Source: Magnetococcales bacterium (GTDB taxonomy: Bacteria > Pseudomonadota > Magnetococcia > Magnetococcales > UBA8363). Taken from it: DNA of 64,000 nt. The notes under the pieces are model-generated. The model saw nothing but the letters and a program-made list of their open reading frames with translations, made no database searches and was not told the DNA's origin. Below are positions 1 through 64,000 of the stretch, piece after piece. The stretch lies in the NCBI GenBank assembly GCA_015228925.1, contig JADGCQ010000005.1, forward strand, positions 3,394 to 67,393, given 5' to 3'. A program made the translations under genes and the position numbers. The stretch's first letter is position 1, and each line of letters opens with the position of its first letter.

Positions 1-75
1 TACATGCGTGCTGGCGGTATCATGACGCTGTTATTCCTTGTGGTTCTTCTTGTTATGCTGAATATCGTATTCTGA
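1..75 (+). CDS. 3' end of an ORF truncated by the window edge; hydrophobic membrane-protein C-terminus
   Basis: Frame 1 is open from base 1 to TGA at 73-75 (...AGGIMTLLFLVVLLVMLNIVF*). Confidence 0.3.
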   Translation, partial: YMRAGGIMTLLFLVVLLVMLNIVF

Positions 76-81
76 GGCACG

Positions 82-115
82 ATGACCATGGCCGGAATCT
101 TCTGGCCATGGTCAT
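82..115 (+). terminator. Perfect 12-bp stem hairpin (atgaccatggcc / ggccatggtcat, 10-nt loop) just after the stop codon
   Basis: Inverted repeat read directly. There is no long T-run, so terminator function is tentative. Confidence 0.35.
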
Positions 116-324
116 TTCCCAGCATGAATGAATAGGAATGTCAATACACCCTAGGGCGTGTTGACATTTGATAATTTGTTCGCCCCCCTGAAAAAGTGCC
201 AATACAATCTCAGAAAAATCAATCATACCCCGTTGCGATCCGTCGCCATATCCATTGGGATGGTGTTAAATAGGCGACAGACGTTCATCCCAATCACTTA
301 TCCTATGCTAAGGGCCACCCCACC

Positions 325-1464
325 ATGAAACCCATTGTCATCATCGGTTCCGGTCTCGCGGGCTATGGTCTGCTCAGAGAACTGAAAAATCGCCAGTGCC
401 CATCTCCACGACTCCTGATTACCGCCGACGGGGGGGAGTCTTATTATAAGCCGAACCTCTCATCGAGCTTAGCCAAAAAAAAGTCGGCATCGGATCTCGT
501 CATGTCCCAAGCCACCACCATAGCCCAGGAAATGAGTGCCGAAATCCTCACCCATACCCGTGTTGTCGCAGTGGATGCCACCCAACACAAACTATTCTTG
601 AACAACGGCCAGGAGCGCGTTTACAGTCAACTGGTCCTCGCCGTCGGTTCCAACCCCATCCGTCTCCCACTGACCGGCGACGGAGCCGGGGAAGTCCTCT
701 CCGTCAACAATCTGGACGATTATGCCCTGTTCCAGAAAAAACTGGTCCACGCCCAACGCATCGCCATCATTGGACCCGGCCTTATCGGATCGGAATTCGC
801 CAATGATCTCATTCTGTCAGGACGCCAAGTCACCATCATCGGCCCCGACCCCTGGCCCATCAGCACCCTCGTGCCACAAACAGCAGGATTGGCCGTGCAA
901 CAGGCCATGGCCGACAAGGGGGCCATCTGGCACCTGGAAACGTTCAATGGTCCCATAGAAAAAACATCCTCTGGTTATGCCACCACCCTGAAAAATGGTG
1001 TCACCGTCGCAGCCGATCTCATCCTCTCCGCCGTAGGAATCCGCGCCGAAACCCAGCTAGCCTCCCAAAGCGGCCTGAAAACCAACCGTGGCATCGTTAC
1101 GGATGCGTTCCTGCAAACCAGTTCACCCAATATTTTTGCCCTGGGCGATTGCGCCGAGGTCGATGGGAGAAGCCTTCCGTTCGTCCAACCCTTGATGATC
1201 GGCACCAGGGCCTTGGCCGCCACCCTCATGGGGCAACCTCAAAAGGTGCAGTATCCCCCCATGCCGGTACAGATCAAGACCACTTTGCACCCGGTCATCA
1301 CACTGCCGCCACAAACCAAAGAGGGCCGATGGATTTTTGAAGGGACACCCACAGCGGGTATTTCTGGAAAATTCTTGACCGGCGATGACAAACTGGCGGG
1401 GTTCGTTCTGACTGGAGACCGGATCGCAGAGAAAACAACGCTCATGGAAACATTGGCCCCATGA
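325..1464 (+). CDS. FAD-dependent pyridine nucleotide-disulfide oxidoreductase, rubredoxin-reductase / NorW-like
   Basis: N-terminal dinucleotide-binding motif IVIIGSGLAGY, second Rossmann motif IAIIGPGLIGSEFA, and the GDCA motif near the C-terminal third. Length is 379 aa. Confidence 0.8.
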   Translation: MKPIVIIGSGLAGYGLLRELKNRQCPSPRLLITADGGESYYKPNLSSSLAKKKSASDLVMSQATTIAQEMSAEILTHTRVVAVDATQHKLFLNNGQERVYSQLVLAVGSNPIRLPLTGDGAGEVLSVNNLDDYALFQKKLVHAQRIAIIGPGLIGSEFANDLILSGRQVTIIGPDPWPISTLVPQTAGLAVQQAMADKGAIWHLETFNGPIEKTSSGYATTLKNGVTVAADLILSAVGIRAETQLASQSGLKTNRGIVTDAFLQTSSPNIFALGDCAEVDGRSLPFVQPLMIGTRALAATLMGQPQKVQYPPMPVQIKTTLHPVITLPPQTKEGRWIFEGTPTAGISGKFLTGDDKLAGFVLTGDRIAEKTTLMETLAP

Positions 1465-1530
1465 GCGCACACTTAAACCGATATTCCATGGAATGAATAC
1501 TTTTTCTTGACGTTCCCTGCGGCATCATCG

Positions 1531-1561
1531 GGAAGGGGGAGAGGGAAACCTCCCCCCCCCC
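1531..1561. terminator. G-rich/C-rich hairpin ending in a C10 run, between convergent genes
   Basis: gggaagggggagaggg-aaa-cctcccccccccc read directly. It lies between the stops of the 325..1464 (+) and 1587..1820 (-) genes. Confidence 0.3.
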
Positions 1562-1586
1562 GGCACTTCAATCCAAGTCCGACGGC

Positions 1587-1820
1587 TCACATCATCGACA
1601 TTCTACGATCCTGGCCGCTGATCCGCTCCAACAGGCGTTCCAGTTCACACGCCAGTTGAGAATTCATATCAATATGGCGGGTATAGACCTGCTGCATCAG
1701 GAATTCAGCCTTCGACCTGTTGTCGATGTATTCGCTGTAAAGTCCCTCACGTATATCGCTGTTCATCGGTCCAGACTCCCAAAAGTTCCGTGGTGCTGCT
1801 TCGTTGATTTTTGTGTTCAT
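1587..1820 (-). CDS. Small hypothetical protein (77 aa)
   Basis: ORF with ATG at 1820 preceded by aaaggtgagg (SD-like). No recognisable domain. Confidence 0.45.
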   Translation of the reverse strand: MNTKINEAAPRNFWESGPMNSDIREGLYSEYIDNRSKAEFLMQQVYTRHIDMNSQLACELERLLERISGQDRRMSMM

Positions 1821-2377
1821 TTTCCTCACCTTTCAACATCACTTGTCCAATTCAATGGATCTTTACCCCATGCCCAATAACAAGCATAAAACAGGCCATA
1901 TTGACGAACATCAAACCGTCATCCACTTTGGCCCGAACAAGGGGTGAAAACACTCAGGTTCCCGGGCACGCCGTCCCAAATGGCTCCGTGGGAAATCCGA
2001 TCAAACCGTACCAAGAATGCTTTGATACCGTCAAAAATTTACCCTATGTCTAAATTCTGACACTGGCCACCCATGCCAACCGGCACCATGTCGGGATCTG
2101 CCCGAATGCCCAACAGGTTGCCTTTATTTTAATCATTTTGGATTGATGGTTCGGTATTCTGGTCGTTGAGTCGCAAAAGCATCATTGTCCCATTTAACCC
2201 GCCACGCAAAACACCCGATACAACGGCTAAAGATCATCAACTTGGCAAAAGACTATCGACATGATAGTTTGTCACGATGATCGTCCACCAGACACATATG
2301 AATGTTGTTTTTTTTATTGGGAAGATTCCTCTCCACAACAAAACAATCCTGAAGGATCTATAAAGGGATACCTTTGA

Positions 2378-4924
2378 TTGGAACTGCTCTACACCATTGC
2401 GGATATCATCAGAAATGACGATGGATTGACAATCCTGTGCATTGTCGTTGCGTTCCTCGCCGTATTTCTGACACTGGAAATCACAGCCCGCTTATCCAAT
2501 AACCATGATGCCAATCGGAAACGTAAAACACGTTATCTGGGCTCCTTGGTTTTGGGGCTGGGGTTATGGATCATCCACCAAGTTGCGCTCTCTCTACAAA
2601 TCCCCACCGGATCATACACCACCCATCTCCACCATTTTGAACACCCTATAGACATCGCTCTCCCCCTGGGAACATCCCTGATACTCGCGCTGTGCGTCGC
2701 GAATACCCTCCTCTCCTTCCCCAGGAAAACAAGCCATCTGCTCTGGGCCAGCTTTTGTCTGGGGCTGGGGTTGCCTGGCGTCGTCGCTGTCGGACTGTTC
2801 TCACATCACGCCAGCGGACTCTGGTTCTTCAATGTCATGGAAACGGCATTCGCTTTCGTCTGCACCACCGCCGCCATTTTCAGTGCTTTTTATCTGGTTT
2901 TAAAGCTTCCAGCCCACTATGCCCTCTCCACCTCCGCACGCTACCTGCTTGCGACCAATCTTCTAACCTTTAGCCTGTTCCTCGGCAATATCCTCTTCAT
3001 CAACGCCTTTTACACCCTCGCCCCGGCGATGCAAACCGAGGAGAATGCGGCTATCGGACATAGCATATTGAGCTTTATAGTCATTATAATTCTTTTTATC
3101 GTTGTTTTATCTCACTATTGGCATCTCGACCAAGAGCGCGTCTCTTTGGAGAAGAGCGTCCATGACCTGCAATTGTCGCAGGAAATCGCCCATATGGGCC
3201 ACTGGGAATGGGATCTGGTAACCGACGACATCACTTGGTCAAACCGATTGGCCGTCATCTTTTCAATGCCATCGGATAGAAATCGTGCCGATCTTTTTTC
3301 AAACACCATTCATCCCAATGATCGTGTGGATGTGATGCAATGCCGCAGGCAAGCACGTCTGGACCCCCTTGGCCAATGGTCCATCCGCTATCGCATCATC
3401 TGTCCCAACGGTGAAATACGGATGATTCGCGAACATGGACGCACCTTAACCAACCTACACGGCACACCAACCCGGCTGTTGGCGACTGTCGCCAATGTGA
3501 CCCATATTTATGATATGGAAAAACGGGAGGAACGGGTGATGCAGTCCCAGATTGCCCTGAGCGCGTTATTGGAAACGGGGCTGGAACCCTTGGACTTGGA
3601 AAAACAGCTTAATGTTGCACTCCATATCATTCTTACCGTCCCTTGGCTGTCGATCAAATATCAGGGATCCATCTTTCTCGTCGATCCCGATTCGGGCGAT
3701 TTGCGACTGGCCTCCCATATCGGCCTGTCGGAGCAGCAAGTGCGTTTGTGCAGCCACGTCAAGCGCGGCCATTGTCTTTGCGGAAAAGCACTAGCACAAC
3801 AAAAAATTGTCTTCACCTCACATCTCGATGAAAATCACCCGATCACCTATCCTGGCATAGTCCCTCATGGGCACTATTGTGTCCCCATCGTTTCCCGCAG
3901 CCGGGTCGTCGGAGTACTCAATCTCTATGTTCCCCACGGCTATGAAAAAAATTCCGAGGAGGACGCCTTTTTAACCACCATTTCCAACACCCTGGCGGGG
4001 TTAATCGATTTACGCCATACCCAGGCCCGGTTGGCCAACAAACAGGAATTCATTACCACCATTCTGCGCACCGCACCATCCCTGGTCCTCGTATTAGACC
4101 AAGATGGACGGGTTATCCTGTTCAACCATGCCTGTCAAACACTGACGGGATACACGGAAGAGGAGGTGGTAGGACGCGAAATTTGGAAGTTTTTGATTCC
4201 CCCTTCCGAAGTCGTCGAATTAAAGGAAAAACTTCAAGGTCTTTACCCGGGAGGGAGGCCGCTCGACCACGAAGGGCACTGGTTGACCATCCATGGGGAT
4301 GCCCCCCTGATTGCCTGGTCGAGTACCGCCATCGCCACCACCGAAAATACCCAACGCCATATCGTCGGCACTGGCGTGGATATTTCGCAAAAGCGGCGCG
4401 CAGAACAACAACTGCGCTTTTTGGCCAGTCATGATTCACTCACCGGGTTGCCCAACCGATCCCAATTTATGGAACATTTGATCGTCAGCCTAGCCCAAGC
4501 CAAAAGAAGTGGACGCCATCTGGCGGTGTTATTTTTGGATTTGGATCGTTTTAAAACGGTCAACGACACCCTCGGACACGAAATTGGTGATCGACTGCTC
4601 ACCGCAGCCGCCTCGCGCATCCGCAGCAGCGTCCGAGAAATGGATGTAGTCGCCCGCATTGGTGGTGATGAATTTACCGTCCTTATGACGGGGCTTGTGG
4701 ATATCGACCCCATCGCCACCATCGCCAAGAAAATTATCACCAACATTGATAAAATTTTTGAAATCGATCAACACCCCTGTCACATCGGTGTCAGCGTCGG
4801 CATCGGTCTGTTCCCCGAACATGGCGACGATCCCCAGACCCTGCTGAAAAAAGCGGACCAGGCTATGTATGCCGTCAAAGAGTCCGGTCGCAACAGCTTT
4901 AAAATTTGGGATGAAACGTGTTGA
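2378..4924 (+). CDS. Membrane sensor diguanylate cyclase: multi-TM N-terminus, PAS, GAF, PAS, GGDEF
   Basis: About 7 hydrophobic segments at the N-terminus. GAF-like CxC-containing middle region. Intact GGDEF (RIGGDEFTVLM) with RxxD I-site (REMD) five residues upstream. TTG start as given by the ORF track. Confidence 0.85.
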   Translation: MELLYTIADIIRNDDGLTILCIVVAFLAVFLTLEITARLSNNHDANRKRKTRYLGSLVLGLGLWIIHQVALSLQIPTGSYTTHLHHFEHPIDIALPLGTSLILALCVANTLLSFPRKTSHLLWASFCLGLGLPGVVAVGLFSHHASGLWFFNVMETAFAFVCTTAAIFSAFYLVLKLPAHYALSTSARYLLATNLLTFSLFLGNILFINAFYTLAPAMQTEENAAIGHSILSFIVIIILFIVVLSHYWHLDQERVSLEKSVHDLQLSQEIAHMGHWEWDLVTDDITWSNRLAVIFSMPSDRNRADLFSNTIHPNDRVDVMQCRRQARLDPLGQWSIRYRIICPNGEIRMIREHGRTLTNLHGTPTRLLATVANVTHIYDMEKREERVMQSQIALSALLETGLEPLDLEKQLNVALHIILTVPWLSIKYQGSIFLVDPDSGDLRLASHIGLSEQQVRLCSHVKRGHCLCGKALAQQKIVFTSHLDENHPITYPGIVPHGHYCVPIVSRSRVVGVLNLYVPHGYEKNSEEDAFLTTISNTLAGLIDLRHTQARLANKQEFITTILRTAPSLVLVLDQDGRVILFNHACQTLTGYTEEEVVGREIWKFLIPPSEVVELKEKLQGLYPGGRPLDHEGHWLTIHGDAPLIAWSSTAIATTENTQRHIVGTGVDISQKRRAEQQLRFLASHDSLTGLPNRSQFMEHLIVSLAQAKRSGRHLAVLFLDLDRFKTVNDTLGHEIGDRLLTAAASRIRSSVREMDVVARIGGDEFTVLMTGLVDIDPIATIAKKIITNIDKIFEIDQHPCHIGVSVGIGLFPEHGDDPQTLLKKADQAMYAVKESGRNSFKIWDETC

Positions 4925-4962
4925 TATGTGATTGAAGACATTTTCCCAATGAGGAGTAGAAT

Positions 4963-5163
4963 ATGGAACAACTGGATCGCATTACCCAGCAACCCGACGT
5001 GATGGGTGGCAAAGCGTGTATCCGTGGGATGCGCGTTACGGTCGGTATGGTTGTCGGCCAAATCGGTGCTGGCCATAGCATCGAGGAAATCCTTCTCGAC
5101 TATCCTTATATTGAGCGCGAAGACATTCTCCAGGCGTTACGTTACGCCGCATGGCGGACATAA
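4963..5163 (+). CDS. DUF433-family small protein (antitoxin-like HTH)
   Basis: 66 aa. PDVMGGKACIRGMRVTV ... ILLDYPYIEREDILQALRYA is the typical DUF433 pattern. Confidence 0.75.
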   Translation: MEQLDRITQQPDVMGGKACIRGMRVTVGMVVGQIGAGHSIEEILLDYPYIEREDILQALRYAAWRT

Positions 5164-5323
5164 CCGTTCATCCCCCCTTTCAGACTTTTGATTCAAATAT
5201 CAAAAAAAAAGATTCAAAAGCAAAAAATTGGAGCTTTTGATTTAAAGTCAAAACCCTGGGGAAAGAATTCCCCAGACCCCTTCTTTCTTTTCAATAGTTT
5301 TTTAGGGGAGGTCTGAACGGTTA
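5161..5323. repeat. MITE-like non-coding element, copy A (10-bp perfect terminal inverted repeats taaccgttca / tgaacggtta)
   Basis: The core agcttttgatttaaagtcaaaaccctgggg...ccccagacccct recurs at 53267-53330. The internal ctgggg/ccccag hairpin and the TIRs were read directly. Confidence 0.6.
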
Positions 5324-5345
5324 CGGAGAAACCTGCCACGATCCC

Positions 5346-6728
5346 TTAACCCTTGACCGATTCATTCTGAGTGATGAACGTATGATAGGGAAGATCCAGA
5401 ATATGGTGAAAGGTGATGATGATGGCTACCATGAAGGTGATCAGACAGGCGGCGAAATATCCAAAACCATAATAGGGAAAGCCAAGATTCATCGATAACA
5501 GCGAGAAGACAAAGTTGGATAGCAGGAAGATGAAACTAACCTGTAATGCCTTGCGGCGACAATCAAAATAGGACAAAAGAATATTCATGAACAAAATACA
5601 GACGTGGTAAAATGCCCCCAACACCCCCAGCCGATACATCCCCATCTGTTTAAAGTTGATGCCAAACCAGGTAAACAGATGCGGTGCCATCAAAATAGCC
5701 AACAGGCTGATCCCCCCCTGGAGAATCAAAAAATTACGCCCGCTCACATGCACCGCTTCGATCAGTTGTTTATGATTGTCCCGGATGACCTGAAAATTGG
5801 CGTGTTTTTGAATGTCTCGGTAAAATTTTAAATAATGTTCATAAAATCGAGTCTCCATGCTCAACACAAAGGAGGCCATGGAGGGGACGATGGAAAGATA
5901 GGCGAGAAACATGGCACTATCATAGTTGGAATAGGAGAGAAATCCCCCGGCCACCACATCTCTTTCTGGACAAAACCACATGATCCATTTGTCCACCCAA
6001 GCGGCCAAATTAAACGTCAAACCGACCAGGGCCAAATCCCAATACCGCCTGAAATAGGGGAGAAATCCGAAAAAGTTTTTGGCTTCATAGGGATATTCGG
6101 CAAAGACCCGGGCGATGATCCCAAACAGGATGATGGCCAACCCCGCATTGAAACCAAAAAACATCCCCACCACCCCCAGATCCTTGGCCAAAAAAGGGTT
6201 GGAAATGCCACCAAACGCCATGCCGATAAGAAAAATACGGATAACCATTTTATAATCTTTGAGTGCGGTGATAAAAATGGTCACCAACCAGACACCATTG
6301 ATCAAAAAATAATTGATGAAGGCACTGAGTGCCGTCATAAACTCAATATCGACATAGAAAAAATAAAATAAAAAAGCCAGCGGAAACTGTATCGCATAGA
6401 TCAAAATCAATCCCCCCAGGAGGGCACCGGGGGCTTTTTCCACCTCTTTCAGAAAAATCAAATCGGAGATATACCGGGTAAGCACCATCACAATGGGGCC
6501 GGATATCACCAAAGAAAATGAAAAATTATAAATGATAGCAATGCGAAAGGTAATCTGTTGCTCGACGGTGGTAAAATACGATCCCAGAGCCACAATCCCC
6601 GTGAGGGCCAGGATGGTGAACAACCAGGGGCCGGTCGCCACCAATGCCGAATAACCAAATCCGCTCAAAAGGCCAATCAGATTGTCCTTGGTCGTCAGAT
6701 TACGCAATACAAAACCGATACCGGCCAT
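5346..6728 (-). CDS. pelG: Pel polysaccharide biosynthesis membrane protein PelG
   Basis: 460 aa polytopic membrane protein starting MAGIGFVLRNL, typical of PelG. It is the last gene of the pel-ordered operon. Confidence 0.8.
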   Translation of the reverse strand: MAGIGFVLRNLTTKDNLIGLLSGFGYSALVATGPWLFTILALTGIVALGSYFTTVEQQITFRIAIIYNFSFSLVISGPIVMVLTRYISDLIFLKEVEKAPGALLGGLILIYAIQFPLAFLFYFFYVDIEFMTALSAFINYFLINGVWLVTIFITALKDYKMVIRIFLIGMAFGGISNPFLAKDLGVVGMFFGFNAGLAIILFGIIARVFAEYPYEAKNFFGFLPYFRRYWDLALVGLTFNLAAWVDKWIMWFCPERDVVAGGFLSYSNYDSAMFLAYLSIVPSMASFVLSMETRFYEHYLKFYRDIQKHANFQVIRDNHKQLIEAVHVSGRNFLILQGGISLLAILMAPHLFTWFGINFKQMGMYRLGVLGAFYHVCILFMNILLSYFDCRRKALQVSFIFLLSNFVFSLLSMNLGFPYYGFGYFAACLITFMVAIIITFHHILDLPYHTFITQNESVKG

Positions 6729-6731
6729 GCT

Positions 6732-8309
6732 TTAAACCTCGTCGAGACGGCTGGTGGGACATTGGCATAAGCCGGTATAAATCTCCCGGTAGGTCTGTGT
6801 CAGGGTATCCTGGTCATAATAGGTTTTGACCCGTTGGCGAATCGCCTGGGAACATTGTTGCCACCAGGAGGGTTGCGTCAACAGACGTGCCAACTCCTGG
6901 GCCGTCTCGGATGGATTGGAAACCCGTGTCACCGCCCCCCCCGGCCCCAATGGGGGATCCTCCGTCGCCATCCCCAAGATCATCTCACGACAGGCCCCCA
7001 CATCGGTCGCCACCGTCGGAACACCGGCAGCCCCCGCCTCCAAAATCACCAAAGGTTGCCCCTCACTGATGCTGGTCAATACCAACACATCAATCTTGCC
7101 CAAATAGTCCACCAAGTTGACCCGACCCGTGAATACAACCATCTCCTGCAACCGAAAATGATGGATCAACCCCATGCACTCTTCATAATAGCCTTCATCC
7201 TCTTCCGTCGGTCCCATCACCAGAGCCATGGCTGTGGGAACCGCATGGCGCAGAATGGCGCACGCCTGAATGAATCCTTTGATATCTTTGATGGGGACCA
7301 CCCGGCCAATCAAGGCGATGGTGGGGGGTCTGCTCCCCTTGTCGGAGACCAAATTTTCAAACCGACGCCAAGCAATCCCATTGGGAATCACCCGCATTTT
7401 CTCAGGGTCAGCCCCATCCGCCTTCTGGAAATCCTGATTACCCCCATAGATGGTGATGATCTGATCACACGCCTGGTAGCAAGCTTTGGAATAAGCCTGG
7501 AACGCATGAATCCACAGTTTGCGGCAATCATTGCGATGCCCTTCCAACTGCAAACCGGCATGGGGATCCTCATAAAGCCAGTCGGCCATGGTGATTTCGA
7601 TACGACGTTCATTGGTGTAGATACCGTGTTCACAGACAATCACCGGACGATGGGTTTCCAGACGGGCACGGGCGAGAAAAAGACCAGCATAGCCCGTGGA
7701 CAGGGAATGATAGGTCTTGGCCTTGGGGAGGTCGGCAAGGAGAATGGTGAACAGATTTCCGGCAAGATAACGCCAAGTCCAAAAAAAGTCCAAAAACGGC
7801 CCCCCCGGCAACAACCGCTCATAAAGTTTCAACAAAAGCTCCCAGGCAGGTTTGGAATTCAATAACCACCCTGGATCCAGACGCCGTTCATAGGGTGCCA
7901 ACGTTGCAATGATCTGCCGCAACGCCGGCAGCCCCCCCTCCTCCTGAAATTGATACAACCCCTGTTCCAAAGCGGCAAACAAGGCGACCGGAAGTTCCCG
8001 ATACCCCAACTTCCCCTGGGGTGGGGCCAGGGTGACATGGGTGATCCCATGGACGTTGGCGGGAATCTCATAACGGGTCTGAAGTTTTTGATTGGGTGCC
8101 AAAAGGGTCAGAAGGTGAAAACGAAATTCGGGGAGACTCTGGATCAGTTCATGAACCCAACCCGAAACGCCACCCGCCACGTAAGGATATGTCCCCTCGA
8201 CAATCAGACAGATATCGATATCTTCCACACCCGACGCCGAAGCCTTGGATCTGCCGATCAAGGATTTGGACCATTTCCAAGCACCCGGATTCCATAAGCG
8301 GGTCATCAT
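6732..8309 (-). CDS. pelF: Pel glycosyltransferase PelF (GT4 family)
   Basis: DICLIVEGTYPYVAGGVSGWVHELI N-terminal motif and the C-terminal GT4 E-x7-E region (SEGQPLVILEAGAAGVP). The start was chosen at ATG 8309, which overlaps the pelE stop (ATGA). Confidence 0.9.
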   Translation of the reverse strand: MMTRLWNPGAWKWSKSLIGRSKASASGVEDIDICLIVEGTYPYVAGGVSGWVHELIQSLPEFRFHLLTLLAPNQKLQTRYEIPANVHGITHVTLAPPQGKLGYRELPVALFAALEQGLYQFQEEGGLPALRQIIATLAPYERRLDPGWLLNSKPAWELLLKLYERLLPGGPFLDFFWTWRYLAGNLFTILLADLPKAKTYHSLSTGYAGLFLARARLETHRPVIVCEHGIYTNERRIEITMADWLYEDPHAGLQLEGHRNDCRKLWIHAFQAYSKACYQACDQIITIYGGNQDFQKADGADPEKMRVIPNGIAWRRFENLVSDKGSRPPTIALIGRVVPIKDIKGFIQACAILRHAVPTAMALVMGPTEEDEGYYEECMGLIHHFRLQEMVVFTGRVNLVDYLGKIDVLVLTSISEGQPLVILEAGAAGVPTVATDVGACREMILGMATEDPPLGPGGAVTRVSNPSETAQELARLLTQPSWWQQCSQAIRQRVKTYYDQDTLTQTYREIYTGLCQCPTSRLDEV

Positions 8310-9910
8310 GACACAGCCAGATGCGTTTGAATTTGCGCTTCGATGCGCGCCGCCCATTGCGCCAGATTTTGAGAATCCATATCGACAAATTGCACTTTGG
8401 TTTTGGCTTCGGTTTTCAACTGCCTTTGGGCCATATCGGTGGCCAGCGCGGTCAGAATATCGGGCTTGCCACGAATGATGGGGATAAAATCTTGGATCGA
8501 AATTTCCAGCAGCCGACATTTTTCAGTCAATGCCAAGCAATTGGCATTTCGTTTGGCCCCGGTCAACAAAGACATCTCACCAAAATAATTCCCCTCACCC
8601 AGTCGCGCCACCTCCATCGATCCTTGGCCAGGGGTATCCAAGGTCACCACAACCATACCGGAAACAATCAAGTAAAAAGAGTCCCCCGTTTCACCCTGAC
8701 GAACAATGGTTTCCCCCTCCTTGTACTCAAGAACCTTCCCCGCCTTGACCAAGGAGGTCCGTTCAGGAACACTGAAGAATTGGAAAATCGGCACATGATG
8801 CAGACCATCGCCATTATACCATCCCGACCATAAATCCACCGTATCTCGGATACGGACCATCCAATCTTCGTCACCCAAAAACAGCTTTCGGTGGTGCTGG
8901 GACAACGCCGCCAGTTGATCAAACCGTTTCAGCTTGAACAAAGTCTCCATGGCCCAAAGGACCATTGGGTGGGTCGCCTCCCCGTGACGCAGGGTCGCCT
9001 CAAAAAATTCCGCAGCCTCCTCCAGTGCCCCGGAACGGACCAAAGTTCGTCCCAAAGCGATGGCGATCCCGTGGTCCCCAGGTCGCCCCGCCAGACAGGC
9101 ACGATATCCAGCGATGGCCTTTTGGCGATTTTCCCCCTCCCGGACCGGATCCAACAACCCTGTAAAGGCAAAATCATCATAATGCCGAGCGACCGTCAAA
9201 ACCAGTTCCATATCCTCAGGATGATGTTCCAGTTGTTGCTCAAACGCCATGGTACGACGCATGAAACTGTTTTCAACATGAGAAATGGCCGTCGCCGCTT
9301 GAACCCGGACCGCATTGTCGGCATTGTTCACCGCTTCCCGCAGTACCGGTGCAAACGCAGGTTTAAAATGGCGTGACATTTTGGCAATCATGGTTTGTTT
9401 TTGTTCCTGCGTCCCATAGGCCAAAATATCCATGAACGGCGTCAAAGCTGCGTTGGCATTGGCCCCCTGGCTTTCAATCCGGGACATGAGTTCCATGGAG
9501 GCATGGATAAAATCGGCGGGAAACAAACTTTCATACCATTCCTCAAAGGAGGTCGCCGTTTTACGATATTCCCAAAACAGCCCAAAGGCCAACATAACAC
9601 CGATAATCCCCACAAACCCCATCATGCCGGTCGCCAGGGGGAGAAGATAATAAAATCCGTTGAGGCACGGAGATGGCCTGTTTCTTCCGCGATACCACGC
9701 CCAGAAAAACAGCACCAAAGCCAAGACACTGTGCCATCCGATCAAATAGACCGGGGTTTTCAGGGGATCCAACCCATACTCCCAAAACATGCCCCACAAC
9801 AGCGCAATCTGGAGGAGACACACCAGCAGACACAGCAGCATAAACCAAAAAGCGCAAGAAAAATCCCGTTCATCCGCCAACGGTTCCATGGAAATGGGAG
9901 AACCGGACAT
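8306..9910 (-). CDS. pelE: PelE-like TM/TPR protein fused to a C-terminal cyclic-nucleotide-binding (CAP_ED) domain
   Basis: Sits at the position of pelE in the operon. N-terminal TM helices, then a helical TPR-like middle region. The C-terminus reads FFSVPERTSLVKAGKVLEYKEGETIVRQGETGDSFYLIVSGMVVV...YFGEMSLLTGAKRNAN. Confidence 0.7.
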   Translation of the reverse strand: MSGSPISMEPLADERDFSCAFWFMLLCLLVCLLQIALLWGMFWEYGLDPLKTPVYLIGWHSVLALVLFFWAWYRGRNRPSPCLNGFYYLLPLATGMMGFVGIIGVMLAFGLFWEYRKTATSFEEWYESLFPADFIHASMELMSRIESQGANANAALTPFMDILAYGTQEQKQTMIAKMSRHFKPAFAPVLREAVNNADNAVRVQAATAISHVENSFMRRTMAFEQQLEHHPEDMELVLTVARHYDDFAFTGLLDPVREGENRQKAIAGYRACLAGRPGDHGIAIALGRTLVRSGALEEAAEFFEATLRHGEATHPMVLWAMETLFKLKRFDQLAALSQHHRKLFLGDEDWMVRIRDTVDLWSGWYNGDGLHHVPIFQFFSVPERTSLVKAGKVLEYKEGETIVRQGETGDSFYLIVSGMVVVTLDTPGQGSMEVARLGEGNYFGEMSLLTGAKRNANCLALTEKCRLLEISIQDFIPIIRGKPDILTALATDMAQRQLKTEAKTKVQFVDMDSQNLAQWAARIEAQIQTHLAVS

Positions 9911-9916
9911 GTCGCG

Positions 9917-11368
9917 CTAGTCCTCTTTGGGCTTTTTGGCCTTGTACAACGTTTGCGTCGTCGTAGAGAACCGCGCCCTGGGGACCACGGAGTAGACGTG
10001 TTGTTCCAGGGCCTGATCAAATTTTTTCAACACGACACTCATATTTTCCGAGGGGGTTGCCGGCAGCAACAGGGCAAACTCAAACCCTGGGGTTTCATAG
10101 TCAAAGGCCATATCGGTATTACGCATGACCACACGGGTGGCATCATTGATCAAGATGGGAATTTTCCGTTGCTCATCCAGGTTCAAGGCATCGGGATTTT
10201 CCAGTCGCACGATCATCAGGCTGACTTCAAAGTTCAATCGTCTCCCCAGATTGGTCATGAGGGCCACCTGTCGTGGGAAAAAACCATAGGAAAACAAGTT
10301 ACTGTCCTGATTGACGACGCTATCGGCCCGTGCCGACTGTAACCGATTGGCCAAATCGTAGGAAGCCCCAGCCCACTCACACAACGCCTTGAAATTTTCC
10401 ACCGAAGAGACGTTAAAATCCATGAAACCCAGGCTTTCAATCTTGATCATTCCGCTGACATCACCGTTTTCCCGGTTGATCATCGGACCCGCCATCACCC
10501 CCTCCCCGTCCAGGATATCCCTGTCCTCACGATTGTTGATCGTCAGGAACCGTTTTTCACCCACGATGGCCTGATACAGGGAATCCCGAACACCGAAAGA
10601 TTCCTTGACGGGTTGCTCCTCCTTCCAACCCGATTTCACCATGACCGTCAGATTTTGTTCCTCCAAGACAAAGATAGAAAACATTTCTGGACTGATCACC
10701 GACCGGATCATATCCCGCGTCCCCGAAAGCACCATGGCAGGGTCTTCATGTTCCAGATCCTTGGCCGCTTTGAAGGAGGAAACCACTGTTTTTAGTTGCC
10801 CTGAAACCTGAATTTCCAGGCGTTCCTTAGCCTTATTGACCTGCTCATAAGCGCGGGTGATCACCTGTTCTCGCGCCTCGGCAGCGGTCATATCCTTCCA
10901 CAGGGTACTCCGCTCCACCCGATGTCGATCCTGCAACAAGCCTAAAACAACCGCTCCGACAACCCATAAGAGCGGTACAATGGCGACGGAATACAGCAGT
11001 TCAAAGGAATCCTGGCCATACTGCGCCTGGGGAATCGTACCGGAAAGCAACAAAAGACTGGAGAAAAAAGCGGCCAAAAGGCCATGACTGGTACCGTACT
11101 GCACACTCATAAGGATCACGGCGATCCAGAAAGGATGGGGACACACATCGGCGAAACGATCCGAAGCACCCTGCGTCAGATCATACGCCATAAGCACCGA
11201 AAAAAACAGGAGTAATTCCCCCCAGGCCGCCGCCCGGATTCCGAGAAAGAATACTGTTTTTCTGCGGGCAGCGTTGGGTTTTACAGGGGCCTCTGCAACC
11301 GCATCCGGCAGCCCCGGCGAGGGGGATGTTTTCGATTTTGGAGAAGTTTTCGGGCCATGCGTCGTCAC
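9917..11368 (-). CDS. pelD: PelD-like c-di-GMP receptor (TM, GAF, degenerate GGDEF)
   Basis: Four N-terminal TM segments and the operon position match PelD. The degenerate GGDEF region retains an RxxD motif (RNTD) five residues before ETPGFEF. Confidence 0.75.
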   Translation of the reverse strand: MTTHGPKTSPKSKTSPSPGLPDAVAEAPVKPNAARRKTVFFLGIRAAAWGELLLFFSVLMAYDLTQGASDRFADVCPHPFWIAVILMSVQYGTSHGLLAAFFSSLLLLSGTIPQAQYGQDSFELLYSVAIVPLLWVVGAVVLGLLQDRHRVERSTLWKDMTAAEAREQVITRAYEQVNKAKERLEIQVSGQLKTVVSSFKAAKDLEHEDPAMVLSGTRDMIRSVISPEMFSIFVLEEQNLTVMVKSGWKEEQPVKESFGVRDSLYQAIVGEKRFLTINNREDRDILDGEGVMAGPMINRENGDVSGMIKIESLGFMDFNVSSVENFKALCEWAGASYDLANRLQSARADSVVNQDSNLFSYGFFPRQVALMTNLGRRLNFEVSLMIVRLENPDALNLDEQRKIPILINDATRVVMRNTDMAFDYETPGFEFALLLPATPSENMSVVLKKFDQALEQHVYSVVPRARFSTTTQTLYKAKKPKED

Positions 11369-11390
11369 TGTCTTCTTCTATCATAAAGGA

Positions 11391-12302
11391 TTATTTGGGA
11401 GGTAACGACAACTCCAGAATATCAACATCAATGGTGTTCTCTTTCTTTGGTTTTTCGTCGTTTTTGGCCAAAGCTTTTTCCTTGGCCCGCCTTTCCTCCT
11501 CCCCTTTTTTCATCAACAGGCTACGTTGTTCAAAAAGTTTGGCGCAGGCTTCATCCAGTTCACCCAATACCGGATCGCCCTGTTGATGATGCATTGTCCC
11601 CGCATCATTGCCCGGACTTTGCCGCCCCACACCACGAACTCTTCCCACCGTAACCTGGCCAGAAGGGGGTGCCGTTGCCACTGTTTCCTCCTTCGGCATA
11701 GATTCTTTCTTGGCATCAACCGCTTTGGACAATTTGCCAACGGTATTGTGAACCGCTTTCTGGGCGGTGTAATAAATACTTTCCCGACTTAAAAAACCCG
11801 AACCCATCAACGATTGACTGGCACGCCACAATACGACACCATCGCGAATACGCACCAATTGCACATTAAAACCGACTGCCGGCTCTTCTCGTAACCCATG
11901 CTGGTAGGAAAACTCCGACACGCTCCCCGTCAAAACCGCATCCACAAACAACCCCGTCCCCACATCCCGCGCGATGGAAACATCGGCCAATCGATCCATA
12001 TCGACTTTGAGTCCAATCAACTGCCGCCGCATTTCACTTTCCTCCAACAAGCAAAACTGCTTGCTGGCCATCAATTCGGTGGCAAACAATTGGGCCACGG
12101 ACAATCCAGCGGTAGGACTGTTGCTCAGATTTTCAAATGGCAAAACCGCGACAGTCAGTGGCGAATTTTTTTCCAGTTCTTCATGGACAAATGAGCGATT
12201 GACCCCCATGGCGCAACCAAACAAACCGAGAGCCACCAAACCTATCGCTATTTTGACACGCGATATTGGCCCTGTACAACCGGAAAGCGAACGTTCATTC
12301 AT
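11391..12302 (-). CDS. pelC: PelC-like outer-membrane lipoprotein with a roughly 130-aa charged C-terminal extension
   Basis: Lipobox LGLFGC. VAVLPFENLSNSPTAGLSVAQLFATEL is PelC-like. The Lys/Glu-rich tail is absent from the roughly 170-aa canonical PelC. Confidence 0.65.
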   Translation of the reverse strand: MNERSLSGCTGPISRVKIAIGLVALGLFGCAMGVNRSFVHEELEKNSPLTVAVLPFENLSNSPTAGLSVAQLFATELMASKQFCLLEESEMRRQLIGLKVDMDRLADVSIARDVGTGLFVDAVLTGSVSEFSYQHGLREEPAVGFNVQLVRIRDGVVLWRASQSLMGSGFLSRESIYYTAQKAVHNTVGKLSKAVDAKKESMPKEETVATAPPSGQVTVGRVRGVGRQSPGNDAGTMHHQQGDPVLGELDEACAKLFEQRSLLMKKGEEERRAKEKALAKNDEKPKKENTIDVDILELSLPPK

Positions 12303-12317
12303 AATTGATCAACCACT

Positions 12318-13958
12318 TCAGAATAGAAGTTTCAATGAGTAATCGACCTGGTCGGTTACCACCCATTCACCCGCCTGTCGGGAATACCCCCTTTGCAAAC
12401 TGAGGGCCGATTTTACATCGGCCATGGGTTCATAGATCAAGGAAGCTGCCAGTGAAGGGCCGTGCTGATAAGTCAACCGATCATAGGAATATCCCAAAAC
12501 AGAACTATAGGTTAGATAGTCATTCCAGAGGTCAAACCAAGCGGCACTGGCCAGATGGGTTTCCTTATCGGGCATGGGAAGGAGGGTGTACGTAACGCCG
12601 TCGGTATTGAGACGTTGCGCCTCATGAAACACCATCTCTTTATCCAAATTATAGGAAAGTTCCAGATTGTTGCGGCTGAGAAAAGCATGACGCAAAGATC
12701 CCAAAAGGGCCAAACTCTCCGTGGCATTTTCATCATCCGACACGCCATACCGATTGACCGCCCCCGTCAGCGATGTGCGCAATCGATCACCATGCCAAGC
12801 ATCATCCCGTTGGAATTCCAACCGATCACGCCAACCACCGTCCACCAAACTGTTGGTGGTCGCCCCATAAGGGCGGTGCCAATCGGCGAGGAAACGGGTC
12901 GAGGCTGTGGGGTGAAAAAAATCATGACCGACAGTGACCCCCAGATGATCCTCCCCGGCGAGGATACCCACACGGGAAATGTCGCCATCGGCCCAGGACA
13001 TGGCCAATTCAGCGGCCCCCGACAACCATTCGACGACTTGGTTGGCGGTGATCCCCTCGGCGTTGGTCACATTATCGATTTCCAAATCGACCCGACGTAA
13101 ATCAAGGTTCAGGTTGAGTCCCTGGGAACCCACCAGGAGCAATTCAACATCCTGGCCAAGCTGAACTTCATTGTTTTTGGGTGAATGTTTGTAGGAAGCA
13201 CTTGTCTGTAAATAGGGGCCTTGATTATGGTGCAACAAAGCCTTGGCAAAAATAATATTGGGTTCGCCAATGGCCTGGGTCAATCCTCGGTCGTACAGGG
13301 CCACCGCAGACCGCCACCGCCCCAGTTGATCCTCCAATGTTCCCAATTCACCGAGAAATTCCACATTCTCCGGCGACTCCTCCACCAAGCCGCGCATCCG
13401 CTCCCGGGCACCATACAGGGTACGGGTCGATACCATGGTCTTGGTCTTGAGAAACCGCAGTCGGGCATCCTCAACTTTCCGTTGTTCCAGCAGCTCCGGT
13501 GTTGGCGGTGGCAGGGTCATGGTCACCACCACATCGTTTCCCGTCGCCGTGACATGAAACCCAGTCCCCGCCTGATTAGCCCGCAACAACAAGGAATCAT
13601 AGCCGTAGCGCACATCGCCCAACCATGCAAAAAGTTCCTGGGTCGCCTCCTCCATCCCCTGGGGGATAAAAGGTTTTTCAAACACCAAGACCAACTCGCG
13701 TCCCTCGATCCGTTTGGTAAAGTTGACCCCTTGATTCCAGGTCAGGATCAATCGCGCCTCCTCACCACCATGCTCGGAACGGACAACCACGGTCGTCCCA
13801 ATCACCGCCTCAGGTTCTGCATCCCCCCCGGAAGCGGGGGCCTTACCGGGAGAAACCTGAAAAATATCGACATCGACCGACGCGGGAACGCCGGTTTCGG
13901 CCCATAAACCCAACGGAATCAAGGTTAACAAAAGACAGAAAACAAAAAACACACGCAT
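12318..13958 (-). CDS. Secreted outer-membrane protein at the PelB position (short TPR-like segment plus putative beta-barrel)
   Basis: Signal peptide MRVFFVFCLLLTLIPLGLWA. Alternating beta-strand-like C-terminal half ending in ...YSLKLLF (aromatic terminus). It is only 546 aa, against about 1200 aa for PelB. Confidence 0.5.
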   Translation of the reverse strand: MRVFFVFCLLLTLIPLGLWAETGVPASVDVDIFQVSPGKAPASGGDAEPEAVIGTTVVVRSEHGGEEARLILTWNQGVNFTKRIEGRELVLVFEKPFIPQGMEEATQELFAWLGDVRYGYDSLLLRANQAGTGFHVTATGNDVVVTMTLPPPTPELLEQRKVEDARLRFLKTKTMVSTRTLYGARERMRGLVEESPENVEFLGELGTLEDQLGRWRSAVALYDRGLTQAIGEPNIIFAKALLHHNQGPYLQTSASYKHSPKNNEVQLGQDVELLLVGSQGLNLNLDLRRVDLEIDNVTNAEGITANQVVEWLSGAAELAMSWADGDISRVGILAGEDHLGVTVGHDFFHPTASTRFLADWHRPYGATTNSLVDGGWRDRLEFQRDDAWHGDRLRTSLTGAVNRYGVSDDENATESLALLGSLRHAFLSRNNLELSYNLDKEMVFHEAQRLNTDGVTYTLLPMPDKETHLASAAWFDLWNDYLTYSSVLGYSYDRLTYQHGPSLAASLIYEPMADVKSALSLQRGYSRQAGEWVVTDQVDYSLKLLF

Positions 13959-14111
13959 GATCCATCCTCAACGCTTTCGCCACCCCAAAAGAGCGTAAAG
14001 CAAGCATCATGCCGAACAAATATAAAGCATTTTTCTTGACATTTCGACACCATTCAAAGAGGCTCACCCCGAAGTGGTATCCAGAAATAACGTAAGAGTC
14101 AGGCAACCGTC

Positions 14112-16697
14112 ATGTCCATTTGGAAATCCCTTACCATCTACTTCCTGGTCTGGACCACGATCATCGGTGGATCCTTGCTGGCCAACTTCTACCACCACCG
14201 GGAGATGGCCCAGGATAATGCCATGTATGAGAGCATACCCATACAATCTTTTTTGGATCAACAAGATAAACATATTATAATCCTTCAATTTTCTCACGTC
14301 CTGGTTTGGTTTCTGGGATTGGGGCTGATCACTTTTTTCACCAGACGGCGTTTTCTCGACATTTCAGCACAGAACCAATCCCTGAAAGCACTCCAGTCCA
14401 GCAATGCCCTATTGGAAAGGGCACAGGAAATCGCCCATGTCGGCAACTGGGTCCGGGATCTTGAATCGGGCACCCTGATATGGTCCCAAGAACTCTATCG
14501 CATTCTCGGCCTTGATCATAACCAGTTTAATACTTCGTTCGAAAATTTTCTAAACTGTATTCATCCCGATGACCGGAACACAGTACTCGAAGCGTTAAAA
14601 GCGTCCATTAAAAGTCAGGACGATACCTTTCAAGTCGAATATCGCATCATCCGGCCCAGCGGAGAGGAACGGATCGTCCGTGCGCGGGGTCACATAGAAC
14701 GCAGCCATGACGGCACCCCGCGACAAACCATCGGAACCGTGCAGGACATCACCGATGCCCGACGCGCCAATCAGACCATACAGAATCAACAGATACTTCT
14801 CCGATCCATGTTCGACAAAGCACTGGACGCCATCATCTCCATTGACCGTAATGGAAATGTCGTCGATTTCAATCCATCCGCTGAAGCGATATTCGGTTAT
14901 TCCAGACAGGAAATACTTGGCAAGCAACTGGTCGATTACATCATCCCTGATGAACTGAAAGAAAGGCACAACAAAGCCCTGGAAAAACGACTGGCCTCTG
15001 GGGGTACGCCGACAGAATTGGGAAAACGCTTTGAGCTGCCAGGACTAAGGTCGGACGGCACGCGCATCGACCTTGAGATGGCCCTCACCATGATCGAAAC
15101 GAACGCGGGCGTACTCTACACCGGCTTCATCCATGATGTCACCGAGAAGAAACAATTATTCCAATCCCTGCGCGACACCCTACAGACTGCCGAAGCGGCC
15201 AACCAGGCCAAAAGTGAATTCTTGGCTACGATGAGCCATGAGATCCGCAGTCCCATGAATGCCATCCTCGGCATGACCGATTTGGTATTGAATACCAATC
15301 TGACGGAAAGTCAGAGGGATCACCTGAACATTGTCCAGAGTTCCGCATCCAACCTGCTGGAAATCATCAACAACATCCTTGATTTTTCAAAAATTGAGGC
15401 GGGAAAGATCACGCTGGAACAAATCCCCTTTGATCTTCGTGGTCAGATTGAAGAAGTCTGCGAAACCCTTGCAGTTCGGGCACATCAAAAAGGACTTGAA
15501 CTGTTGTGCGACATTCCGCCAGATCTCCCGGAAGTCGTTGGAGACCCATACCGACTGCATCAGATTCTGATGAATCTGGTCGATAATGCGATCAAATTCA
15601 CCTCTCAGGGAGAGGTCGTCGTCCGTGTTACCTGCGGTCCCAGTGCCATGAATGATGAAAAGATGGGAGAGATTCATATTGGGGTGGCGGATACAGGGAT
15701 CGGTATCGCCACGGAACATATCGAGCAACTGTTTGAACAGTTCACCCAGGCGGATGGCTCCACAACCCGCAAGTATGGCGGAACAGGGCTTGGTTTGACG
15801 ATTTCCAAACGGTTGGTGGCATTAATGGATGGCAAGATTTGGGTAGACAGTGAACCAGACCAAGGAAGCACTTTTCATGTTTTGCTTCATCTTCCGATCA
15901 ACCAGGAAAGTCGCTCCGCCCCAAAATCGTCCAACCATCTTTCCGGGGTTCGTCTGCTCCTCGGTATCGGCAACGACAAGGGACGCAACATTCTCAAAAG
16001 GACACTGACCCATTTCGGTGCGCAGATCACAGAGGCGAAAGATAGTTCCAGCCTATTGGAATCTTTCAAATCATCGCGACAAGAAGGTCAACCCTTCCAG
16101 ATCATCATTCTGGACACAGAAATGCCGGAATCGGAATCTTTCTGGCAGGAAGTTGGAGCCGATGAAAAAATTTTAATTCTGACTTCCACCAACCCCAGCC
16201 AGGGAAATCCCATCACAAACGCAATCTTCTCAAAAGCAGCCCGACTGAGAAAACCAATTAAACTCAACAGTCTGTTCAAAAAGATGAATATCTTACTGGA
16301 TCGAAATCGGGTGAACGATCAAAAACCGACACCCAACATCCCAGAAAAAGCCGGTCATACAGTCAAGAAAGAGGCTCCGGTTTTATTCCCCATCACGACG
16401 GACCTTGCCACCTTCGAGGCGGCTAGCCGGGATTTTCTCGACAACGGCCCCGACCATCACCAGCAGTTGCATGGGGCATTCCAAGCACACGAGGTCAAAC
16501 AAGCCTTGGCGGAACTTCAATGGATGCAAGAGGCAGCCACAAAACTGGGTGCCAATCGTTTGAAAATCCTTTCCACACGCCTCAAAGGGGTAGCAGAGTT
16601 GAAAGATTGGGAAGAAACCGCCAAACGATTTGAAGATTTGGACCAGGAATTTCAGAAAGTCCTGGCCACACTGCCCCAGACAAGGGGCTTATCTTAA
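14112..16697 (+). CDS. Sensor histidine kinase: 2 TM, 2 PAS, HisKA, HATPase_c, atypical receiver-like and HPt-like C-terminal regions
   Basis: H-box [17 protein letters not shown]-boxes DTGIGI and [14 protein letters not shown]. Receiver-like [10 protein letters not shown]. HPt-like segment with Gln at the expected His position ([16 protein letters not shown]). Confidence 0.85.
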
Positions 16698-16734
16698 ACA
16701 ACCCAAGCCATTTCAAGGCACTTGATCCGACACC

Positions 16735-17160
16735 TCAGAGCAGCTTCACCAGAGCCGCCACGACCCCAACCGCCACAACCATCAGGCTCCCAAGCTTGAT
16801 CACCATGCGTTGCTCCAACTCCTTAATATCCCGCTTCAACTCCGACCGGATCGACTCGATCTTGACATCCAGTTCCTTGATATCCCGTTTCAACTCTAAC
16901 CGAAACGACTCAATCTTGACATCCAGTTCCTTGATATCCCGTTTCAACTCTAACCGAAACGACTCAATCTTGACATCCAGTTCCTTAATATCCCGCCGCA
17001 AAGAGGATTCTGCCCCAGCCAGATCCTGTTTGGTGGTCAACCGGTCCTCTACCAGATTGACAAGGGCCTCAGCCTGGATAGCAGCCTGCCGCTCATCGAC
17101 GCCAGCATCCCGCAATTTCTTGACGTAGGCATAGGTATCGAACGCAATAGCTTGGCTCAT
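16735..17160 (-). CDS. DUF1640-like coiled-coil protein with a C-terminal TM anchor and internal 18-aa repeats
   Basis: MSQAIAFDTYAYVKKLRDAGVDERQAAIQAEAL is a DUF1640-type N-terminus. The RDIKELDVKIESFRLELK repeats and the hydrophobic tail were read directly. Confidence 0.7.
   Translation of the reverse strand: MSQAIAFDTYAYVKKLRDAGVDERQAAIQAEALVNLVEDRLTTKQDLAGAESSLRRDIKELDVKIESFRLELKRDIKELDVKIESFRLELKRDIKELDVKIESIRSELKRDIKELEQRMVIKLGSLMVVAVGVVAALVKLL
16807..16996 (-). repeat. In-frame 54-bp tandem repeat, about 3.5 units (16861-16914 and 16915-16968 are identical)
   Basis: Read directly from the sequence. It encodes the repeated 18-aa heptad-like unit of the DUF1640-like protein. Confidence 0.9.
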
Positions 17161-17248
17161 CGTACCCCCTTTTTAAAAAACCTACCGACCCGCCCTTCTC
17201 TCCCTGATACTATACCTTGGAAAAGAAATCGCAACAACGCCGATTCAC

Positions 17249-17530
17249 TTATGCATACGTGCAAAGATAGGCGGTGGCCACGGCCACTTTCAGTTGAAAT
17301 TTTTGATTGGCAGCCACCTCAAACGATTGGTTGGGAGAAAAGGTCTTCCATGCCACCTCCCCCGGCAATCTGACCGTCAAAGCACCACTCACCACGGTCA
17401 TCGTCTCTTTCTGCGATGTACCAAACTCGTATTCTCCCGGCATCATCACCCCAACTGTCGCCGGAAGGGTCTCGGTCTGAAAACCGATCGATTTCACTTG
17501 GCCATTAAAATACTCATTCACTTTCAACAT
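17249..17530 (-). CDS. ppnP: Pyrimidine/purine nucleoside phosphorylase PpnP (YaiE/DUF1255)
   Basis: 93 aa. [13 protein letters not shown]...[20 protein letters not shown]...YLCTY is collinear with E. coli YaiE. Confidence 0.85.
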
Positions 17531-17767
17531 GATTCATGCGACTCCCTAGAATTAGCGATGGACACTATCGTGATTTTCCTCTGAAAATTGCAAAAAATCC
17601 AGGTAGACAAACAATCCAGAAAAAGAAACAGGATTTGCACATATTTTCTTACTGGTATTTTTTTCTACACGGATGTATATTGGAATTTTTTATCAGTGCA
17701 TAAAAATATTCTTGCCTTGATAAGGTGTTTTTATTGTTCCCTTAAATTTTCCTTAGAAGGTATCGTC

Positions 17768-19402
17768 ATGATTCGTTATCGATTCCTACGACAAAGTTTT
17801 TTGGTTTCTCTTCTCATCGCCGTTGCCATACCGCTGTATACCATTTTTTTCCTATTACCATCATTGACTGCGCAATTGGTGAATACCTTTGAAGAAAACG
17901 CCATCAGCGTCGCCCATCACCTCTCCGCCATGTTACGCGAACACCATCTGTTGCAAGATGGCCAGATTGCTATCTCCCAGGATTTTATGGATGAAGTCAA
18001 AAAAATTTCCCGCGACTTCCACGTCTCCAAACACCGTATTTTTTCCCGTACTGGAAAAATCATCGCCGCCTCCGAAGAAAAAGATATTGGCACAGTCAAT
18101 AAAAATGATTATTTCCACCAAAAGGTCGCCGCAGGACAGATCTTTACCAAGGTGATCGAAAAAGACGAAAAAACCATGGATGGCGAAACGATTCAAAAGG
18201 ATGTGGTAGAAACCTATGTCCCCATGATGGATAATGGACAGTTCTTGGGAGCCTTTGAAATTTATTTCGACATTACAAAACAAAAACACAATCTGAACCG
18301 CTTGACATTTCAATCTTCAGCAATACTGATCTCCATTGGTTTTGGGTTTTTTGGACTATTATTGTTTGTCCGGCATAGCGTCGTCCGCCCCATTTCCGCC
18401 GTTACGGATGCCATGGTCAGGATGGCCCAGGGAGATTTGGAACAACGCGCTCCGGTGAACGGCAAAGATGAGATCAGCACAATGGCCAGCATTTTCAACC
18501 ATATGTGTGAACAATTGCAGGAAAGCCACCGGGGATTGAAACGTGAAAAGAACAAGCTGACCACCATCCTTCTGGGGGCCAGGGAAGGGATTGTGGCCAC
18601 CAACGCCGATGGTGAAATTTCTTTGGTCAATCCTGCGGCGCAAAGACTGTTGGGAAAATCGGAGGAAAGCATTATCGCTGATGGATTTTTACAAATGTTC
18701 GATGATCCCGATTTTATGAAGCATTGCCTAGAAGGGGCCGGAACCGGTATGCCCGACACCATCGTGTATAACAACCATGTTTTAAAGATTTACGCCTCCA
18801 CCATTGTCGCCCCGGATGCTGGAACCATCGGATCGGCGGCATTGATTCGGGATATCACCGATGAAAAAAAACTGGAAGAAAAACTCAGAAAACTTTCCCA
18901 CACCGATGGTCTGACCGGACTATTGAACAGAAGGCGGATGGACGAACTTCTCACCGACGAGATCAACCGCGCCATCCGTTATCATTTGGAGTTTGGTGTT
19001 CTGCTCTTCGATGTGGACCATTTTAAACAGTTTAATGATCGCCATGGCCATGCACAGGGTGATCGGATATTGCAGGGGATCGCAGCCGCCATGACGGGTC
19101 ATTTTCGAAATGTTGATTTTTGTTGCCGCTATGGCGGTGAAGAATTTCTTGTCATCATGCCCAGCACCATCCACCCTGGCATCATGGAAGCTGCGGAACG
19201 GTTCCGCATCCGCATTGAGGAGATGACCATCGATGGATTGAAAGTCACCATCAGCATTGGCGTCGCGGTATACCCACAATCGGGACACTTCAAATCATCG
19301 GAAGAGATTCTCAAAGCGGCGGATGCCGCACTGTATGAAGCCAAAAGTGCCGGTAGGAATTGCGTAAGGCTACCCTCCCCCACTGAGTCCCCCATGCGAT
19401 GA
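17768..19402 (+). CDS. Membrane diguanylate cyclase: periplasmic sensor domain, HAMP, PAS, GGDEF
   Basis: The start was moved to ATG 17768 (MIRYRFLRQSF followed by a TM segment). GGEEF active site (RYGGEEFLVIM) with an RNVD I-site. Confidence 0.85.
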   Translation: MIRYRFLRQSFLVSLLIAVAIPLYTIFFLLPSLTAQLVNTFEENAISVAHHLSAMLREHHLLQDGQIAISQDFMDEVKKISRDFHVSKHRIFSRTGKIIAASEEKDIGTVNKNDYFHQKVAAGQIFTKVIEKDEKTMDGETIQKDVVETYVPMMDNGQFLGAFEIYFDITKQKHNLNRLTFQSSAILISIGFGFFGLLLFVRHSVVRPISAVTDAMVRMAQGDLEQRAPVNGKDEISTMASIFNHMCEQLQESHRGLKREKNKLTTILLGAREGIVATNADGEISLVNPAAQRLLGKSEESIIADGFLQMFDDPDFMKHCLEGAGTGMPDTIVYNNHVLKIYASTIVAPDAGTIGSAALIRDITDEKKLEEKLRKLSHTDGLTGLLNRRRMDELLTDEINRAIRYHLEFGVLLFDVDHFKQFNDRHGHAQGDRILQGIAAAMTGHFRNVDFCCRYGGEEFLVIMPSTIHPGIMEAAERFRIRIEEMTIDGLKVTISIGVAVYPQSGHFKSSEEILKAADAALYEAKSAGRNCVRLPSPTESPMR

Positions 19403-20516
19403 CATACATCAAGAAAACAAAAGCGACCGCATGAAGAAATGAAGCCATCCAGGGATCGAAAAAGGGGAGAAAAAGATGGCGGAAATAAAACGTTTTAAAA
19501 GATACCAGTTGATTGTTCACATCCACGACCTTGTAAAGGTGGATGGATCGTCCAATCAGCCCTGAGATAAAATAAAGCAGCAGTGTATCGGTCCCCAAAG
19601 TCACCCATGGCCGCGTCCACCGTTGCCATCCCCGGATATCCACCAGCCCAAAACATCCCGCAAACATCACAAGGGCCAAACCGGCCATGAGAAGTACATA
19701 AGAACTGGTCCAAAGTCCTTTGTTGATCGGCAACCAATGATCCCAAAGGAGACCGGAACCAATTAAAAAAATCCCCGCCGCAAACAACCCAAAAACAATC
19801 GCTTTCGGTGTTCGCTGGATTTTCAAAAAATGACCCGTCAAGACACCAAACAGACAGGTTGCCATCGCAGGTAATGTACTAAATAGACCTTCCGGGTCAA
19901 AACCCGCTGCGGGAGCCGCAGTCCACGTATGCCCTGCCAGCACCATGGCGTCGATAAAGCGGGCCAGATTCCCCTCTGGCGTTAAATCACCCGCACCAAA
20001 ACCGGGTACCGGGACCAACACCAACAGCAGCCAGGAGAGGATCACAATCAGCCAAGTCAGAATCCACTGCGTGCGAACCGATGTGGTAAGAACCAGTAAA
20101 CCCACGACCCCATAGCAAATCGCAATCCTCTGCAAAACGCCGGGAATACGCATCGTCGCCCAAGAAAAATGATGGTCAAACGCAAGTCCGAATGGAAACC
20201 CCGACAAAAACAATCCCAGCCCAAAAATAAGCAGGCTGCGGGCCAGCAAATGGCGGCAGACCTCCCCCACCGTAGCCCCCTGATGACGCCGCCTGGACAA
20301 TGATAGCGTCAAAGACAGCCCGACAATCCACAAAAAAAAGGGGAAAACCATGTCGGCCAACGTCCACCCATGCCAAGCCGCATGTCTCAAGGGGGAATAA
20401 AAATAATTCCAATCGCCCGCATTGTTGACCAGCATCATCCCCGCAAAGGTGATCCCACGCAACACATCCAACGCAAGCAATCGACCGCCAACGGTATGAT
20501 TCGGAAAAATATTCAT
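19311..20516 (-). CDS. Polytopic acyltransferase-family membrane protein (DUF1624/DUF5009, heparan-alpha-glucosaminide N-acetyltransferase-like)
   Basis: RLLALDVLRGITFAGMMLVNNAGDW...AWHGWTLADMVFPFFLWIVG motif and about 10 TM segments. Confidence 0.7.
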   Translation of the reverse strand: MNIFPNHTVGGRLLALDVLRGITFAGMMLVNNAGDWNYFYSPLRHAAWHGWTLADMVFPFFLWIVGLSLTLSLSRRRHQGATVGEVCRHLLARSLLIFGLGLFLSGFPFGLAFDHHFSWATMRIPGVLQRIAICYGVVGLLVLTTSVRTQWILTWLIVILSWLLLVLVPVPGFGAGDLTPEGNLARFIDAMVLAGHTWTAAPAAGFDPEGLFSTLPAMATCLFGVLTGHFLKIQRTPKAIVFGLFAAGIFLIGSGLLWDHWLPINKGLWTSSYVLLMAGLALVMFAGCFGLVDIRGWQRWTRPWVTLGTDTLLLYFISGLIGRSIHLYKVVDVNNQLVSFKTFYFRHLFLPFFDPWMASFLHAVAFVFLMYVIAWGTQWGRVALRNSYRHFWLHTVRHPPL

Positions 20517-20558
20517 CCGGGATTATTTTGTATGACACAGCATGATACGAACGAGCAA

Positions 20559-20744
20559 TCATTTCCCTTCGGGAAACAAATTGCGATTAATACCAAGGAG
20601 GACAGAAGCAATTTGCACAACAGTACCACCGATCAGAGCCATGATCACGTTTTCAGTAATAATACGAGGGGGCGGAGATGCAAACAGAAAAACATTCGCA
20701 ACATCCGTAAGGAAAATGAGGAACACCAACACCAGCACACCCAT
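20559..20744 (-). CDS. Small two-TM hypothetical protein (61 aa)
   Basis: Two hydrophobic helices. Its ATG lies 1 nt after the stop of the preceding small ORF. Confidence 0.35.
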   Translation of the reverse strand: MGVLVLVFLIFLTDVANVFLFASPPPRIITENVIMALIGGTVVQIASVLLGINRNLFPEGK

Positions 20745-20745
20745 G

Positions 20746-20904
20746 TTAATCGTCTTGGTGAGACCTTAGGACATGATCTAACAAATCCCGACGCATTTCG
20801 ATATTCGCTTCAACTTCTCTTGTGCGCAGTTCTGCTAGTTTATTTTCACTCTCTTGAAGATCTAACGAACCTGCGTCATCGTCTTTATTTTCATTTTTTT
20901 CCAC
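20746..20904 (-). CDS. Small acidic coiled-coil ORF (52 aa, GTG start), absent from the supplied ORF track
   Basis: Hand translation gives VEKNENKDDDAGSLDLQESENKLAELRTREVEANIEMRRDLLDHVLRSHQDD*. It is tightly packed against the next ORF. Confidence 0.25.
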   Translation of the reverse strand: MEKNENKDDDAGSLDLQESENKLAELRTREVEANIEMRRDLLDHVLRSHQDD

Positions 20905-20939
20905 AACCCAACGAACTCCGTATCAGAACCGAACCAAGA

Positions 20940-21170
20940 TTACTCCCGAAACATAGTAATCTTCTTCATTTTTTCCCCATTTCCCAAAAACAAGGCCCCA
21001 GAACCATCCACAAATTGCCCGGCGACATCCAAAAGGGCGAGAGCCTTTCTAATGACTTCAACATCCGACTCCACCCCATAAATATTTTTCAACCGCGCAA
21101 AAACCTCCACCGACTGCCCATTCAATTCCAAATTCAACGTCCTGGAACCGCATCTATTGGTCGAAGTCAT
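20940..21170 (-). CDS. Small hypothetical protein (76 aa), possibly ribbon-helix-helix-like
   Basis: gggaga SD-like sequence 7 nt upstream of the ATG. The LNLELNGQSVEVFARLKNIYGVESDVEVIRKALALL pattern resembles a strand-helix-helix fold. Confidence 0.4.
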   Translation of the reverse strand: MTSTNRCGSRTLNLELNGQSVEVFARLKNIYGVESDVEVIRKALALLDVAGQFVDGSGALFLGNGEKMKKITMFRE

Positions 21171-21363
21171 GGATTATCTCCCACAATATCACCCTTCCTC
21201 GCATCCGCCATTGACATATTTTTCATACAAATTCCCACAACTCCAGCCAACTGTGTCGCACCCAACATCCATTGTCAAGTCCGCTCTTCCGAATTTTTCT
21301 ACAGCGAAAAAGAGACGGGGATTTAATATTTGTCATCTAATTATTATAAAATAATTTAACTCA

Positions 21364-23247
21364 TCAGTTTAATATCTTTTGTAACATGTTGGGTTTGTTG
21401 AGTCTTGTCCTCATTTTGGAAATGGGGGTGAACTGCGCTTCCTGATCCAATTCCTTATTCCTGTGCCACCCTAAATAATTTTCAGCATTTTTGGATGCCG
21501 TATAATAAAAATAATCGGGAGACCAAACGATCCATTCTCCACTGTCGGCATTGATAAAAAATGAAAGAACAGGTTTCCCTGCGGTTACAGAAAACCAGTT
21601 GATCGTACCGTTGCTCAATGCCACCAAGATGAATTTTCCATTCTCCGTAATATTGAGTGCCCTAATGGAACTTTCCACGACGGCACGCCAGCGTAACACC
21701 CCCGACCCATCGTACAGGTACAAGGCACTGTTGGTACTGGCCACAAAAAACCGTTCATCATTGGCAATGGCAAAACAGGAAATTTCTTCATTGCCCGGAA
21801 CATCAATATCCCTGCCGTCAAGATTCAGGCGAAGGTAATCATTTTGCATTCTGGCCTTCAAGTTGAGGCGCGAAGCCCGCCTCTTGGGCACCATCAACGA
21901 AGAGGATTGTGACGGATTGATGGAAAACTGCATATGACCCAAAGAAAAGGAACCATTCACGGTATTCTCTGGATTCATTGGAAAAGAGACGGTGCCACCC
22001 GATGGGGAAATCTGCAAAAATCCCAGGCACTTCGGAAACAAAACATTGGGATATTTGCGCACGGTCCCCAAAAACCCCTGCGCATCAACCTGCCCCAAAG
22101 CACTGGAAAGAGAGGTAAACAAAAGCCCCCCTTCCTTGAGAGGAAGAATCGCTTGTACAGGGGCAACGGAAACAGGAATATCGACAAATTCTCCTTTGCC
22201 AGCATTGTCGGTTTGACCTCCCTGGCTCCACCAGCGCAACATCCGCTTAAATTTCGCTGTATGTTTTCCCGCACCATACAGTGCCTTGCCATCCAACGAC
22301 CAAGCCAACGTAACGATCTCCCCGGAAACTCCCGTCATGTCAGGCAGATATAAAATCTCAAGATCTCGAGCCGACAACACCGAAACCATGGGCTTACCCA
22401 AAAAAGAAACGGCGATCTTACTGCTATCGGGAGAAAAAAATGCACCCTGGGGTGTGATGCCTGAGGGTATTTGCTTGATTTGTTCTATCCGAAAAGAAGC
22501 ATCGTAAAGCCGAACTTTCCCATCCTGGCTGGTGGAGACCACCTTTCCAGATGGAGAAAACCGTACCGAATTGGCAGGACCGCCATAACGACTATCCTGT
22601 GCCGCCAGTTGTCCATTGCTGATGCGAAAAACACGCATCCCGCCACGATTGGCCATGACAGCCGCCAAATATTGGCCATCCGGGGAAAAAGCCATGTCGG
22701 TAACCTGCTCAGGAAGCCCGGCAATCTTATAACGTACACGACCGCTCTGGGTATTGAATACGTAGATGCAATAGGACAAATTCCAAGATCGACACGTATC
22801 TCCCGCCGTCGCAATGATCCCTCCCGATGGAGATACCGCCAGGGCGTTCAGCCGACCTTCACCGCCGGAAATCATCGGAACCCGAAGCGTTTTCCATAAT
22901 TGAAAATTGGGAAGTTGCCAAATGCGAACAGTCTTGTCCAAAGAAATGGTCGCAAGGATCCGTTCATCCCGGTCCATGGCCATTTTTTGGATAGGATCCA
23001 GATGCATACCAGGATCCAGTACCAACATCGGTGAATCAAACGCACTCGCAGCCAAAGCAGAATGCAGATATGGCAACAAAAATATGGAAATAATAGCAAA
23101 AGGTAAAACAAAAAAAAACTTGAACCCATGCTGCGGTCTGTACAAAAAAACCATGATCAATCCGCTCCATGGAAAGATTAAAACGGCCACCATCACGAGA
23201 AGATAAAAACCGGATCCATTATAGATCGGAGAAGGGAATATTAACAA
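21364..23247 (-). CDS. Membrane-anchored WD40 / beta-propeller repeat protein
   Basis: Two N-terminal TM helices followed by repeated WD-like units (TISLDKTVRIWQL, STSQDGKVRLYD and others). Confidence 0.75.
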   Translation of the reverse strand: MLIFPSPIYNGSGFYLLVMVAVLIFPWSGLIMVFLYRPQHGFKFFFVLPFAIISIFLLPYLHSALAASAFDSPMLVLDPGMHLDPIQKMAMDRDERILATISLDKTVRIWQLPNFQLWKTLRVPMISGGEGRLNALAVSPSGGIIATAGDTCRSWNLSYCIYVFNTQSGRVRYKIAGLPEQVTDMAFSPDGQYLAAVMANRGGMRVFRISNGQLAAQDSRYGGPANSVRFSPSGKVVSTSQDGKVRLYDASFRIEQIKQIPSGITPQGAFFSPDSSKIAVSFLGKPMVSVLSARDLEILYLPDMTGVSGEIVTLAWSLDGKALYGAGKHTAKFKRMLRWWSQGGQTDNAGKGEFVDIPVSVAPVQAILPLKEGGLLFTSLSSALGQVDAQGFLGTVRKYPNVLFPKCLGFLQISPSGGTVSFPMNPENTVNGSFSLGHMQFSINPSQSSSLMVPKRRASRLNLKARMQNDYLRLNLDGRDIDVPGNEEISCFAIANDERFFVASTNSALYLYDGSGVLRWRAVVESSIRALNITENGKFILVALSNGTINWFSVTAGKPVLSFFINADSGEWIVWSPDYFYYTASKNAENYLGWHRNKELDQEAQFTPISKMRTRLNKPNMLQKILN

Positions 23248-23273
23248 CCATTCATCTTAGCAAGCAAGGGTCG

Positions 23274-23924
23274 CTAAACGGCAAGTTTATCGAAAGCGTG
23301 GGAGCCTTCGCCGCGCATGGCCAAAAATATCTCGCGACTGATCCACGCATCCGTGGCGGCATAGGTGATCTGAAATGGTTTGAGAACCGGGCTATCCCAA
23401 TTGGAACACTGCGCCCGTTTGGAGATTCTAAAATTAAAAAAGCGGGCCGCCATGGTACGCAACCCATGGCTTTCGATCCCCATGGCACGGGCCATGTCAC
23501 CCAAATCATGGCATTGGACAGGGTTGAAGGAAAAAATCGCCCTGAGCTGATCCATATCCTGGGCAATACCAACCCCCACCTTGGCCACACGGTGATCTTC
23601 CATCAATTCCTGCAAAGGAGCAAAGAGCGTCAGCCGATTCAGTTGAAACAGATAAACAAACTCTTCTCCCGCCAGTTGCAGCAAAGAAGGAAGATGAGAA
23701 ATCCCCTTACGAAACACAGGCTTGGTTTCCGTATCAAAACCAAGCAACGTTTCATTTCGCAGCTTATCCACCGCCAGCAAAACCTGATCGTCATCCCTGA
23801 CCAGATGAATGGGACCCTCCCATCTCCGAATGGGGAGACTGTTGATCTCATCCTTGGTGAGTTTTTTACAATGATCAGCAACCAAACGGGGTGTGGCAGA
23901 GGTAGTCTTTTCCTGCATGTTCAT
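23274..23924 (-). CDS. 3'-5' exonuclease domain protein (DEDDy, RNase D / WRN-exo-like)
   Basis: ExoI GFDTETKP, ExoII-like region, and ExoIII YAATDAWISREIF. The start was chosen at MNMQEK. Confidence 0.8.
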   Translation of the reverse strand: MNMQEKTTSATPRLVADHCKKLTKDEINSLPIRRWEGPIHLVRDDDQVLLAVDKLRNETLLGFDTETKPVFRKGISHLPSLLQLAGEEFVYLFQLNRLTLFAPLQELMEDHRVAKVGVGIAQDMDQLRAIFSFNPVQCHDLGDMARAMGIESHGLRTMAARFFNFRISKRAQCSNWDSPVLKPFQITYAATDAWISREIFLAMRGEGSHAFDKLAV

Positions 23925-24066
23925 TCGATGGCTTTCAGGTACACGACCGCAATGGCAAGCTTGATGTCCGGTCAAGTGAGTATCGCACATTCAAGGGACT
24001 TTCTACAACATCCCGAAGCAACAAACAATCACTGCCTGCGCAAACGCGCCGCTTTTTGCCAAACGC

Positions 24067-25806
24067 TCACAATCGTTTGCCTTCCCGGAGCATCTTGGTC
24101 AACTCTTCGGCAGGCACAGGCGCACTGAACAAAAAACCCTGCATCTGGTTGCAATTGAGCGCACGCAGAATGGCCAGTTGTTCCTCGGTTTCCAACCCTT
24201 CGACAATCACCTTCTGGTCCAGGCTGTGGGCCATGGCGATAATGGCATTGACAATGGCCTTGTCGCCACTGTTCTCGGTGATGGAACTCACGAAAGAGCG
24301 ATCAATTTTCAATGTTTTAAATGGAAAATGCCGCAGTTGGCTCAAAGAGGAATAGCCGGTACCAAAATCATCAATAGAGAGATGAACGCCCAACTCGCTA
24401 ATTTCTCGAAGCATGATTACGGCTTTTTCCACATCTTCCATGATCGCGCTTTCGGTAATTTCCAGGTCAAGGAGGGAAGGTTCAACCCCTGTTTGCATCA
24501 AAGCATCCTTGATGATAAACACCAGATTTTGACGCTGAAACTGTAGGGCGGAAAGATTGACTCCCACACGAATGGGAGGCAGATCCATAGCTTTCCACTG
24601 GGCAATCTGTTTGCATGCGGTACGAATCACCCACTCCCCAATGGGGAGGATCAAACCGGTCTCTTCGGCGACCGGAATAAATTCGGCGGGAGAAACCATC
24701 CCCCGTTCCGGGTGAATCCAGCGAATCAAAGCTTCGGCACCAAATACTTGGCCCGTTTTCAAGTCTACCTGGGGTTGATAGTACAACCGCAGTTCATCCC
24801 CCTCCAGGGCATGTCGTAAACTCGATTCCAGAGCAAAACGCTGGCGTGCCGCTTCAGCCATGTCTGCGGAGAAGAATTGATAGTTATTACGACCACGACG
24901 ACGGGCATGATCCAATGCGGTTTCAGCATTCTTCAACAAGCTTGCGGCATCCGTGGCATCCTGGGGAAAAAGGGTAATGCCAATGGCCACGGAAATTTCC
25001 ACATCCTGAGAACCCAACCGAGTCGGTTCAGCCAGGGCTTCGTAGATTTTTCGGGCAACAAAACCGGAATTACGTACCGCACCGGTCCCTTCATCGATAT
25101 CGGTCAACAACAAGCCAAATTCATCGGCACCGATGCGGGCCACACTGTCACTGGTACGCAGGCATCGCGTCAGACGAACGGCCACCTCCTTGAGCATTTC
25201 ATCACCCAACTGGGTTCCCAGAGAATCGTTGATCAAGCGAAACCGATCAAGATCCAATATCAACACCCCAAGCGAATAATTATGACGTTTCGCTCCGGCA
25301 ATCGCCTGTTCCAATCGGTCGAAAAACAAAGCGCGGGTCGCCAGTTGCGTCAAAGGATCCTTAGCATTATCACGGATACTTTCATCATTTTTATCCAATA
25401 ATTGGGTATTTGAAAGTTGGCAGAGGAAAAAACGAACTTTGCCCTGCGATGGCAAAATAGCACTAATTTTCAGGAATTTTTCACATTTTTCCTGTTTGCC
25501 CACGCATTTCAGATGGACACTGCCAGACCAATAACCGTCCTGCCACAACGTTTCCACGATTTCATCAAGCAATATCCTATCCGCCGATTCGGGGAACAAA
25601 CGGGCAATATTTTTTCCTTCCAAAGCTTCATGGGGTCTATGCGTCATCCGGGAGAAGGCGCGATTGATTCGGCGCACGTTGCCACGCCAATCCACCAGGG
25701 CCACCCCCTCACTGCTATTTTCCAGGAGTACCTTGAGCAGTTTTTCCTCGAAGGCAGACCCGCCCAAAAACTGCGATAAATGATCCGTTCGGTTTTGAGA
25801 TTCCAT
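24067..25806 (-). CDS. PAS, degenerate GGDEF (GADEF), EAL phosphodiesterase
   Basis: RIGADEFGLLL in place of GGDEF. Intact EAL motifs EALIRW and DDFGTGYSSL. The start was chosen at MESQNR. Confidence 0.85.
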   Translation of the reverse strand: MESQNRTDHLSQFLGGSAFEEKLLKVLLENSSEGVALVDWRGNVRRINRAFSRMTHRPHEALEGKNIARLFPESADRILLDEIVETLWQDGYWSGSVHLKCVGKQEKCEKFLKISAILPSQGKVRFFLCQLSNTQLLDKNDESIRDNAKDPLTQLATRALFFDRLEQAIAGAKRHNYSLGVLILDLDRFRLINDSLGTQLGDEMLKEVAVRLTRCLRTSDSVARIGADEFGLLLTDIDEGTGAVRNSGFVARKIYEALAEPTRLGSQDVEISVAIGITLFPQDATDAASLLKNAETALDHARRRGRNNYQFFSADMAEAARQRFALESSLRHALEGDELRLYYQPQVDLKTGQVFGAEALIRWIHPERGMVSPAEFIPVAEETGLILPIGEWVIRTACKQIAQWKAMDLPPIRVGVNLSALQFQRQNLVFIIKDALMQTGVEPSLLDLEITESAIMEDVEKAVIMLREISELGVHLSIDDFGTGYSSLSQLRHFPFKTLKIDRSFVSSITENSGDKAIVNAIIAMAHSLDQKVIVEGLETEEQLAILRALNCNQMQGFLFSAPVPAEELTKMLREGKRL

Positions 25807-26031
25807 AGATATTCCCAGATTAACCCAACACGCTGCGGCAAGGGGAACCGTGAACAAACACAAGCGGCATCCCTCGCATCCATCATCTTAGGCCAAGCAA
25901 GGAAACATGTCTATCGAAGCAGTAAAAACCCAACGCCCCTGGCGATTATTTTTACAAACAGCCAGATCGATCACCTGGAAAAATAACACCCTGAGCCAGG
26001 AAAAGGAAACATAGTCCACAACGCCTGTGGG

Positions 26032-28647
26032 CTAAGATACCCCCTTGGCATGCAAAAATGATCCATAACTCCGATCTTCCTTGAGGAGATGTTGGACCAG
26101 CCACGTTTGAAGAAATGAGAGAAAATCAAGGTAATTGACATATTTACCTTCAAAGACCGTTTCCTGAAGTGCCTGCACCTGTCGCGCCATGGTTCGATGA
26201 ACATCCCGGTGATGATCCACATTGGGAAAGCCATGCTGAACCAACAATTGTTCCTCAGCATCAAAATGATACTGAGTGTACACCACCAGACTTTCCATGG
26301 CCGCTATCAGCTCATCCCGCCGTTGACCGAAACGGATGATATTCAAAATATTATTCGCGATTCCAAATAATTCCTTGTGGTGCGCATCCATGCTGGCGAT
26401 TCCGGTACCAAACTCGTCACGCCAATAAAAAACCTTGCTGGAATCGCTACTGTAGATGGATTGCATCGCCCTGGTCTTATACATTTCAAACAACTTCCAC
26501 CGTACAATCGGGATGTCCGCGAGCAGGTCGCCACGAATTTGTAAAATTTCCGTCTCCTCCTCGGCCATGACATGGTACAGGCACGGAACACCAAAAATAG
26601 CCCCCTCCTCACCAAAAAAATGACCCACTTCCAAGACATCCAAACTATCGGTACCAATTAATCGCCGCATTTTTCCCCGACGAATCACATGGAGAAACCC
26701 CGAATCCTGACAAGGAACCGTACTGCCAGAGGCAATCGTTTTATAAACCAGATTGTCGATAATCCCCGCCATCACCGGATGGGACAACCCCTCACAAAGA
26801 AGATCAATAGATTCAAGAAATGCACGAATGGTCGCCGTGCGCTCAATCTTACCCATCAGATCATTTTTTTGAATGATCTGCCGGTAAAGACCTGCGGAAA
26901 TCTTGAGTGCGCTGACATAACTGGCTGCCCTGAAAGTCCACGGAGAAGGGGTCTGTTTGAGTGCAGAATCCTCCCCCAACAAGGTACCAGCCATCAGGCG
27001 ACTCAACCGATTTTCACCGGAAAATATTTTTTCCACCAACCCCGTTAAAATCAACAGGACATCCTCACAACAATCCCCCTCCTTTAAAATGATCGCTCCC
27101 GGATTGATGGCAACCACCTCGTTGTTCAGCAGCATACGCAGATGATGGAACGGAACCCTGGAAAAATGGCTTTGTAAAAATTGAAAAGCCAGACGTCGGG
27201 CAAAATCGTTCTGTCCCGAAATCAAAACATCACTGATACCAAAAGGTGCCGATGACCCAATCGCTTTTTCACTGGGGGTCAGATTGACCGAAGTATGTGC
27301 CAAAACAATGCGTTCGGACTTGTCGTTACGAAAATCTTCAGCCGCCCCGTGGATCATTCCACCGCCAACGTCAAGCTTCTTCAAATTCAATGGGACAAGA
27401 TACTCTTTCTTGACCTTCTCAAAAAATGCCCGTTTGACTCCAGGGACATCATCATCCTCGGTGACCATCCCTTCCAGAACATTCAGAGAAACAATGTCGG
27501 CAAAATGGCCGTATGTTTTATATCCCGAAGACCATAGAGTTCTGAACAAAAAATTTGTTGTTTCCAAAGGGTGCGGGGAAAACACCGGCATGACTTCCAA
27601 CCCCTGGATATCGGTCCACTGGTCCATGGGCAGGTCATGACAATCGAAGAAATCCTGAAATTGATTTTCCTCCATGGAGAGCAGTGCCGCCAATTTCTTT
27701 TCGACCGTCAGTCGGACCAAGGCTGCGGCATAGTATTTGATCTTGTGCCCGGAACGCATCAGGGAGGTGATGCCGGCGAAATGATCATCATGGGCATGGG
27801 TATGGAAAATCCCTTCGATTTCGTTGATGCCGACGCCAAGTGCCGTCAGATTAAAAAAAAGATTCGGTCCCGCATCGATCAAATAGATTTTACCTTGAAA
27901 CAACACAATACTCGACATGGAGGGGCGATTGACATCCCACCCATCACCGTCTCCTGAGTGGATCACGGAAAAATAATCCCTGGGAATGCTCTGGAATCCC
28001 AGGGGATAAGGGGGGTCATAATGGTCTTCCCCCTGAAGGTTCAGATCGACGGTTACGGTGTCCCCGTGATAAGAGATTTCAAACTGATTGACGGCGATGC
28101 GTTCGATGGTGACACCGTTACGAATTTCCCTTTTTTCCATCCCCAGAACACAACTGTCCAACAAAAGACTGGACGGTTTGATCTGCCCAAAAGCAAACCG
28201 CTTTTTCAAGCGCATCATTTGCTTGGCCGTTTCTTCGTCAACACCACCCTGTCGGATTTCCTCAAGGGAGACCAATCCATAATTACCCCGGAAAATGTAC
28301 TGCATCTGTGCCTGGACTTGCTCACCCAATCCGATGAGCAAGGGCTTCTGCCCAGTATTATTGGGGTGTTTGGGGATGATCAACCCCTGCTTGTAGAGCA
28401 TTTGCAGGACGGGAAACTCCGCCAAGTTGGAAAATTCTCCGTTTTGAATCATGACATCGGAGAGGAGAATGGCATTGGGTCCGGTTTCGCACAGAACCCC
28501 TTCAACCTCACGTTGAATGATCAATCCGCGTTTCATCAGATGCTTCACGCAATCCGCAGGACATCCGCAGATGATCTGCAATTTAGCATCAGGGATTTCA
28601 ACCCAAAAAACGCCTTTAATAACTGGAACCTTAATGATCTTGTCCAT
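26032..28647 (-). CDS. Multidomain protein: unknown N-terminal domain, MBL-fold hydrolase, 2 cNMP-binding domains, hemerythrin
   Basis: HxHxDH motif in IFHTHAHDDHFAG. Two CAP_ED-like segments (ILKEGDCCEDVLLILTG...LLGEDSAL and GHFFGEEGAIFG). C-terminal hemerythrin ligand pattern MDAHHKELF / YHFDAEEQLL / HHRDVHRTM / WLVQHLLKEDRSY. Confidence 0.8.
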   Translation of the reverse strand: MDKIIKVPVIKGVFWVEIPDAKLQIICGCPADCVKHLMKRGLIIQREVEGVLCETGPNAILLSDVMIQNGEFSNLAEFPVLQMLYKQGLIIPKHPNNTGQKPLLIGLGEQVQAQMQYIFRGNYGLVSLEEIRQGGVDEETAKQMMRLKKRFAFGQIKPSSLLLDSCVLGMEKREIRNGVTIERIAVNQFEISYHGDTVTVDLNLQGEDHYDPPYPLGFQSIPRDYFSVIHSGDGDGWDVNRPSMSSIVLFQGKIYLIDAGPNLFFNLTALGVGINEIEGIFHTHAHDDHFAGITSLMRSGHKIKYYAAALVRLTVEKKLAALLSMEENQFQDFFDCHDLPMDQWTDIQGLEVMPVFSPHPLETTNFLFRTLWSSGYKTYGHFADIVSLNVLEGMVTEDDDVPGVKRAFFEKVKKEYLVPLNLKKLDVGGGMIHGAAEDFRNDKSERIVLAHTSVNLTPSEKAIGSSAPFGISDVLISGQNDFARRLAFQFLQSHFSRVPFHHLRMLLNNEVVAINPGAIILKEGDCCEDVLLILTGLVEKIFSGENRLSRLMAGTLLGEDSALKQTPSPWTFRAASYVSALKISAGLYRQIIQKNDLMGKIERTATIRAFLESIDLLCEGLSHPVMAGIIDNLVYKTIASGSTVPCQDSGFLHVIRRGKMRRLIGTDSLDVLEVGHFFGEEGAIFGVPCLYHVMAEEETEILQIRGDLLADIPIVRWKLFEMYKTRAMQSIYSSDSSKVFYWRDEFGTGIASMDAHHKELFGIANNILNIIRFGQRRDELIAAMESLVVYTQYHFDAEEQLLVQHGFPNVDHHRDVHRTMARQVQALQETVFEGKYVNYLDFLSFLQTWLVQHLLKEDRSYGSFLHAKGVS

Positions 28648-28988
28648 CCTCAGTTCCTTATTGAGATACGAACCAGCCGCCTGTGATTGATTATTAATTT
28701 ACCATAAAATGCCAGATTCTAGCAGATGATCACGCACCAACGCACGATATTTCATCAAGTTCGTCGCCATGCCAAAAAAAACAGGCCCATGGCTCATTCA
28801 TGACACATCAACTCGATGAATAACACAATAGGCCAAAATGGAGCATCGTGAAAAATTCAGGCTTCTTCCTTTTGGAAATTTTGGTAATGAACATTGGAAA
28901 ATCGTCGTTTAAAATCACCGACTGTCAAGAAAAAAAATGGTGGCAAATTTCTGCGATGAATTCACCTGTTTTTTTCTTGGAAAAAAGG

Positions 28989-29017
28989 TTGCACAATCAA
29001 AATGATTATGTATAAAT
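28989..29017 (+). promoter_or_regulatory. Sigma-70-like promoter (TTGCAC, 17 nt spacer, ATAAAT)
   Basis: Hexamers and spacing read directly in an AT-rich intergenic region. Confidence 0.35.
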
Positions 29018-29023
29018 ATTTGA

Positions 29024-29270
29024 TATTTTTTAATTTTAACCCATGCACTTTTTTTTATCACACACCCTTGTATCCGGTCGATGATTGGCGTAAAAAAGCC
29101 CAATCTGAAGAGGTCGTCCCCAAGCTACATGATCGAAGTCCCAAACGTTCCACCTGGGCCTTGTCCAGGAGAATCGCGCAACTGGGAAGTGTAGTTTCAG
29201 GGCAGATGGCCTTGCTTCACTTAAGGTTCGGGTCAGCCGAGACATGGTGTCTGTGAGGGCTGTTTTTTTT
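29024..29270 (+). ncRNA. Candidate leader or small RNA of about 245 nt, bounded by the promoter above and an intrinsic terminator
   Basis: There is no credible ORF between the predicted start and the terminator, which ends 22 nt before the DUF488 start codon. Confidence 0.3.
29234..29270 (+). terminator. Rho-independent terminator (cagccgagaca-tgg-tgtctgtgagggctg followed by T8)
   Basis: GC-rich stem-loop plus an 8-T run, read directly. Confidence 0.65.
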
Positions 29271-29292
29271 CGTTGTGAAGGGGTCCGAATTT

Positions 29293-29859
29293 ATGAATTC
29301 CAGGTGGCAAACGATCTATACTATCGGCCATGGCAGTGCGCCGTTGGAATCTTTCGTCGAAATTCTCACCTACGTCGATGCGCAAACCTTGATCGACATC
29401 CGTTCCAATCCCAATAGCCCGGATTATCCATACTGGTTCCATGAAACCAACCTCAGGCCAGTCCTCAACGATATGGAGATCATCTATCACCTGGGTGGTC
29501 AGCACCTGGGTGAACGGGCACCCATGCACATCGACCGCCACTGGGGATTGCAAACCCCGGATAAAATGGCCTACGCACACCATATGGAATCGGGTACCTT
29601 CGCCACCGGAATCAAACTGTTACTGAACCTTTCCTTCCGCTTTGGAACCGTGATCATGGGTGCCCCCGTCCACCCGTCTCAGTGCCACCGCTCCCTGATC
29701 TCCGATTATCTGACCATGCAGGGCCACCGCCTTATCCACTTGGTGGAAGAACACGGATTCATCGAACATCAACCCCATCCCACCCTCAGGAGAAGCAGCC
29801 AGGGGCTGATTTACGATCAGCAACCTTCGTCCGCGCAACCCTATATGCCGTTGCACTAA
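29293..29859 (+). CDS. DUF488 domain protein
   Basis: IYTIGHGSAPLESFVEIL...LIDIRSNP N-terminal signature. ATG 29293 is preceded by gaagggg. Confidence 0.75.
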   Translation: MNSRWQTIYTIGHGSAPLESFVEILTYVDAQTLIDIRSNPNSPDYPYWFHETNLRPVLNDMEIIYHLGGQHLGERAPMHIDRHWGLQTPDKMAYAHHMESGTFATGIKLLLNLSFRFGTVIMGAPVHPSQCHRSLISDYLTMQGHRLIHLVEEHGFIEHQPHPTLRRSSQGLIYDQQPSSAQPYMPLH

Positions 29860-29922
29860 ACACGAACCCTACCAGGCTTGTCTTAAGGAAACTGTCATAC
29901 CGGCTATTCTATTGGACTGACC

Positions 29923-30669
29923 ATGAGACCGATCATCCCCCTTGAAGAACGGATTATTTTTGCCCTGGATGTAGACAGCCCCGACGATGCTAGGCGATGG
30001 ATGGATCGCCTGGGAGGGCATGTTGGTTTCTACAAGATCGGTTTGCAACTGTTTTTGGCTGGCGGCCTTGGATTGATCGAAGAATTGGCCCTCCGTGGCC
30101 ATAAGGTGATGGTAGACCTTAAGCTGTTTGATATCGACAAAACGGTGGAGTTGGCGATTCGTGAATTGGCCAAACATCCCATCGCTTATACGACGGTGCA
30201 TGGTCCAGAATCCATCATACGGGCCGCCGTCGCAGCACGGGGAAACATGCGCATCCTCGCAGTCACGGTACTCACATCCTTCGACCGCCATGATCTGGAA
30301 GATCTTGGACTGGTAGGGGTCGATGTGGAACAGGTGGTATTGAGCCGGGCAAAACGGGCCATGGCGGCAGGTTGTGACGGCGTCGTGGCTTCTGGATTGG
30401 AAGTCGCCAAAATGCGACAGCAGGTTGGCGATGGATTTTTGATCGTCACACCGGGCATTCGTCCTGGTTCCTTTGCTGATCGCGATGGCGGCGATGAACA
30501 AAAACGGGCAACCACCGCACGGGCTGCCATCCTGGCAGGGGCCGATCACGTCGTGGTAGGACGACCCATCAAAAACGCCGCTGACCCCCTGGCAGTGGTA
30601 AAAACGCTGCAACAAGAGATTCTAGCAGGACTGCAAGGGGGCGGTTCTCCCAACCTTACCCTCCCTTGA
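29923..30669 (+). CDS. pyrF: Orotidine 5'-phosphate decarboxylase
   Basis: IFALDV...FYKIGLQLF...DLKLFDIDKTV...TPGIR motifs. Confidence 0.9.
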   Translation: MRPIIPLEERIIFALDVDSPDDARRWMDRLGGHVGFYKIGLQLFLAGGLGLIEELALRGHKVMVDLKLFDIDKTVELAIRELAKHPIAYTTVHGPESIIRAAVAARGNMRILAVTVLTSFDRHDLEDLGLVGVDVEQVVLSRAKRAMAAGCDGVVASGLEVAKMRQQVGDGFLIVTPGIRPGSFADRDGGDEQKRATTARAAILAGADHVVVGRPIKNAADPLAVVKTLQQEILAGLQGGGSPNLTLP

Positions 30670-33600
30670 ACCTTTCACCCAAATAAATTTCAGTATGCAG
30701 CGCAGACTCCTGGAGTTCATCCATGAGGGGAGCGATAGTATCGGTATTCCCCGTTTTTGCCATCTTTTCCAAACGCTGACACAGATCAGCCAGCCGCAAC
30801 GCCCCAAGAGTGCGCGCCCCACCTTTCAGCCGATGGGCATTGTTGGCCAAAGTCACAGGGTCTTCGGAAGATGCAAGAATGTCGCGAATACGTTCTGGCA
30901 AAACGTGCAAAAACGTCTTGATAATCAGTCCAATCTCATCCCCAACCTCACTTTGAAGACGCGATAATTCCTCAGGATCAACAATGGGCAACAATGCAGC
31001 ATCCTTTTCCATGGCCACCGCAACAGGCTGAGAAGATCCCTCTGGAATCACAACCGGGGGACTCTGCTGTGACCGAGCCTGGCTCACTTTGGTCCCCCAA
31101 AGGTTCAGTATCCGAATCAGATCCCGTGATCGGAAAGGCTTGGCGATGTAATCATCCAATCCCGCAGCCAAACATTTTTCCCGATCACCCGACATGGCAT
31201 CGGCAGTGATGGCAATAATGGGAATATGGGGATGATTGGGTTCCAAACCCTCCTGTTGACGAATGTGAGCAGTAGCGGTAAACCCATCCATTTCCGGCAT
31301 ATGCATATCCATGAGAATCAGATCATAAGGAAAAGCCGCCGCCATCTCCACCGCCTTACGACCGTGTTCCGCCCAATGGGCATGGCATCCCAATCGCCCC
31401 AACATTCCCATGATCACGTCACGATTGACCTCAAAATCCTCCGCCACGAGGATGCGCAGGCCAGAAAAATTATGATTTTGCAAATGGGTTTCAGAAATAT
31501 GCCTTTTTTCCTGATCTTTACTCGCGGCCCCTGCGTGTACGGTGTGATCCAATTCCAAAGTCACTTCAAACCAAAACGTACTCCCCTGACCCGGAACACT
31601 GTCCAACCCAACCTTACCCCCCATCAATTCCACCAGTTTACGCACAATGGACAGCCCCAAACCACTGCCACCATAGCGTCGCGTCGTCGTACCATCAGCC
31701 TGGACAAACGGTTGGAATAACCGTTTTTGCGCCTCGCCATCGATGCCGATGCCGGTATCGGTCACCTCAAAACGGAAAAGGTTTCCCACCGGTGATTCGG
31801 ACAAACAGATGATATGCAACAATACCCCACCGTCATGGGTGAATTTGACCGCGTTACCAGCAAGGTTAATCATGATCTGGCGTAACCGGACCGGATCACC
31901 CAATACCGATGTATTCATCGCCTCTGGGGTCAGCTTGATGGATAACGGCAATGATTTACTGTGGGCCAACGGTGAAAAAACATCGGCAACATCAGCCAAT
32001 AATTCCTTCAAATCAAAAGATATATGTTCCAGTACAATCTGGCTGGTCTCAATTTTTGAAAAATCCAAAATATCGTTGAGCAAATTGAGCAACGATTCCC
32101 CAGAACGATAAACTGTTTGTGCATAGTGATATTGTTGTTGATTCAGAGGACCATCCAACAATAACTCCACCATTCCCAGAATACCATTCATCGGAGTACG
32201 AATTTCATGGCTCATGGTCGCCAGAAATTCACTCTTGGCCCGACTGGCGGCATCCGCTTTTTGCCTAGCTTCCCGTAACGCCGCATCGTAAACCTTTTTT
32301 TCGGTAATATCCTCTTTGATTGCCAAATAATGCTGAATCTTACCCTTATCGTTGAATATGGGTGCTATCAACGTCGATTCCCAGAAGGAATCACCGCTTT
32401 TCTTCCGATTCAGCAACTCCCCCCGCCAGGTGTTACCCGATGCAATGGTTTGCCACATGTCGGAATACACCAACTCTGGCGTTAATTCAGTTTTCAACAT
32501 TCTTGGATTATTGCCAATCACTTCGTGTTGCGCATAGCCAGTCACACGGCAAAATTGCGGATTGACATACTCGATCACCCCTCTAGGATCGGTAATCACT
32601 GTCGTGACGGGACTTTGCTCCACCGCCAGCCAAAAACGGTTCCGTTCGTTTTCAATCTGTTTTTTATCGGTAATATCCTGCTGAATGGCGATAAAATACC
32701 GAATTTTACCCGACTCGTCGCACACCGGCGTGATCACCGATTCTTGAATATACAGTGCGCCATCTTTTTTCTTGTTGACGACTTCATGATGCCAGACTTC
32801 TCCAGCAAGGATCGTATCCCACATCGATTTATAGAATGCCGAATCGTGTTCCCCCGATTTGAGGATGCTGGTTTTTTGGCCAATCACCTCCTCGGCGGGA
32901 AACCCGGTCAATTTCGTAAAGGCAGGATTAATCCACTGGATAACCGATTGCACATCGGTAATGACAATGGGGTTGGCTGCCGCTTCCAAGGCCGCCGCTT
33001 GGAGTCGGAGCTTTCCCTCATCGGCTTTTTTCTGGGAGATATCCCGCAAGAAAGCGGTGAAGAACACATCTTCTGCGATGGAAACAACCGTAATGGCCAA
33101 TTCAATGTCCAAGCGGCGACCATCCTTGTGCATGGCGGGCAATTCGACACGACGGCTGAGAAAATGGCTCTGTCCCGATGAGAAATAGCGTCTGATTGCC
33201 GCGTCGTGTTTATCGCGCAGCTCATGCGGGATGATGGAGTCGGAGAATCTGGTTCCCATCATTTCCTGGCGGGAAAACCCAAAAGTGGTCTCCGCCGCCC
33301 GGTTATACTCCAGGACCATGCCGTCTTGATCGATGCTGATGATGGCATCCATGGCGGTATCGAGGATGGCACTGTACCTGGCCTCACTCTTTCGGAGACT
33401 GCTGACGGAACAGGCAATCGTCTGATCAACAGCCATCAAACGACGATTGAATACGATGATCATGAAAGCGGTAACACTCAGGATAGCCAACGTGATCAAC
33501 AATAAATTTTTCCCCTGGACGGAATCGAATTGCGTATCATCCGCAATAATACCAATCCACCCCAAGGCAACACCGGAATGATCCTGAAGATTGATTTTTT

Positions 33601-34417
33601 CGAAATGTTCATGCTCTTCCAGCCAATAGAGCAACGACTCATTCGCCTGGGGAGAAAACGTACTCTCGCCCCCCAAAAAATCATCATCAAGCCAAGCTGG
33701 AATGGATAAATGCGACATCGGCATCATGACGACATCGGCAAACCGGTTCCATGGCACATCCAACGATTTTATCTTGGCCAATCGTTCCCATTGTTCCTTG
33801 ATGATCCATTTTTTCTCGATAAAGACAAGAAATCTGGCCTGGAACTCCTGTTCAAGTGATTGAAGCAGCGAATGGATTGCCAGATCCACTGCGACATACC
33901 CCATGAGTTTGCCCATGGGGTCCCGCCATGGCACGACAACACACAACAGCAAATCCCCCGATGACGTCACTCTCAACCCCTGGGAGCGGACACCCGTTTT
34001 CTCACTGTTTAAAAGAATCTCATGCGCCAGCAAATCGTCAAACGCTTCCGAACGGTGGACCCGTAAAAGGACATGTCGATCCGGGTTCAGAAAAGATAAT
34101 CCGACAATTCCCTGAAATTTCTCAAATTGTCGGTAGAAAGGGAGAACCTGTTGCAACAGTTGCCCACGATCTCTTGCGACAAAAGCCTGGGATAGATCCT
34201 CTTGCATTTGAAGGATTGCGACCAGCCCCTCCAATTGGTGCCCCGCCTCCTGCTGCATCCCCTGCAACCGCAATGATGAAATCGATTGGACCTCCTGAAG
34301 AAAAACATTTTCCAAAGTTCGGTGCATCCATTGGACAGCAACACCGACAATGACCACCAACAAAATAATGGCAGCAACGAACGTCATGAGAATGGGTTTT
34401 CGAATGGATGCGATCAT
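30656..34417 (-). CDS. Hybrid sensor histidine kinase: periplasmic domain, multiple PAS, HisKA, HATPase_c, REC, HPt
   Basis: [33 protein letters not shown] segment [10 protein letters not shown]...[14 protein letters not shown]. HPt segment [15 protein letters not shown]. Start tentatively at MIASIRKP (34417); the ORF is open up to 34537. Confidence 0.85.
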
Positions 34418-34541
34418 ACGCACAGGGTAGCAGTCCTCCACAATAATAGAAAGAACTCTCTCCTCCTTGCGGGTGGAGTGACTCATAGGGCATAATACCG
34501 ATGGGGAGGGGAATGTTCTTATAGAGAAAGGAAACACCCCC

Positions 34542-35504
34542 TTGAAATATATTCATAAATGGGTCGTTTTGTGCGTGGGCTTGGTCGTGCTGACCTGTAC
34601 GGGAATGGCTTTCCTGGTCACGATTTATACCAGTAAGACGGTGCTGTCCGAGGTCAAAGAGCGTTTTCGTGATCGCGCTACCAATAGAATGCTGGCTGTG
34701 GACAGCTTTCTACACTATAACCTTACCAATGTTCAGGTCATCGCCGGTGATCCGTTATTGTGTACCCCAGAACCATCGACGCAACAAATAGCCTCCCGCC
34801 TGATCACCTACCGCAATCTGTTCAAAGTTTATCTGAGTCTGAGCTATTTTAACCCAGATGGCATCGGAATCGCCGATACGTCGGGCCTGGGCATTGGGCA
34901 ACCCGTGGATCCTGGATCCCCCCCCGGAAAACACTGGTCCCAAATCCTGGAGAGAACCTTTACCCACGGCGTTGGTCATTCCTCCCTTTTAAATGCCGAC
35001 ATCATCACCATCGCCCAACCCGTGCAATGCGGTGATGAACCGCATATACGCGGCGTGGTCGTCGCCAGAGTCAACGTATGGCGGCTACACTCTCTGTTTC
35101 CCATGGCACCGCCCGGACAGGAAGAAAAACCCGATCCATCCGTCCAAATTGACCTGATCGATGGAGAAGGGATCTTGCTCTATTCCAACCATGACCGGGC
35201 GGGTATCATGCAACCCTTTGCTTCACGCCAAGCCTATCATCCAGAAAACAAATACCTTGATCGCGCCTTGCCCTGGCTGGAAAAAAATGCCGTCCGTTCC
35301 GGCGACCGTTATCTCGTATTCCTCGCACAAAGCACAGGAACGATCGATTTCAAGGGGAGCAACTGGCTCCTACAGCTTTCCATCCCCAGGGATACCGCTT
35401 TGGAGCCGGTCTATGAACTGCGCCGTCGTCTCATCGTGATCTCCCTGATGCTCACAGTCCTGGCCGCACTCATCATCATGTTTTTCACCCGTCGATGGTC
35501 CTGA
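34542..35504 (+). CDS. Membrane protein made only of TM, periplasmic Cache-like sensor domain and TM, with no output domain
   Basis: N-terminal and C-terminal hydrophobic helices flank about 270 aa. The protein ends 6 aa after the second TM. TTG start per the ORF track. Confidence 0.55.
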   Translation: MKYIHKWVVLCVGLVVLTCTGMAFLVTIYTSKTVLSEVKERFRDRATNRMLAVDSFLHYNLTNVQVIAGDPLLCTPEPSTQQIASRLITYRNLFKVYLSLSYFNPDGIGIADTSGLGIGQPVDPGSPPGKHWSQILERTFTHGVGHSSLLNADIITIAQPVQCGDEPHIRGVVVARVNVWRLHSLFPMAPPGQEEKPDPSVQIDLIDGEGILLYSNHDRAGIMQPFASRQAYHPENKYLDRALPWLEKNAVRSGDRYLVFLAQSTGTIDFKGSNWLLQLSIPRDTALEPVYELRRRLIVISLMLTVLAALIIMFFTRRWS

Positions 35505-35600
35505 CCCATGGGTCGGACCGGAGATTGGAACAAAATATTCTCGACAAAACAGGATGCTATCGATATATTTGAATGACATTCGTAGCACAGGAGAATAACC

Positions 35601-35828
35601 ATGACCCTCGTCGATATACAAGAAGCAAACGGTCACCTCGTCGAATTGATCAAAAAAGCACTGTCGGGAGAGGATGTGATACTCTCGGAAGGCGATAAAC
35701 CACTGGCAAGGCTCGTCCCGCTGACCGCACGCAAACCTTCCAGACAACCGGGAAGTGCCAAGGGGGATATTTTATATGTCGCGCCCGATTTTGATGCGCC
35801 GCTGGAGGACTTCAAGGACTACATGTGA
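35601..35828 (+). CDS. Phd/YefM-family antitoxin
   Basis: 75 aa. MTLVDIQEANGHLVELIKKALSGEDVILSEGDKPLARLVPL. It overlaps the PIN gene by 4 nt. Confidence 0.8.
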   Translation: MTLVDIQEANGHLVELIKKALSGEDVILSEGDKPLARLVPLTARKPSRQPGSAKGDILYVAPDFDAPLEDFKDYM

Positions 35829-36214
35829 TGAAGATCGTGATGGATACCCATGTGTTTCTCTGGTGGATCTGGAACAGTGAAAGTCTTTCGAACAAAAGTC
35901 GGGAGATTCTTCTGGACGAGGATTGCGAATGTTACCTGAGCGTGGCAAGCATGTGGGAGTTGTCCATCAAGGTTGGATTAGGCAAACTCACTCTGGCCAA
36001 ACCATTGGACCGTTTCCTCTCCGATCATATGGCGAACAACGGGTTTTGTCGTCTGGATATTACCCTTCCACATGTGGCTGGCGTCTCAACCCTGCCCTTT
36101 CATCATCGGGATCCCTTTGACCGCCTGCTTATCTCGCAAGCCATGTTGGAAAGGATGCCAATTCTGGGGGCCGACAAAATCTTTGATGCCTATGGCGTGG
36201 AACGGCTATGGTAG
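35825..36214 (+). CDS. vapC: PIN-domain toxin VapC
   Basis: The IVMDTHVFLWW start and conserved acidic residues match PIN. The gene overlaps the upstream antitoxin gene. Confidence 0.85.
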   Translation: MMKIVMDTHVFLWWIWNSESLSNKSREILLDEDCECYLSVASMWELSIKVGLGKLTLAKPLDRFLSDHMANNGFCRLDITLPHVAGVSTLPFHHRDPFDRLLISQAMLERMPILGADKIFDAYGVERLW

Positions 36215-36409
36215 ATTCGGCAGACCATCCCCCCGGGCGAAGCGACAGATTTCCATCCCCAGAGATACCGTGATCGTTCGCTCTTTATTATATGCGCAAC
36301 TTTTTTGTTGTTTCCTTGAGGTTTCCAATGTATTCTGCTGGTGGATTGCGCTAGGTTCCTTGAGGACTGGTGCGGTTTCTGGGCGTCTCTTGCGGGCAAA
36401 GGAGGTTCC

Positions 36410-36610
36410 ATGAAAACTCGTGTTCAGAATGTTCTCAAAGGTGTGGGCAGTGTATTTTGCCTGTGGCCGGTGACGGACTATACCCGCTTTGTTCCGGCCT
36501 CCCCGGAAGAATTGATTTCCAAAGCTTGGTCCACGACTGGCCACGCACTCGGAAAAGCAATGGGCCAATTTGAAAATGAACAAAAGGCAGCACCGAAAAA
36601 GAACTCCTGA
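36410..36610 (+). CDS. Small hypothetical protein (66 aa)
   Basis: ATG 36410 is preceded by a strong SD (aaggagg). No domain was recognised. Confidence 0.5.
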   Translation: MKTRVQNVLKGVGSVFCLWPVTDYTRFVPASPEELISKAWSTTGHALGKAMGQFENEQKAAPKKNS

Positions 36611-37034
36611 CCGCGATCTTTCCCAAAGTGATCGGCACATAACCCGGTCACCCTCGCCGCAGGTCCAAGCGGTCGTGCATCACAGCCGCTTTGAAGGGCC
36701 TCTGCCGCATCCATTGATCATGGAGGGGTATGACAAAGTGATCCCCGGGGCGGCTGAGCGCATCCTCCACATGGCTGAAGAATCTGTCGCATTCCAACAA
36801 AAAATTTCCATGGCGGCCCTGTCGGCCCAATCCAACGACACCCGAAGGGGCCAATGGTTTGCCTTCCTGGTAGCACTGTGTGCCCTCATCACGGGCGGGG
36901 TTGCCATCTTAACTGGAAACCCTGTTGCAGGAGCGACCATCATATCCACAACATTGGCCGGAGGTGTTGGAACATTTGTATTCGTCAGAAGAAAAAGCGA
37001 AACATCACCCACATCGGACCATGAACATCTCTGA
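36570..37034 (+). CDS. DUF2335-family membrane protein
   Basis: FEGPLPHPLIMEGYDKVIPGAAERILHMAEE followed by two TM helices, the typical DUF2335 layout. The exact start is uncertain. Confidence 0.65.
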   Translation: MKMNKRQHRKRTPDRDLSQSDRHITRSPSPQVQAVVHHSRFEGPLPHPLIMEGYDKVIPGAAERILHMAEESVAFQQKISMAALSAQSNDTRRGQWFAFLVALCALITGGVAILTGNPVAGATIISTTLAGGVGTFVFVRRKSETSPTSDHEHL

Positions 37035-37048
37035 CACAAGACAGATCC

Positions 37049-40000
37049 TCAATAATCCCTATTCCACATAATACCAATGTCGGTGTTGGACTTGGCATCG
37101 ACACCCGTTTGCAGGGAAATCTCCGGCGTCAGGTCATATTCAAGATTGATGCGGTCCGAGTCGGCCTTCATCCCCTTTTGCACTTCCAGATACATCTTGT
37201 CCGAAAGATGTTTCCCGGCGTTGATGGTACCAGTCTGCATGGAATCCCCATTGAAATCCAATTGATCTACCCCCAGACTTTGCCCAATTTCCTCCACAAT
37301 CCCCATTTCACCGCTACGCAGGGATTGCACCGTGGACGCCAGCTTGATCGCCTGCGCCGGTGTGATGTCATCTACCGATCGGCCAAATAACAGATTGGCC
37401 AAAACCTCATCTTCAGGCATGGATGGAACACTGGAAAACCTCAACCGTGGACTTGTGACCGACCCCTCCAGATTGGCGGTCACCTCCAGGTCGTGACTCT
37501 TGGTCACCGCTTCGACATCCATGGTTGGATTGGGGGGATATTGCCCGGAAAACCGAATGATCCCTTTATTTAACGCATAACGCCGATTCAAAAAATTCAA
37601 ATATCCGCGCCGTACCTCAAGCTTCCCGCCAATACGCGGTTCCCCAAAAGACCCCTGTACATGCAAATTTCCTTGCCATTGGGAATCCAATCCACGACCA
37701 CGAACAAACGTCTGACCGGGAAAGGCAATTTGAATGTCCAAACGAGAATCCTTGTCCCTTGAGACGGCCTGTCCAACCGGCATCGTTTGGCCTGCTTCCC
37801 GGAAGTCAACAACGCGCAGTTGTGTTCTGCCGTGTAAATCTTTCAATTGATAATGGGCACGGTTGACTGTCAACGTCCCCCGAAGATCCATGGCCGCCGC
37901 AGTCCCATCCAAGGACAGGGTACCACTCAGATTGGCGTTGGCATCCTCGCGGTGTAACACCTTGGCCTTATCCAACACCAGGGTACCATGAAAAGGAAAG
38001 TGTTGTGCAGAGTCCAACATCCATTGACCCTGAGCATGAATCTGACCGGTCCCCCCATCCGATGCGGTCATGCTGTCGATAGTGACCTGATTGTCGCTGG
38101 CCCTGGCCCGCAATTGGATCTTTCGGAACACCATGCCAAGGTCAGCATTTTCATAATCCCCCTCCGCCATCGTCAAAGTACCCGCAAGGCGTGGCGTTTC
38201 AAGAGAACCCGTCGCCGCAAGCAATGCCTGTATCTTTCCCCGAACGCGGTGATCCTCCCCCAAACCCAACCACAGTGCCAGATCGGCTAGGTTGACCATC
38301 CCCTCCATGGAGATATTCAGCGGATCCTGCGGCACAAGTCGGGCCGTTAAGGGCGCGGCACTCAAGAGCATAGGGACCGTTCCCGTCACCTGCGCCGGTG
38401 ACGTTCCCAAACCGGATACCGTCACCGCAATCCGAGCATTTTTTCCTTTCTCAACACGCAACCGTCCCGAAAGATCCAGTGGCGGCAATGACGCCAAACG
38501 GCTATCCTGATGTTTCAACCGTGTTGCCCGCAGGGTCATCACCAGTTCGGGGGCGGCAGCAGAACCGGTCATCGCTCCGGTTAACGCAACATCGCCACCC
38601 ACGGGCAACCATTCCAATCGATTGAATGCCGCCAATCGGCCCTGAAAGCGCAGTTGGCCATCCACACGGCCATTCTTCTGTTCATAAGTGCCACGCAAAC
38701 GGGATTGGGCCAAAGTGACATCCAAATCGCCAACGGATAATCGCCCTGCCGTTGCCGTAATCACCCAGGGTTTTTGTAAATGCAGCGGTTCACGATCCAA
38801 CAGACCGTCAAAACTTGCCAAGCGCATGCGGACACCATCGCCAACGACCATCCATTCACCTTGGCTATTCCAAGAAAACGGTTTTTTCATGGCCCGTCCC
38901 GTTCCCGAAAGCGAAAAAAGAATTTTTTCCTGATCGCCATTTCCACGCCAATCGATCGTCTTGAACACAATTCCCGATGATTCCAGATCATTGGCCAGCA
39001 CATGTGCCGTCACCCCCCCCTCACGAATATCCACCGGAGCGTCCCACGTCACCTTGCCTTGGCGCAAGATACCAAACGGCCCTCGAAGTCCCGCTATCTG
39101 CAACGTCCCTTGACCCCGCCCTTTCGCCACATCGAGATGCCCCTCAATCCGACCGTCCCATGCCTGACCATGCCATGGTTTCAGGGCCGACAACGATTCG
39201 ATGGTCACATCCAACCGCCCCTGGGGCAAAAAACTGGATAACGATATTTTCATCTCGCCAGTGATTTTCGATTTTGGCCCTGTGACCACGAGATGATCCC
39301 ATTGCAGGGTATCTTTATCGCGCAACCATGTGATTCCGCTCTCCAAGGTTAATTTTTCCTTTTTCGCCCGCACACTGGCACGTACATGTCCCTGGGGGGC
39401 GGAAACCAAATTTTTTCCGCGCAAAGTTCCATCCATAGATTCCACGTCGATGCCGGGAATTTGTATGCGGTCACCACGAATCTCCAGATCAACCCATGGA
39501 TCCAACCACGGCCCACCGGCTTTGGCAAGAATCTGCAACCGACCCGCAATCTCACGATCCACAACCTGAGACAAGGGGGCCAAACGCCTCACCTTGGCTC
39601 GTAACAAAGAAGAAAAAGTTCCCCGTTCCAGATCCACATCCCCATGAGCAGCCCCCTCCAGATCGGTCCCCTCCAGATGGGCGGCACGAAACACCACATC
39701 TCCCGTGGGATTCAGGATGCCGTTGACCACAATCCGAGGATGATCCCCCAGCAGCGGTGAAAGAACATCCCCCAAACCCGTCAATTCCCGCCCCTTAGCG
39801 CGAAGGCGGAAATCAACAACCTTTCCCCCCTGCATGACATCCGCCACCCCCGAAAGTGTCAAGTCACCGGCAAGACCCAGGTGACGGGTCTCCGGCAGAC
39901 GTGACGGATCAATCGGGTCTGTCTGAAATTCCATCCGCCCGGAGGCGGCAGTCTGGTTCCACACACCCAAAAGGTTGATACCCCGCCCCTGAGCATCGGC

Positions 40001-40915
40001 CAGATGACAGTGTTTGATACGCCAAGTATCGGCCTCCAAAACCAGATTGGCAGACACCTTAGGGTGATCCGACAGGAAATTTTCCGGGAGATGATCCATT
40101 TTTATCTGGTTGGCCGTCCCGTTCAGAAAGAATTCCCAACCCATGCGTCCTTCAAGGGGCGGCTCCACCTGCAACCGAAGCTGAAGCCCTTCCATGGTGT
40201 TGTTGGCGACGGTCATGGCAGGACTGTGCGTTTGAATGATCGCCTGGGGTGAATGGGAAGTCCCTGAAAGTGTCGCTGTCAACGCCAAGGATCCTGTCAG
40301 GGGAACCCCCGCCAGATGAGACAAGGGCGCGAGAGTGGGTAATTGAACCTGGATTTCTCCCAACAGTTGACCGTCACCCAGACCGATGGTCCCATGGACA
40401 TTCAATTCCACCCCTCCAGCCACCAGATCCTCTCCTAAAACCAGAGATTTTATCTCCAATTTTCGGATGATCCATGGCCAAAGGGGAAAAGAATTCGGTG
40501 TATTGACCGCAGCGGGGTCTTTCTTGGGGAGGCGATGCACCACCACATTTTCGACTTCCAAACGCCGGGTATCCAAGCGTCCCGCAAGCACCCCCTCGGG
40601 CAATCCATCCCATTGCACCCCCGAAACCTCAAGCCAGGGGCCATCAGCATCCGATAGAACCCATTTTTCCAGGGAAATTTGGAATGGCCATGCCCCCCCC
40701 AGGCGGGTGATCTTCCCCCCAGGAGCCATGAACCGATTGATAACGGTCGTGATGGCATCCTGGAACACACCCCAACGCAGGCACAAGGCAAAACTACCCG
40801 ATACCATCAGGAAAACGATGGGAACTCCGACGATCCATCGCAACCATGGATGCCTGCTTCTTTGAGGCGTGGGGTGATTGGAGGGTTCTTGGAAGGATGC
40901 AGAGGCGTCTGTCAT
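37049..40915 (-). CDS. tamB: Translocation and assembly module protein TamB (DUF490 C-terminus)
   Basis: About 1290 aa. N-terminal signal anchor, a long beta-rich repetitive body, and a C-terminal DUF490-like region (...GKHLSDKMYLEVQKG...). Start chosen at MTDASAS; the ORF is open up to 41032. Confidence 0.75.
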   Translation of the reverse strand: MTDASASFQEPSNHPTPQRSRHPWLRWIVGVPIVFLMVSGSFALCLRWGVFQDAITTVINRFMAPGGKITRLGGAWPFQISLEKWVLSDADGPWLEVSGVQWDGLPEGVLAGRLDTRRLEVENVVVHRLPKKDPAAVNTPNSFPLWPWIIRKLEIKSLVLGEDLVAGGVELNVHGTIGLGDGQLLGEIQVQLPTLAPLSHLAGVPLTGSLALTATLSGTSHSPQAIIQTHSPAMTVANNTMEGLQLRLQVEPPLEGRMGWEFFLNGTANQIKMDHLPENFLSDHPKVSANLVLEADTWRIKHCHLADAQGRGINLLGVWNQTAASGRMEFQTDPIDPSRLPETRHLGLAGDLTLSGVADVMQGGKVVDFRLRAKGRELTGLGDVLSPLLGDHPRIVVNGILNPTGDVVFRAAHLEGTDLEGAAHGDVDLERGTFSSLLRAKVRRLAPLSQVVDREIAGRLQILAKAGGPWLDPWVDLEIRGDRIQIPGIDVESMDGTLRGKNLVSAPQGHVRASVRAKKEKLTLESGITWLRDKDTLQWDHLVVTGPKSKITGEMKISLSSFLPQGRLDVTIESLSALKPWHGQAWDGRIEGHLDVAKGRGQGTLQIAGLRGPFGILRQGKVTWDAPVDIREGGVTAHVLANDLESSGIVFKTIDWRGNGDQEKILFSLSGTGRAMKKPFSWNSQGEWMVVGDGVRMRLASFDGLLDREPLHLQKPWVITATAGRLSVGDLDVTLAQSRLRGTYEQKNGRVDGQLRFQGRLAAFNRLEWLPVGGDVALTGAMTGSAAAPELVMTLRATRLKHQDSRLASLPPLDLSGRLRVEKGKNARIAVTVSGLGTSPAQVTGTVPMLLSAAPLTARLVPQDPLNISMEGMVNLADLALWLGLGEDHRVRGKIQALLAATGSLETPRLAGTLTMAEGDYENADLGMVFRKIQLRARASDNQVTIDSMTASDGGTGQIHAQGQWMLDSAQHFPFHGTLVLDKAKVLHREDANANLSGTLSLDGTAAAMDLRGTLTVNRAHYQLKDLHGRTQLRVVDFREAGQTMPVGQAVSRDKDSRLDIQIAFPGQTFVRGRGLDSQWQGNLHVQGSFGEPRIGGKLEVRRGYLNFLNRRYALNKGIIRFSGQYPPNPTMDVEAVTKSHDLEVTANLEGSVTSPRLRFSSVPSMPEDEVLANLLFGRSVDDITPAQAIKLASTVQSLRSGEMGIVEEIGQSLGVDQLDFNGDSMQTGTINAGKHLSDKMYLEVQKGMKADSDRINLEYDLTPEISLQTGVDAKSNTDIGIMWNRDY

Positions 40916-41056
40916 AGGCTTCAAGACACTCCCGTAAAGGACGGCCACCCAGAGCGGTGGAAAATCATCCATGGGAGGCCCGAGGAAAAGGGCGATCAAA
41001 CAGTTTGAGTGATCCGCCCCAAACCCCTGCAATTTTTTTGATCAACAGATAGGATC

Positions 41057-42961
41057 TTACACCTTTTTCGTGGGATTGAAACGAAAGAATTTACAAATGC
41101 CCGATGCGAGTCCTTCCGCAACGGCATCCTGGTAATCGCTGTTGACCATACGTCGTTCATCCTGGCGGTTGGATAAAAAAGCCATTTCCACCAACGAAGA
41201 GGGGATACCGGGGTTTTTCAGCACCAGGAAATTAACACGTTTAACCCGTGGATAATGGATATTGATACCGGGTTGGCTACCGAGGGCTTGAATCAACCGG
41301 CTGCCAAATTTAACGCTGTCGGCGATGGCTAGGCGTTTGATGGCATCCAGTTGTAACAGTTCCATCAAAGTTTCCTGATCATCCGAAGAGACGGCGGAAG
41401 CTTGAATGGTACCGGAGGCATTCTCCCGGTGCGCCAATTGTTGATCTTTTTCGTCAAGGGTAATCTGAACACCATCGGCAAGACAAAAAACCGAAGCTCC
41501 ATGGATATTGGGATCCCGATAGGCATCGGCGTGCAGGCTCAGGAACAGGTCGGCCCGCGCCCTATGCGCGATGGCAATCCGATTCCTCAACGTCAAGAAA
41601 CGATCATCATGCCGCGTGAGAACCACACGGCAGTTTTGAACGCCGTCCATCTTGTCAAACAACCGTTTGGCAACCGCGAGAGTCACATCTTTTTCGCGTG
41701 TCCCTTCACGACCACACGCCCCCGGATCAATCCCACCGTGACCAGGATCAATCACAATTACCGTCTGCGATTTTGTCCGATACCCCGGATGCACACGACT
41801 GGCCAGCACAGGGGGTTCCGGCTTTTTCTTGGGGACAACCAGGTCGAGTTGATCATAAGGGATCTCTTGCCGGGTTGCCTCATGGAGTGCTTCATCCCGT
41901 ACCGACGCCGTGGCCTCGACCGAAGCGGAGCGATTTCTTAACCGGACCGGTATCTCTGGGATTGGTCGGGTTGGTGCGACGGCATCCATTGAAGAGGGCG
42001 TCGGTATCGATGAAACACTTTTTTCAGGTCCACTCTGGGGGGGAGAATCAAGTTTTTCAGCGACAGGCTGTTGCACCAGAGATTGGCCACCCTTGTTCAG
42101 ACGCAGCACCAACTCCTGCCCCCCATCCTCGGTCCGTGTAACCAGTTTTAAATCCATATCTACCCGTGATCGGGAATCAAAAACCACACGGACACCGTGG
42201 GGAATGGGGTGTCCAAAGCGGATCCCCTTGATCCATTCATTGCTAAATTTCCTATGGGCATCCGCATTTCCAATATCGGTCTCAAAGAAGTCCAGAACCA
42301 CCCGGTCCGGGTTGTTCAGGAGATATCCTCGATGATTGATGGTTCCCGGTGAAGAAAAGACCACACGCAGCATCTCCCCTTCTTGCATCGGATCCTGCAT
42401 CGTCACCGCATCACTGCCACCCGTTCTCGGAGTATTTACCTCCTGCACTTGGTTTTCTGCGACCAGATTTGCCGTCCCCGCCTCCTCCCCCTTGGTAGTG
42501 GTCCCCTCTTCTTGACCAGCCACGGGCGTCCTGGAACCCTCCACCGGCCTCAGGCGGACGATCCATTCGCGTTCTCCCATGATGCCGCGTTCATCGGATA
42601 ATTCCATTCTGGCCGGTTGCAGCAGATCCAATACCAAGCGACTGTTGAAGGCACTCTGTTCACCAAAACGGATCCTTCGCACCAAAGGGCTATTGAACGC
42701 AACCAGTTCCTGATAGCTCAGCAAAGGGGCACCGACAAAATCCAACACCGCCCTGTCGGGCTTATCCAGGATGAACCCTTTGGTCGTCATCGCACCGATG
42801 ATGGAAAACACCAGACGCAAACCATCCATCTCCGATGCAACGGCTTTGACCCGCGCCGATCCCATATCCTCTGAAACCGCAAAGGAAAATGGGAACATCA
42901 CGCCCCCTGCCGACACCGCCAGAACTTGTAATAGGCTTCGACGTTTCATAAGTACCCGCAT
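41057..42961 (-). CDS. amiC: N-acetylmuramoyl-L-alanine amidase (AmiC-type) with two N-terminal AMIN domains
   Basis: Tat-like signal KRRSLLQV. Two repeats of the LRLVFS/LRVVFS ... VLDF ... IRFG pattern. Amidase_3 core VIVIDPGHGGIDPGA...EKDVTLAVAKRL. Confidence 0.85.
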   Translation of the reverse strand: MRVLMKRRSLLQVLAVSAGGVMFPFSFAVSEDMGSARVKAVASEMDGLRLVFSIIGAMTTKGFILDKPDRAVLDFVGAPLLSYQELVAFNSPLVRRIRFGEQSAFNSRLVLDLLQPARMELSDERGIMGEREWIVRLRPVEGSRTPVAGQEEGTTTKGEEAGTANLVAENQVQEVNTPRTGGSDAVTMQDPMQEGEMLRVVFSSPGTINHRGYLLNNPDRVVLDFFETDIGNADAHRKFSNEWIKGIRFGHPIPHGVRVVFDSRSRVDMDLKLVTRTEDGGQELVLRLNKGGQSLVQQPVAEKLDSPPQSGPEKSVSSIPTPSSMDAVAPTRPIPEIPVRLRNRSASVEATASVRDEALHEATRQEIPYDQLDLVVPKKKPEPPVLASRVHPGYRTKSQTVIVIDPGHGGIDPGACGREGTREKDVTLAVAKRLFDKMDGVQNCRVVLTRHDDRFLTLRNRIAIAHRARADLFLSLHADAYRDPNIHGASVFCLADGVQITLDEKDQQLAHRENASGTIQASAVSSDDQETLMELLQLDAIKRLAIADSVKFGSRLIQALGSQPGINIHYPRVKRVNFLVLKNPGIPSSLVEMAFLSNRQDERRMVNSDYQDAVAEGLASGICKFFRFNPTKKV

Positions 42962-43115
42962 TCAAAGGCCCGTCAAACGAAACACCAGAAAACTTGTAAA
43001 AAATCTCATCCGCCAACCCAGCACACTTGATAACGCACCGAAACTCATGTTAGTAGAGGGGCGGGTGTTCTTCAATTAAACATGAACCTCAAACCGGTTC
43101 GATGGTATCGTGCCT

Positions 43116-43382
43116 CTATTCAAAAACCTCCAGCAAAGTCACCGCACGTCCCTTCTGGAACTGCGCAACCGCACGACCTACCTCTGGCCGGAAATCCTTC
43201 GGACGTGCCGGAACGCAGGGACGACCTTGACTTGCAGCATCCGGGCAAAAACACTCCTCGAAGTGGAGGGTGCCTTGCTTGAATTGCAAGATGCAGGTTT
43301 TTTCATCTTTCACAAATCCACCGACGGCCAGTCGGATCCTCCAAAGCTTTACCGCCTTCAAATCCAGGGAATTACCGACCAT
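43116..43382 (-). CDS. Hypothetical protein (88 aa); strand and extent uncertain
   Basis: Its codon usage looks more gene-like than that of the overlapping + strand ORF. No SD and no domain were found. Confidence 0.2.
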   Translation of the reverse strand: MVGNSLDLKAVKLWRIRLAVGGFVKDEKTCILQFKQGTLHFEECFCPDAASQGRPCVPARPKDFRPEVGRAVAQFQKGRAVTLLEVFE

Positions 43383-43449
43383 TTCAAACAGGTCATCAAT
43401 TCGATGGAACCCGCCCCCCTGCCCCGCCCCAAAGGGCTGGTACAGAAAA

Positions 43450-43638
43450 TCAAGTCACGTCTTCTCGGCGCATAATCCGAGCAAAGTCTTTGACGGATTG
43501 GACTCTTGCTTTTGTTACCGTCATGTCTTTGGCAGCCAATAAAGCCTTTTCCAGGTAAAACCGGCCCAAAACGTCACATCCAGGCACCAGATACCCGAAA
43601 GTGCTACCTTTTTTAAGCTCCATTACGGTGTTAAGCAA
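43450..43638 (-). CDS. Hypothetical protein (62 aa); may be the 5' part of a frameshifted gene continuing into 43116..43454
   Basis: This ORF ends exactly where the downstream ORF's frame opens. Confidence 0.2.
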   Translation of the reverse strand: MLNTVMELKKGSTFGYLVPGCDVLGRFYLEKALLAAKDMTVTKARVQSVKDFARIMRREDVT

Positions 43639-43692
43639 TTATCGGACCATAACAACGCAAAGACCGAAACTGATCGACAACACATCAAGAGT

Positions 43693-44793
43693 TCAGATAA
43701 AATTCATGTGGGGAACGGACTGCGTTTCAATGTGATGCAGATATCGATTGATTTCGTCCATACGGCAGTTGACACGGCACTCGGAAATATCCAATTCTTT
43801 CATCACAAATTCAAATCCTCTGCGCCGCCCTTCCCCTTCCCAAATCTCTTGAAAAGAATTTTCATTGATATTGCCATATTCAAATCGTTGATCAAGCAGG
43901 AACGCACTACACCCGGATACGGTGCCGTTGGCCATGATAAAGGCCCATAGGAACGGTGTGGCGTAACACCGTTGATAACGATTCTCGTCCGTGAATTTTT
44001 GCATGGTATGGTCCCGAAATACGAGAAAGAAATCTTTCGTATTCAAATGCGACAGCGAATCACCGTATCCGATAAACTTCTGGTAATCCAATTGTTTATA
44101 CCGTTGCGTCTTGCTGAACAAATGCTGAGAGTAGGGCTTGACGACAAGATAATCCAGCCCAATGTCATCACGACATCGTTTCGCCAACATTTCTATTTCA
44201 TGATAATTTTCTTCCAACAACAATATTTGCGCACCCAGCGTACAGGTAAGATGATGGTCTCGTTTATGACGCACCATGGCCGTCATGTTGGCAATGGCCT
44301 TATCAAAATCACCCGGCTTTGTTTGATGCAATGCGGCATAGGTCTCAGCGGTTCCGGCATTGATGGAAACCTTAAGGCATGAAAGGTGTTGCAAGGCGTG
44401 ATCAATAAAATCAGGGGGCATGACGGTCGCGTTTGTCGTGATAGCCACATCGATACCCGCCGCTTTGGTCATGGCGACAATGCGTGCCATCTCCTTATGT
44501 AACAAAGGTTCTCCTTCTCCGGCATACATGATGCTCTTGACCCCAAGCCGCCCCATCTCTGGAATGCGTGTCGCCAGAAGTTCGACATCCAATCGGGCCG
44601 ATTGATAACCGATATAATCGACAGCACAAAAAACGCATCGATGATTACAGGCACCGACCGGGGCGATTTCAACATAAATCGGATAAACCGTCCGCGCTCG
44701 TTCCCACCCGCCCTGGACCGCCAGAACACGGGCGACCCTGTCGGGATGATAAATCATTTTATGGTCATCGATACGATAAGGATCACGGCTCAC
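43693..44793 (-). CDS. Radical SAM enzyme with a Cys-containing C-terminal auxiliary region
   Basis: CxxxCxxC motif in APVGACNHRCVFCAV and the GEGEPLL motif. C-terminal cysteines occur in GCSAF...ECRVNCR. GTG 44793 has a gggaga SD; the ORF is open up to 44868. Confidence 0.8.
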   Translation of the reverse strand: MSRDPYRIDDHKMIYHPDRVARVLAVQGGWERARTVYPIYVEIAPVGACNHRCVFCAVDYIGYQSARLDVELLATRIPEMGRLGVKSIMYAGEGEPLLHKEMARIVAMTKAAGIDVAITTNATVMPPDFIDHALQHLSCLKVSINAGTAETYAALHQTKPGDFDKAIANMTAMVRHKRDHHLTCTLGAQILLLEENYHEIEMLAKRCRDDIGLDYLVVKPYSQHLFSKTQRYKQLDYQKFIGYGDSLSHLNTKDFFLVFRDHTMQKFTDENRYQRCYATPFLWAFIMANGTVSGCSAFLLDQRFEYGNINENSFQEIWEGEGRRRGFEFVMKELDISECRVNCRMDEINRYLHHIETQSVPHMNFI

Positions 44794-45031
44794 GGCACTA
44801 TCTCCCGTTTTAACGGTTAATGAAGCCCCCCAATCCAAGCTTCGTTTGGAACAAAGAGAGATTTCCAAAAAAATCTTGGTTTGTAAACTGGCGCAAGGTG
44901 AATGGTTATTCTAATGCAAAAAACATATCACTTTTAAAATAATCCATTGAACTATTTAATGATAACTGATATTTTACGTACCATGCTCATAAGATTATGA
45001 CATTCCACAATTTTCTGATTGGGAGTTTACC

Positions 45032-46393
45032 ATGGACCGATTTTTGTTTCGCTGCACCCGATGGTTTCTCTTGGCACTGTTGGGCCTGTCATTATTTTTT
45101 TCCGGGGTTGGCGGTGCCCAGGCGGGCAACGGACTCACCCTGGCCCTCTACCCCTATGTTCCCCGCCTTGACCAGTTCACCACCACCATCCAGGCGGCCT
45201 GGTCTGCGGCCTATCCCGATATTCCCCTGACAATCATCGCGGATGACAAGGTCTGGGATGGCGGCTACAGCATGGATCCGCCGGATGATGTGGATGTATT
45301 TGTTTTCGACGCCACGTTTCTTGCTTACTTCCAAAGTAAAAATAATCTGTCTTCCCTGAGTGCCAGCGAGGTCAACAACGCCGATGATTTTCTCCCCTTT
45401 GCCATCGATGGTGTCAAACAAAGCGACAATACTTACGCCGCCATCCCCCTGCTAGGATGCACCAATGTACTCTTTTACTGGAACACCGACACCGGTATAG
45501 CCCAGGCTTCAACCCTGAACGACCTCGACCAAGTTCTTCACGAGTGTACCTACACCAGCGACATTCCGCCCGACATCCGCGGTCTGATGGTCAAAGGGAG
45601 TGCCTCCAGCAACAGCTATCGTTATAGTGAACTTTACTACGCTCAATATGGCACCCTGCCCTCCCTCAGTGGCACGGCCCTCGATCCAACCGTGGTGGCC
45701 AACGGCAACACCCTGCTCTCCATGGGCAGTTATCTCAACAGCAACTATAAATCCTCCGACAGCTATATCATGTCAACATGGTTCAGCAAAAAATATGGCG
45801 AGGCCATGGTAGGCTATACCGAATCCCTTTCCGCCATGACCCAATCCATGCGCGATTCGGTAGCCATGAAACTGTTACCCATGGGCAACAAGGGCTATCG
45901 GCCCACATTTTATGCCGATGTCATCGGCATCAACAGCACAACCCAAGGGCGTGGTACACGAAACGCCGCAGTGGCTTTGGCCAATCTTCTGGCCTCCACC
46001 GATGTCGTGGTAGACAGCATCAAGGCAACCAGTTCCGCGCCGGCTCAATACCTGATGCCCACCCGATCCAGTGCCTTCACCGCCCTGAAAAACAACGACA
46101 CTCTTTATCAAGCCATCGACCAGATGGTCACTAGCTCCAATCCCGTATTGTTTGCCCTGGATAAAAATGTTCGGACCTGGATGGATACCATGGAAACCAC
46201 GGTGAACCATGCTTTCTGGTCGGGATACCCTTGTGGATGCGATGTGGATGCTACAGGGATCTTTAACTATGCCCAAGCCCAGAGTACCTGTCCTTCCCTT
46301 TGCACAAGCCAGGGCGGCTGGAGCGGCCAATGGACCAACACCATTCCCGGCCATTCTTCGGTGTGTGGCTGCAATACCTGCCCTTTGCCCTAA
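45032..46393 (+). CDS. Secreted thiaminase-I-like (thiamine pyridinylase, periplasmic-binding-protein fold) protein with a Cys-rich C-terminal domain
   Basis: Signal peptide present. LALYPYVP, DPPDDVDVFVFDATFLAYF, LPFAIDG and PLLGCTNVLFY are collinear with Paenibacillus thiaminase I as I recall it. The last roughly 60 aa contain 7 Cys and a GGW motif. Confidence 0.65.
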   Translation: MDRFLFRCTRWFLLALLGLSLFFSGVGGAQAGNGLTLALYPYVPRLDQFTTTIQAAWSAAYPDIPLTIIADDKVWDGGYSMDPPDDVDVFVFDATFLAYFQSKNNLSSLSASEVNNADDFLPFAIDGVKQSDNTYAAIPLLGCTNVLFYWNTDTGIAQASTLNDLDQVLHECTYTSDIPPDIRGLMVKGSASSNSYRYSELYYAQYGTLPSLSGTALDPTVVANGNTLLSMGSYLNSNYKSSDSYIMSTWFSKKYGEAMVGYTESLSAMTQSMRDSVAMKLLPMGNKGYRPTFYADVIGINSTTQGRGTRNAAVALANLLASTDVVVDSIKATSSAPAQYLMPTRSSAFTALKNNDTLYQAIDQMVTSSNPVLFALDKNVRTWMDTMETTVNHAFWSGYPCGCDVDATGIFNYAQAQSTCPSLCTSQGGWSGQWTNTIPGHSSVCGCNTCPLP

Positions 46394-46579
46394 TCACCAT
46401 GACGAGGGCACATCACCACCACCCAGGGGGGAACTTTTGTTCCCCCCTTTTTTTCATTCCGTATCAAGCCTCCCCCTTCCAAAGAACCTTTTCATGTATG
46501 GCGCGTTTATTGCTTAAACCAATTAACGAAAACAGCAATAACGAAATCTTGACGATACAACATCAAGGGAGCGTCTACC

Positions 46580-46708
46580 GTGAAAACAAGCAACCATTCC
46601 GCTGAACTGGCCATCCTCCAAGAACTTGAAGATTATGAAGAATGGCTTGAATTCTTTATTGAAATTGGTGAAATCAGCGTCAGCGAAGAGTCCGACGGTG
46701 CCCTATAG
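46580..46708 (+). CDS. Small acidic ORF (42 aa, GTG start), absent from the supplied track
   Basis: Hand translation gives VKTSNHSAELAILQELEDYEEWLEFFIEIGEISVSEESDGAL*. An aagggag SD lies 9 nt upstream. Confidence 0.2.
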   Translation: MKTSNHSAELAILQELEDYEEWLEFFIEIGEISVSEESDGAL

Positions 46709-46847
46709 TTTTTGTGGTGCCAATATTCCGTCATAACGGCGTGGTACCTTTCTATACGATACATAACGCTTGCGAATCACCCCCAACGGGTGTAACTTTC
46801 ACATTAACGCATGTAAGTGTAAAATTAACGTCAATCTTTGGGGAAAC

Positions 46848-47930
46848 ATGGCTGCTATCCGAAAACCCTTATGGATTGCCTACATGTTGGCCGCCAGTTG
46901 CCTCTCCTGCTTGGTTTATGCGGGAGCGAACAACGCGCTTGTCATGCTCAATTGGCCGGAATATATCGATTTTGATGTTGTCAAAAAATTTGAACAACAA
47001 ACCGGCAGTTTGTTTCGGATGGTGCTGTTTGAAACCGACGAAGCGCGGGATGAACTGTTGGCAGAAACCGACGGTCATGGGTATGATATCTCACAAATCA
47101 CCTGTGATCGGGTTAATGGTTACGCAAAACAAGGTTGGTTGGCCCCGATGAGTGTCCATCTTGTACCCAACATAAACCATATCGGTCAACGTTGGCTCAC
47201 GGAATTTCCTGGGATTGCCAACTACGCCGTCCCCTTCCATTGGGGTACTCTGGGAATCGCCTACCGCCCCGATCTGCTTGGAGAAAAAATCACCCGGTGG
47301 CTGGATCTCTTCAAACCCTCCGAACGCCTCCGTCAAAAAATTTTGATGGAAAAAGATTCCAGAAATCTGGCGGGAATGGCTTTGAAGGCCAACGGCTACT
47401 CCTGGAACGCCCATGATAAAAAAGCGGTCAAAGCCGCTACCGACACCTTGATCGCCCAACGCCCCTACGTCAAAGCCTATGGCTATCCCTCCATGGACAA
47501 AAACTCTGGATTGGTTACCGGTGAAATCTGGGCGGCCACACTGTACAATGGCGATGTCCGTTCTTTGCAAGCATTTGAACCCAGAATTGCCTACGTTGTC
47601 CCCGATGAGGGGGCATTGTTGTGGATGGATTGTCTGGCGGTCCTGGCGCAATCCCAAAAAAAAGAACAAGCCTACGCCTTCATTAATTTCCTGCACACAC
47701 CCGACAATGCTGCACAAACCGCCAATACCCTGCATTATGCACCAACCAATCAGGCCGCCATCGCCCTCCTTCCCCCTGATTTCCTGAACGATCAGATGAT
47801 CAATCCCCCAGCGGATGTGTTGCGTCGGTCGGAATTCTTTACCGAGCAATGGCCACTCCGCGTTGAAAGAGACTATAAAAATTTACTGAACGGCTTGATC
47901 AATACCGTCAGTGAACCACCAACACATTGA
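46848..47930 (+). CDS. PotD/PotF-family polyamine-type periplasmic substrate-binding protein
   Basis: Signal peptide MAAIRKPLWIAYMLAASCLSCLVYA. LVMLNWPEYID...FEQQTG...YDI... is the typical spermidine/putrescine SBP pattern. No ABC permease or ATPase gene is adjacent. Confidence 0.75.
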   Translation: MAAIRKPLWIAYMLAASCLSCLVYAGANNALVMLNWPEYIDFDVVKKFEQQTGSLFRMVLFETDEARDELLAETDGHGYDISQITCDRVNGYAKQGWLAPMSVHLVPNINHIGQRWLTEFPGIANYAVPFHWGTLGIAYRPDLLGEKITRWLDLFKPSERLRQKILMEKDSRNLAGMALKANGYSWNAHDKKAVKAATDTLIAQRPYVKAYGYPSMDKNSGLVTGEIWAATLYNGDVRSLQAFEPRIAYVVPDEGALLWMDCLAVLAQSQKKEQAYAFINFLHTPDNAAQTANTLHYAPTNQAAIALLPPDFLNDQMINPPADVLRRSEFFTEQWPLRVERDYKNLLNGLINTVSEPPTH

Positions 47931-47954
47931 ACAGATTTCAGCCAAAAAGGGACA

Positions 47955-50900
47955 ATGTGCGCCGTGGTCATCAACCCCAGGAGCCTCAAGTTCTACCTTT
48001 TCCTGCTTTTATTGCCTCTGGTCACCCTGCCATTGGTCGTCGTCGGTTGGATTGCCAAAGAGCATGTCATAAAAACACAACGTTTACAGGCTTTGGGTGA
48101 AGAAAAAAACCTGTTGCAGCTTGTCCATTCCGGCTACATGAACCAGATCGCCAGTGCCAAGTCCAATCTTGAACTCCTCTCCAACGCGCAATTGGTCAAG
48201 GACTACATGGCCAACGACAACGAAGGAAGTCGCTACGGCATATTGCAACTTCCGTTACTCAATCTATTCGCCAGCTATGCCTCCGCCTATCCTGAATATT
48301 ATGAAATTCGTGTTTTAATGCCCGATGGGGAAGAAGATGCCCGCTTTGCCCGCCTTTCTCTGGCCAACAAGACGGAAAATGAGATGAAAAGTCCCTATTT
48401 CCAAAAACTTATTGCCGATAAAGATAATGGTGGGATCGTATTCTTTAAAAATCCAGATAATGAAGAATGGGCATTTGTGGTCGCTAAAAAAATTTATTTG
48501 CGGCGTGTTGGCGAAGATCCCTCCCAACCAGAAATTTTCCGAGGTTATCTTGCCATCACCATGCGTCCGCAATGGTTGCAGGATGAAATTGAAACCATGC
48601 ATATGGGATCCGGTGGTCATTTGATGGTCGCCGACCGCGAAGGGACCATCATCTTCAGCCCCTCCTGGAGCATACTACCGCCAAAATTATCGGCAGACCT
48701 GTTGGACACGATGACTAGGCCGGAATTCCACAATACCGGTCAACACCTGTTAATCCAAACAGACACCTTCTCCAAGCCAGCCTTTATACAGAGTTTACCC
48801 CTCAATGATTCTCTTCATTTAATCGCCTTGCTTTGGGATGATGATCTGCAAGCACAATCCCGTTTTCTGGGTTGGATGGTGGCTGGGATTACGACCACCA
48901 GCATCCTATTTCTGATCCTCGTGATCTACAGCACCCTGAAAAAAACCATCATCGACCCTGTGACCCATCTTGCCCAGGCATTGCAACAAGTTGGTTCAGG
49001 AACCATGAAATGCCATGTCGATCTTGGAAGAATCGAAGAATTTTCCTCATTGGCAAACCACTTCAACACCATGGTCGCAACATTATTTCAGTCGCAAGAA
49101 GATTTAAAATCTTCTTACGAAGAAATTTCCCATCAAAATGAAGAACTTATACAATTGGCGCGAATGAAAGATTATTTTTTCGCCAATGATAAAGCAAAAA
49201 GCGAATTTTTGGCCCTCATGAGTCATGAAATCCGCACCCCCATGAATGCCATCATCGGCTTAAGTCACTTGACATTAAAATCCGAGTTGACCGATAAGCA
49301 ACGTGAATGGATTGGCAGGATTCAGTTATCAGCCCACAACCTTATGGGCATCATCAACGATATTTTGGACTTTTCCAAAATTGAGGCGGGCAAACTTACA
49401 CTGGAGTCGATCCCATTTTCCTTACCTGACGTGATCAATGGCATCACCAACATGATGGAGGAAAAGATCGTCGAAAAAGCTTTGGAATGCCAAGTCAGTC
49501 TCCAAGACAGTGTTCCGATCCGGTTGCGCGGTGACCCCCTGCGGTTGGGACAGGTTTTTACCAATCTTCTGGGCAACGCGATCAAGTTCTCCAACCATGG
49601 CGGACTCATCGTTGTCACAATCACCTTGGAAGAGGAGACTGCGGCCAAGATTAAAATTCAGTGTTCGGTTCAAGATACCGGCATTGGCATCACCGACGAA
49701 CAGGTGGCAAAATTGTTTCAACCCTTCAGTCAGGCCGATACCTCCATTACACGCAAACATGGCGGTACTGGTCTTGGTTTGACCATCTGCAAACGCATTG
49801 TATCCATGATGGATGGTCGCATCTGGGTGGAAAGCCAACCACATCAAGGAAGTATTTTCTATTTTACGGCAACTTTCGAAAAAGGCTTAGAAAATACCAA
49901 TGACCATCCTGGGCATGATTCCGAGTCCCATCCAACCATTGAGGAAGATCATGCCATTGTTGGAGCAAAAATTCTTGTGGTCGATGATAACGTCATTAAC
50001 CAAGTGGTCGCACTGGAAACTCTCAAGGCAGCGGGGTTAATCGGTGAGGTTGCCAGTAACGGCACTGAAGCCATTCACCAAGTGAAAAGCACTTTCTATG
50101 ATGCCGTCCTGATGGATTTGCAAATGCCAGAGATGGATGGGATGGAAGCGACCCGTCAGATTCGCCGCGATGTTCGGTTCCAGAAATTACCCATCATCGC
50201 CATGACTGCCCATGCCATGGCGGAAGATCGTCAACAATGTCTGGCAGCGGGAATGAATGATCATATCGCCAAACCGTTCGACCCCCAACAGCTTTTCGGG
50301 GTGCTACGCAGGTGGATTGTCCCACGGGAGGGTTTGGGCATCGTGATCCCAACCACACAAGATCACCCCGCCATGGATCGCCCAGAGCAATCCGTGCCGC
50401 CATCACTTCCTGGGTTGGATACGGCATCCGCCCTCAATCGTTTAGGCAACAATGAACGATTGTATTTTTCTCTATTGCAAGATTTCAGAAAACAGTTCAA
50501 CAATTATCCCCAAGCAATCAAGGCCATCCTTGATCGGGATGACCAGGATCAGAAAAAATCGGCGCGCGATATGGTTCATGCCATTCGCGGTTCCGCCGGT
50601 AATCTTGGTGCCAATGCATTGTCTGCTGCCGCCCATCGGCTTGAAATCGTGTTGTCAGATTCCTCTGAAGCGTCATGGCAATCATCCTGGGACCACTTTG
50701 AACAATCCTTGACCATGGTTTTGAGAACCATCACACAGTTAGACGACACACATGAAGACCAGGAAGACGATCGGGAAGTTGTTCCAAAGACAACCATCGT
50801 CGATCTTGAAAAAGCCGGTCCCTTGATCACGGATCTCCATCAACTCTTGAAGAGAAATAATATCAAGGCGGAAGAACAGGTGGACGCACTTGAAACGTTG

Positions 50901-51035
50901 CTCCAAACAACTTTCTTGCACAAAGAAATGGCCGTATTGTCGGATCAGGTTCGCAATTTTGACTTCGCGGAGGCACTCGTCAGCTTGAACGCAATCGCGC
51001 AAGCGGTCAACCTTCCATTGGGTGGAGATCGTTAA
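47955..51035 (+). CDS. Hybrid sensor histidine kinase: periplasmic domain, HAMP, HisKA, HATPase_c, REC, HPt
   Basis: [33 protein letters not shown] segment ILVVDDNVIN...DAVLMDLQMPEMDG. HPt segment MVHAIRGSAGNLGA. Confidence 0.85.
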   Translation: MCAVVINPRSLKFYLFLLLLPLVTLPLVVVGWIAKEHVIKTQRLQALGEEKNLLQLVHSGYMNQIASAKSNLELLSNAQLVKDYMANDNEGSRYGILQLPLLNLFASYASAYPEYYEIRVLMPDGEEDARFARLSLANKTENEMKSPYFQKLIADKDNGGIVFFKNPDNEEWAFVVAKKIYLRRVGEDPSQPEIFRGYLAITMRPQWLQDEIETMHMGSGGHLMVADREGTIIFSPSWSILPPKLSADLLDTMTRPEFHNTGQHLLIQTDTFSKPAFIQSLPLNDSLHLIALLWDDDLQAQSRFLGWMVAGITTTSILFLILVIYSTLKKTIIDPVTHLAQALQQVGSGTMKCHVDLGRIEEFSSLANHFNTMVATLFQSQEDLKSSYEEISHQNEELIQLARMKDYFFANDKAKSEFLALMSHEIRTPMNAIIGLSHLTLKSELTDKQREWIGRIQLSAHNLMGIINDILDFSKIEAGKLTLESIPFSLPDVINGITNMMEEKIVEKALECQVSLQDSVPIRLRGDPLRLGQVFTNLLGNAIKFSNHGGLIVVTITLEEETAAKIKIQCSVQDTGIGITDEQVAKLFQPFSQADTSITRKHGGTGLGLTICKRIVSMMDGRIWVESQPHQGSIFYFTATFEKGLENTNDHPGHDSESHPTIEEDHAIVGAKILVVDDNVINQVVALETLKAAGLIGEVASNGTEAIHQVKSTFYDAVLMDLQMPEMDGMEATRQIRRDVRFQKLPIIAMTAHAMAEDRQQCLAAGMNDHIAKPFDPQQLFGVLRRWIVPREGLGIVIPTTQDHPAMDRPEQSVPPSLPGLDTASALNRLGNNERLYFSLLQDFRKQFNNYPQAIKAILDRDDQDQKKSARDMVHAIRGSAGNLGANALSAAAHRLEIVLSDSSEASWQSSWDHFEQSLTMVLRTITQLDDTHEDQEDDREVVPKTTIVDLEKAGPLITDLHQLLKRNNIKAEEQVDALETLLQTTFLHKEMAVLSDQVRNFDFAEALVSLNAIAQAVNLPLGGDR

Positions 51036-53023
51036 TGTTATCCATGGAAAAGGGTCGCATACTGATTGTTGATGATATTCGCATCAATGTAAAATTTTTG
51101 GTTCAATCTCTCAAACCTGATTATGAACTATTTGTCGCCGATAATGGCCTGCGTGCTTTGGAACTGGCCGCCTTGGAACGACCTGACTTGGTGCTGTTGG
51201 ACATCATGATGCCAGGGATGGATGGTTATGAGGTTTGTCGGCGTTTGCAAGCCGACGAAAAAACGCAAAATATCGGTATCCTATTCATGACCGCCAAAGA
51301 TGGCGACCATGACGAAGCGAAATGTTTTGAAGCCGGGGCGGTGGATGTGATCACCAAGCCCTATCACAACGCCGTGGTTCGGGCTAAGGTTAAAAATCAC
51401 ATCGAGTTGAAACGATACCGTGATTTTACTGTCCTGGAACAAAAAAAATATACGGAAAAATCCAAAAAATTTAAACAAGCGTCAGAGATTGCAACATCCT
51501 TGGAAGGGGTGGAATTTCCCGATATACCTGGGATAGCCTTCCGGGATGGTTTGCAACAATGGGGTGATCTTGAAGTCTATAAGATGGCCATCGCCGATTT
51601 TATCCATGACCATGCCGCTGATGGTACGGCCATTCGTTTGGCGATCCTTGCGGGTCATCGTGATAAAACTGTAGCGATGACTCATGCGTTAAAAGGGGGG
51701 GCGGGTACGATACGGGCTTTGGAACTGGCAAAGGCCGCTGCCACATTGGAACGTGCCCTCCTGAACAACGAAACCATCCCGGAATCGCTCCTTCAGGCAT
51801 TGGATACCTCCTTGCTGATGCTTGCGCATGGGGAAAAACTTCTCAGAGTCGAAAAAAATCAAACCCATCAACAACGTCAACTCCCCCCCCCGACGGAACA
51901 TCGTTCTGCACAATATAAATTACTTGTAGTCGATGATGAATCGGTCAATCTCAAACTACTCCGGGAAATATTGCATGACGAATACGAACTAATCTTTGCG
52001 AAAAGTGGCCAGGAGATGTTGCAACATGTTTTGGATGGTCCCGATCTCATTCTTTTGGACATCATGATGCCGGGCATGGATGGTTATGAATGTTGCATTC
52101 AGCTAAAGGCCAACCCGGAAACCCGTGACATTCCTGTGATTTTCATCAGCTCCATGACGGATGTAATGGAAGAGGTCAGAGGTTTTGCATCGGGGGCGAT
52201 CGATTATATTAGCAAACCTGTCAAGGCAGCCGTTGTTCGGGCACGCATTAAAACGCACCTGACGTTGAAAGAATCGCTGAAAACCATCGTGCATCAAAAC
52301 TTGGAGATTAAGAAAAAAAATGAAGAACTTCTGGAAGCCAACCGCATTCGGGAAGATATCGACCAGATTGTCCGCCACGATTTAAAAGGACCATTAAATT
52401 TTATCATTGGCGCACCAAGTTTGCTGATCGAAGATTTACATCCGGGATCCGATCAACTGAAACTGTTTCGTGAAATTGAGGCATCGGGTTTTCGTATGTT
52501 GGCCATGATCAATCGTTCCCATGATCTTTACAAGATGGAGCGCGGTTTATATAAACTGAACCCGATCCCCGTTGACATGATTGCAGTCATCAATCGGGTA
52601 ACCAACGAATTACAGAGTATTTTGGCGCAAAAAGGGCTGACCCTGACGATTTCCATAGATAACCGAAGGATCCAGGGTGACGAAACATTTTTTATATTGG
52701 GGGAAGAGCTTTTATGTCACGCCATGTTCTCCAATATCATCAAAAATGCCATGGAAGCCTCACCCGAGAAGGAATCGGTGGAAATTTTTCTACGCCGATC
52801 CGATCAAGCGCACATCGGTATTACCAATAAAGGGGAAATCCCACCGGAAATTCGGGAGACTTTCTTTCATAAATATGTCACAGCGGGCAAAAGTCATGGT
52901 ACGGGACTTGGAACCTACTCAGCCCAGTTGAGTGCCAAAACGATGGCTGGGGATATCCGGGTGGATTTCAGTCAAGAGGGAAAAACCACCATTGCGATTT
53001 GCCTACCTCTTAAAAAAGGATAA
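51035..53023 (+). CDS. REC, HPt-like, REC, histidine-kinase fusion protein
   Basis: Two receiver domains (DLVLLDIMMPGMDG and DLILLDIMMPGMDG). HPt-like MTHALKGGAGTIRA. C-terminal kinase core (IVRHDLKGPLN ... GTGLGTYSAQL). The start overlaps the upstream stop (TAATG). Confidence 0.8.
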   Translation: MLSMEKGRILIVDDIRINVKFLVQSLKPDYELFVADNGLRALELAALERPDLVLLDIMMPGMDGYEVCRRLQADEKTQNIGILFMTAKDGDHDEAKCFEAGAVDVITKPYHNAVVRAKVKNHIELKRYRDFTVLEQKKYTEKSKKFKQASEIATSLEGVEFPDIPGIAFRDGLQQWGDLEVYKMAIADFIHDHAADGTAIRLAILAGHRDKTVAMTHALKGGAGTIRALELAKAAATLERALLNNETIPESLLQALDTSLLMLAHGEKLLRVEKNQTHQQRQLPPPTEHRSAQYKLLVVDDESVNLKLLREILHDEYELIFAKSGQEMLQHVLDGPDLILLDIMMPGMDGYECCIQLKANPETRDIPVIFISSMTDVMEEVRGFASGAIDYISKPVKAAVVRARIKTHLTLKESLKTIVHQNLEIKKKNEELLEANRIREDIDQIVRHDLKGPLNFIIGAPSLLIEDLHPGSDQLKLFREIEASGFRMLAMINRSHDLYKMERGLYKLNPIPVDMIAVINRVTNELQSILAQKGLTLTISIDNRRIQGDETFFILGEELLCHAMFSNIIKNAMEASPEKESVEIFLRRSDQAHIGITNKGEIPPEIRETFFHKYVTAGKSHGTGLGTYSAQLSAKTMAGDIRVDFSQEGKTTIAICLPLKKG

Positions 53024-53030
53024 AACAAGA

Positions 53031-53388
53031 AAGGATCAATTTGGATTAAAGGGGGCTTGTCCAACCAAAGAATACGTTCAGATCGCCCCCACCTTAAAAC
53101 TTTTGAAAGAAAAGAAGGGGTCTCTAGGAATTCTTTCCCCAGGGTTCTGATTTTAAAAAAAAAGATCCATTCTTCGCTTTTGAATTTGCTTTTGAATTTA
53201 AACAAGAAGGTTTCCAGCTTTAAGCTTTTGATTTAAAGTCAAAAACAAATTCAAAAGCAGAAAATTGAAGCTTTTGATTTAAAGTCAAAACCCTGGGGGC
53301 AATCCCCCAGACCCCTTTTTTCTTTTAATAATTTTCTAGGGGGGTGAAAGGTTACGCATCAAGCCCCCTTCAATCCAAATTGATCCTT
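53031..53388. repeat. MITE-like element copy B: composite palindromic element bounded by 29-bp inverted repeats (28/29 match)
   Basis: aaggatcaatttggattaaagggggcttg (53031-53059) pairs with caagcccccttcaatccaaattgatcctt (53360-53388). The interior carries the copy-A core in both orientations, and agcttttgatttaaagtcaaaa occurs twice. Confidence 0.65.
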
Positions 53389-53512
53389 ATTTAAAATATC
53401 TGGGAACCATCTACCTTCCAAGAAGTCTTAACAGCACCGCAATCGGCGGGTGCTTGATACACGACGTATTGTCGTGAACCTTTGGCCGTGTGGACTTTTT
53501 GGAGACCGATGA

Positions 53513-53845
53513 ATGGAAGAAAATATATTCGCAGTCCGATTACGTTCCGCACGGGAAAGAATGGGACTCACACAAAGTAGACTGGGTATTCTCATCGGTC
53601 TGACGACATCGGCAGCCTCTCCACGCATCAACAGATATGAGCGAGAATCAAGGCGGCCCAGCATCGCGACGGTTGCCCGTTTGTCCAAAGTGCTGGAAGT
53701 CTCACCATCCTATTTCTATGAACCCGACAACTTGATTGCCGAGGTGATTTTGCGTCTAAGTCATATGACCAGAAGCGAAATTGAGACCATTCTATCCAAG
53801 ATTCCCCTTTCCCACCCATTGGACCAGCACAACCACTCTCCATGA
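53513..53845 (+). CDS. XRE-family helix-turn-helix transcriptional regulator
   Basis: LRSARERMGLTQSRLGILIGLTTSAASPRINRYERESRRPSIATVARLSKVLEV is a classic Cro/C1 HTH pattern. Confidence 0.75.
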   Translation: MEENIFAVRLRSARERMGLTQSRLGILIGLTTSAASPRINRYERESRRPSIATVARLSKVLEVSPSYFYEPDNLIAEVILRLSHMTRSEIETILSKIPLSHPLDQHNHSP

Positions 53846-53953
53846 CGGAGATAACGCAATCGGTGTTCCCCAAATATCGTGTCACTCCCCAACAAACCCA
53901 ATGCCTCCGCAAGGGAGGCACTGGGGAACAGATGGGTCAAACAAAACAAGGTG

Positions 53954-54781
53954 TCAGTGAACAGCCGCCCAAATACGACGCTTGACGGCGTAAAGAAGGA
54001 CGGTCAGGATAAAGAGATAACCCAATACCCAGAAACCCAAAGATTTTCTCTCGGCGACCGTAGGCTCAGCCGCCCACGACAGAAAGGTTACCACATCGTG
54101 GGAGAGCTGCTTGAGGGAGTTCTCCGTTCCATCGGTATAGCTGACCTGGCCATTGTTCAATGGCTGCGGCATAGCCAAGAAATTGCCGGGGAAATACTTG
54201 TTAAAACTGGCACCACCAATCAATCTCTCCAATGTCGCCTTGACATGATCTTTATCATGAGTATTTATCAAAAGGGCAGACTGGAGTTCAAGGGCTTCCT
54301 GATCGGAAACGCTACCATCGGCCATAACCTTATTGACCAGTTCCCTTTCCGCATCACTCAAATAGCCATTCAGGATAGCATAGGTGTAATCTTCATACCC
54401 CTTTCGCGCCTTGGTAATCAAGGAGAGGTCTGGGGGAACGACGCCGAACGCATCCTTGGCACTGGTCTCGTCCAAAGCCCCGTTCATACGATCCGTCTTA
54501 GTACGCCCCTGAACCTCGGCAAGACTTTTGACCTCCGCCTCGGTAAAACCCAACTGGCGCAGTTGATCAAACTTGACCAAGCTGATGGAATGGCAGGCCA
54601 TACACACCTCGACCGCCACCTGGGCACCGCGCTTGGCTGCGGCTTTGTCCAAAGATCCGAAAATTCCATCCTGGGACCACTTTTGCGCCGGAGGGATCGG
54701 TGTCCCCGACGAAGCATGGAGGACGGCGGGTACCATGCCTACCGCAAAACACACGGCCATAATTGTTTTGATGAGTCTCAT
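53954..54781 (-). CDS. petC: Cytochrome c1 of the bc1 complex
   Basis: Signal peptide, haem motif CMACHS and a C-terminal TM anchor. It is the third gene after Rieske and cytochrome b. Start chosen at MRLIKT with a ggag SD. Confidence 0.85.
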   Translation of the reverse strand: MRLIKTIMAVCFAVGMVPAVLHASSGTPIPPAQKWSQDGIFGSLDKAAAKRGAQVAVEVCMACHSISLVKFDQLRQLGFTEAEVKSLAEVQGRTKTDRMNGALDETSAKDAFGVVPPDLSLITKARKGYEDYTYAILNGYLSDAERELVNKVMADGSVSDQEALELQSALLINTHDKDHVKATLERLIGGASFNKYFPGNFLAMPQPLNNGQVSYTDGTENSLKQLSHDVVTFLSWAAEPTVAERKSLGFWVLGYLFILTVLLYAVKRRIWAAVH

Positions 54782-54798
54782 GATCCTAACACCTCTCC

Positions 54799-56010
54799 TC
54801 ACAGGCTTTTGGGCACAGGCCGGGGTTTTTCGATGTTCAACGCGGTGATGAGCCACAGAAGTACAAAATAGCCGAAATAGATGGCAGTACAGGTCCGTCC
54901 AATCAGGATCAGCGGAATGGCACCATGAAAGAGGCTTGCATCCGGCGGATTATACCCAACCCAACCCAGGATAATGGCATTGACAACAAACAGCCAGAAC
55001 AACTGCTTGCTCAAGGGGCGGTAACGGAACGAACGCACGGGTGACCGATCAAGGAATGGGAGTATGAACAAAATGGCGATGGAAGCCACCATGGCGATGA
55101 CGCCAGCCAGTTTGCTGAATGCCCCAAGAAAATCGATGGAACGCAAAATGGCATAGAAAGGGAGGAAATACCACTCCGGGACGATATGCGCCGGAGTTTT
55201 CATGGGGTCGGCGGGGATATAGTTGTCGGCCTCCAAGAAGGCATTGGGGGCAAAAAAGACAAAGTAACAATAGATGATCAAAAACACCCCCATGCCATAG
55301 AGATCTTTGATGGTAAAATAGGGGTGGAACGGAAGGGTATCCTTACCTTCATGAACATCGATGCCCACGGGATTGTTGGAATGGACGGCGTGGAGTGCCC
55401 AAAGGTGAACCACAACCACCCCAACAACCAGAAGTGGCAGGAGAAAATGGAGTACAAAAAACCGATTGAGCGTCGGGTCAGCGACCGAAAAACCACCCCA
55501 GATCCAGACTACCAAATCTTCCCCAACCACCGGGATGGCACTCATCAGATTGGTGATCACTGCCGCCCCCCAGTAAGACATCTGGCCCCAGGGGAGGACG
55601 TAGCCCATGAAGGCGGTCCCCATAAGCATGAAGAAAATGACGATCCCGATCCACCAGAGGATTTCCCTTGGTGCGCGGTAGGAGCCATAATACATCCCCC
55701 GCAGGATGTGAATATAGACGGCAATAAAGAAGAACGTAGCACCGTTGGCGTGCATGTAGCGCAACAGCCAGCCATAGTTCACATCACGCATGATGTGTTC
55801 TACAGAGTTAAAGGCCAACAAGGCATCGGGTTTGTAGTGCATGGCCAAAAACAGGCCAGTGGCGATCATGATGATGAGAACCATCAGTGCCAAAGATCCG
55901 AAATTCCACCAATAATTAAGGTTTTTGGGGGTCGGGTACTCGGTTGCCTGACTTTTGATTAGCTCAGTTACGGGTAGACGGGCGTCTATCCATTCCATGA
56001 TTTTTGACAC
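54799..56010 (-). CDS. petB: Cytochrome b
   Basis: [23 protein letters not shown] and [14 protein letters not shown] motifs. Confidence 0.95.
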
Positions 56011-56062
56011 GTCGAAAACTCCTATCTATTTGGCAGAAGCCAAGTGCCGCCATGATTGACAA

Positions 56063-56590
56063 TCAGCCCAATGCCTTGCCAATGACCAAGGTGGTTGGAT
56101 TCTTGAAATCATAATAGGGGACTTCAAGATTTCTCGGTGCCGGTCCCTGGCGAATTCGTCCCGAAGTGTCATAATGGGAGCCATGGCACGGACAGAGAAA
56201 ACCACCGTAGCTACCGGTCCCGATAGGCTGGGGGACGCACCCCAAATGGGTACATATCGCCAGCAACACGAGAAGTTCGGGTCGTTTAACCCGATCAGCG
56301 TCTTTGGCTGGATCGGGGAGGGATTCGCCATCACCTTTCAAGGCCATGGCGATCATCTCCGGGGTCCGGTGCAGGATAAACACAGGCTTGCCCTGCCAAG
56401 GCACGGTGATCATCTGCCCCTTCTGGAGGGTGCTGATATCAACTTCCGTGGTGGCCTGGGCCAGAACGTCAGCCGACGGACTCCATGAGCGGATGAACGG
56501 CCATGCCGCAGCGGCAACACCCGCCACTCCGAAGGCACTGGTGGTCAGGATGAGGAAATCCCGTCGATTTTCTTCTACCTCGATAGCCAT
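56063..56590 (-). CDS. petA: Ubiquinol-cytochrome c reductase Rieske iron-sulfur subunit
   Basis: Tat motif RRDFL. 2Fe-2S ligand boxes CTHLGC and CPCHGS. Start chosen at MAIEVEE. Confidence 0.9.
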   Translation of the reverse strand: MAIEVEENRRDFLILTTSAFGVAGVAAAAWPFIRSWSPSADVLAQATTEVDISTLQKGQMITVPWQGKPVFILHRTPEMIAMALKGDGESLPDPAKDADRVKRPELLVLLAICTHLGCVPQPIGTGSYGGFLCPCHGSHYDTSGRIRQGPAPRNLEVPYYDFKNPTTLVIGKALG

Positions 56591-56756
56591 GGACAATTTT
56601 GACCTCCAAGGGGTATTCGTGAAAACAGTTACCGTTTTGTGGTCCAGCGAGAACCCACAGAACGATTCCAGACCATGCAATTCTCATCAGAGTGCGCCAT
56701 GTTCCAGTCTGGCGCAGTATTTGTCAAGCCACCACTAAGAAAAAAAGGTTGGTAAA

Positions 56757-57287
56757 ATGCATTTTCTTGATTCAATCGAAGCCGAAACGGTAAAGCAACC
56801 CAAGGGACTGTTTCACATCGTCCTCTACCAACCGGAAATCCCCCCCAACACCGGAACCATCATCCGTCTCTGTGCCGCTGCCGCCTGTCCGTTGCATCTG
56901 ATTGGCCCTTTGGGATTTCGGCTGGATGCTTCCGGGTTACGGCGGGCGGGGATGGATTATCGCGACATGGCACAAACCTGCCGCTGGCGGGATTGGGACC
57001 ACTATCTGGAGGCTTATCCAGCGGCGGAAAGGCGCATTGTCGTCTCCACCAAAGGAAATGTATCGTATGATCAATGGTCCTATCGTGCGGGAGATCACCT
57101 GCTGTTTGGTTCCGAGGGGGGGGGATTACCAGCCGACATCATGCACCAGCACCGCGCAAACCTAGTCCGTATCCCCATGGCTCAGGGATGCCGCAGTCTC
57201 AATCTGGCTATAAGTACCGGCATTGTTCTCTACGAGGCGTTGCGTCAAAATCGGTTCGTAGGGCTGGTAAAGGACACATTGCGTTGA
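56757..57287 (+). CDS. trmL: tRNA (cytidine/uridine-34 2'-O)-methyltransferase TrmL (SpoU family)
   Basis: IVLYQPEIPPNTGTIIRLCAA...LRRAGMDY...SLNLAISTGIVLYEALRQ is collinear with E. coli TrmL. Confidence 0.85.
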   Translation: MHFLDSIEAETVKQPKGLFHIVLYQPEIPPNTGTIIRLCAAAACPLHLIGPLGFRLDASGLRRAGMDYRDMAQTCRWRDWDHYLEAYPAAERRIVVSTKGNVSYDQWSYRAGDHLLFGSEGGGLPADIMHQHRANLVRIPMAQGCRSLNLAISTGIVLYEALRQNRFVGLVKDTLR

Positions 57288-57289
57288 GG

Positions 57290-57856
57290 TCACGCCGCCA
57301 AGTTGGTGCTGGTGGATTGCACGTTGTTGGCTGTGAGAGGGGCTAGGTTGTGGCGTTCGATATCAAACAGGATGGTCGAAAAGAGAAACAGGTCAAAAGG
57401 TGGACGAGGACCGCCTGTTGGCAGGCTGGGGAGGCAATGGCGTTGGATATGACATTGGCGTAAGGCACGAAAAATGTGAAATTCATAGCCCCAACCATCT
57501 TCCTGGGACGGAGGATAGGAAAACCCGAAGTTTTCAAGGATTTCCAAGCGGGTTGCGTCGATGGAATTTGGATTTTTCTTAACGATAACACGGAGAAAGG
57601 CAATAAGGGTATTGATGGCACATTGGAACGCAAGAATTTCGTTGGAGAAAAAAGCATATTTTGACCATTCGTCTCCAGTTATCGATTGCACACGTTGGAA
57701 AACACCCTTGTGGAGAAAGGCCCCGGCGACGCAGGCTCCTAATTTGTGCCGATCCAGATATTTGGGATGCAGGGAATCGTCACCAGTGGCGGCGGCGATT
57801 TTTTGCATTTGGGTTTGCATGTGAGAGCGCAAATGCACAAAGGTGTTTGCCACCAT
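57290..57856 (-). CDS. Hypothetical protein (188 aa). The same frame continues upstream through one TAA to an ATG at 58000
   Basis: ORF from the track. Hand translation of 57857-58000 gives MTKTALVANVTDPKEWFHNYWD*SFSHEVQLVLARGSGEIALVDNARD in frame. Confidence 0.4.
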   Translation of the reverse strand: MVANTFVHLRSHMQTQMQKIAAATGDDSLHPKYLDRHKLGACVAGAFLHKGVFQRVQSITGDEWSKYAFFSNEILAFQCAINTLIAFLRVIVKKNPNSIDATRLEILENFGFSYPPSQEDGWGYEFHIFRALRQCHIQRHCLPSLPTGGPRPPFDLFLFSTILFDIERHNLAPLTANNVQSTSTNLAA

Positions 57857-58233
57857 GTCCCGTGCATTATCAACAAGGGCAATCTCGCCGGAACCCCTGG
57901 CAAGAACGAGCTGAACCTCATGGGAAAAACTTTAATCCCAATAGTTATGGAACCACTCTTTAGGATCGGTCACATTGGCGACTAATGCCGTCTTGGTCAT
58001 GCGATGACACCTTTGCGTTGCTATGGTGGGGATCCGATAAAAGCGCGGGAGGCTAAACCAAAACAACCCTGCTGTCAACCATCAGAGTACGAACGTAAGC
58101 GAGGCTGCGACGGAAATCTCGATAAGAGGAAAAACGCCAGAGCCGCAACGGAGCGGCTCCTGGGTTCGTGCGATGAACGGCTAGCAAGAGAACAACGGGA
58201 CCAACGATCTGCTACCGATCAAACGTGCAGTGA

Positions 58234-58455
58234 TCAGGCGGGGGGACGGATTTTGGCTCGCGCTGGAGGAACCTCATACATGTCCACCTCCGTATTATCG
58301 AAGGGGAGTACCTTTTCATAAAATTCCTTTTCCGTGACTTTCTCATCCCACATCGGTGAAGAGGCTACCTTATGCGACCACTCTGGATTAGACCTGGGAT
58401 TAGACTTGGCACTAGGAAGTGCCACGGGGTTGGATTCTGAGTGATTGTGATTCAT
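58234..58455 (-). CDS. Small hypothetical protein (73 aa; His/Ser/Pro-rich N-terminus, acidic C-terminus)
   Basis: A strong SD (gggaggagg) lies immediately upstream of the ATG. No domain was recognised. Confidence 0.5.
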   Translation of the reverse strand: MNHNHSESNPVALPSAKSNPRSNPEWSHKVASSPMWDEKVTEKEFYEKVLPFDNTEVDMYEVPPARAKIRPPA

Positions 58456-58970
58456 AACCTCCTCCCTTTGTGATGTGAACCTTATTGCCCCACGTCCCGT
58501 GATACGTCGGCAAAATGTTCCTTATTGTCTCACCCTTGACGCCGCCGTCACAGACCGTTGCGTGACGCATGGCACCACCTGACTGTTGCATCAATATATT
58601 GATCTAACTAACAAAAAACACAAACCCCTGAATGATACCGCCTTTAGAACTCAACGATAAAGGTACCATATGTGCCTCATTGTGCAAGGATCAAACCAGC
58701 GTCCCAAAAATTGGCCAAAGCTTTTCCGAACGTGCCGTGGCATCTGTGAGTGAGACCACAACAAACTCACCCAACATCCATGCTACTCTCATTGAACCGC
58801 AAAATCGATGGGTAAGTGTGTGTTTGTTCATTTCGATAAAATATATGAAAATTATCTTTTAAAATAGCCTATTAGTAGTGTATATAGAATAATTTATGAA
58901 CATTGGTGCCTAAATTGAGGTACTCTGACTGGCTTAAGGTTTGATAGTATTTCTAACTGGAGAGGTTCAT

Positions 58971-59885
58971 ATGATTGGCAATTCTCAAGGCTCGGTTTCC
59001 TACAGACTGAGGTTGTTCCTTGCGGTTGACCTTCAAAACTCAACGGCATTGAAATTCCGGTTCTTCTGCGAAGGGATGTCCTATTGGCGATCATTTCTCG
59101 CAGGCTTCTATCGAGAGTTTGCGACCGTTTTTCTCGAATCTTTGGATGGTATCGGAAAAAAGCCTGGGGTGGGTTCATTGGTCCCGGTTCAGATATGGAA
59201 AAGCAGTGGTGATGAGGTGGTCATGGTGGTTGATCTCAGGCATCGAAGACATCTGAAATATTATCTCAAGGCGTTTCGCGATGGTGTACGGCGTTATAAC
59301 GCGACACTGGCTGAAAAAGACCCAGAGATTTTTCGAGTGGGTGGTGAGACATTGCGGATGCGGTTGAAACCCAGGGCATGGTTGGCCGATTTTCCCATCA
59401 ACAATATGGAATTCTCCACACCGCATGGTACGTTGGAACGCAGTGATGACAATAAAATGCCGTGGAGTTTGGAAATTCCCGATTATTTTGGACCTGCAAT
59501 GGATGTGGGATTTCGTCTGGGATCCCTGGCCACGAGCCGCAAGTTTGTATTGTCGGTGGAGACGGTGTGGGCCTTGGTGGGAGAAGAGGATGAGACAATC
59601 AAAGATTTTCGTCTTTTCATGGAAGGGCGTGTCCCCTTGAAGGGGGTCCGTGGTGGTGAATCCTACCCGGTTTTTTGGCTTGATCTGGAAAAAGAGATAC
59701 CGGATGAAGATGCCTGGACGGGGTTGCGTCCTTTTGCGTCGAATACGGATTATGAAAAAATAGAGAAATTGTGTCGCGGTTTTATTGGGATGGACAAAAA
59801 TCCATTGCTCAGGCCAATATTTATCGATGATGAAAAATTGCCTCCTGCATTTTCTGATACCATGTATCGTATACAGGAGGTGTAG
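58971..59885 (+). CDS. Stand-alone divergent class III nucleotidyl-cyclase-homology (palm) domain protein with an unknown C-terminal region of about 100 aa
   Basis: ATG 58971 follows a ggagagg SD. LRLFLAVDLQNSTALKF resembles vLFaDIvGFTal. IWKSSGDEVVMVV resembles KtiGDavMavF. DYFGPAMDVGFRLGSLA resembles dyfGdtVNlAaRleS.A. Confidence 0.55.
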   Translation: MIGNSQGSVSYRLRLFLAVDLQNSTALKFRFFCEGMSYWRSFLAGFYREFATVFLESLDGIGKKPGVGSLVPVQIWKSSGDEVVMVVDLRHRRHLKYYLKAFRDGVRRYNATLAEKDPEIFRVGGETLRMRLKPRAWLADFPINNMEFSTPHGTLERSDDNKMPWSLEIPDYFGPAMDVGFRLGSLATSRKFVLSVETVWALVGEEDETIKDFRLFMEGRVPLKGVRGGESYPVFWLDLEKEIPDEDAWTGLRPFASNTDYEKIEKLCRGFIGMDKNPLLRPIFIDDEKLPPAFSDTMYRIQEV

Positions 59886-59904
59886 TATCCGAGACCGCAT
59901 TCCT

Positions 59905-60447
59905 TTAGGAAATGGTACTGACTTCGGGCAGACGACTTCCAAGCCGACAGGGTGTACAAACAACGATGCATTCGCTGTCAAACAAAGCCATTTTTCCGCG
60001 CAAGACATCCCGGAACCGTGTTCTTAACGTCGCAAAATGTTGCCGTTTGAACCAGTCTGGAACATCCAACACGATCACGATGCAGATCGGACAAATGGGT
60101 GTGTGGAATTCCTCCGGCAGATCGGCACGGAATTTTGTTCCTTTATCGGTTGGGAGCCAACAGGCCGAAAACATGAGCAGAGAGTCCCATACCTTGGGGG
60201 CCGTTTTATCAACCAGATACTCTACGAACTGCTCAGCAGTGACGTTTTTCTCTTTGGCCTGTTCCCTCTCATCCGAATAAGCTTTGGCCTCCAGCATGAA
60301 TAACTTGCCGTCACGCAACCAACAAAAATCCATCTCTTTGACATGCTGACCTGAAATTTTCTTATAGGCAGCCAAATTCTGAAAACGGAAATGGGGTATG
60401 CCGGTCAAATCGACCCGAACGTTCGATTCCTCATAAATGGCCACCAC
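59905..60447 (-). CDS. Putative PD-(D/E)xK-fold nuclease (180 aa)
   Basis: E6/E7 ... D40 ... E53-A-K55 (KEMDFCWLRDGKLFMLEAKAY) has the spacing typical of restriction-endonuclease-like cores. Its start abuts the ATPase stop. Confidence 0.45.
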   Translation of the reverse strand: MVAIYEESNVRVDLTGIPHFRFQNLAAYKKISGQHVKEMDFCWLRDGKLFMLEAKAYSDEREQAKEKNVTAEQFVEYLVDKTAPKVWDSLLMFSACWLPTDKGTKFRADLPEEFHTPICPICIVIVLDVPDWFKRQHFATLRTRFRDVLRGKMALFDSECIVVCTPCRLGSRLPEVSTIS

Positions 60448-61548
60448 CTATTCTCCCCAATCCAGCCGGATGTCTTCGTTGAGCAGATATTCCGATTGAG
60501 TAAGTATGGGGTTGTCAGGCATCTCATTGCGTAAATCGTGGAAGGTGGCAGTAACCCCCGTTGGAGATTTCCGCAGGTCCACCAAAGACGTTTTTGTTTG
60601 TGTACGGCGAGCCAGTTGTTCAATGCGTTTAAGAAAAAAATAACTGTGGGTGGCGGCGTAGACCTGAATGCCCGCTTGGCTCAGGGCAAAAAGAATGTCC
60701 GCCAACGCAATGATCGCTTGCGGATGCAGATTGACCTCCGGTTCGTCAACCAGGAGGACGCTCCCCTGGGTCAAGCTACGGTTTAAAATCAAACGACTCA
60801 GGATACCAATTTTCTTAAATCCCTCCGATGTCAGTGACATGGAGTAGGTTTTGCCTTCTCTTTGATAGACAAATTTGGATCCGACTTCGGCTATCTCTCC
60901 GTTATGTAATGTTTTTTTAATTGTAGTGAGAATATTCTCCAGTTTTGGTTCAATTTTCCCGTAGGTGGGGGCGGCACGAAAATCATCGATCAAATCCAGG
61001 TAGGTGTCATCAAAACCCGCAATTTCCATCCTTCTTCGGGTTGCCTCAATGGCGTGCATGGCGGTAAGAATTTCTTTGGGTGGAAAAAAAACAACCGGTC
61101 CGATCGGATTAACCGCAAATGAGATCTCATTAAAAGTTTCTGGTATAACCGATACGGAAAAGGAGAATTCACCGCCTCCCACACATGCCTTCATTTTCAA
61201 GGATTCTTGGCCACCACGGATCAAGTGTGCATGATTGAAATCTTTCGGTTGCATCGTCCATGACAACTTGTTGCGGAAACAATCCACCCATGCTTCTGGT
61301 TGTGGTCCGTCTCTTTTCTGAACGAACAGGTTAATACTACGCCCTACGGAATAGAGCATTTTCAGCAGATGCGTTTTGCCCGTATCATTTTCGCCGATGA
61401 TGACGTTCATGGCGGAATGGTCCAGCCAGTCCAGTTGGGCAAACGATGTAAAATTGGTCAGTTCCAAGCTGGAAAACACGCATCCGCTCCCTCGATTGCC
61501 ACCCCTGTCCGACGGGTTGCACGGCGTCGGAAGGGGTGGGTCGATCAT
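60448..61548 (-). CDS. ABC/SMC-like AAA ATPase (AAA_15/AAA_21 type)
   Basis: Walker A GENDTGKT. Signature-like LTSEG. Walker B VLLVDEPEVNLHP. H-loop ATHS. An alternative GTG start at 61479 has a gagggag SD. Confidence 0.75.
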   Translation of the reverse strand: MIDPPLPTPCNPSDRGGNRGSGCVFSSLELTNFTSFAQLDWLDHSAMNVIIGENDTGKTHLLKMLYSVGRSINLFVQKRDGPQPEAWVDCFRNKLSWTMQPKDFNHAHLIRGGQESLKMKACVGGGEFSFSVSVIPETFNEISFAVNPIGPVVFFPPKEILTAMHAIEATRRRMEIAGFDDTYLDLIDDFRAAPTYGKIEPKLENILTTIKKTLHNGEIAEVGSKFVYQREGKTYSMSLTSEGFKKIGILSRLILNRSLTQGSVLLVDEPEVNLHPQAIIALADILFALSQAGIQVYAATHSYFFLKRIEQLARRTQTKTSLVDLRKSPTGVTATFHDLRNEMPDNPILTQSEYLLNEDIRLDWGE

Positions 61549-62522
61549 TATTTCGACTTCTCTTTGATCTCTTTATCGAGGACTTCCTTAAAGGCGTCCA
61601 AAGGCACCGCCCCGACCAGCTTCAATCCGTTGATGAAAAACGTTGGGGTTCCCGTGATTCCCAATTGTTGTCCTTCGGCGGAGTCCGAAGCAATGCGAGA
61701 GGCGTGACGACCACTGGTGAGGCACTCATCAAATTTGGCGGTATCCAATTTCAGTTTTGTGGCCAATTCTTTCAAGGCATCCACGGCCAAAGATTGAGAA
61801 TCGGCAAACAATGCATCATGAAAATCCCAAAACTTGCTCTGCTCGTTGGCGCACATGGCCGCCTCCGAGGCTTTCGGGGCGAGCTTATGGAACGGCAGCG
61901 GATAGTGCCGGAATACAAATCGCAGTTTATCACCATAGGTTTCCTTCAATTTACCCAGTACCGCTTGCGCTTTGCGGCAATAGGGACACTCAAAATCGGA
62001 AAACTCAATGATGGTGACCGGGGCGTTGGCCGGACCGCGACTCAAATCTTGGGGGCCGGTGACGGTGTAGCGCGGCTCTTCCAATAAAATTTCTACCTTG
62101 TACCGGCTGGCCAAATCTTCATGGTACTTGGTCTTGGCCAATTTCAGTGCCTGATTTTCCAAAAATGAGTGAACCTTTTCCTTGATGCCGGGATCGTTGG
62201 CTGGAATCTTGGCCTTGTTGGCCTCCATAAACTGCTTGACCTGATCCTCGGTAACCGGTACCAAATATTTGGCCGCCATCTTGTCCACAACCTGATCCTT
62301 GGGAATGTTGTTGGCCTTGGATTCAAGTTCCAACAAATGGTCGAGGACTTCCGCTTCAATCTTTTCAATCCGAAGATCATGGACCTGCCCAGAAATCATG
62401 GTGTCCACCTTGCCAAGATCAAGGGTCCAATCCCCCACACGGGCTGCCGGTTCTCCCTGGACCTGAATGGGCAACAACAGTACAAACAAACTTGAAAGAA
62501 GCAAGCCTTTAATTTTACTCAT
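61548..62522 (-). CDS. DsbA-family thiol:disulfide oxidoreductase with an N-terminal chaperone-like extension
   Basis: Signal peptide MSKIKGLLLSSLFVLLLPIQVQG. Thioredoxin motif FSDFECPYCRKA. Start at ATG 62522 with an aagga SD. Confidence 0.8.
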   Translation of the reverse strand: MSKIKGLLLSSLFVLLLPIQVQGEPAARVGDWTLDLGKVDTMISGQVHDLRIEKIEAEVLDHLLELESKANNIPKDQVVDKMAAKYLVPVTEDQVKQFMEANKAKIPANDPGIKEKVHSFLENQALKLAKTKYHEDLASRYKVEILLEEPRYTVTGPQDLSRGPANAPVTIIEFSDFECPYCRKAQAVLGKLKETYGDKLRFVFRHYPLPFHKLAPKASEAAMCANEQSKFWDFHDALFADSQSLAVDALKELATKLKLDTAKFDECLTSGRHASRIASDSAEGQQLGITGTPTFFINGLKLVGAVPLDAFKEVLDKEIKEKSK

Positions 62523-62574
62523 AAAACGATCCTTGGATAAAGGGAGAAGGGGGGCAAATAAAAAACCATGCTGT

Positions 62575-63006
62575 TCATGAACCATAAATCTGCTCTGCTC
62601 TTTTGCAAAAAGATTCTACCATGGAATGGGATGCCTTGCTAAATACCGGACCCATGGCCAAATCAACCAGCTTTTTACTGAACGTGAAGTCGATGGAAAA
62701 CGCAACCTTCGAACCGTTGGGCATATCGATGAATTGCCACTCACTGTCGAGATGGCTAAAGGGGCCGGATAGATTGGAAATGGTAATGCGATGGGGAGGA
62801 TCCACCTCATCGTAGGTGCAAAAAGTCTCCCGTAACCCCTTAAAAGCAAAGGTCATCTCCGATTTAAATCCCTTTTCGGTGACTTCAAACTTGCGCGATT
62901 TGACCAGCCAGGGGATAAATTCTGGATAGCGATCCATATCGGCGACCAGTTCAAACATTTGCTGTGCCGAAAAAGGGACAAGAACACTGGTGCTACGTTT
63001 AGGCAT
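62575..63006 (-). CDS. SRPBCC/START-fold protein of the RatA / PasT / Coq10 family
   Basis: 143 aa. VPFSAQQMFELVADMDRYPEFIPW...FKGLRETF... is the typical pattern. Confidence 0.8.
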   Translation of the reverse strand: MPKRSTSVLVPFSAQQMFELVADMDRYPEFIPWLVKSRKFEVTEKGFKSEMTFAFKGLRETFCTYDEVDPPHRITISNLSGPFSHLDSEWQFIDMPNGSKVAFSIDFTFSKKLVDLAMGPVFSKASHSMVESFCKRAEQIYGS

Positions 63007-63447
63007 TTATCGACCTCCCTGTCCGTAAAGAGCCTGCGCCCGTTTGCGAAAGGCGCCAATCATCTGCTTGGATACCTGCGAAAAAACCGGCCCCATGATC
63101 ATCTCCTTCATGCGGCTGTCAAATTTAAAATCAATAAAAAAATCAACGCTTGTGACACCATTATTTTCTGTAAAAATCCAGGTGCTGACGAGATATTGGA
63201 ATGGACCTGATTTTAAATTGATCTCCACCTTCTTCCCAGGAACCACAACGTCCAACGTTTGGAAACTCTCACGCAACCCCTTGAATGAAACCGTCAACTC
63301 AGCCAAAAACTGACCTGGTTGCTGATCCCAGGCCCGCGCTTTGACACACCATGGAAGAAATTGCGGATATTTCTCCACGTCAATGACGAGATCATAAATC
63401 TGCATGGCGGAAAATGGCAGGGTTTCACTGACGCGGATTCTTGGCAT
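63007..63447 (-). CDS. Second, tandem RatA / Coq10-family SRPBCC paralogue
   Basis: LPFSAMQIYDLVIDVEKYPQFLPW...FKGLRESF. Its stop directly abuts the ATG of the downstream paralogue. Start chosen at ATG 63447; the track ORF begins at a TTG at 63486. Confidence 0.75.
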   Translation of the reverse strand: MPRIRVSETLPFSAMQIYDLVIDVEKYPQFLPWCVKARAWDQQPGQFLAELTVSFKGLRESFQTLDVVVPGKKVEINLKSGPFQYLVSTWIFTENNGVTSVDFFIDFKFDSRMKEMIMGPVFSQVSKQMIGAFRKRAQALYGQGGR

Positions 63448-63616
63448 AAAGGGATTCGTGATGTTTCGTGATGCGGTTGTTGTCAACGACGCTTCGTTGA
63501 AATATGCTCAGGGCCAAGCATATTGCAATGTGATGGATGGGTCCATGAATTCTGGTATTTTTTTCGCGGTTCTTTTATGGACGGGGCTGTCTTAATAAAA
63601 ATTCAAGGAAACCAAA

Positions 63617-64000
63617 GTGAAAGATCCTCTATCTACTTCCGGTACACCGTTACCGAAATCCTCTGCCCTCTCTGCCAACCTTGCCCAAACCAAGGTTGAA
63701 GCCGTTACCATCGATCCCGCCCATGAGGTGCTACGCGACGTTGTGCGCGATTATCAAGGCATTTTGGATACCTTGGACCGGTTACTCCTGGAACTCAATC
63801 ATCCTTTTCGCAATTGGACCGTCATCCTGCCAGAACTTAAAAGCTTCGTTCTGAAGCATGTTGGCATCTATCTCGGCCATGAACGGGGACCGGAATGTTT
63901 GACGTTGTTTTACCGTTTGTTTCGCCAAGCCCAAGGTGAAGGGGTACGCACCGACCTTTCCCGACCCGCTTGGGAGGCATTAAGTGCCTGTATGGTGCGT
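63617..64000 (+). CDS. 5' part of an ORF running off the window (hypothetical)
   Basis: GTG 63617 follows an aaggaa SD. The frame stays open for 128 codons to the window end. Confidence 0.4.
   Translation, partial: MKDPLSTSGTPLPKSSALSANLAQTKVEAVTIDPAHEVLRDVVRDYQGILDTLDRLLLELNHPFRNWTVILPELKSFVLKHVGIYLGHERGPECLTLFYRLFRQAQGEGVRTDLSRPAWEALSACMVR

What the first reader, a model, noticed from the sequence alone, without database searches (positions are those of the whole stretch)
58971..59885. Orphan, highly divergent class III cyclase-homology protein with no sensor or effector partner
The 304-aa protein carries the three landmark segments of the class III cyclase palm domain in the correct order:
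- first metal-binding Asp strand: LFLAVDLQNSTALKF
- second metal-binding Asp: KSSGDEVVMVV
- the G-x-x-V-N-x-A-x-R-like helix: FGPAMDVGFRLGSLA, with D replacing the usual N

It has no TM, PAS, GAF, HAMP or receiver domain. About 100 residues at the C-terminus have no recognisable fold. Pycsar pyrimidine cyclases are similar minimal cyclases, but they are always followed by an effector with a cNMP-binding domain, and none is adjacent here. The neighbouring ATPase/nuclease pair might act as the effector, or the protein might not be a cyclase at all.
Basis: partly seen in the sequence, partly recalled or inferred. Interest (0 to 1): 0.75.

Follow-up and report, generated by a model that had tools for sequence, protein, structure and literature searches.

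The report
Protease-less variant of phage cyclase family
This gene encodes a very divergent enzyme of the adenylate/guanylate-cyclase type that looks catalytically intact; it belongs to a large, unstudied family that temperate phages normally carry next to a zinc protease, and here it sits beside two unknown small genes, which points to a cyclic-nucleotide signalling module that has not been described.

Summary
The ORF at 58971-59885 is real and conserved (dN/dS 0.16). No Pfam, NCBIfam, PADLOC or PDB-sequence profile detects the protein, but its AlphaFold model matches only class III adenylate/guanylate cyclase domains (Foldseek E about 3e-6).

The predicted catalytic residues (Asp20, Lys77, Asp81, Asp171, Arg182) are nearly invariant across 93 relatives. 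Asp178 always replaces the canonical Asn.

The protein is not a lone oddity. About 2,100 clusters at 50% identity belong to its family (PHROG 18024/6174, unnamed). The ancestral form is a two-gene cassette in prophages, with an ImmA/IrrE-type M78 zinc peptidase immediately upstream. Examples are C. difficile phage phiCD27 gp38-gp37 and Leptospira phage LE1 gp81-gp80. At least six of these loci also abut a PycTM 3TM Pycsar-type effector.

The Magnetococcales clade holding this gene lost the peptidase and the disordered C-terminal tail. It instead always has a divergently transcribed 73-aa gene plus a ~240-aa gene; the latter carries an in-frame TAA in this window.

The adjacent ATPase/nuclease pair is HEC-02, an independent, experimentally validated defence system.

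Most likely function: a homodimeric cyclase that uses ATP and makes a cyclic-nucleotide signal. The product, trigger and receptor are untested.

The parts
58971..59885 (+). Divergent class III cyclase-homology protein, 304 aa: cyclase fold at residues ~12-238 plus a helical C-terminal extension at 239-304
   Evidence: ORF; AF2 model pLDDT 75, pTM 0.82; Foldseek hits only class III cyclases; PHROG 18024 E 2e-23; dN/dS 0.16
59013..59057 (+). Strand beta1 and phosphate loop LFLAVDLQNSTALKF: predicted first metal Asp20, with Ser24, Thr25 and Lys28
   Evidence: D20 93/93, T25 and K28 invariant or nearly so; aligns to FADIVGFT of Rv1625c
59199..59231 (+). Beta2-beta3 hairpin KSSGDEVVMVV: Lys77 (base-specifying position), predicted second metal Asp81, invariant Glu82
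   Evidence: Invariant G80-D81-E82; K77 in 92/93; aligns to KVSGDSYMVV of Rv1625c
59481..59531 (+). DYFGPAMDVGFRLGSLA: Asp171 (second base-specifying position), Asp178 in place of the transition-state Asn, Arg182
   Evidence: D178 and R182 93/93; D171 is D or E; aligns to YDVWGDAVNVASRM in two independent hhalign runs
59637..59675 (+). LKGVRGGESYPVF: last two strands of the cyclase domain
   Evidence: K224, G225, Y232 and P233 conserved; aligns to NVKGKG...WYLI
58234..58455 (-). Conserved 73-aa gene, divergent from the cyclase gene, with a strong RBS (GGGAGGAGG); fold and function unknown
   Evidence: Orthologues in L001, L002, L008 and L089, weak in L009; dN/dS 0.39; found in none of about 85 other loci
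57290..58000 (-). Conserved ~240-aa all-alpha protein gene, downstream of the 73-aa gene. In this window it is interrupted by an in-frame TAA at 57932-57934 (codon 23); the remaining ORF 57290-57856 encodes 188 aa
   Evidence: tblastn colinear through the stop; sequence; orthologues L001, L009, L088, L089; dN/dS 0.20; AF2 pLDDT 40, uninformative
58139..58160 (-). Terminator-like hairpin between the 73-aa gene and the ~240-aa gene
   Evidence: Pattern scan only
58456..58970 (.). Divergent intergenic region holding a palindrome ATCAATATATTGAT at about 58589-58602; promoters not identified
   Evidence: no Rfam match
59905..61548 (-). Neighbour, NOT part of the module: HEC-02B (NERD-like nuclease, 59905-60447) and HEC-02A (ABC ATPase, 60448-61548)
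   Evidence: PADLOC E 4.5e-40 and 1.5e-89; validated two-gene defence system; absent next to orthologues

Best explanation
The gene encodes a nucleotidyl cyclase of the class III (adenylate/guanylate cyclase) fold that appears catalytically competent.

Inferred mechanism, by analogy with solved class III cyclases:
- It acts as a head-to-tail homodimer.
- Asp20 and Asp81 (with the invariant Glu82) bind two divalent metals.
- Ser24, Thr25 and Lys28 hold the phosphates.
- Lys77 and Asp171 read the base. The Lys/Asp pair is the adenine-type pair, so ATP is the likely substrate.
- Arg182 stabilises the transition state.
- Asp178, invariant in this family, sits where the ribose-orienting Asn normally is.
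- The product is therefore most likely cAMP or a close variant.

Shown here:
- The protein belongs to a large unnamed family (PHROG 18024/6174).
- The ancestral form of that family is a mobile two-gene cassette of temperate phages and prophages: an ImmA/IrrE-type M78 zinc peptidase gene, then the cyclase gene, usually overlapping.
- That cassette is sometimes joined by a PycTM 3TM membrane effector, which gives it a Pycsar-like signalling layout.
- The Magnetococcales clade containing this gene lost the peptidase and the long disordered C-terminal tail.
- That clade instead keeps a divergently transcribed 73-aa plus ~240-aa gene pair.

Inferred from that: the gene pair acts as the regulator or receptor of the cyclase.

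The adjacent HEC-02 pair is a separate defence system that shares a small island with this module.
For: Fold:
- AF2 model has pLDDT 75 and pTM 0.82, with beta-alpha-alpha-beta-beta-alpha-beta topology.
- Foldseek against PDB: 74 hits at E<=1e-3, and all top 50 are class III AC/GC domains with prob 1.00 and target TM up to 0.73.
- Against viral structures, cyclase-domain proteins come first and GGDEF proteins are weaker.

Residues:
- D20, K77, G80-D81-E82, D171 (D/E), D178 and R182 are invariant or nearly so in 133 representatives and 93 homologues, from Firmicutes phages to Proteobacteria.
- A colinear hhalign to PDB-verified cyclase domains pairs them with the catalytic D/K/D/D/N/R of Rv1625c.
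- The Lys/Asp pair is the adenine-recognition pair.

Selection: dN/dS is 0.16.

Family and context:
- 2,099 clusters at 50% identity.
- M78 gene directly upstream in 48/88 loci at first count, with flanks otherwise unconserved.
- 5/5 IMG/VR prophages carry the pair, located near the integrase or tail-fibre genes.
- phiCD27 gp38-gp37 and LE1 gp81-gp80 are the same pair.
- 47/48 partner peptidases keep HExGH.
- PycTM (PF18967) proteins abut the cassette in 5 loci, plus phiCD27 gp36.
- In an NJ tree the M78-less clades are nested within M78-linked diversity.
- C-terminal tails are a median of 121 residues in M78-linked members and 70 in this clade.
- The triad is found in all six loci of this clade and nowhere else.
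Against: - No sequence profile links the family to class III cyclases. PF00211 hits 0 of 133 members at E<=0.1. A profile search of PDB sequences finds nothing. The hhalign E-values of 0.1-0.28 are not significant.
- Residue superposition was inferred from alignment and secondary-structure order, not measured in 3D.
- The universal Asn-to-Asp change and the GDE motif may mean different chemistry.
- No activity, product, trigger or receptor has been tested.
- The partner proteins have no recognisable fold.
- In this window the ~240-aa partner carries a premature stop, and in L008 the module is decayed. The module may therefore be dispensable or decaying here.
- PycTM is present in only about 10% of cassettes and in none of the Magnetococcales loci.
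- The tree is a simple NJ tree without support values.
Confidence: 0.6

Rival explanations
1. It has the palm/cyclase fold but is not a 3',5'-cNMP cyclase. The invariant Asp178 (for Asn) and the GDE motif would adapt the site to other nucleotidyl-transfer chemistry, for example a 2',3'-cyclic or linear oligonucleotide signal as in GGDEF, mCpol or Cas10, or NTP depletion as a toxin that the M78 peptidase counteracts.
For: The Asn-to-Asp change and Glu82 are invariant in all 93-133 sequences. GGDEF proteins appear among weaker structural matches. The family escapes PF00211 and the PADLOC PycC models completely. The two-gene overlapping layout resembles toxin-antitoxin cassettes, and COG2856 peptidases are classic TA-associated genes.
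Against: Cyclase domains beat GGDEF by 3-4 orders of magnitude in Foldseek E-value. The D-x6-D-x3-R and K-x-x-G-D spacings are those of class III cyclases, not GGDEF. The PycTM effector association fits cNMP signalling.
Confidence: 0.2
2. It is a Pycsar cyclase (PycC) whose effector lies elsewhere in the genome or has been lost.
For: It is a minimal standalone cyclase domain beside a defence system. Some relatives abut PycTM effectors.
Against: No PADLOC PycC model hits the target or any of 133 relatives. No PycTM-like or CNBD gene lies in the 64-kb window or in orthologous loci. The family's defining partner is an M78 peptidase, which does not appear in the published survey of Pycsar-related cyclase clades. 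The Lys/Asp pair predicts a purine substrate, not a pyrimidine.
Confidence: 0.08
3. It is the signalling third component of the adjacent HEC-02 ATPase/nuclease system.
For: The stop codons are 20 bp apart, and both lie in a ~4-kb island between housekeeping genes.
Against: The orientation is convergent, so they are not one operon. HEC-02 needs only its two genes for defence. None of the orthologous loci (L001, L002, L009, L089) has HEC-02 next to the cyclase.
Confidence: 0.04
4. It is a domesticated or decaying remnant of a phage cassette with no current function in this genome.
For: The partner ~240-aa gene has an in-frame TAA. L008 has a frameshifted cyclase and a fragmented partner. The M78 partner is gone.
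Against: The cyclase ORF is intact, all catalytic residues are kept, and dN/dS is 0.16. The partner genes give 0.20 and 0.39. The stop could also be a MAG assembly error or could be bypassed by the internal ATG at 57856.
Confidence: 0.08

Closest known systems
Class III nucleotidyl cyclases (Pfam PF00211 Guanylate_cyc; e.g. Rv1625c, CyaC, mammalian AC C1/C2, GC-A)
   Same: Same fold and secondary-structure order. Acidic pair on beta1 and on the beta2-beta3 hairpin, K-x-x-G-D and D-x-x-G-x-x-x-[N/D]-x-x-x-R spacings, and a terminal KG...Y strand pair. Lys/Asp at the base-specifying positions, as in adenylate cyclases.
   Different: Not detected by PF00211 or by PDB sequence profiles. Asn is universally replaced by Asp. 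Invariant Glu follows the second Asp, and Trp39 and Trp76 are invariant. A conserved ~65-residue helical C-terminal extension is present. There are no sensor domains. The context is phage-borne with an M78 peptidase.
Pycsar/Pucsar antiphage cyclases (PycC, PucC) with PycTM 3TM or CNBD-TIR effectors
   Same: A minimal standalone cyclase on mobile or defence loci. About 10% of the family's cassettes abut a PF18967 PycTM protein, which is the main Pycsar effector class.
   Different: No PycC HMM match. The defining partner is an M78 peptidase, which is not described for any Pycsar-related subclade. The target locus has neither PycTM nor CNBD. A purine-type specificity pair is predicted.
ImmA/IrrE/CapP M78 metallopeptidase regulators (ImmR-ImmA, DdrO-IrrE, CapH-CapP)
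   Same: The family's usual partner is a PF06114 peptidase with an intact HExGH motif. CapP-type peptidases are known to regulate cyclic-nucleotide defence operons.
   Different: No HTH substrate gene is conserved in the cassette. The peptidase is co-oriented with and overlaps the cyclase, rather than lying divergently upstream with an HTH gene. The target clade has lost it altogether.
HEC-02 (ABC ATPase + NERD nuclease) defence system
   Same: Immediate neighbour in the window.
   Different: Independent, validated two-gene system. The adjacency is not conserved.

Membership tests
Class III nucleotidyl cyclase (cyclase homology domain) | Palm-type beta-alpha-alpha-beta-beta-alpha-beta catalytic fold | tested here: met
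   AF2 model. Foldseek top 50 PDB hits are all class III cyclases, E 3e-6 to 1e-4, prob 1.00.
Class III nucleotidyl cyclase (cyclase homology domain) | Two metal-binding Asp, one on beta1 and one on the beta2-beta3 hairpin | tested here: met
   D20 and D81 are invariant. They lie on model strands 14-21 and at the 79/82 turn and align to the FADI and SGD Asp of Rv1625c. The 3D distance was not measured.
Class III nucleotidyl cyclase (cyclase homology domain) | Base-specifying pair (Lys/Asp for ATP, Glu/Cys-type for GTP) | tested here: met
   K77 in 92/93 and D171 as D/E in 93/93, at the K-x-x-G-D and D-x6-[N/D] positions. The adenine-type pair is as cited.
Class III nucleotidyl cyclase (cyclase homology domain) | Transition-state Asn-x-x-x-Arg pair | tested here: not met
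   Arg182 is present, but the Asn position is Asp178 in 93/93 sequences.
Class III nucleotidyl cyclase (cyclase homology domain) | Match to the PF00211 profile | tested here: not met
   No hit for the target at E<=1 or for any of 133 relatives at E<=0.1.
Class III nucleotidyl cyclase (cyclase homology domain) | NTP to 3',5'-cNMP + PPi activity as a dimer | not testable with these tools
   Needs biochemistry or multimer-plus-ligand modelling.
Pycsar | Cyclase matches PycC models | tested here: not met
   PADLOC gives 0 families for the target and no PycC hit in 133 relatives.
Pycsar | Adjacent PycTM (3TM) or CNBD-TIR effector | tested here: not met
   None in the window or in Magnetococcales loci. 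Present beside 6 distant relatives only.
Unnamed M78-peptidase + cyclase cassette family (PHROG 18024/6174) | Cyclase-like protein matches the family profile | tested here: met
   phrog_18024 E 2e-23. Family HMM E 1e-73.
Unnamed M78-peptidase + cyclase cassette family (PHROG 18024/6174) | M78 (PF06114) gene immediately upstream on the same strand | tested here: not met
   No M78 gene or remnant in 56.5-62 kb of the window or in orthologous loci, even at E<=10 with filters off.
HEC-02 | Conserved co-occurrence or same operon with HEC-02A/B | tested here: not met
   Convergent orientation. No HEC-02 in L001, L002, L009 or L089. The system is defined as two genes.

The most novel reading that the evidence does not exclude
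The family defines a cyclic-nucleotide system of temperate phages that has not been described. In it, an ImmA/IrrE-type zinc peptidase gates a divergent class III cyclase, perhaps by acting on the cyclase's disordered C-terminal tail. The cyclase signal then drives a PycTM-type or still unknown effector. The Magnetococcales triad (cyclase, 73-aa protein, ~240-aa all-alpha protein) would be a second variant of that system, in which two proteins of unknown fold replace the protease as regulator or receptor.
Probability: 0.35. Interest if true: 0.8.

Novelty: new variant of a known kind. Interest (0 to 1): 0.66.

Why it matters
- It would add a large, sequence-invisible branch (about 2,100 clusters at 50% identity, no Pfam model) to the class III cyclases, with a family-wide Asn-to-Asp change in the active site.
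- It would link ImmA/IrrE-type proteases directly to cyclic-nucleotide production in well-known temperate phages (C. difficile phiCD27 and phiC2, Leptospira LE1), whose 'lysogenic conversion' genes are unexplained.
- It would give a testable case of partner replacement: a protease swapped for two unknown proteins in a signalling module.
- It would extend the Pycsar/Pucsar picture of antiviral cNMP signalling to a purine-type cyclase with a proteolytic control layer.

Tried and rejected
Searches that found nothing for the target:
- Pfam, NCBIfam and PADLOC.
- phmmer and profile hmmsearch against PDB sequences.

Profile comparison with known cyclases:
- hhalign of the family profile against Rv1625c alone gave E 0.28.
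- Against a low-diversity mycobacterial profile it failed.
- Against a 10-sequence profile of PDB-verified cyclase domains it gave E 0.1. This alignment is colinear and places the catalytic residues as expected, but it is not statistically significant.
- The homologue search spent on Rv1625c returned only relatives of at least 69% identity, so it added little.
- A viral scan for diverse cyclases gave 3 close relatives.

The ~240-aa partner:
- Only 3 homologues were found.
- The AF2 model has pLDDT 40 and is unusable.
- No Pfam or PDB hit.

Other negative searches:
- M78 remnant upstream of the target: none.
- Rfam in 57-60.5 kb: none.
- tRNA or island boundaries: none.
- Promoter scan: no excess over shuffles.
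- Literature searches for an M78 plus cyclase pairing: nothing.

Rejected interpretations:
- HEC-02 as effector.
- Pycsar membership.
- A pseudoenzyme, because the catalytic columns are invariant.

Full report
**1. The observation**

The ORF is present as described. The mechanical ORF runs 58941-59885 from a TTG. The ATG at 58971 has a GGAGAGG Shine-Dalgarno sequence and gives the 304-aa protein. That protein is identical to MBF0131417.1 of a Magnetococcales MAG. The three quoted segments are at residues 15-29, 77-87 and 173-187.

Pfam, NCBIfam, PADLOC and PDB sequence searches find nothing for it, either as a single sequence or as a family profile. It is a real gene under constraint: against an 82%-identical orthologue (L089) dN/dS is 0.16.

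**2. Fold**

An AlphaFold2 model built on a 10-sequence alignment has pLDDT 75 and pTM 0.82. Its element order is beta1, two helices, a beta2-beta3 hairpin, a long helix, beta4, a poorly ordered arm, a short helix, and then a beta-alpha-beta-beta unit ending at residue 238. Two further helices follow.

Foldseek against the PDB gives 74 hits at E<=1e-3. Every one of the top 50 is a class III adenylate or guanylate cyclase catalytic domain: GC-A, CyaC, mammalian AC C2, sGC, Rv1900c, Ma1120 and photoactivated cyclases. E-values run from 3e-6 to 1e-4, probability is 1.00, about 230-245 columns are aligned, and the target-normalised TM-score reaches 0.73. Against viral structures, cyclase-domain proteins come first and GGDEF proteins are 3-4 orders of magnitude weaker.

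The unassigned C-terminus is therefore about 65 residues, not about 100. It is conserved across the family (Cys268 and the Pro278/Pro282 region).

**3. Catalytic residues**

I recalled the Rv1625c, AC2-C2, AC5-C1 and GC-A sequences and verified or corrected them against PDB chains. The family profile aligns colinearly to a profile of these domains (residues 12-235 against 5-177). The pairings, in Rv1625c numbering recalled from memory, are:
- D20 with the FADI Asp (D256)
- K77 with K296
- D81 with D300
- D171 with D365
- D178 with N372
- R182 with R376
- K224-G225 with the terminal KG

The D171/D178/R182 pairing was also found against the single sequence. The scores (E 0.1-0.28) are not significant, so these alignments show consistency rather than proof. 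The statistical weight rests on the fold match.

Across 133 representatives and 93 genomic or phage homologues, D20, K77, G80-D81-E82, D171 (D or E), G174, D178 and R182 are invariant or nearly so. That argues for an active enzyme. Asp at the canonical Asn position is a family-wide trait, not a quirk of this protein. Lys/Asp at the two base positions is the adenine-type pair.

**4. The family**

An exhaustive HMMER search finds 2,099 clusters at 50% identity with E<=1e-3, and 878 with E<=1e-30. None of 133 members hits any Pfam family or a PADLOC cyclase model. All hit PHROG 18024 (target 2e-23), and most hit PHROG 6174. Both PHROGs have 'unknown function'.

*Link to an M78 peptidase.* In 88 loci from genomes and metagenomes, 48 have an ImmA/IrrE-type M78 peptidase gene (PF06114, about 165-200 aa) immediately upstream on the same strand. 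It usually overlaps the cyclase start, and nothing else in the flanks is conserved. All five IMG/VR prophage contigs carry the pair, near the integrase or the tail-fibre genes.

In GenBank phages the pair is:
- phiCD27 gp38 ('metallo-protease') and gp37, also present in phiC2, CDKM9, phiCDHM19 and phiCD508
- Leptospira phage LE1 gp81 and gp80, next to the CI repressor

These are shown. Of the partner peptidases, 47 of 48 keep HExGH.

*Link to PycTM.* I scanned 117 nearest neighbours of 52 cassettes against PADLOC. They include many defence genes (DruE, RmrA, CapP, type IIG RM). Five are PycTM hits.

These five are 160-204-aa proteins for which my hydropathy scan suggested two or three membrane segments. 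They match Pfam PF18967, 'Pycsar effector protein'. They lie directly upstream in the same operon (L018, L031), divergent (L049), or convergent immediately downstream (L052, L069). An HMM built from them also hits phiCD27 gp36, which is convergent right after gp37.

PycTM is described as a standalone 3TM family and as the commonest Pycsar effector. A recent survey of Pycsar-related cyclases does not mention an M78-linked clade. My literature searches found no description of the pairing.

**5. The clade of the target**

An NJ tree places M78-linked members all over the tree. Two M78-less groups are nested within them: a Caulobacterales clade that sits in a fixed chromosomal position near spoT and pdxJ, and the Magnetococcales clade of window, L001, L002 and L009. 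No M78 gene or remnant exists near the target or its orthologues. A different Magnetococcales MAG (L074) does carry the M78-linked form.

Loss of the peptidase goes with loss of the tail. The number of residues after Tyr232 is 70 in Magnetococcales and 89 in Caulobacterales. In M78-linked members the median is 121 (range 83-258), and the extra sequence is acidic and low-complexity. I infer, without a test, that the tail is the element the peptidase acts on.

The Magnetococcales genes have their own conserved neighbours, transcribed divergently:
- a 73-aa gene (58234-58455, strong RBS)
- behind it, a ~240-aa gene predicted to be all-alpha (57290-58000)

Both are found with the cyclase in window, L001, L089, L002 plus L088 (the same sample, at contig ends), L008 (decayed) and L009 (the 73-aa match there is weak). 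They are found in none of about 85 other loci. Their dN/dS values are 0.39 and 0.20. Neither has any Pfam or PDB relative, and the AF2 model of the larger one is unusable.

In this window the ~240-aa gene has an in-frame TAA at codon 23, where the orthologues have Glu or Lys. GenBank annotates a 172-aa product. This could be a recent nonsense mutation, a MAG error, or a shortened product.

**6.

The genes at 59905-60447 and 60448-61548 match HEC-02B (4.5e-40) and HEC-02A (1.5e-89). HEC-02 is an ABC ATPase plus NERD nuclease system. It was shown experimentally to defend against phage, with both genes required and no third gene involved.

The pair is convergent with the cyclase gene and is absent beside every orthologue. 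It is therefore a co-resident of a small island (about 57.3-61.5 kb) between the cytochrome bc1 and TrmL-like genes and the DsbA-like and SRPBCC genes. It is not the effector.

**7. Mechanism and confidence**

*Shown:*
- cyclase fold
- conservation of a full catalytic set, apart from Asn replaced by Asp
- purifying selection
- family size
- linkage to M78 and to PycTM in relatives
- the clade-specific triad

*Inferred:*
- homodimeric two-metal catalysis
- ATP as substrate
- a cyclic-nucleotide product
- peptidase control through the tail in the ancestral cassette
- the 73-aa and ~240-aa proteins as replacement regulator or receptor

My estimates:
- about 0.9 that this is a class III-fold enzyme
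- about 0.7 that it is an active nucleotidyl transferase
- about 0.35-0.4 that the product is cAMP
- about 0.4 that the family's role is phage or MGE conflict

**8. Verdict**

The 'orphan, no partner' reading and the HEC-02 suggestion are not supported.

The protein is a protease-less variant of a large, undescribed, phage-borne branch of class III cyclases: a new variant of a known kind. Interest is moderately high. It opens a testable link between ImmA/IrrE proteases, cyclic-nucleotide synthesis and PycTM effectors, and it offers a clean example of partner replacement.

Noticed in passing
window 59905-61548 (-): A complete HEC-02 defence system (NERD-like nuclease HEC-02B plus ABC ATPase HEC-02A), with PADLOC E 4.5e-40 and 1.5e-89. 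Pfam sees only AAA_21/AAA_15 in the ATPase and nothing in the nuclease.
   Followed up: partly
window 57932-57934 (- strand codon 23 of the gene at 57290-58000): An in-frame TAA interrupts the conserved ~240-aa partner gene; orthologues have Glu or Lys there. It could be a real nonsense mutation, a MAG error, or use of the internal ATG at 57856.
   Followed up: partly
L095 (phiCD27 NC_011398.1) 3324-5989; L096 (phage LE1 NC_048892.1) 84-1799: Well-known temperate phages carry the same M78-peptidase plus cyclase-like pair, annotated only as 'metallo-protease' or 'hypothetical'. phiCD27 gp37 is 528 aa with about 290 extra C-terminal residues, and gp36 is PycTM-like. In phiCDHM19 the homologue is labelled 'putative Nudix hydrolase'.
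   Followed up: partly
L008 6034-6918: The orthologue in another Magnetococcales MAG is split into two frames (81 + 196 aa), and its ~240-aa partner survives only as fragments. This suggests the module decays in some genomes, or that the assembly has errors.
   Followed up: no
L002 4787-7504 (-): About 3 kb from a 65%-identical orthologue lies a 905-aa protein with a receiver domain and weak or faint hits to MBL-fold families, anti-Pycsar Apyc1 and cNMP_binding. It is a possible cyclic-nucleotide hydrolase or receptor. It is not conserved in the other loci.
   Followed up: no
L016, L024, L026 and about 30 other Caulobacterales loci: A vertically inherited, M78-less clade of the family sits at a fixed chromosomal site near spoT/relA and pdxJ in Phenylobacterium and related Caulobacterales. 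This suggests domestication for host signalling.
   Followed up: partly
window 58585-58608: A palindrome centred on ATCAATATATTGAT lies in the divergent intergenic region between the 73-aa gene and the cyclase gene. It is a possible operator but is not conserved in L089 or L001.
   Followed up: no
window 58139-58160 (-): A GC-rich hairpin followed by a T-run lies between the 73-aa gene and the ~240-aa gene. It is a possible attenuator or terminator separating the two.
   Followed up: no
window 53513-53845 (+) and 51035-53023 (+): A small XRE-type HTH_3 protein lies next to the cytochrome bc1 operon. Nearby is a 662-aa protein with two receiver-like regions and a histidine-kinase-like C-terminus. 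Neither is linked to the finding.
   Followed up: no
L048, L041, L030, L040 and other M78-cassette flanks: The neighbours of the M78-cyclase cassettes are rich in known defence genes (DruE, RmrA, CapP-like, NsnB, mad2/mad3, type IIG restriction-modification). This is consistent with defence-island or prophage-accessory locations.
   Followed up: partly

Follow-up and report, generated by a model that had tools for sequence, protein, structure and literature searches.

A probable HEC-02 anti-phage gene pair, encoding an ABC-type ATPase and a NERD-like PD-(D/E)xK protein, in a Magnetococcales bacterium

The window, by which we mean the whole stretch of 64,000 nucleotides analyzed from a Magnetococcales bacterium, holds two abutting open reading frames on its minus strand, with an ATPase frame (A) followed by a smaller frame (B), as read directly from the nucleotides. 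The features of this pair are given below; residue numbers of the ATPase follow the 366-aa ORF.

59905..60447, minus strand: predicted HEC-02B, a small NERD-like PD-(D/E)xK protein of 180 aa from GTG 60447
60283..60330, minus strand: putative catalytic core D40-x12-E53-x-K55 (D40 at 60328-60330, E53 at 60289-60291, K55 at 60283-60285)
60448..60458, minus strand: coupling junction, with SD GGGGAG at 60453-60458 and the ATPase stop TAG at 60448-60450, then the GTG of the small gene
60448..61479, minus strand: predicted HEC-02A, an ABC-type ATPase of 343 aa from GTG 61479, stop TAG 60448-60450 included
60646..60651, minus strand: H-loop T300-H301 (ATHS), with H301 at 60646-60648
60742..60759, minus strand: Walker B motif VLLVDE, V264-E269, followed by PEVNLHP
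60820..60834, minus strand: ABC signature-like motif LTSEG, L239-G243
61111..61251, minus strand: hypervariable insert of the ATPase, residues 100-146 (47 residues)
61372..61395, minus strand: Walker A motif (P-loop) GENDTGKT, G52-T59, with K58 at 61375-61377
61480..61548, minus strand: probable 69-nt spacer, counted into the ATPase by the mechanical ORF and carrying SD GAGGGAG at 61487-61493

The mechanical ATPase ORF occupies 60448..61548 and encodes 366 aa from an ATG at 61548, which shares one base with the stop codon of the gene upstream (TAATG). An earlier note on this DNA had taken this length and overlap as the gene structure, while pointing to GTG 61479, with its good SD sequence, as an alternative start. 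The alternative is the correct one, and both the length of 366 aa and the TAATG overlap are artefacts of the ORF call. In the alignment, every homologous ATPase starts at the residue that corresponds to V24 (‘MFSSLELTNF’ in an 80%-identical relative, for example), and none of them has the 23 extra N-terminal residues of the longer ORF. The HEC-02A profile match begins at residue 25, and the SD GAGGGAG lies 7 nt upstream of GTG 61479. Because the homologues, the profile and the SD sequence all fit this start, the ATPase gene is placed at 60448..61479, 69 nt from the upstream gene; the equivalent gap in L001, a syntenic relative from a second Magnetococcales MAG, is 70 nt. The 69-nt stretch itself most likely represents an untranslated intergenic spacer. 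The upstream gene had been called dsbA-like, in agreement with its Pfam matches (Thioredoxin_4, 5.7e-33; DSBA, 5.5e-26). A promoter scan of 59600-61900 revealed no promoter-like site inside the 69-nt gap, and the promoter and terminator counts over this interval (3 vs 2.2 ± 1.4 and 7 vs 3.4 ± 2.2 in shuffled sequence) were within about 1.6 sd of expectation; no RNA family of Rfam was detected between 56500 and 62000 at E ≤ 1. At the other end of the ATPase gene its stop codon directly abuts the start of the small gene, TAG then GTG, as had been noticed before. A second possible start of the small gene, GTG 60444, gives a product of 179 aa, as in GenBank entry HQL75_02370. Gene calls in loci L001, L004, L005, L006, L010 and L011 likewise show a junction of 3-6 nt between A and B. 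The start codon of the ATPase can thus be corrected in annotation, and correct annotation is the main value of the present analysis.

The ATPase displays Walker A, signature-like, Walker B with catalytic glutamate, and H-loop motifs in that order, which bears out the complete AAA_15/AAA_21-type motif set described in the earlier note. The Walker A motif takes the form GEN(D/A)TGK(T/S)H in homologues, and the residues invariant in the alignment are E242, G243 and K246 at the signature-like motif, D268, E269, P270 and E271 at Walker B, and T300 and H301 in the H-loop. The experimentally tested ATPase from Dickeya has LVAEG at the position of LTSEG. Matches to the Pfam families AAA_21 (5.6e-18) and AAA_15 (2.7e-15) are both above the Pfam cutoffs, and the strongest family matches of the protein are all to defence ATPases. 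There are also weak matches to SMC_N and to the RecF N-terminal family. These favor an alternative in which the pair serves the Magnetococcales in DNA repair or recombination, as a housekeeping unit, with an ABC ATPase and a nuclease acting in the manner of RecF/RecN or SbcCD. We consider this very unlikely, as the RecF and SMC matches cover the P-loop region only while the best matches are all defence ATPases; the genomic evidence on this alternative is given with the distribution of the pair below.

The D-x12-E-x-K core proposed earlier for the 180-aa protein can be read from its sequence as D40, E53 and K55. Among 135 diverged relatives D40 is kept in 134, E53 in 133 (with Asp in the other two) and K55 in 107 (with Arg in a further eight); the replacement of K55 in about 15% of these relatives counts against the assignment of the pair made below. 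E7 (129), E38 (129), K85 (126) and D88 (117) are conserved as well, and D40, E53 and K85 come close to invariance. An AlphaFold2 (AF2) model of the protein (pLDDT 89.3, pTM 0.86) places D40 just ahead of a strand formed by residues 41-45, and E53 and K55 within the strand 48-56. A non-nuclease fold had been named as the outcome that would count against the pair as described; the predicted topology appears compatible with PD-(D/E)xK proteins, with the motif in what would be the canonical strands. When the model was used as a Foldseek query, 38 of the top 50 hits carried PD-(D/E)xK domains by our own reading, although the hits are weak; they include Hjc, the arenavirus L endonuclease, Can2, Cdn1, McrC, Shedu, HamA, AF1548, HincII and R2. 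The D...ExK signature, placed on consecutive strands by the model, is shared with the NERD/PD-(D/E)xK superfamily, while the E7-S8 N-terminal hairpin, F20-R21-F22, and K85-x2-D88 on a long helix are conserved features specific to this family and go beyond NERD. The window protein has no match to Pfam NERD (PF08378), which is the only Pfam family matched repeatedly by its relatives (8 of 135, all sub-threshold, best E 0.005). A profile search of the PDB with the 135-member alignment gave no solved structure, even at E 10, and a search of the phage collection for HEC-02B yielded no homologue.

Comparison with PADLOC profiles assigns both proteins to a known family. The ATPase matches the HEC-02A model PDLC04214 at E 1.5e-89 over residues 25-363 (profile positions 2-336 of 338), and a second HEC-02A model, PDLC04213, at 1.6e-64. 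The small protein matches the HEC-02B model PDLC04224 at E 4.5e-40 over residues 3-164 (profile positions 2-163 of 182), with weaker matches to three other HEC-02B models. HEC-02, or Hma-embedded candidate 02, consists of an ABC ATPase and a NERD-like PD-(D/E)xK protein; HEC-02A has the ABC fold and HEC-02B is structurally similar to NERD proteins (Payne et al., bioRxiv 2024, doi 10.1101/2024.01.29.577857). The HEC-02 pair of Dickeya dianthicola reduces phage plaquing by orders of magnitude in E. coli and needs both of its genes to do so; the protection reported is that of this single Dickeya representative in E. coli (doi 10.1101/2024.01.29.577857). With the Dickeya sequences taken from Table S2 of Payne et al., the window ATPase is 27% identical to HEC-02A of strain NCPPB 3534 over 301 aa (E 3e-34). 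The window HEC-02B is approximately 16% identical to its tested Dickeya counterpart; alignment of the family profile to that protein with hhalign gave a probability of 97.9% and an E of 4.7e-13 over 152 columns, with the MD and ExK motifs aligned.

The window pair has the layout of HEC-02, in which an ABC ATPase of about 340 aa precedes a NERD-like PD-(D/E)xK protein of some 170-185 aa, but it falls into a different HMM subfamily (PDLC04214/04224) from the tested Dickeya system. Embedding in another defence system was the criterion by which HEC-02 was discovered and is not needed for membership, and the window pair is not so embedded. From these sequence comparisons we consider it highly probable that the pair is a chromosomal HEC-02 anti-phage system of this Magnetococcales bacterium, made up of HEC-02A and a translationally coupled HEC-02B. 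On this basis the two products, entered in GenBank as ‘hypothetical proteins’ of a Magnetococcales MAG, can be labelled as a probable HEC-02 defence system. The earlier description of a two-gene module of ATPase and PD-(D/E)xK protein is supported as to architecture; the novelty that it implied is not, as the same architecture is that of HEC-02 and the PADLOC matches are near full length. HEC-02 models have been in PADLOC-DB v2 since 2023 (PDLC04213/04214 and PDLC04215-04229), and since the family is already catalogued and experimentally tested, the pair would be an ordinary member of it and not a new type of system.

The likeness to other defence systems lies mainly in the ATPase. PtuA-PtuB of Septu and retron Ec78 is also a two-gene combination of ABC ATPase and nuclease effector, and among solved structures PtuA is nearest in sequence to the window ATPase (E 5e-11; PADLOC PtuA 4.7e-12), followed by the Eco8 OLD nuclease, GajA, OLD and AriA; all of the solved structures related to it by sequence are ABC-type. 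The solved PtuA chains are nevertheless 456-551 residues long, compared with 343 for the window ATPase, and only segments of the ATPase core align. PtuB of Septu is an HNH nuclease and not a PD-(D/E)xK protein, and the small protein matches no HNH model of Pfam, PADLOC or NCBIfam. PARIS likewise joins an ABC ATPase, AriA, to a separate nuclease effector, and the ATPase is matched by PADLOC models of AriA at 1e-18 and by AriA structures at 7e-4; the PARIS effector AriB is a TOPRIM nuclease, whereas the window pair is without TOPRIM. Searches of Pfam and PADLOC found in neither protein a TOPRIM or DUF4276 domain, as expected, fused or adjacent, for PARIS, OLD, Gabija, AbiL and HEC-01, and the window pair matches these families in its ATPase core only. 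The cores of OLD and GajA are related to it (PADLOC Old 1.1e-16 and GajA ~1e-10 to 4e-11; PDB GajA 3e-6 and OLD 6e-6), as is the retron Eco8 effector of NCBIfam (7e-13, below cutoff), but in OLD, GajA and Eco8 a single polypeptide holds both the ATPase and a TOPRIM nuclease, while the window has a separate PD-(D/E)xK protein. Lamassu resembles the pair in that an ABC-superfamily ATPase controls a PD-(D/E)xK-type nuclease effector, and some of its LmuA effectors carry a Cap4-type PD-(D/E)xK nuclease. It differs in that LmuB is SMC-like with long coiled coils and that a third gene is often part of the system; no Lmu model is among the best 25 PADLOC matches. Lamassu has been counted among the ABC ATPase defences (doi 10.1101/2024.01.29.577857).

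The earlier note had left it possible that the pair never co-occurs beyond its own genome or lineage. In every related locus examined the B gene follows the ATPase gene directly. The search with an alignment for further loci used a narrow one and covers the nearer members of the family; the pair is found in at least eight bacterial lineages, patchily and across phyla, with occurrences in Magnetococcales, Giesbergeria, Polaromonas, Parabeggiatoa, Thiomargarita, Syntrophales, Sorangium, Caldithrix, Saprospiraceae, Actinomycetota and Pseudanabaena. One relative lies within a BREX-2 operon of plasmid pPNAP01, another in L017 is found immediately upstream of BrxC (1604 bits), and a third in L006 neighbors PDC-S31 and a type I R-M system. 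In L011 the PDLC04214/04224 subfamily is in tandem with a second HEC-02 subtype (PDLC04213/04227), and several other related loci have housekeeping neighbors. In the window the pair is surrounded by dsbA, SRPBCC genes, trmL, cytochrome bc1 genes, sensor kinases and TamB, with dsbA on one side of it and a block of the cyclase-fold gene described below and trmL on the other; because these neighbors are housekeeping or signalling genes, a defence island in the window was rejected. Members of this HEC-02 subfamily can thus occur inside BREX-2 or by themselves in a housekeeping neighborhood.

The immediate surroundings of the pair speak for its reading as a DNA repair unit. The window neighbors are housekeeping genes, L001 has the pair at the same chromosomal site (SRPBCC-SRPBCC-dsbA-[A-B]-trmL-bc1) with 80-85% identity, and a third Magnetococcales MAG has it near dsbA. 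Against this, Magnetococcus YQC-5 has the pair in a rearranged position with respect to dsbA and with a flanking ParE module, and outside the same-site loci of Magnetococcales the genomic contexts differ everywhere, with relatives inside BREX and beside R-M systems. The spread is patchy and crosses phyla, the small-protein family forms no more than 266 of the clusters made at 50% identity, in a set of 1.8 billion representatives, and the GC content of the pair is slightly lower than that of its flanks (~0.44-0.49 vs 0.50-0.55).

The same survey bears on a toxin-antitoxin or addiction module, in which HEC-02B would be a toxic nuclease and the ATPase its antidote, so that the pair would be retained because cells that lose it die, and would have no dedicated role against phages in this organism. 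The tight coupling of the A and B genes, the presence of some relatives on large conjugative plasmids, and the ParE and HicB modules that adjoin the pair in other loci are all in keeping with this; so too are the names given to related proteins, with Pfam AAA_21 labelled ‘putative AbiEii toxin, Type IV TA system’ and PDB entries of PARIS AriA named ‘antitoxin’. The AbiEii label, however, is a family name and a naming artefact, and provides no evidence. Relatives sit inside BREX-2 operons, and the homologous Dickeya system lowers plaquing by orders of magnitude with both genes needed (doi 10.1101/2024.01.29.577857). An addiction module without an anti-phage role therefore seems unlikely to us, although an architecture of toxin-antitoxin type and abortive defence can both hold.

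For the pair as an HEC-02 system, analogy suggests a likely division of labor between a sensor, the ATPase, and an effector, the nuclease, following the logic of other defences that combine an ABC ATPase with a nuclease: PARIS, Septu/retron PtuAB, Gabija/OLD and Lamassu. PARIS works by release on trigger and is the model for the mechanism proposed here. The ATPase would act as sensor and regulator, probably as an ABC-type nucleotide-sandwich dimer that binds HEC-02B and holds the nuclease in check. The variable insert of the ATPase would recognize a phage cue, and this cue, once coupled to the binding or hydrolysis of ATP, would release or activate HEC-02B, which may then cleave nucleic acid through a putative metal-dependent site formed by D40, E53 and K55; this cleavage would stop the phage from replicating, perhaps with the loss of the cell. 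The trigger of PARIS is Ocr (doi 10.1101/2024.01.29.577857), and neither its trigger nor its target is transferable to the window pair. The mechanism of HEC-02 is no more tractable from the window locus than from the Dickeya system, which has already been cloned.

The insert at residues 100-146 is a candidate specificity or sensor region of the ATPase. It is only 17% identical to the corresponding region of the closest relative, L001, with a 12-aa indel, compared with 94-98% identity in the flanking segments. Inserts of ABC ATPases have been proposed to set trigger specificity (Payne et al., bioRxiv 2024, doi 10.1101/2024.01.29.577857), and a region so sharply variable between close relatives is a reasonable place to look for it. 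A stronger interpretation is that the insert may be a swappable trigger-recognition cassette under diversifying selection, with the HEC-02 subfamily of the Magnetococcales type being an immune receptor that changes its specificity by cassette exchange. We think this less likely than not; if true, a swappable cassette would offer a direct handle on the trigger of HEC-02.

A different form of control would apply if the pair belonged to a larger system that included the neighboring gene at 58971..59885, with a second messenger controlling the nuclease as in Pycsar or CBASS. This gene ends 19 nt from the HEC-02B stop codon, and its product has the fold of a class III cyclase with the metal-binding Asp residues conserved. 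It is convergent to the pair, its product has no PADLOC match, and HEC-02 works as a two-gene unit (doi 10.1101/2024.01.29.577857). The syntenic locus L001 has the pair without the cyclase, loci L013 and L014 have cyclase homologues without HEC-02, and no cyclase partner was present at the positions examined in 13 genome loci. The three-gene system was rejected on this distribution, and we regard it as scarcely credible. The convergent gene encodes an unannotated class III cyclase-fold protein that is unrelated to the pair.

The ATPase gene and the small gene behind it on the minus strand of the window form, by sequence, a distant but clear member of HEC-02. In PADLOC-DB the ATPase matches the HEC-02A model PDLC04214 (E 1.5e-89) over nearly the full length of the 338-position profile, and the small protein matches the HEC-02B model PDLC04224 (E 4.5e-40); we take these profile matches as decisive for the identity of the pair. 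HEC-02, an ABC ATPase with a NERD-like PD-(D/E)xK protein, is one of nine 'Hma-embedded candidates'; one representative, from Dickeya dianthicola NCPPB 3534 (their Table S2), lowered phage plaquing in E. coli, and both genes were needed for defence (Payne et al., bioRxiv 2024, doi 10.1101/2024.01.29.577857). Over 301 residues the window ATPase shares 27% identity with the Dickeya ATPase (E 3e-34), and the small-protein family profile aligns with the Dickeya HEC-02B at 97.9% probability (E 4.7e-13), with 'MD' and 'ExK' in register. The PADLOC models and the Dickeya homology therefore place the pair in a system type that is already known and tested. An earlier note had not recognised the small PD-(D/E)xK partner, implying novelty; the architecture is that of HEC-02, in PADLOC-DB since 2023 and with experimental support from 2024. 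The window pair's own subfamily is divergent, and the homologue tested for defence is a distant one.

The two open reading frames abut on the minus strand, as had been claimed:

60448..61548, minus strand: mechanical ATPase ORF, 366 aa when read from an ATG overlapping the upstream gene's TAA by one base
59905..60447, minus strand: small-protein ORF, 180 aa
60450-60448 and 60447, minus strand: junction read from the sequence, ATPase stop TAG followed directly by GTG 60447; another GTG lies at 60444

A GGGGAG read 5 nt upstream of the small-gene start, together with the abutting TAG/GTG, fits translational coupling of the small gene to the ATPase. The upstream gene encodes a DsbA-like thioredoxin-fold protein (Pfam Thioredoxin_4, 5.7e-33; DSBA, 5.5e-26). 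When the ATPase is aligned with seven homologous ATPases, every complete homologue starts at the position of V24 (366-aa numbering), the residue encoded by GTG 61479; an 80%-identical relative reads 'MFSSLELTNF' where the window ATPase reads 'VFSSLELTNF'. The HEC-02A profile match begins at residue 25, GAGGGAG lies 7 nt upstream of this GTG, and the dsbA-ATPase gap is 70 nt in the syntenic Magnetococcales locus with the nearest relative (L001). The ATPase gene is therefore 60448..61479, encoding 343 aa. The GTG that the note had offered as an alternative start is thus the correct one, and its 366-aa length does not hold: the 23 extra N-terminal residues and the TAATG overlap with dsbA are ORF artefacts.

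The ATPase belongs to AAA_21/AAA_15 (Pfam), and the complete motif set described earlier is intact in the sequence:

Residues 52-59, minus strand: Walker A, GENDTGKT
Residues 239-243, minus strand: signature-like motif, LTSEG
Residues 264-269, minus strand: Walker B, VLLVDE
Residue H301, minus strand: H-loop

Its NCBIfam matches, all sub-threshold, are to defence ATPases (retron Eco8 effector, MAD3, PtuA), and its nearest solved relatives by sequence are PtuA, the Eco8 OLD nuclease, GajA, OLD and AriA. Residues 100-146 (window 61111-61251, minus strand) are hypervariable, with 17% identity and a 12-aa indel relative to L001 between flanks of 94-98%. Cassette exchange, or diversifying selection acting on a recognition surface, could account for this segment, and the segment fits a sensor role of the ATPase; ABC inserts have been suggested to set specificity (Payne et al., bioRxiv 2024, doi 10.1101/2024.01.29.577857). 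If the pair works like PARIS, Septu/PtuAB, OLD/Gabija and Lamassu, its ATPase would sense a phage cue and gate the nuclease effector.

The small protein has no Pfam match, and its family profile found no solved structure by sequence. The D-x12-E-x-K core that had been proposed is present as D40, E53 and K55. Word-indexed searches returned 19 relatives, and an exhaustive profile search 266 clusters at 50% identity. The core is retained across the family, as are further residues.

Conservation of small-protein residues among 135 aligned members, all full-length and highly diverged
E7: 129/135
F20: 130/135
R21: 122/135
Y28: 124/135
E38: 129/135
D40: 134/135
E53: 133/135, plus 2 D
K55: 107/135, plus 8 R
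K85: 126/135
D88: 117/135

With pLDDT 89.3 and pTM 0.86, the AlphaFold2 model is a confident one. It places D40 immediately ahead of strand 41-45 and both E53 and K55 within strand 48-56, followed by a long helix (71-95) bearing K85 and D88, then strand, helix, strand; this predicted topology is compatible with the canonical PD-(D/E)xK arrangement. Foldseek returned no significant PDB match (best E 0.17). By our reading, 38 of the 50 top weak matches are proteins with PD-(D/E)xK domains; the list includes Hjc, arenavirus L endonucleases, Can2, Cdn1, McrC, Shedu, HamA, AF1548, HincII and R2 endonuclease. NERD is the sole Pfam family matched by several members (8/135, all sub-threshold). The PD-(D/E)xK/NERD-like assignment is well supported by the motif, the residue conservation, the predicted topology and the comparison published for HEC-02B, though not independently proven by the fold search.

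Linkage of the two genes is strict: the ATPase lies directly upstream in every locus encoding a small-protein relative, across metagenome and MAG loci (L001-L012), 13 genome loci and two plasmids. Co-occurrence extends beyond this lineage, in a patchy, cross-phylum distribution: Magnetococcales, Giesbergeria, Polaromonas, Parabeggiatoa, Thiomargarita, Syntrophales, a deltaproteobacterium, Actinomycetota, Sorangium, Caldithrix, Saprospiraceae and Pseudanabaena. A BREX-2 (pgl) operon on the Polaromonas naphthalenivorans plasmid pPNAP01 (NC_008757.1; L028 5930-7549) has the pair embedded within it, in the order pglW, an ATPase, pglX, the pair, a large hypothetical (PglY-like) gene, pglZ, brxD. 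In a Giesbergeria MAG (L017 201-5559) BrxC lies directly downstream (1604 bits). RefSeq labels these BREX-associated relatives only 'ATP-binding protein' and 'hypothetical protein'. At another locus (L006) the pair has a PDC-S31 candidate on one side and a type I R-M system on the other, and one metagenomic contig (L011 5342-8561) carries two HEC-02 pairs head to tail, of subtypes PDLC04213/04227 and PDLC04214/04224-like. ParE and HicB modules occur near the pair at two loci (L004, L005), and its neighbours in the window and many other loci are housekeeping genes. The minus-strand order in the window is SRPBCC, SRPBCC, dsbA, ATPase, small gene, with GC content slightly lower in the pair than in its flanks; Magnetococcales DCbin2 has the identical order, its small gene followed directly by trmL and bc1 genes. 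The tested homologue, the embedding of relatives in BREX and the patchy distribution disfavour both a pure addiction/TA module and a housekeeping repair unit.

Next to the pair lies a block of about 2.6 kb, which includes the convergent neighbour gene, encoding a cyclase-fold protein:

57290-59885: the block as a whole
57290..57856, minus strand: 188-aa ORF
57860-58940: stretch with short ORFs only
58234..58455, minus strand: conserved small ORF
58941-59885, plus strand: ORF of a class III nucleotidyl-cyclase-fold protein, 304 aa; gene 58971..59885 (ATG 58971 probably the real start)

The cyclase-fold protein has no match in Pfam, NCBIfam or PADLOC. A Foldseek search with its AF2 model (pLDDT 75, pTM 0.82) yielded 74 matches in the PDB at E <= 1e-3; the 50 listed are all adenylyl/guanylyl cyclase catalytic domains. 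Searching 5.8 billion proteins turned up only about 10 homologues, those named being Magnetococcales or Magnetaquicoccaceae; they keep the metal-binding Asp motifs, and conserved motifs comprise F16, D20-x3-S24-T25, K28, W76-K77-x2-G80-D81-E82, G174-P-x2-D178-x-G180-F181-R182 and L223-K224-G225-V226. The block's small genes have no family match, and Rfam gave none. Window 57344-59885 is collinear with 1142-3866 of an unrelated contig carrying a cyclase homologue (L013) and partly with a second such locus (L014). The block is absent from syntenic L001, where the small gene abuts trmL, and it resembles a module that was inserted separately. A three-gene system of the pair with the cyclase-fold gene was rejected on distribution (L001 and the cyclase loci); the gene is without link to HEC-02.

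Elsewhere in the window (26032-28647, minus strand) an 871-aa protein combines a metallo-beta-lactamase fold with cNMP-binding and hemerythrin domains, and L014 encodes at 4787-7504 a response-regulator/MBL (Apyc1-like, weak)/cNMP-binding protein; either could serve in cyclic-nucleotide signalling or degradation in these bacteria.

In the database itself, PDLC04146, named 'HEC-02B', matches the ATPase (E 1.9e-39 in the window, 1.9e-57 for the L011 ATPase) rather than the small protein, and PDLC04145, named 'HEC-02A', weakly matches a small protein. The two labels look swapped, and this naming could mislead automated calls.
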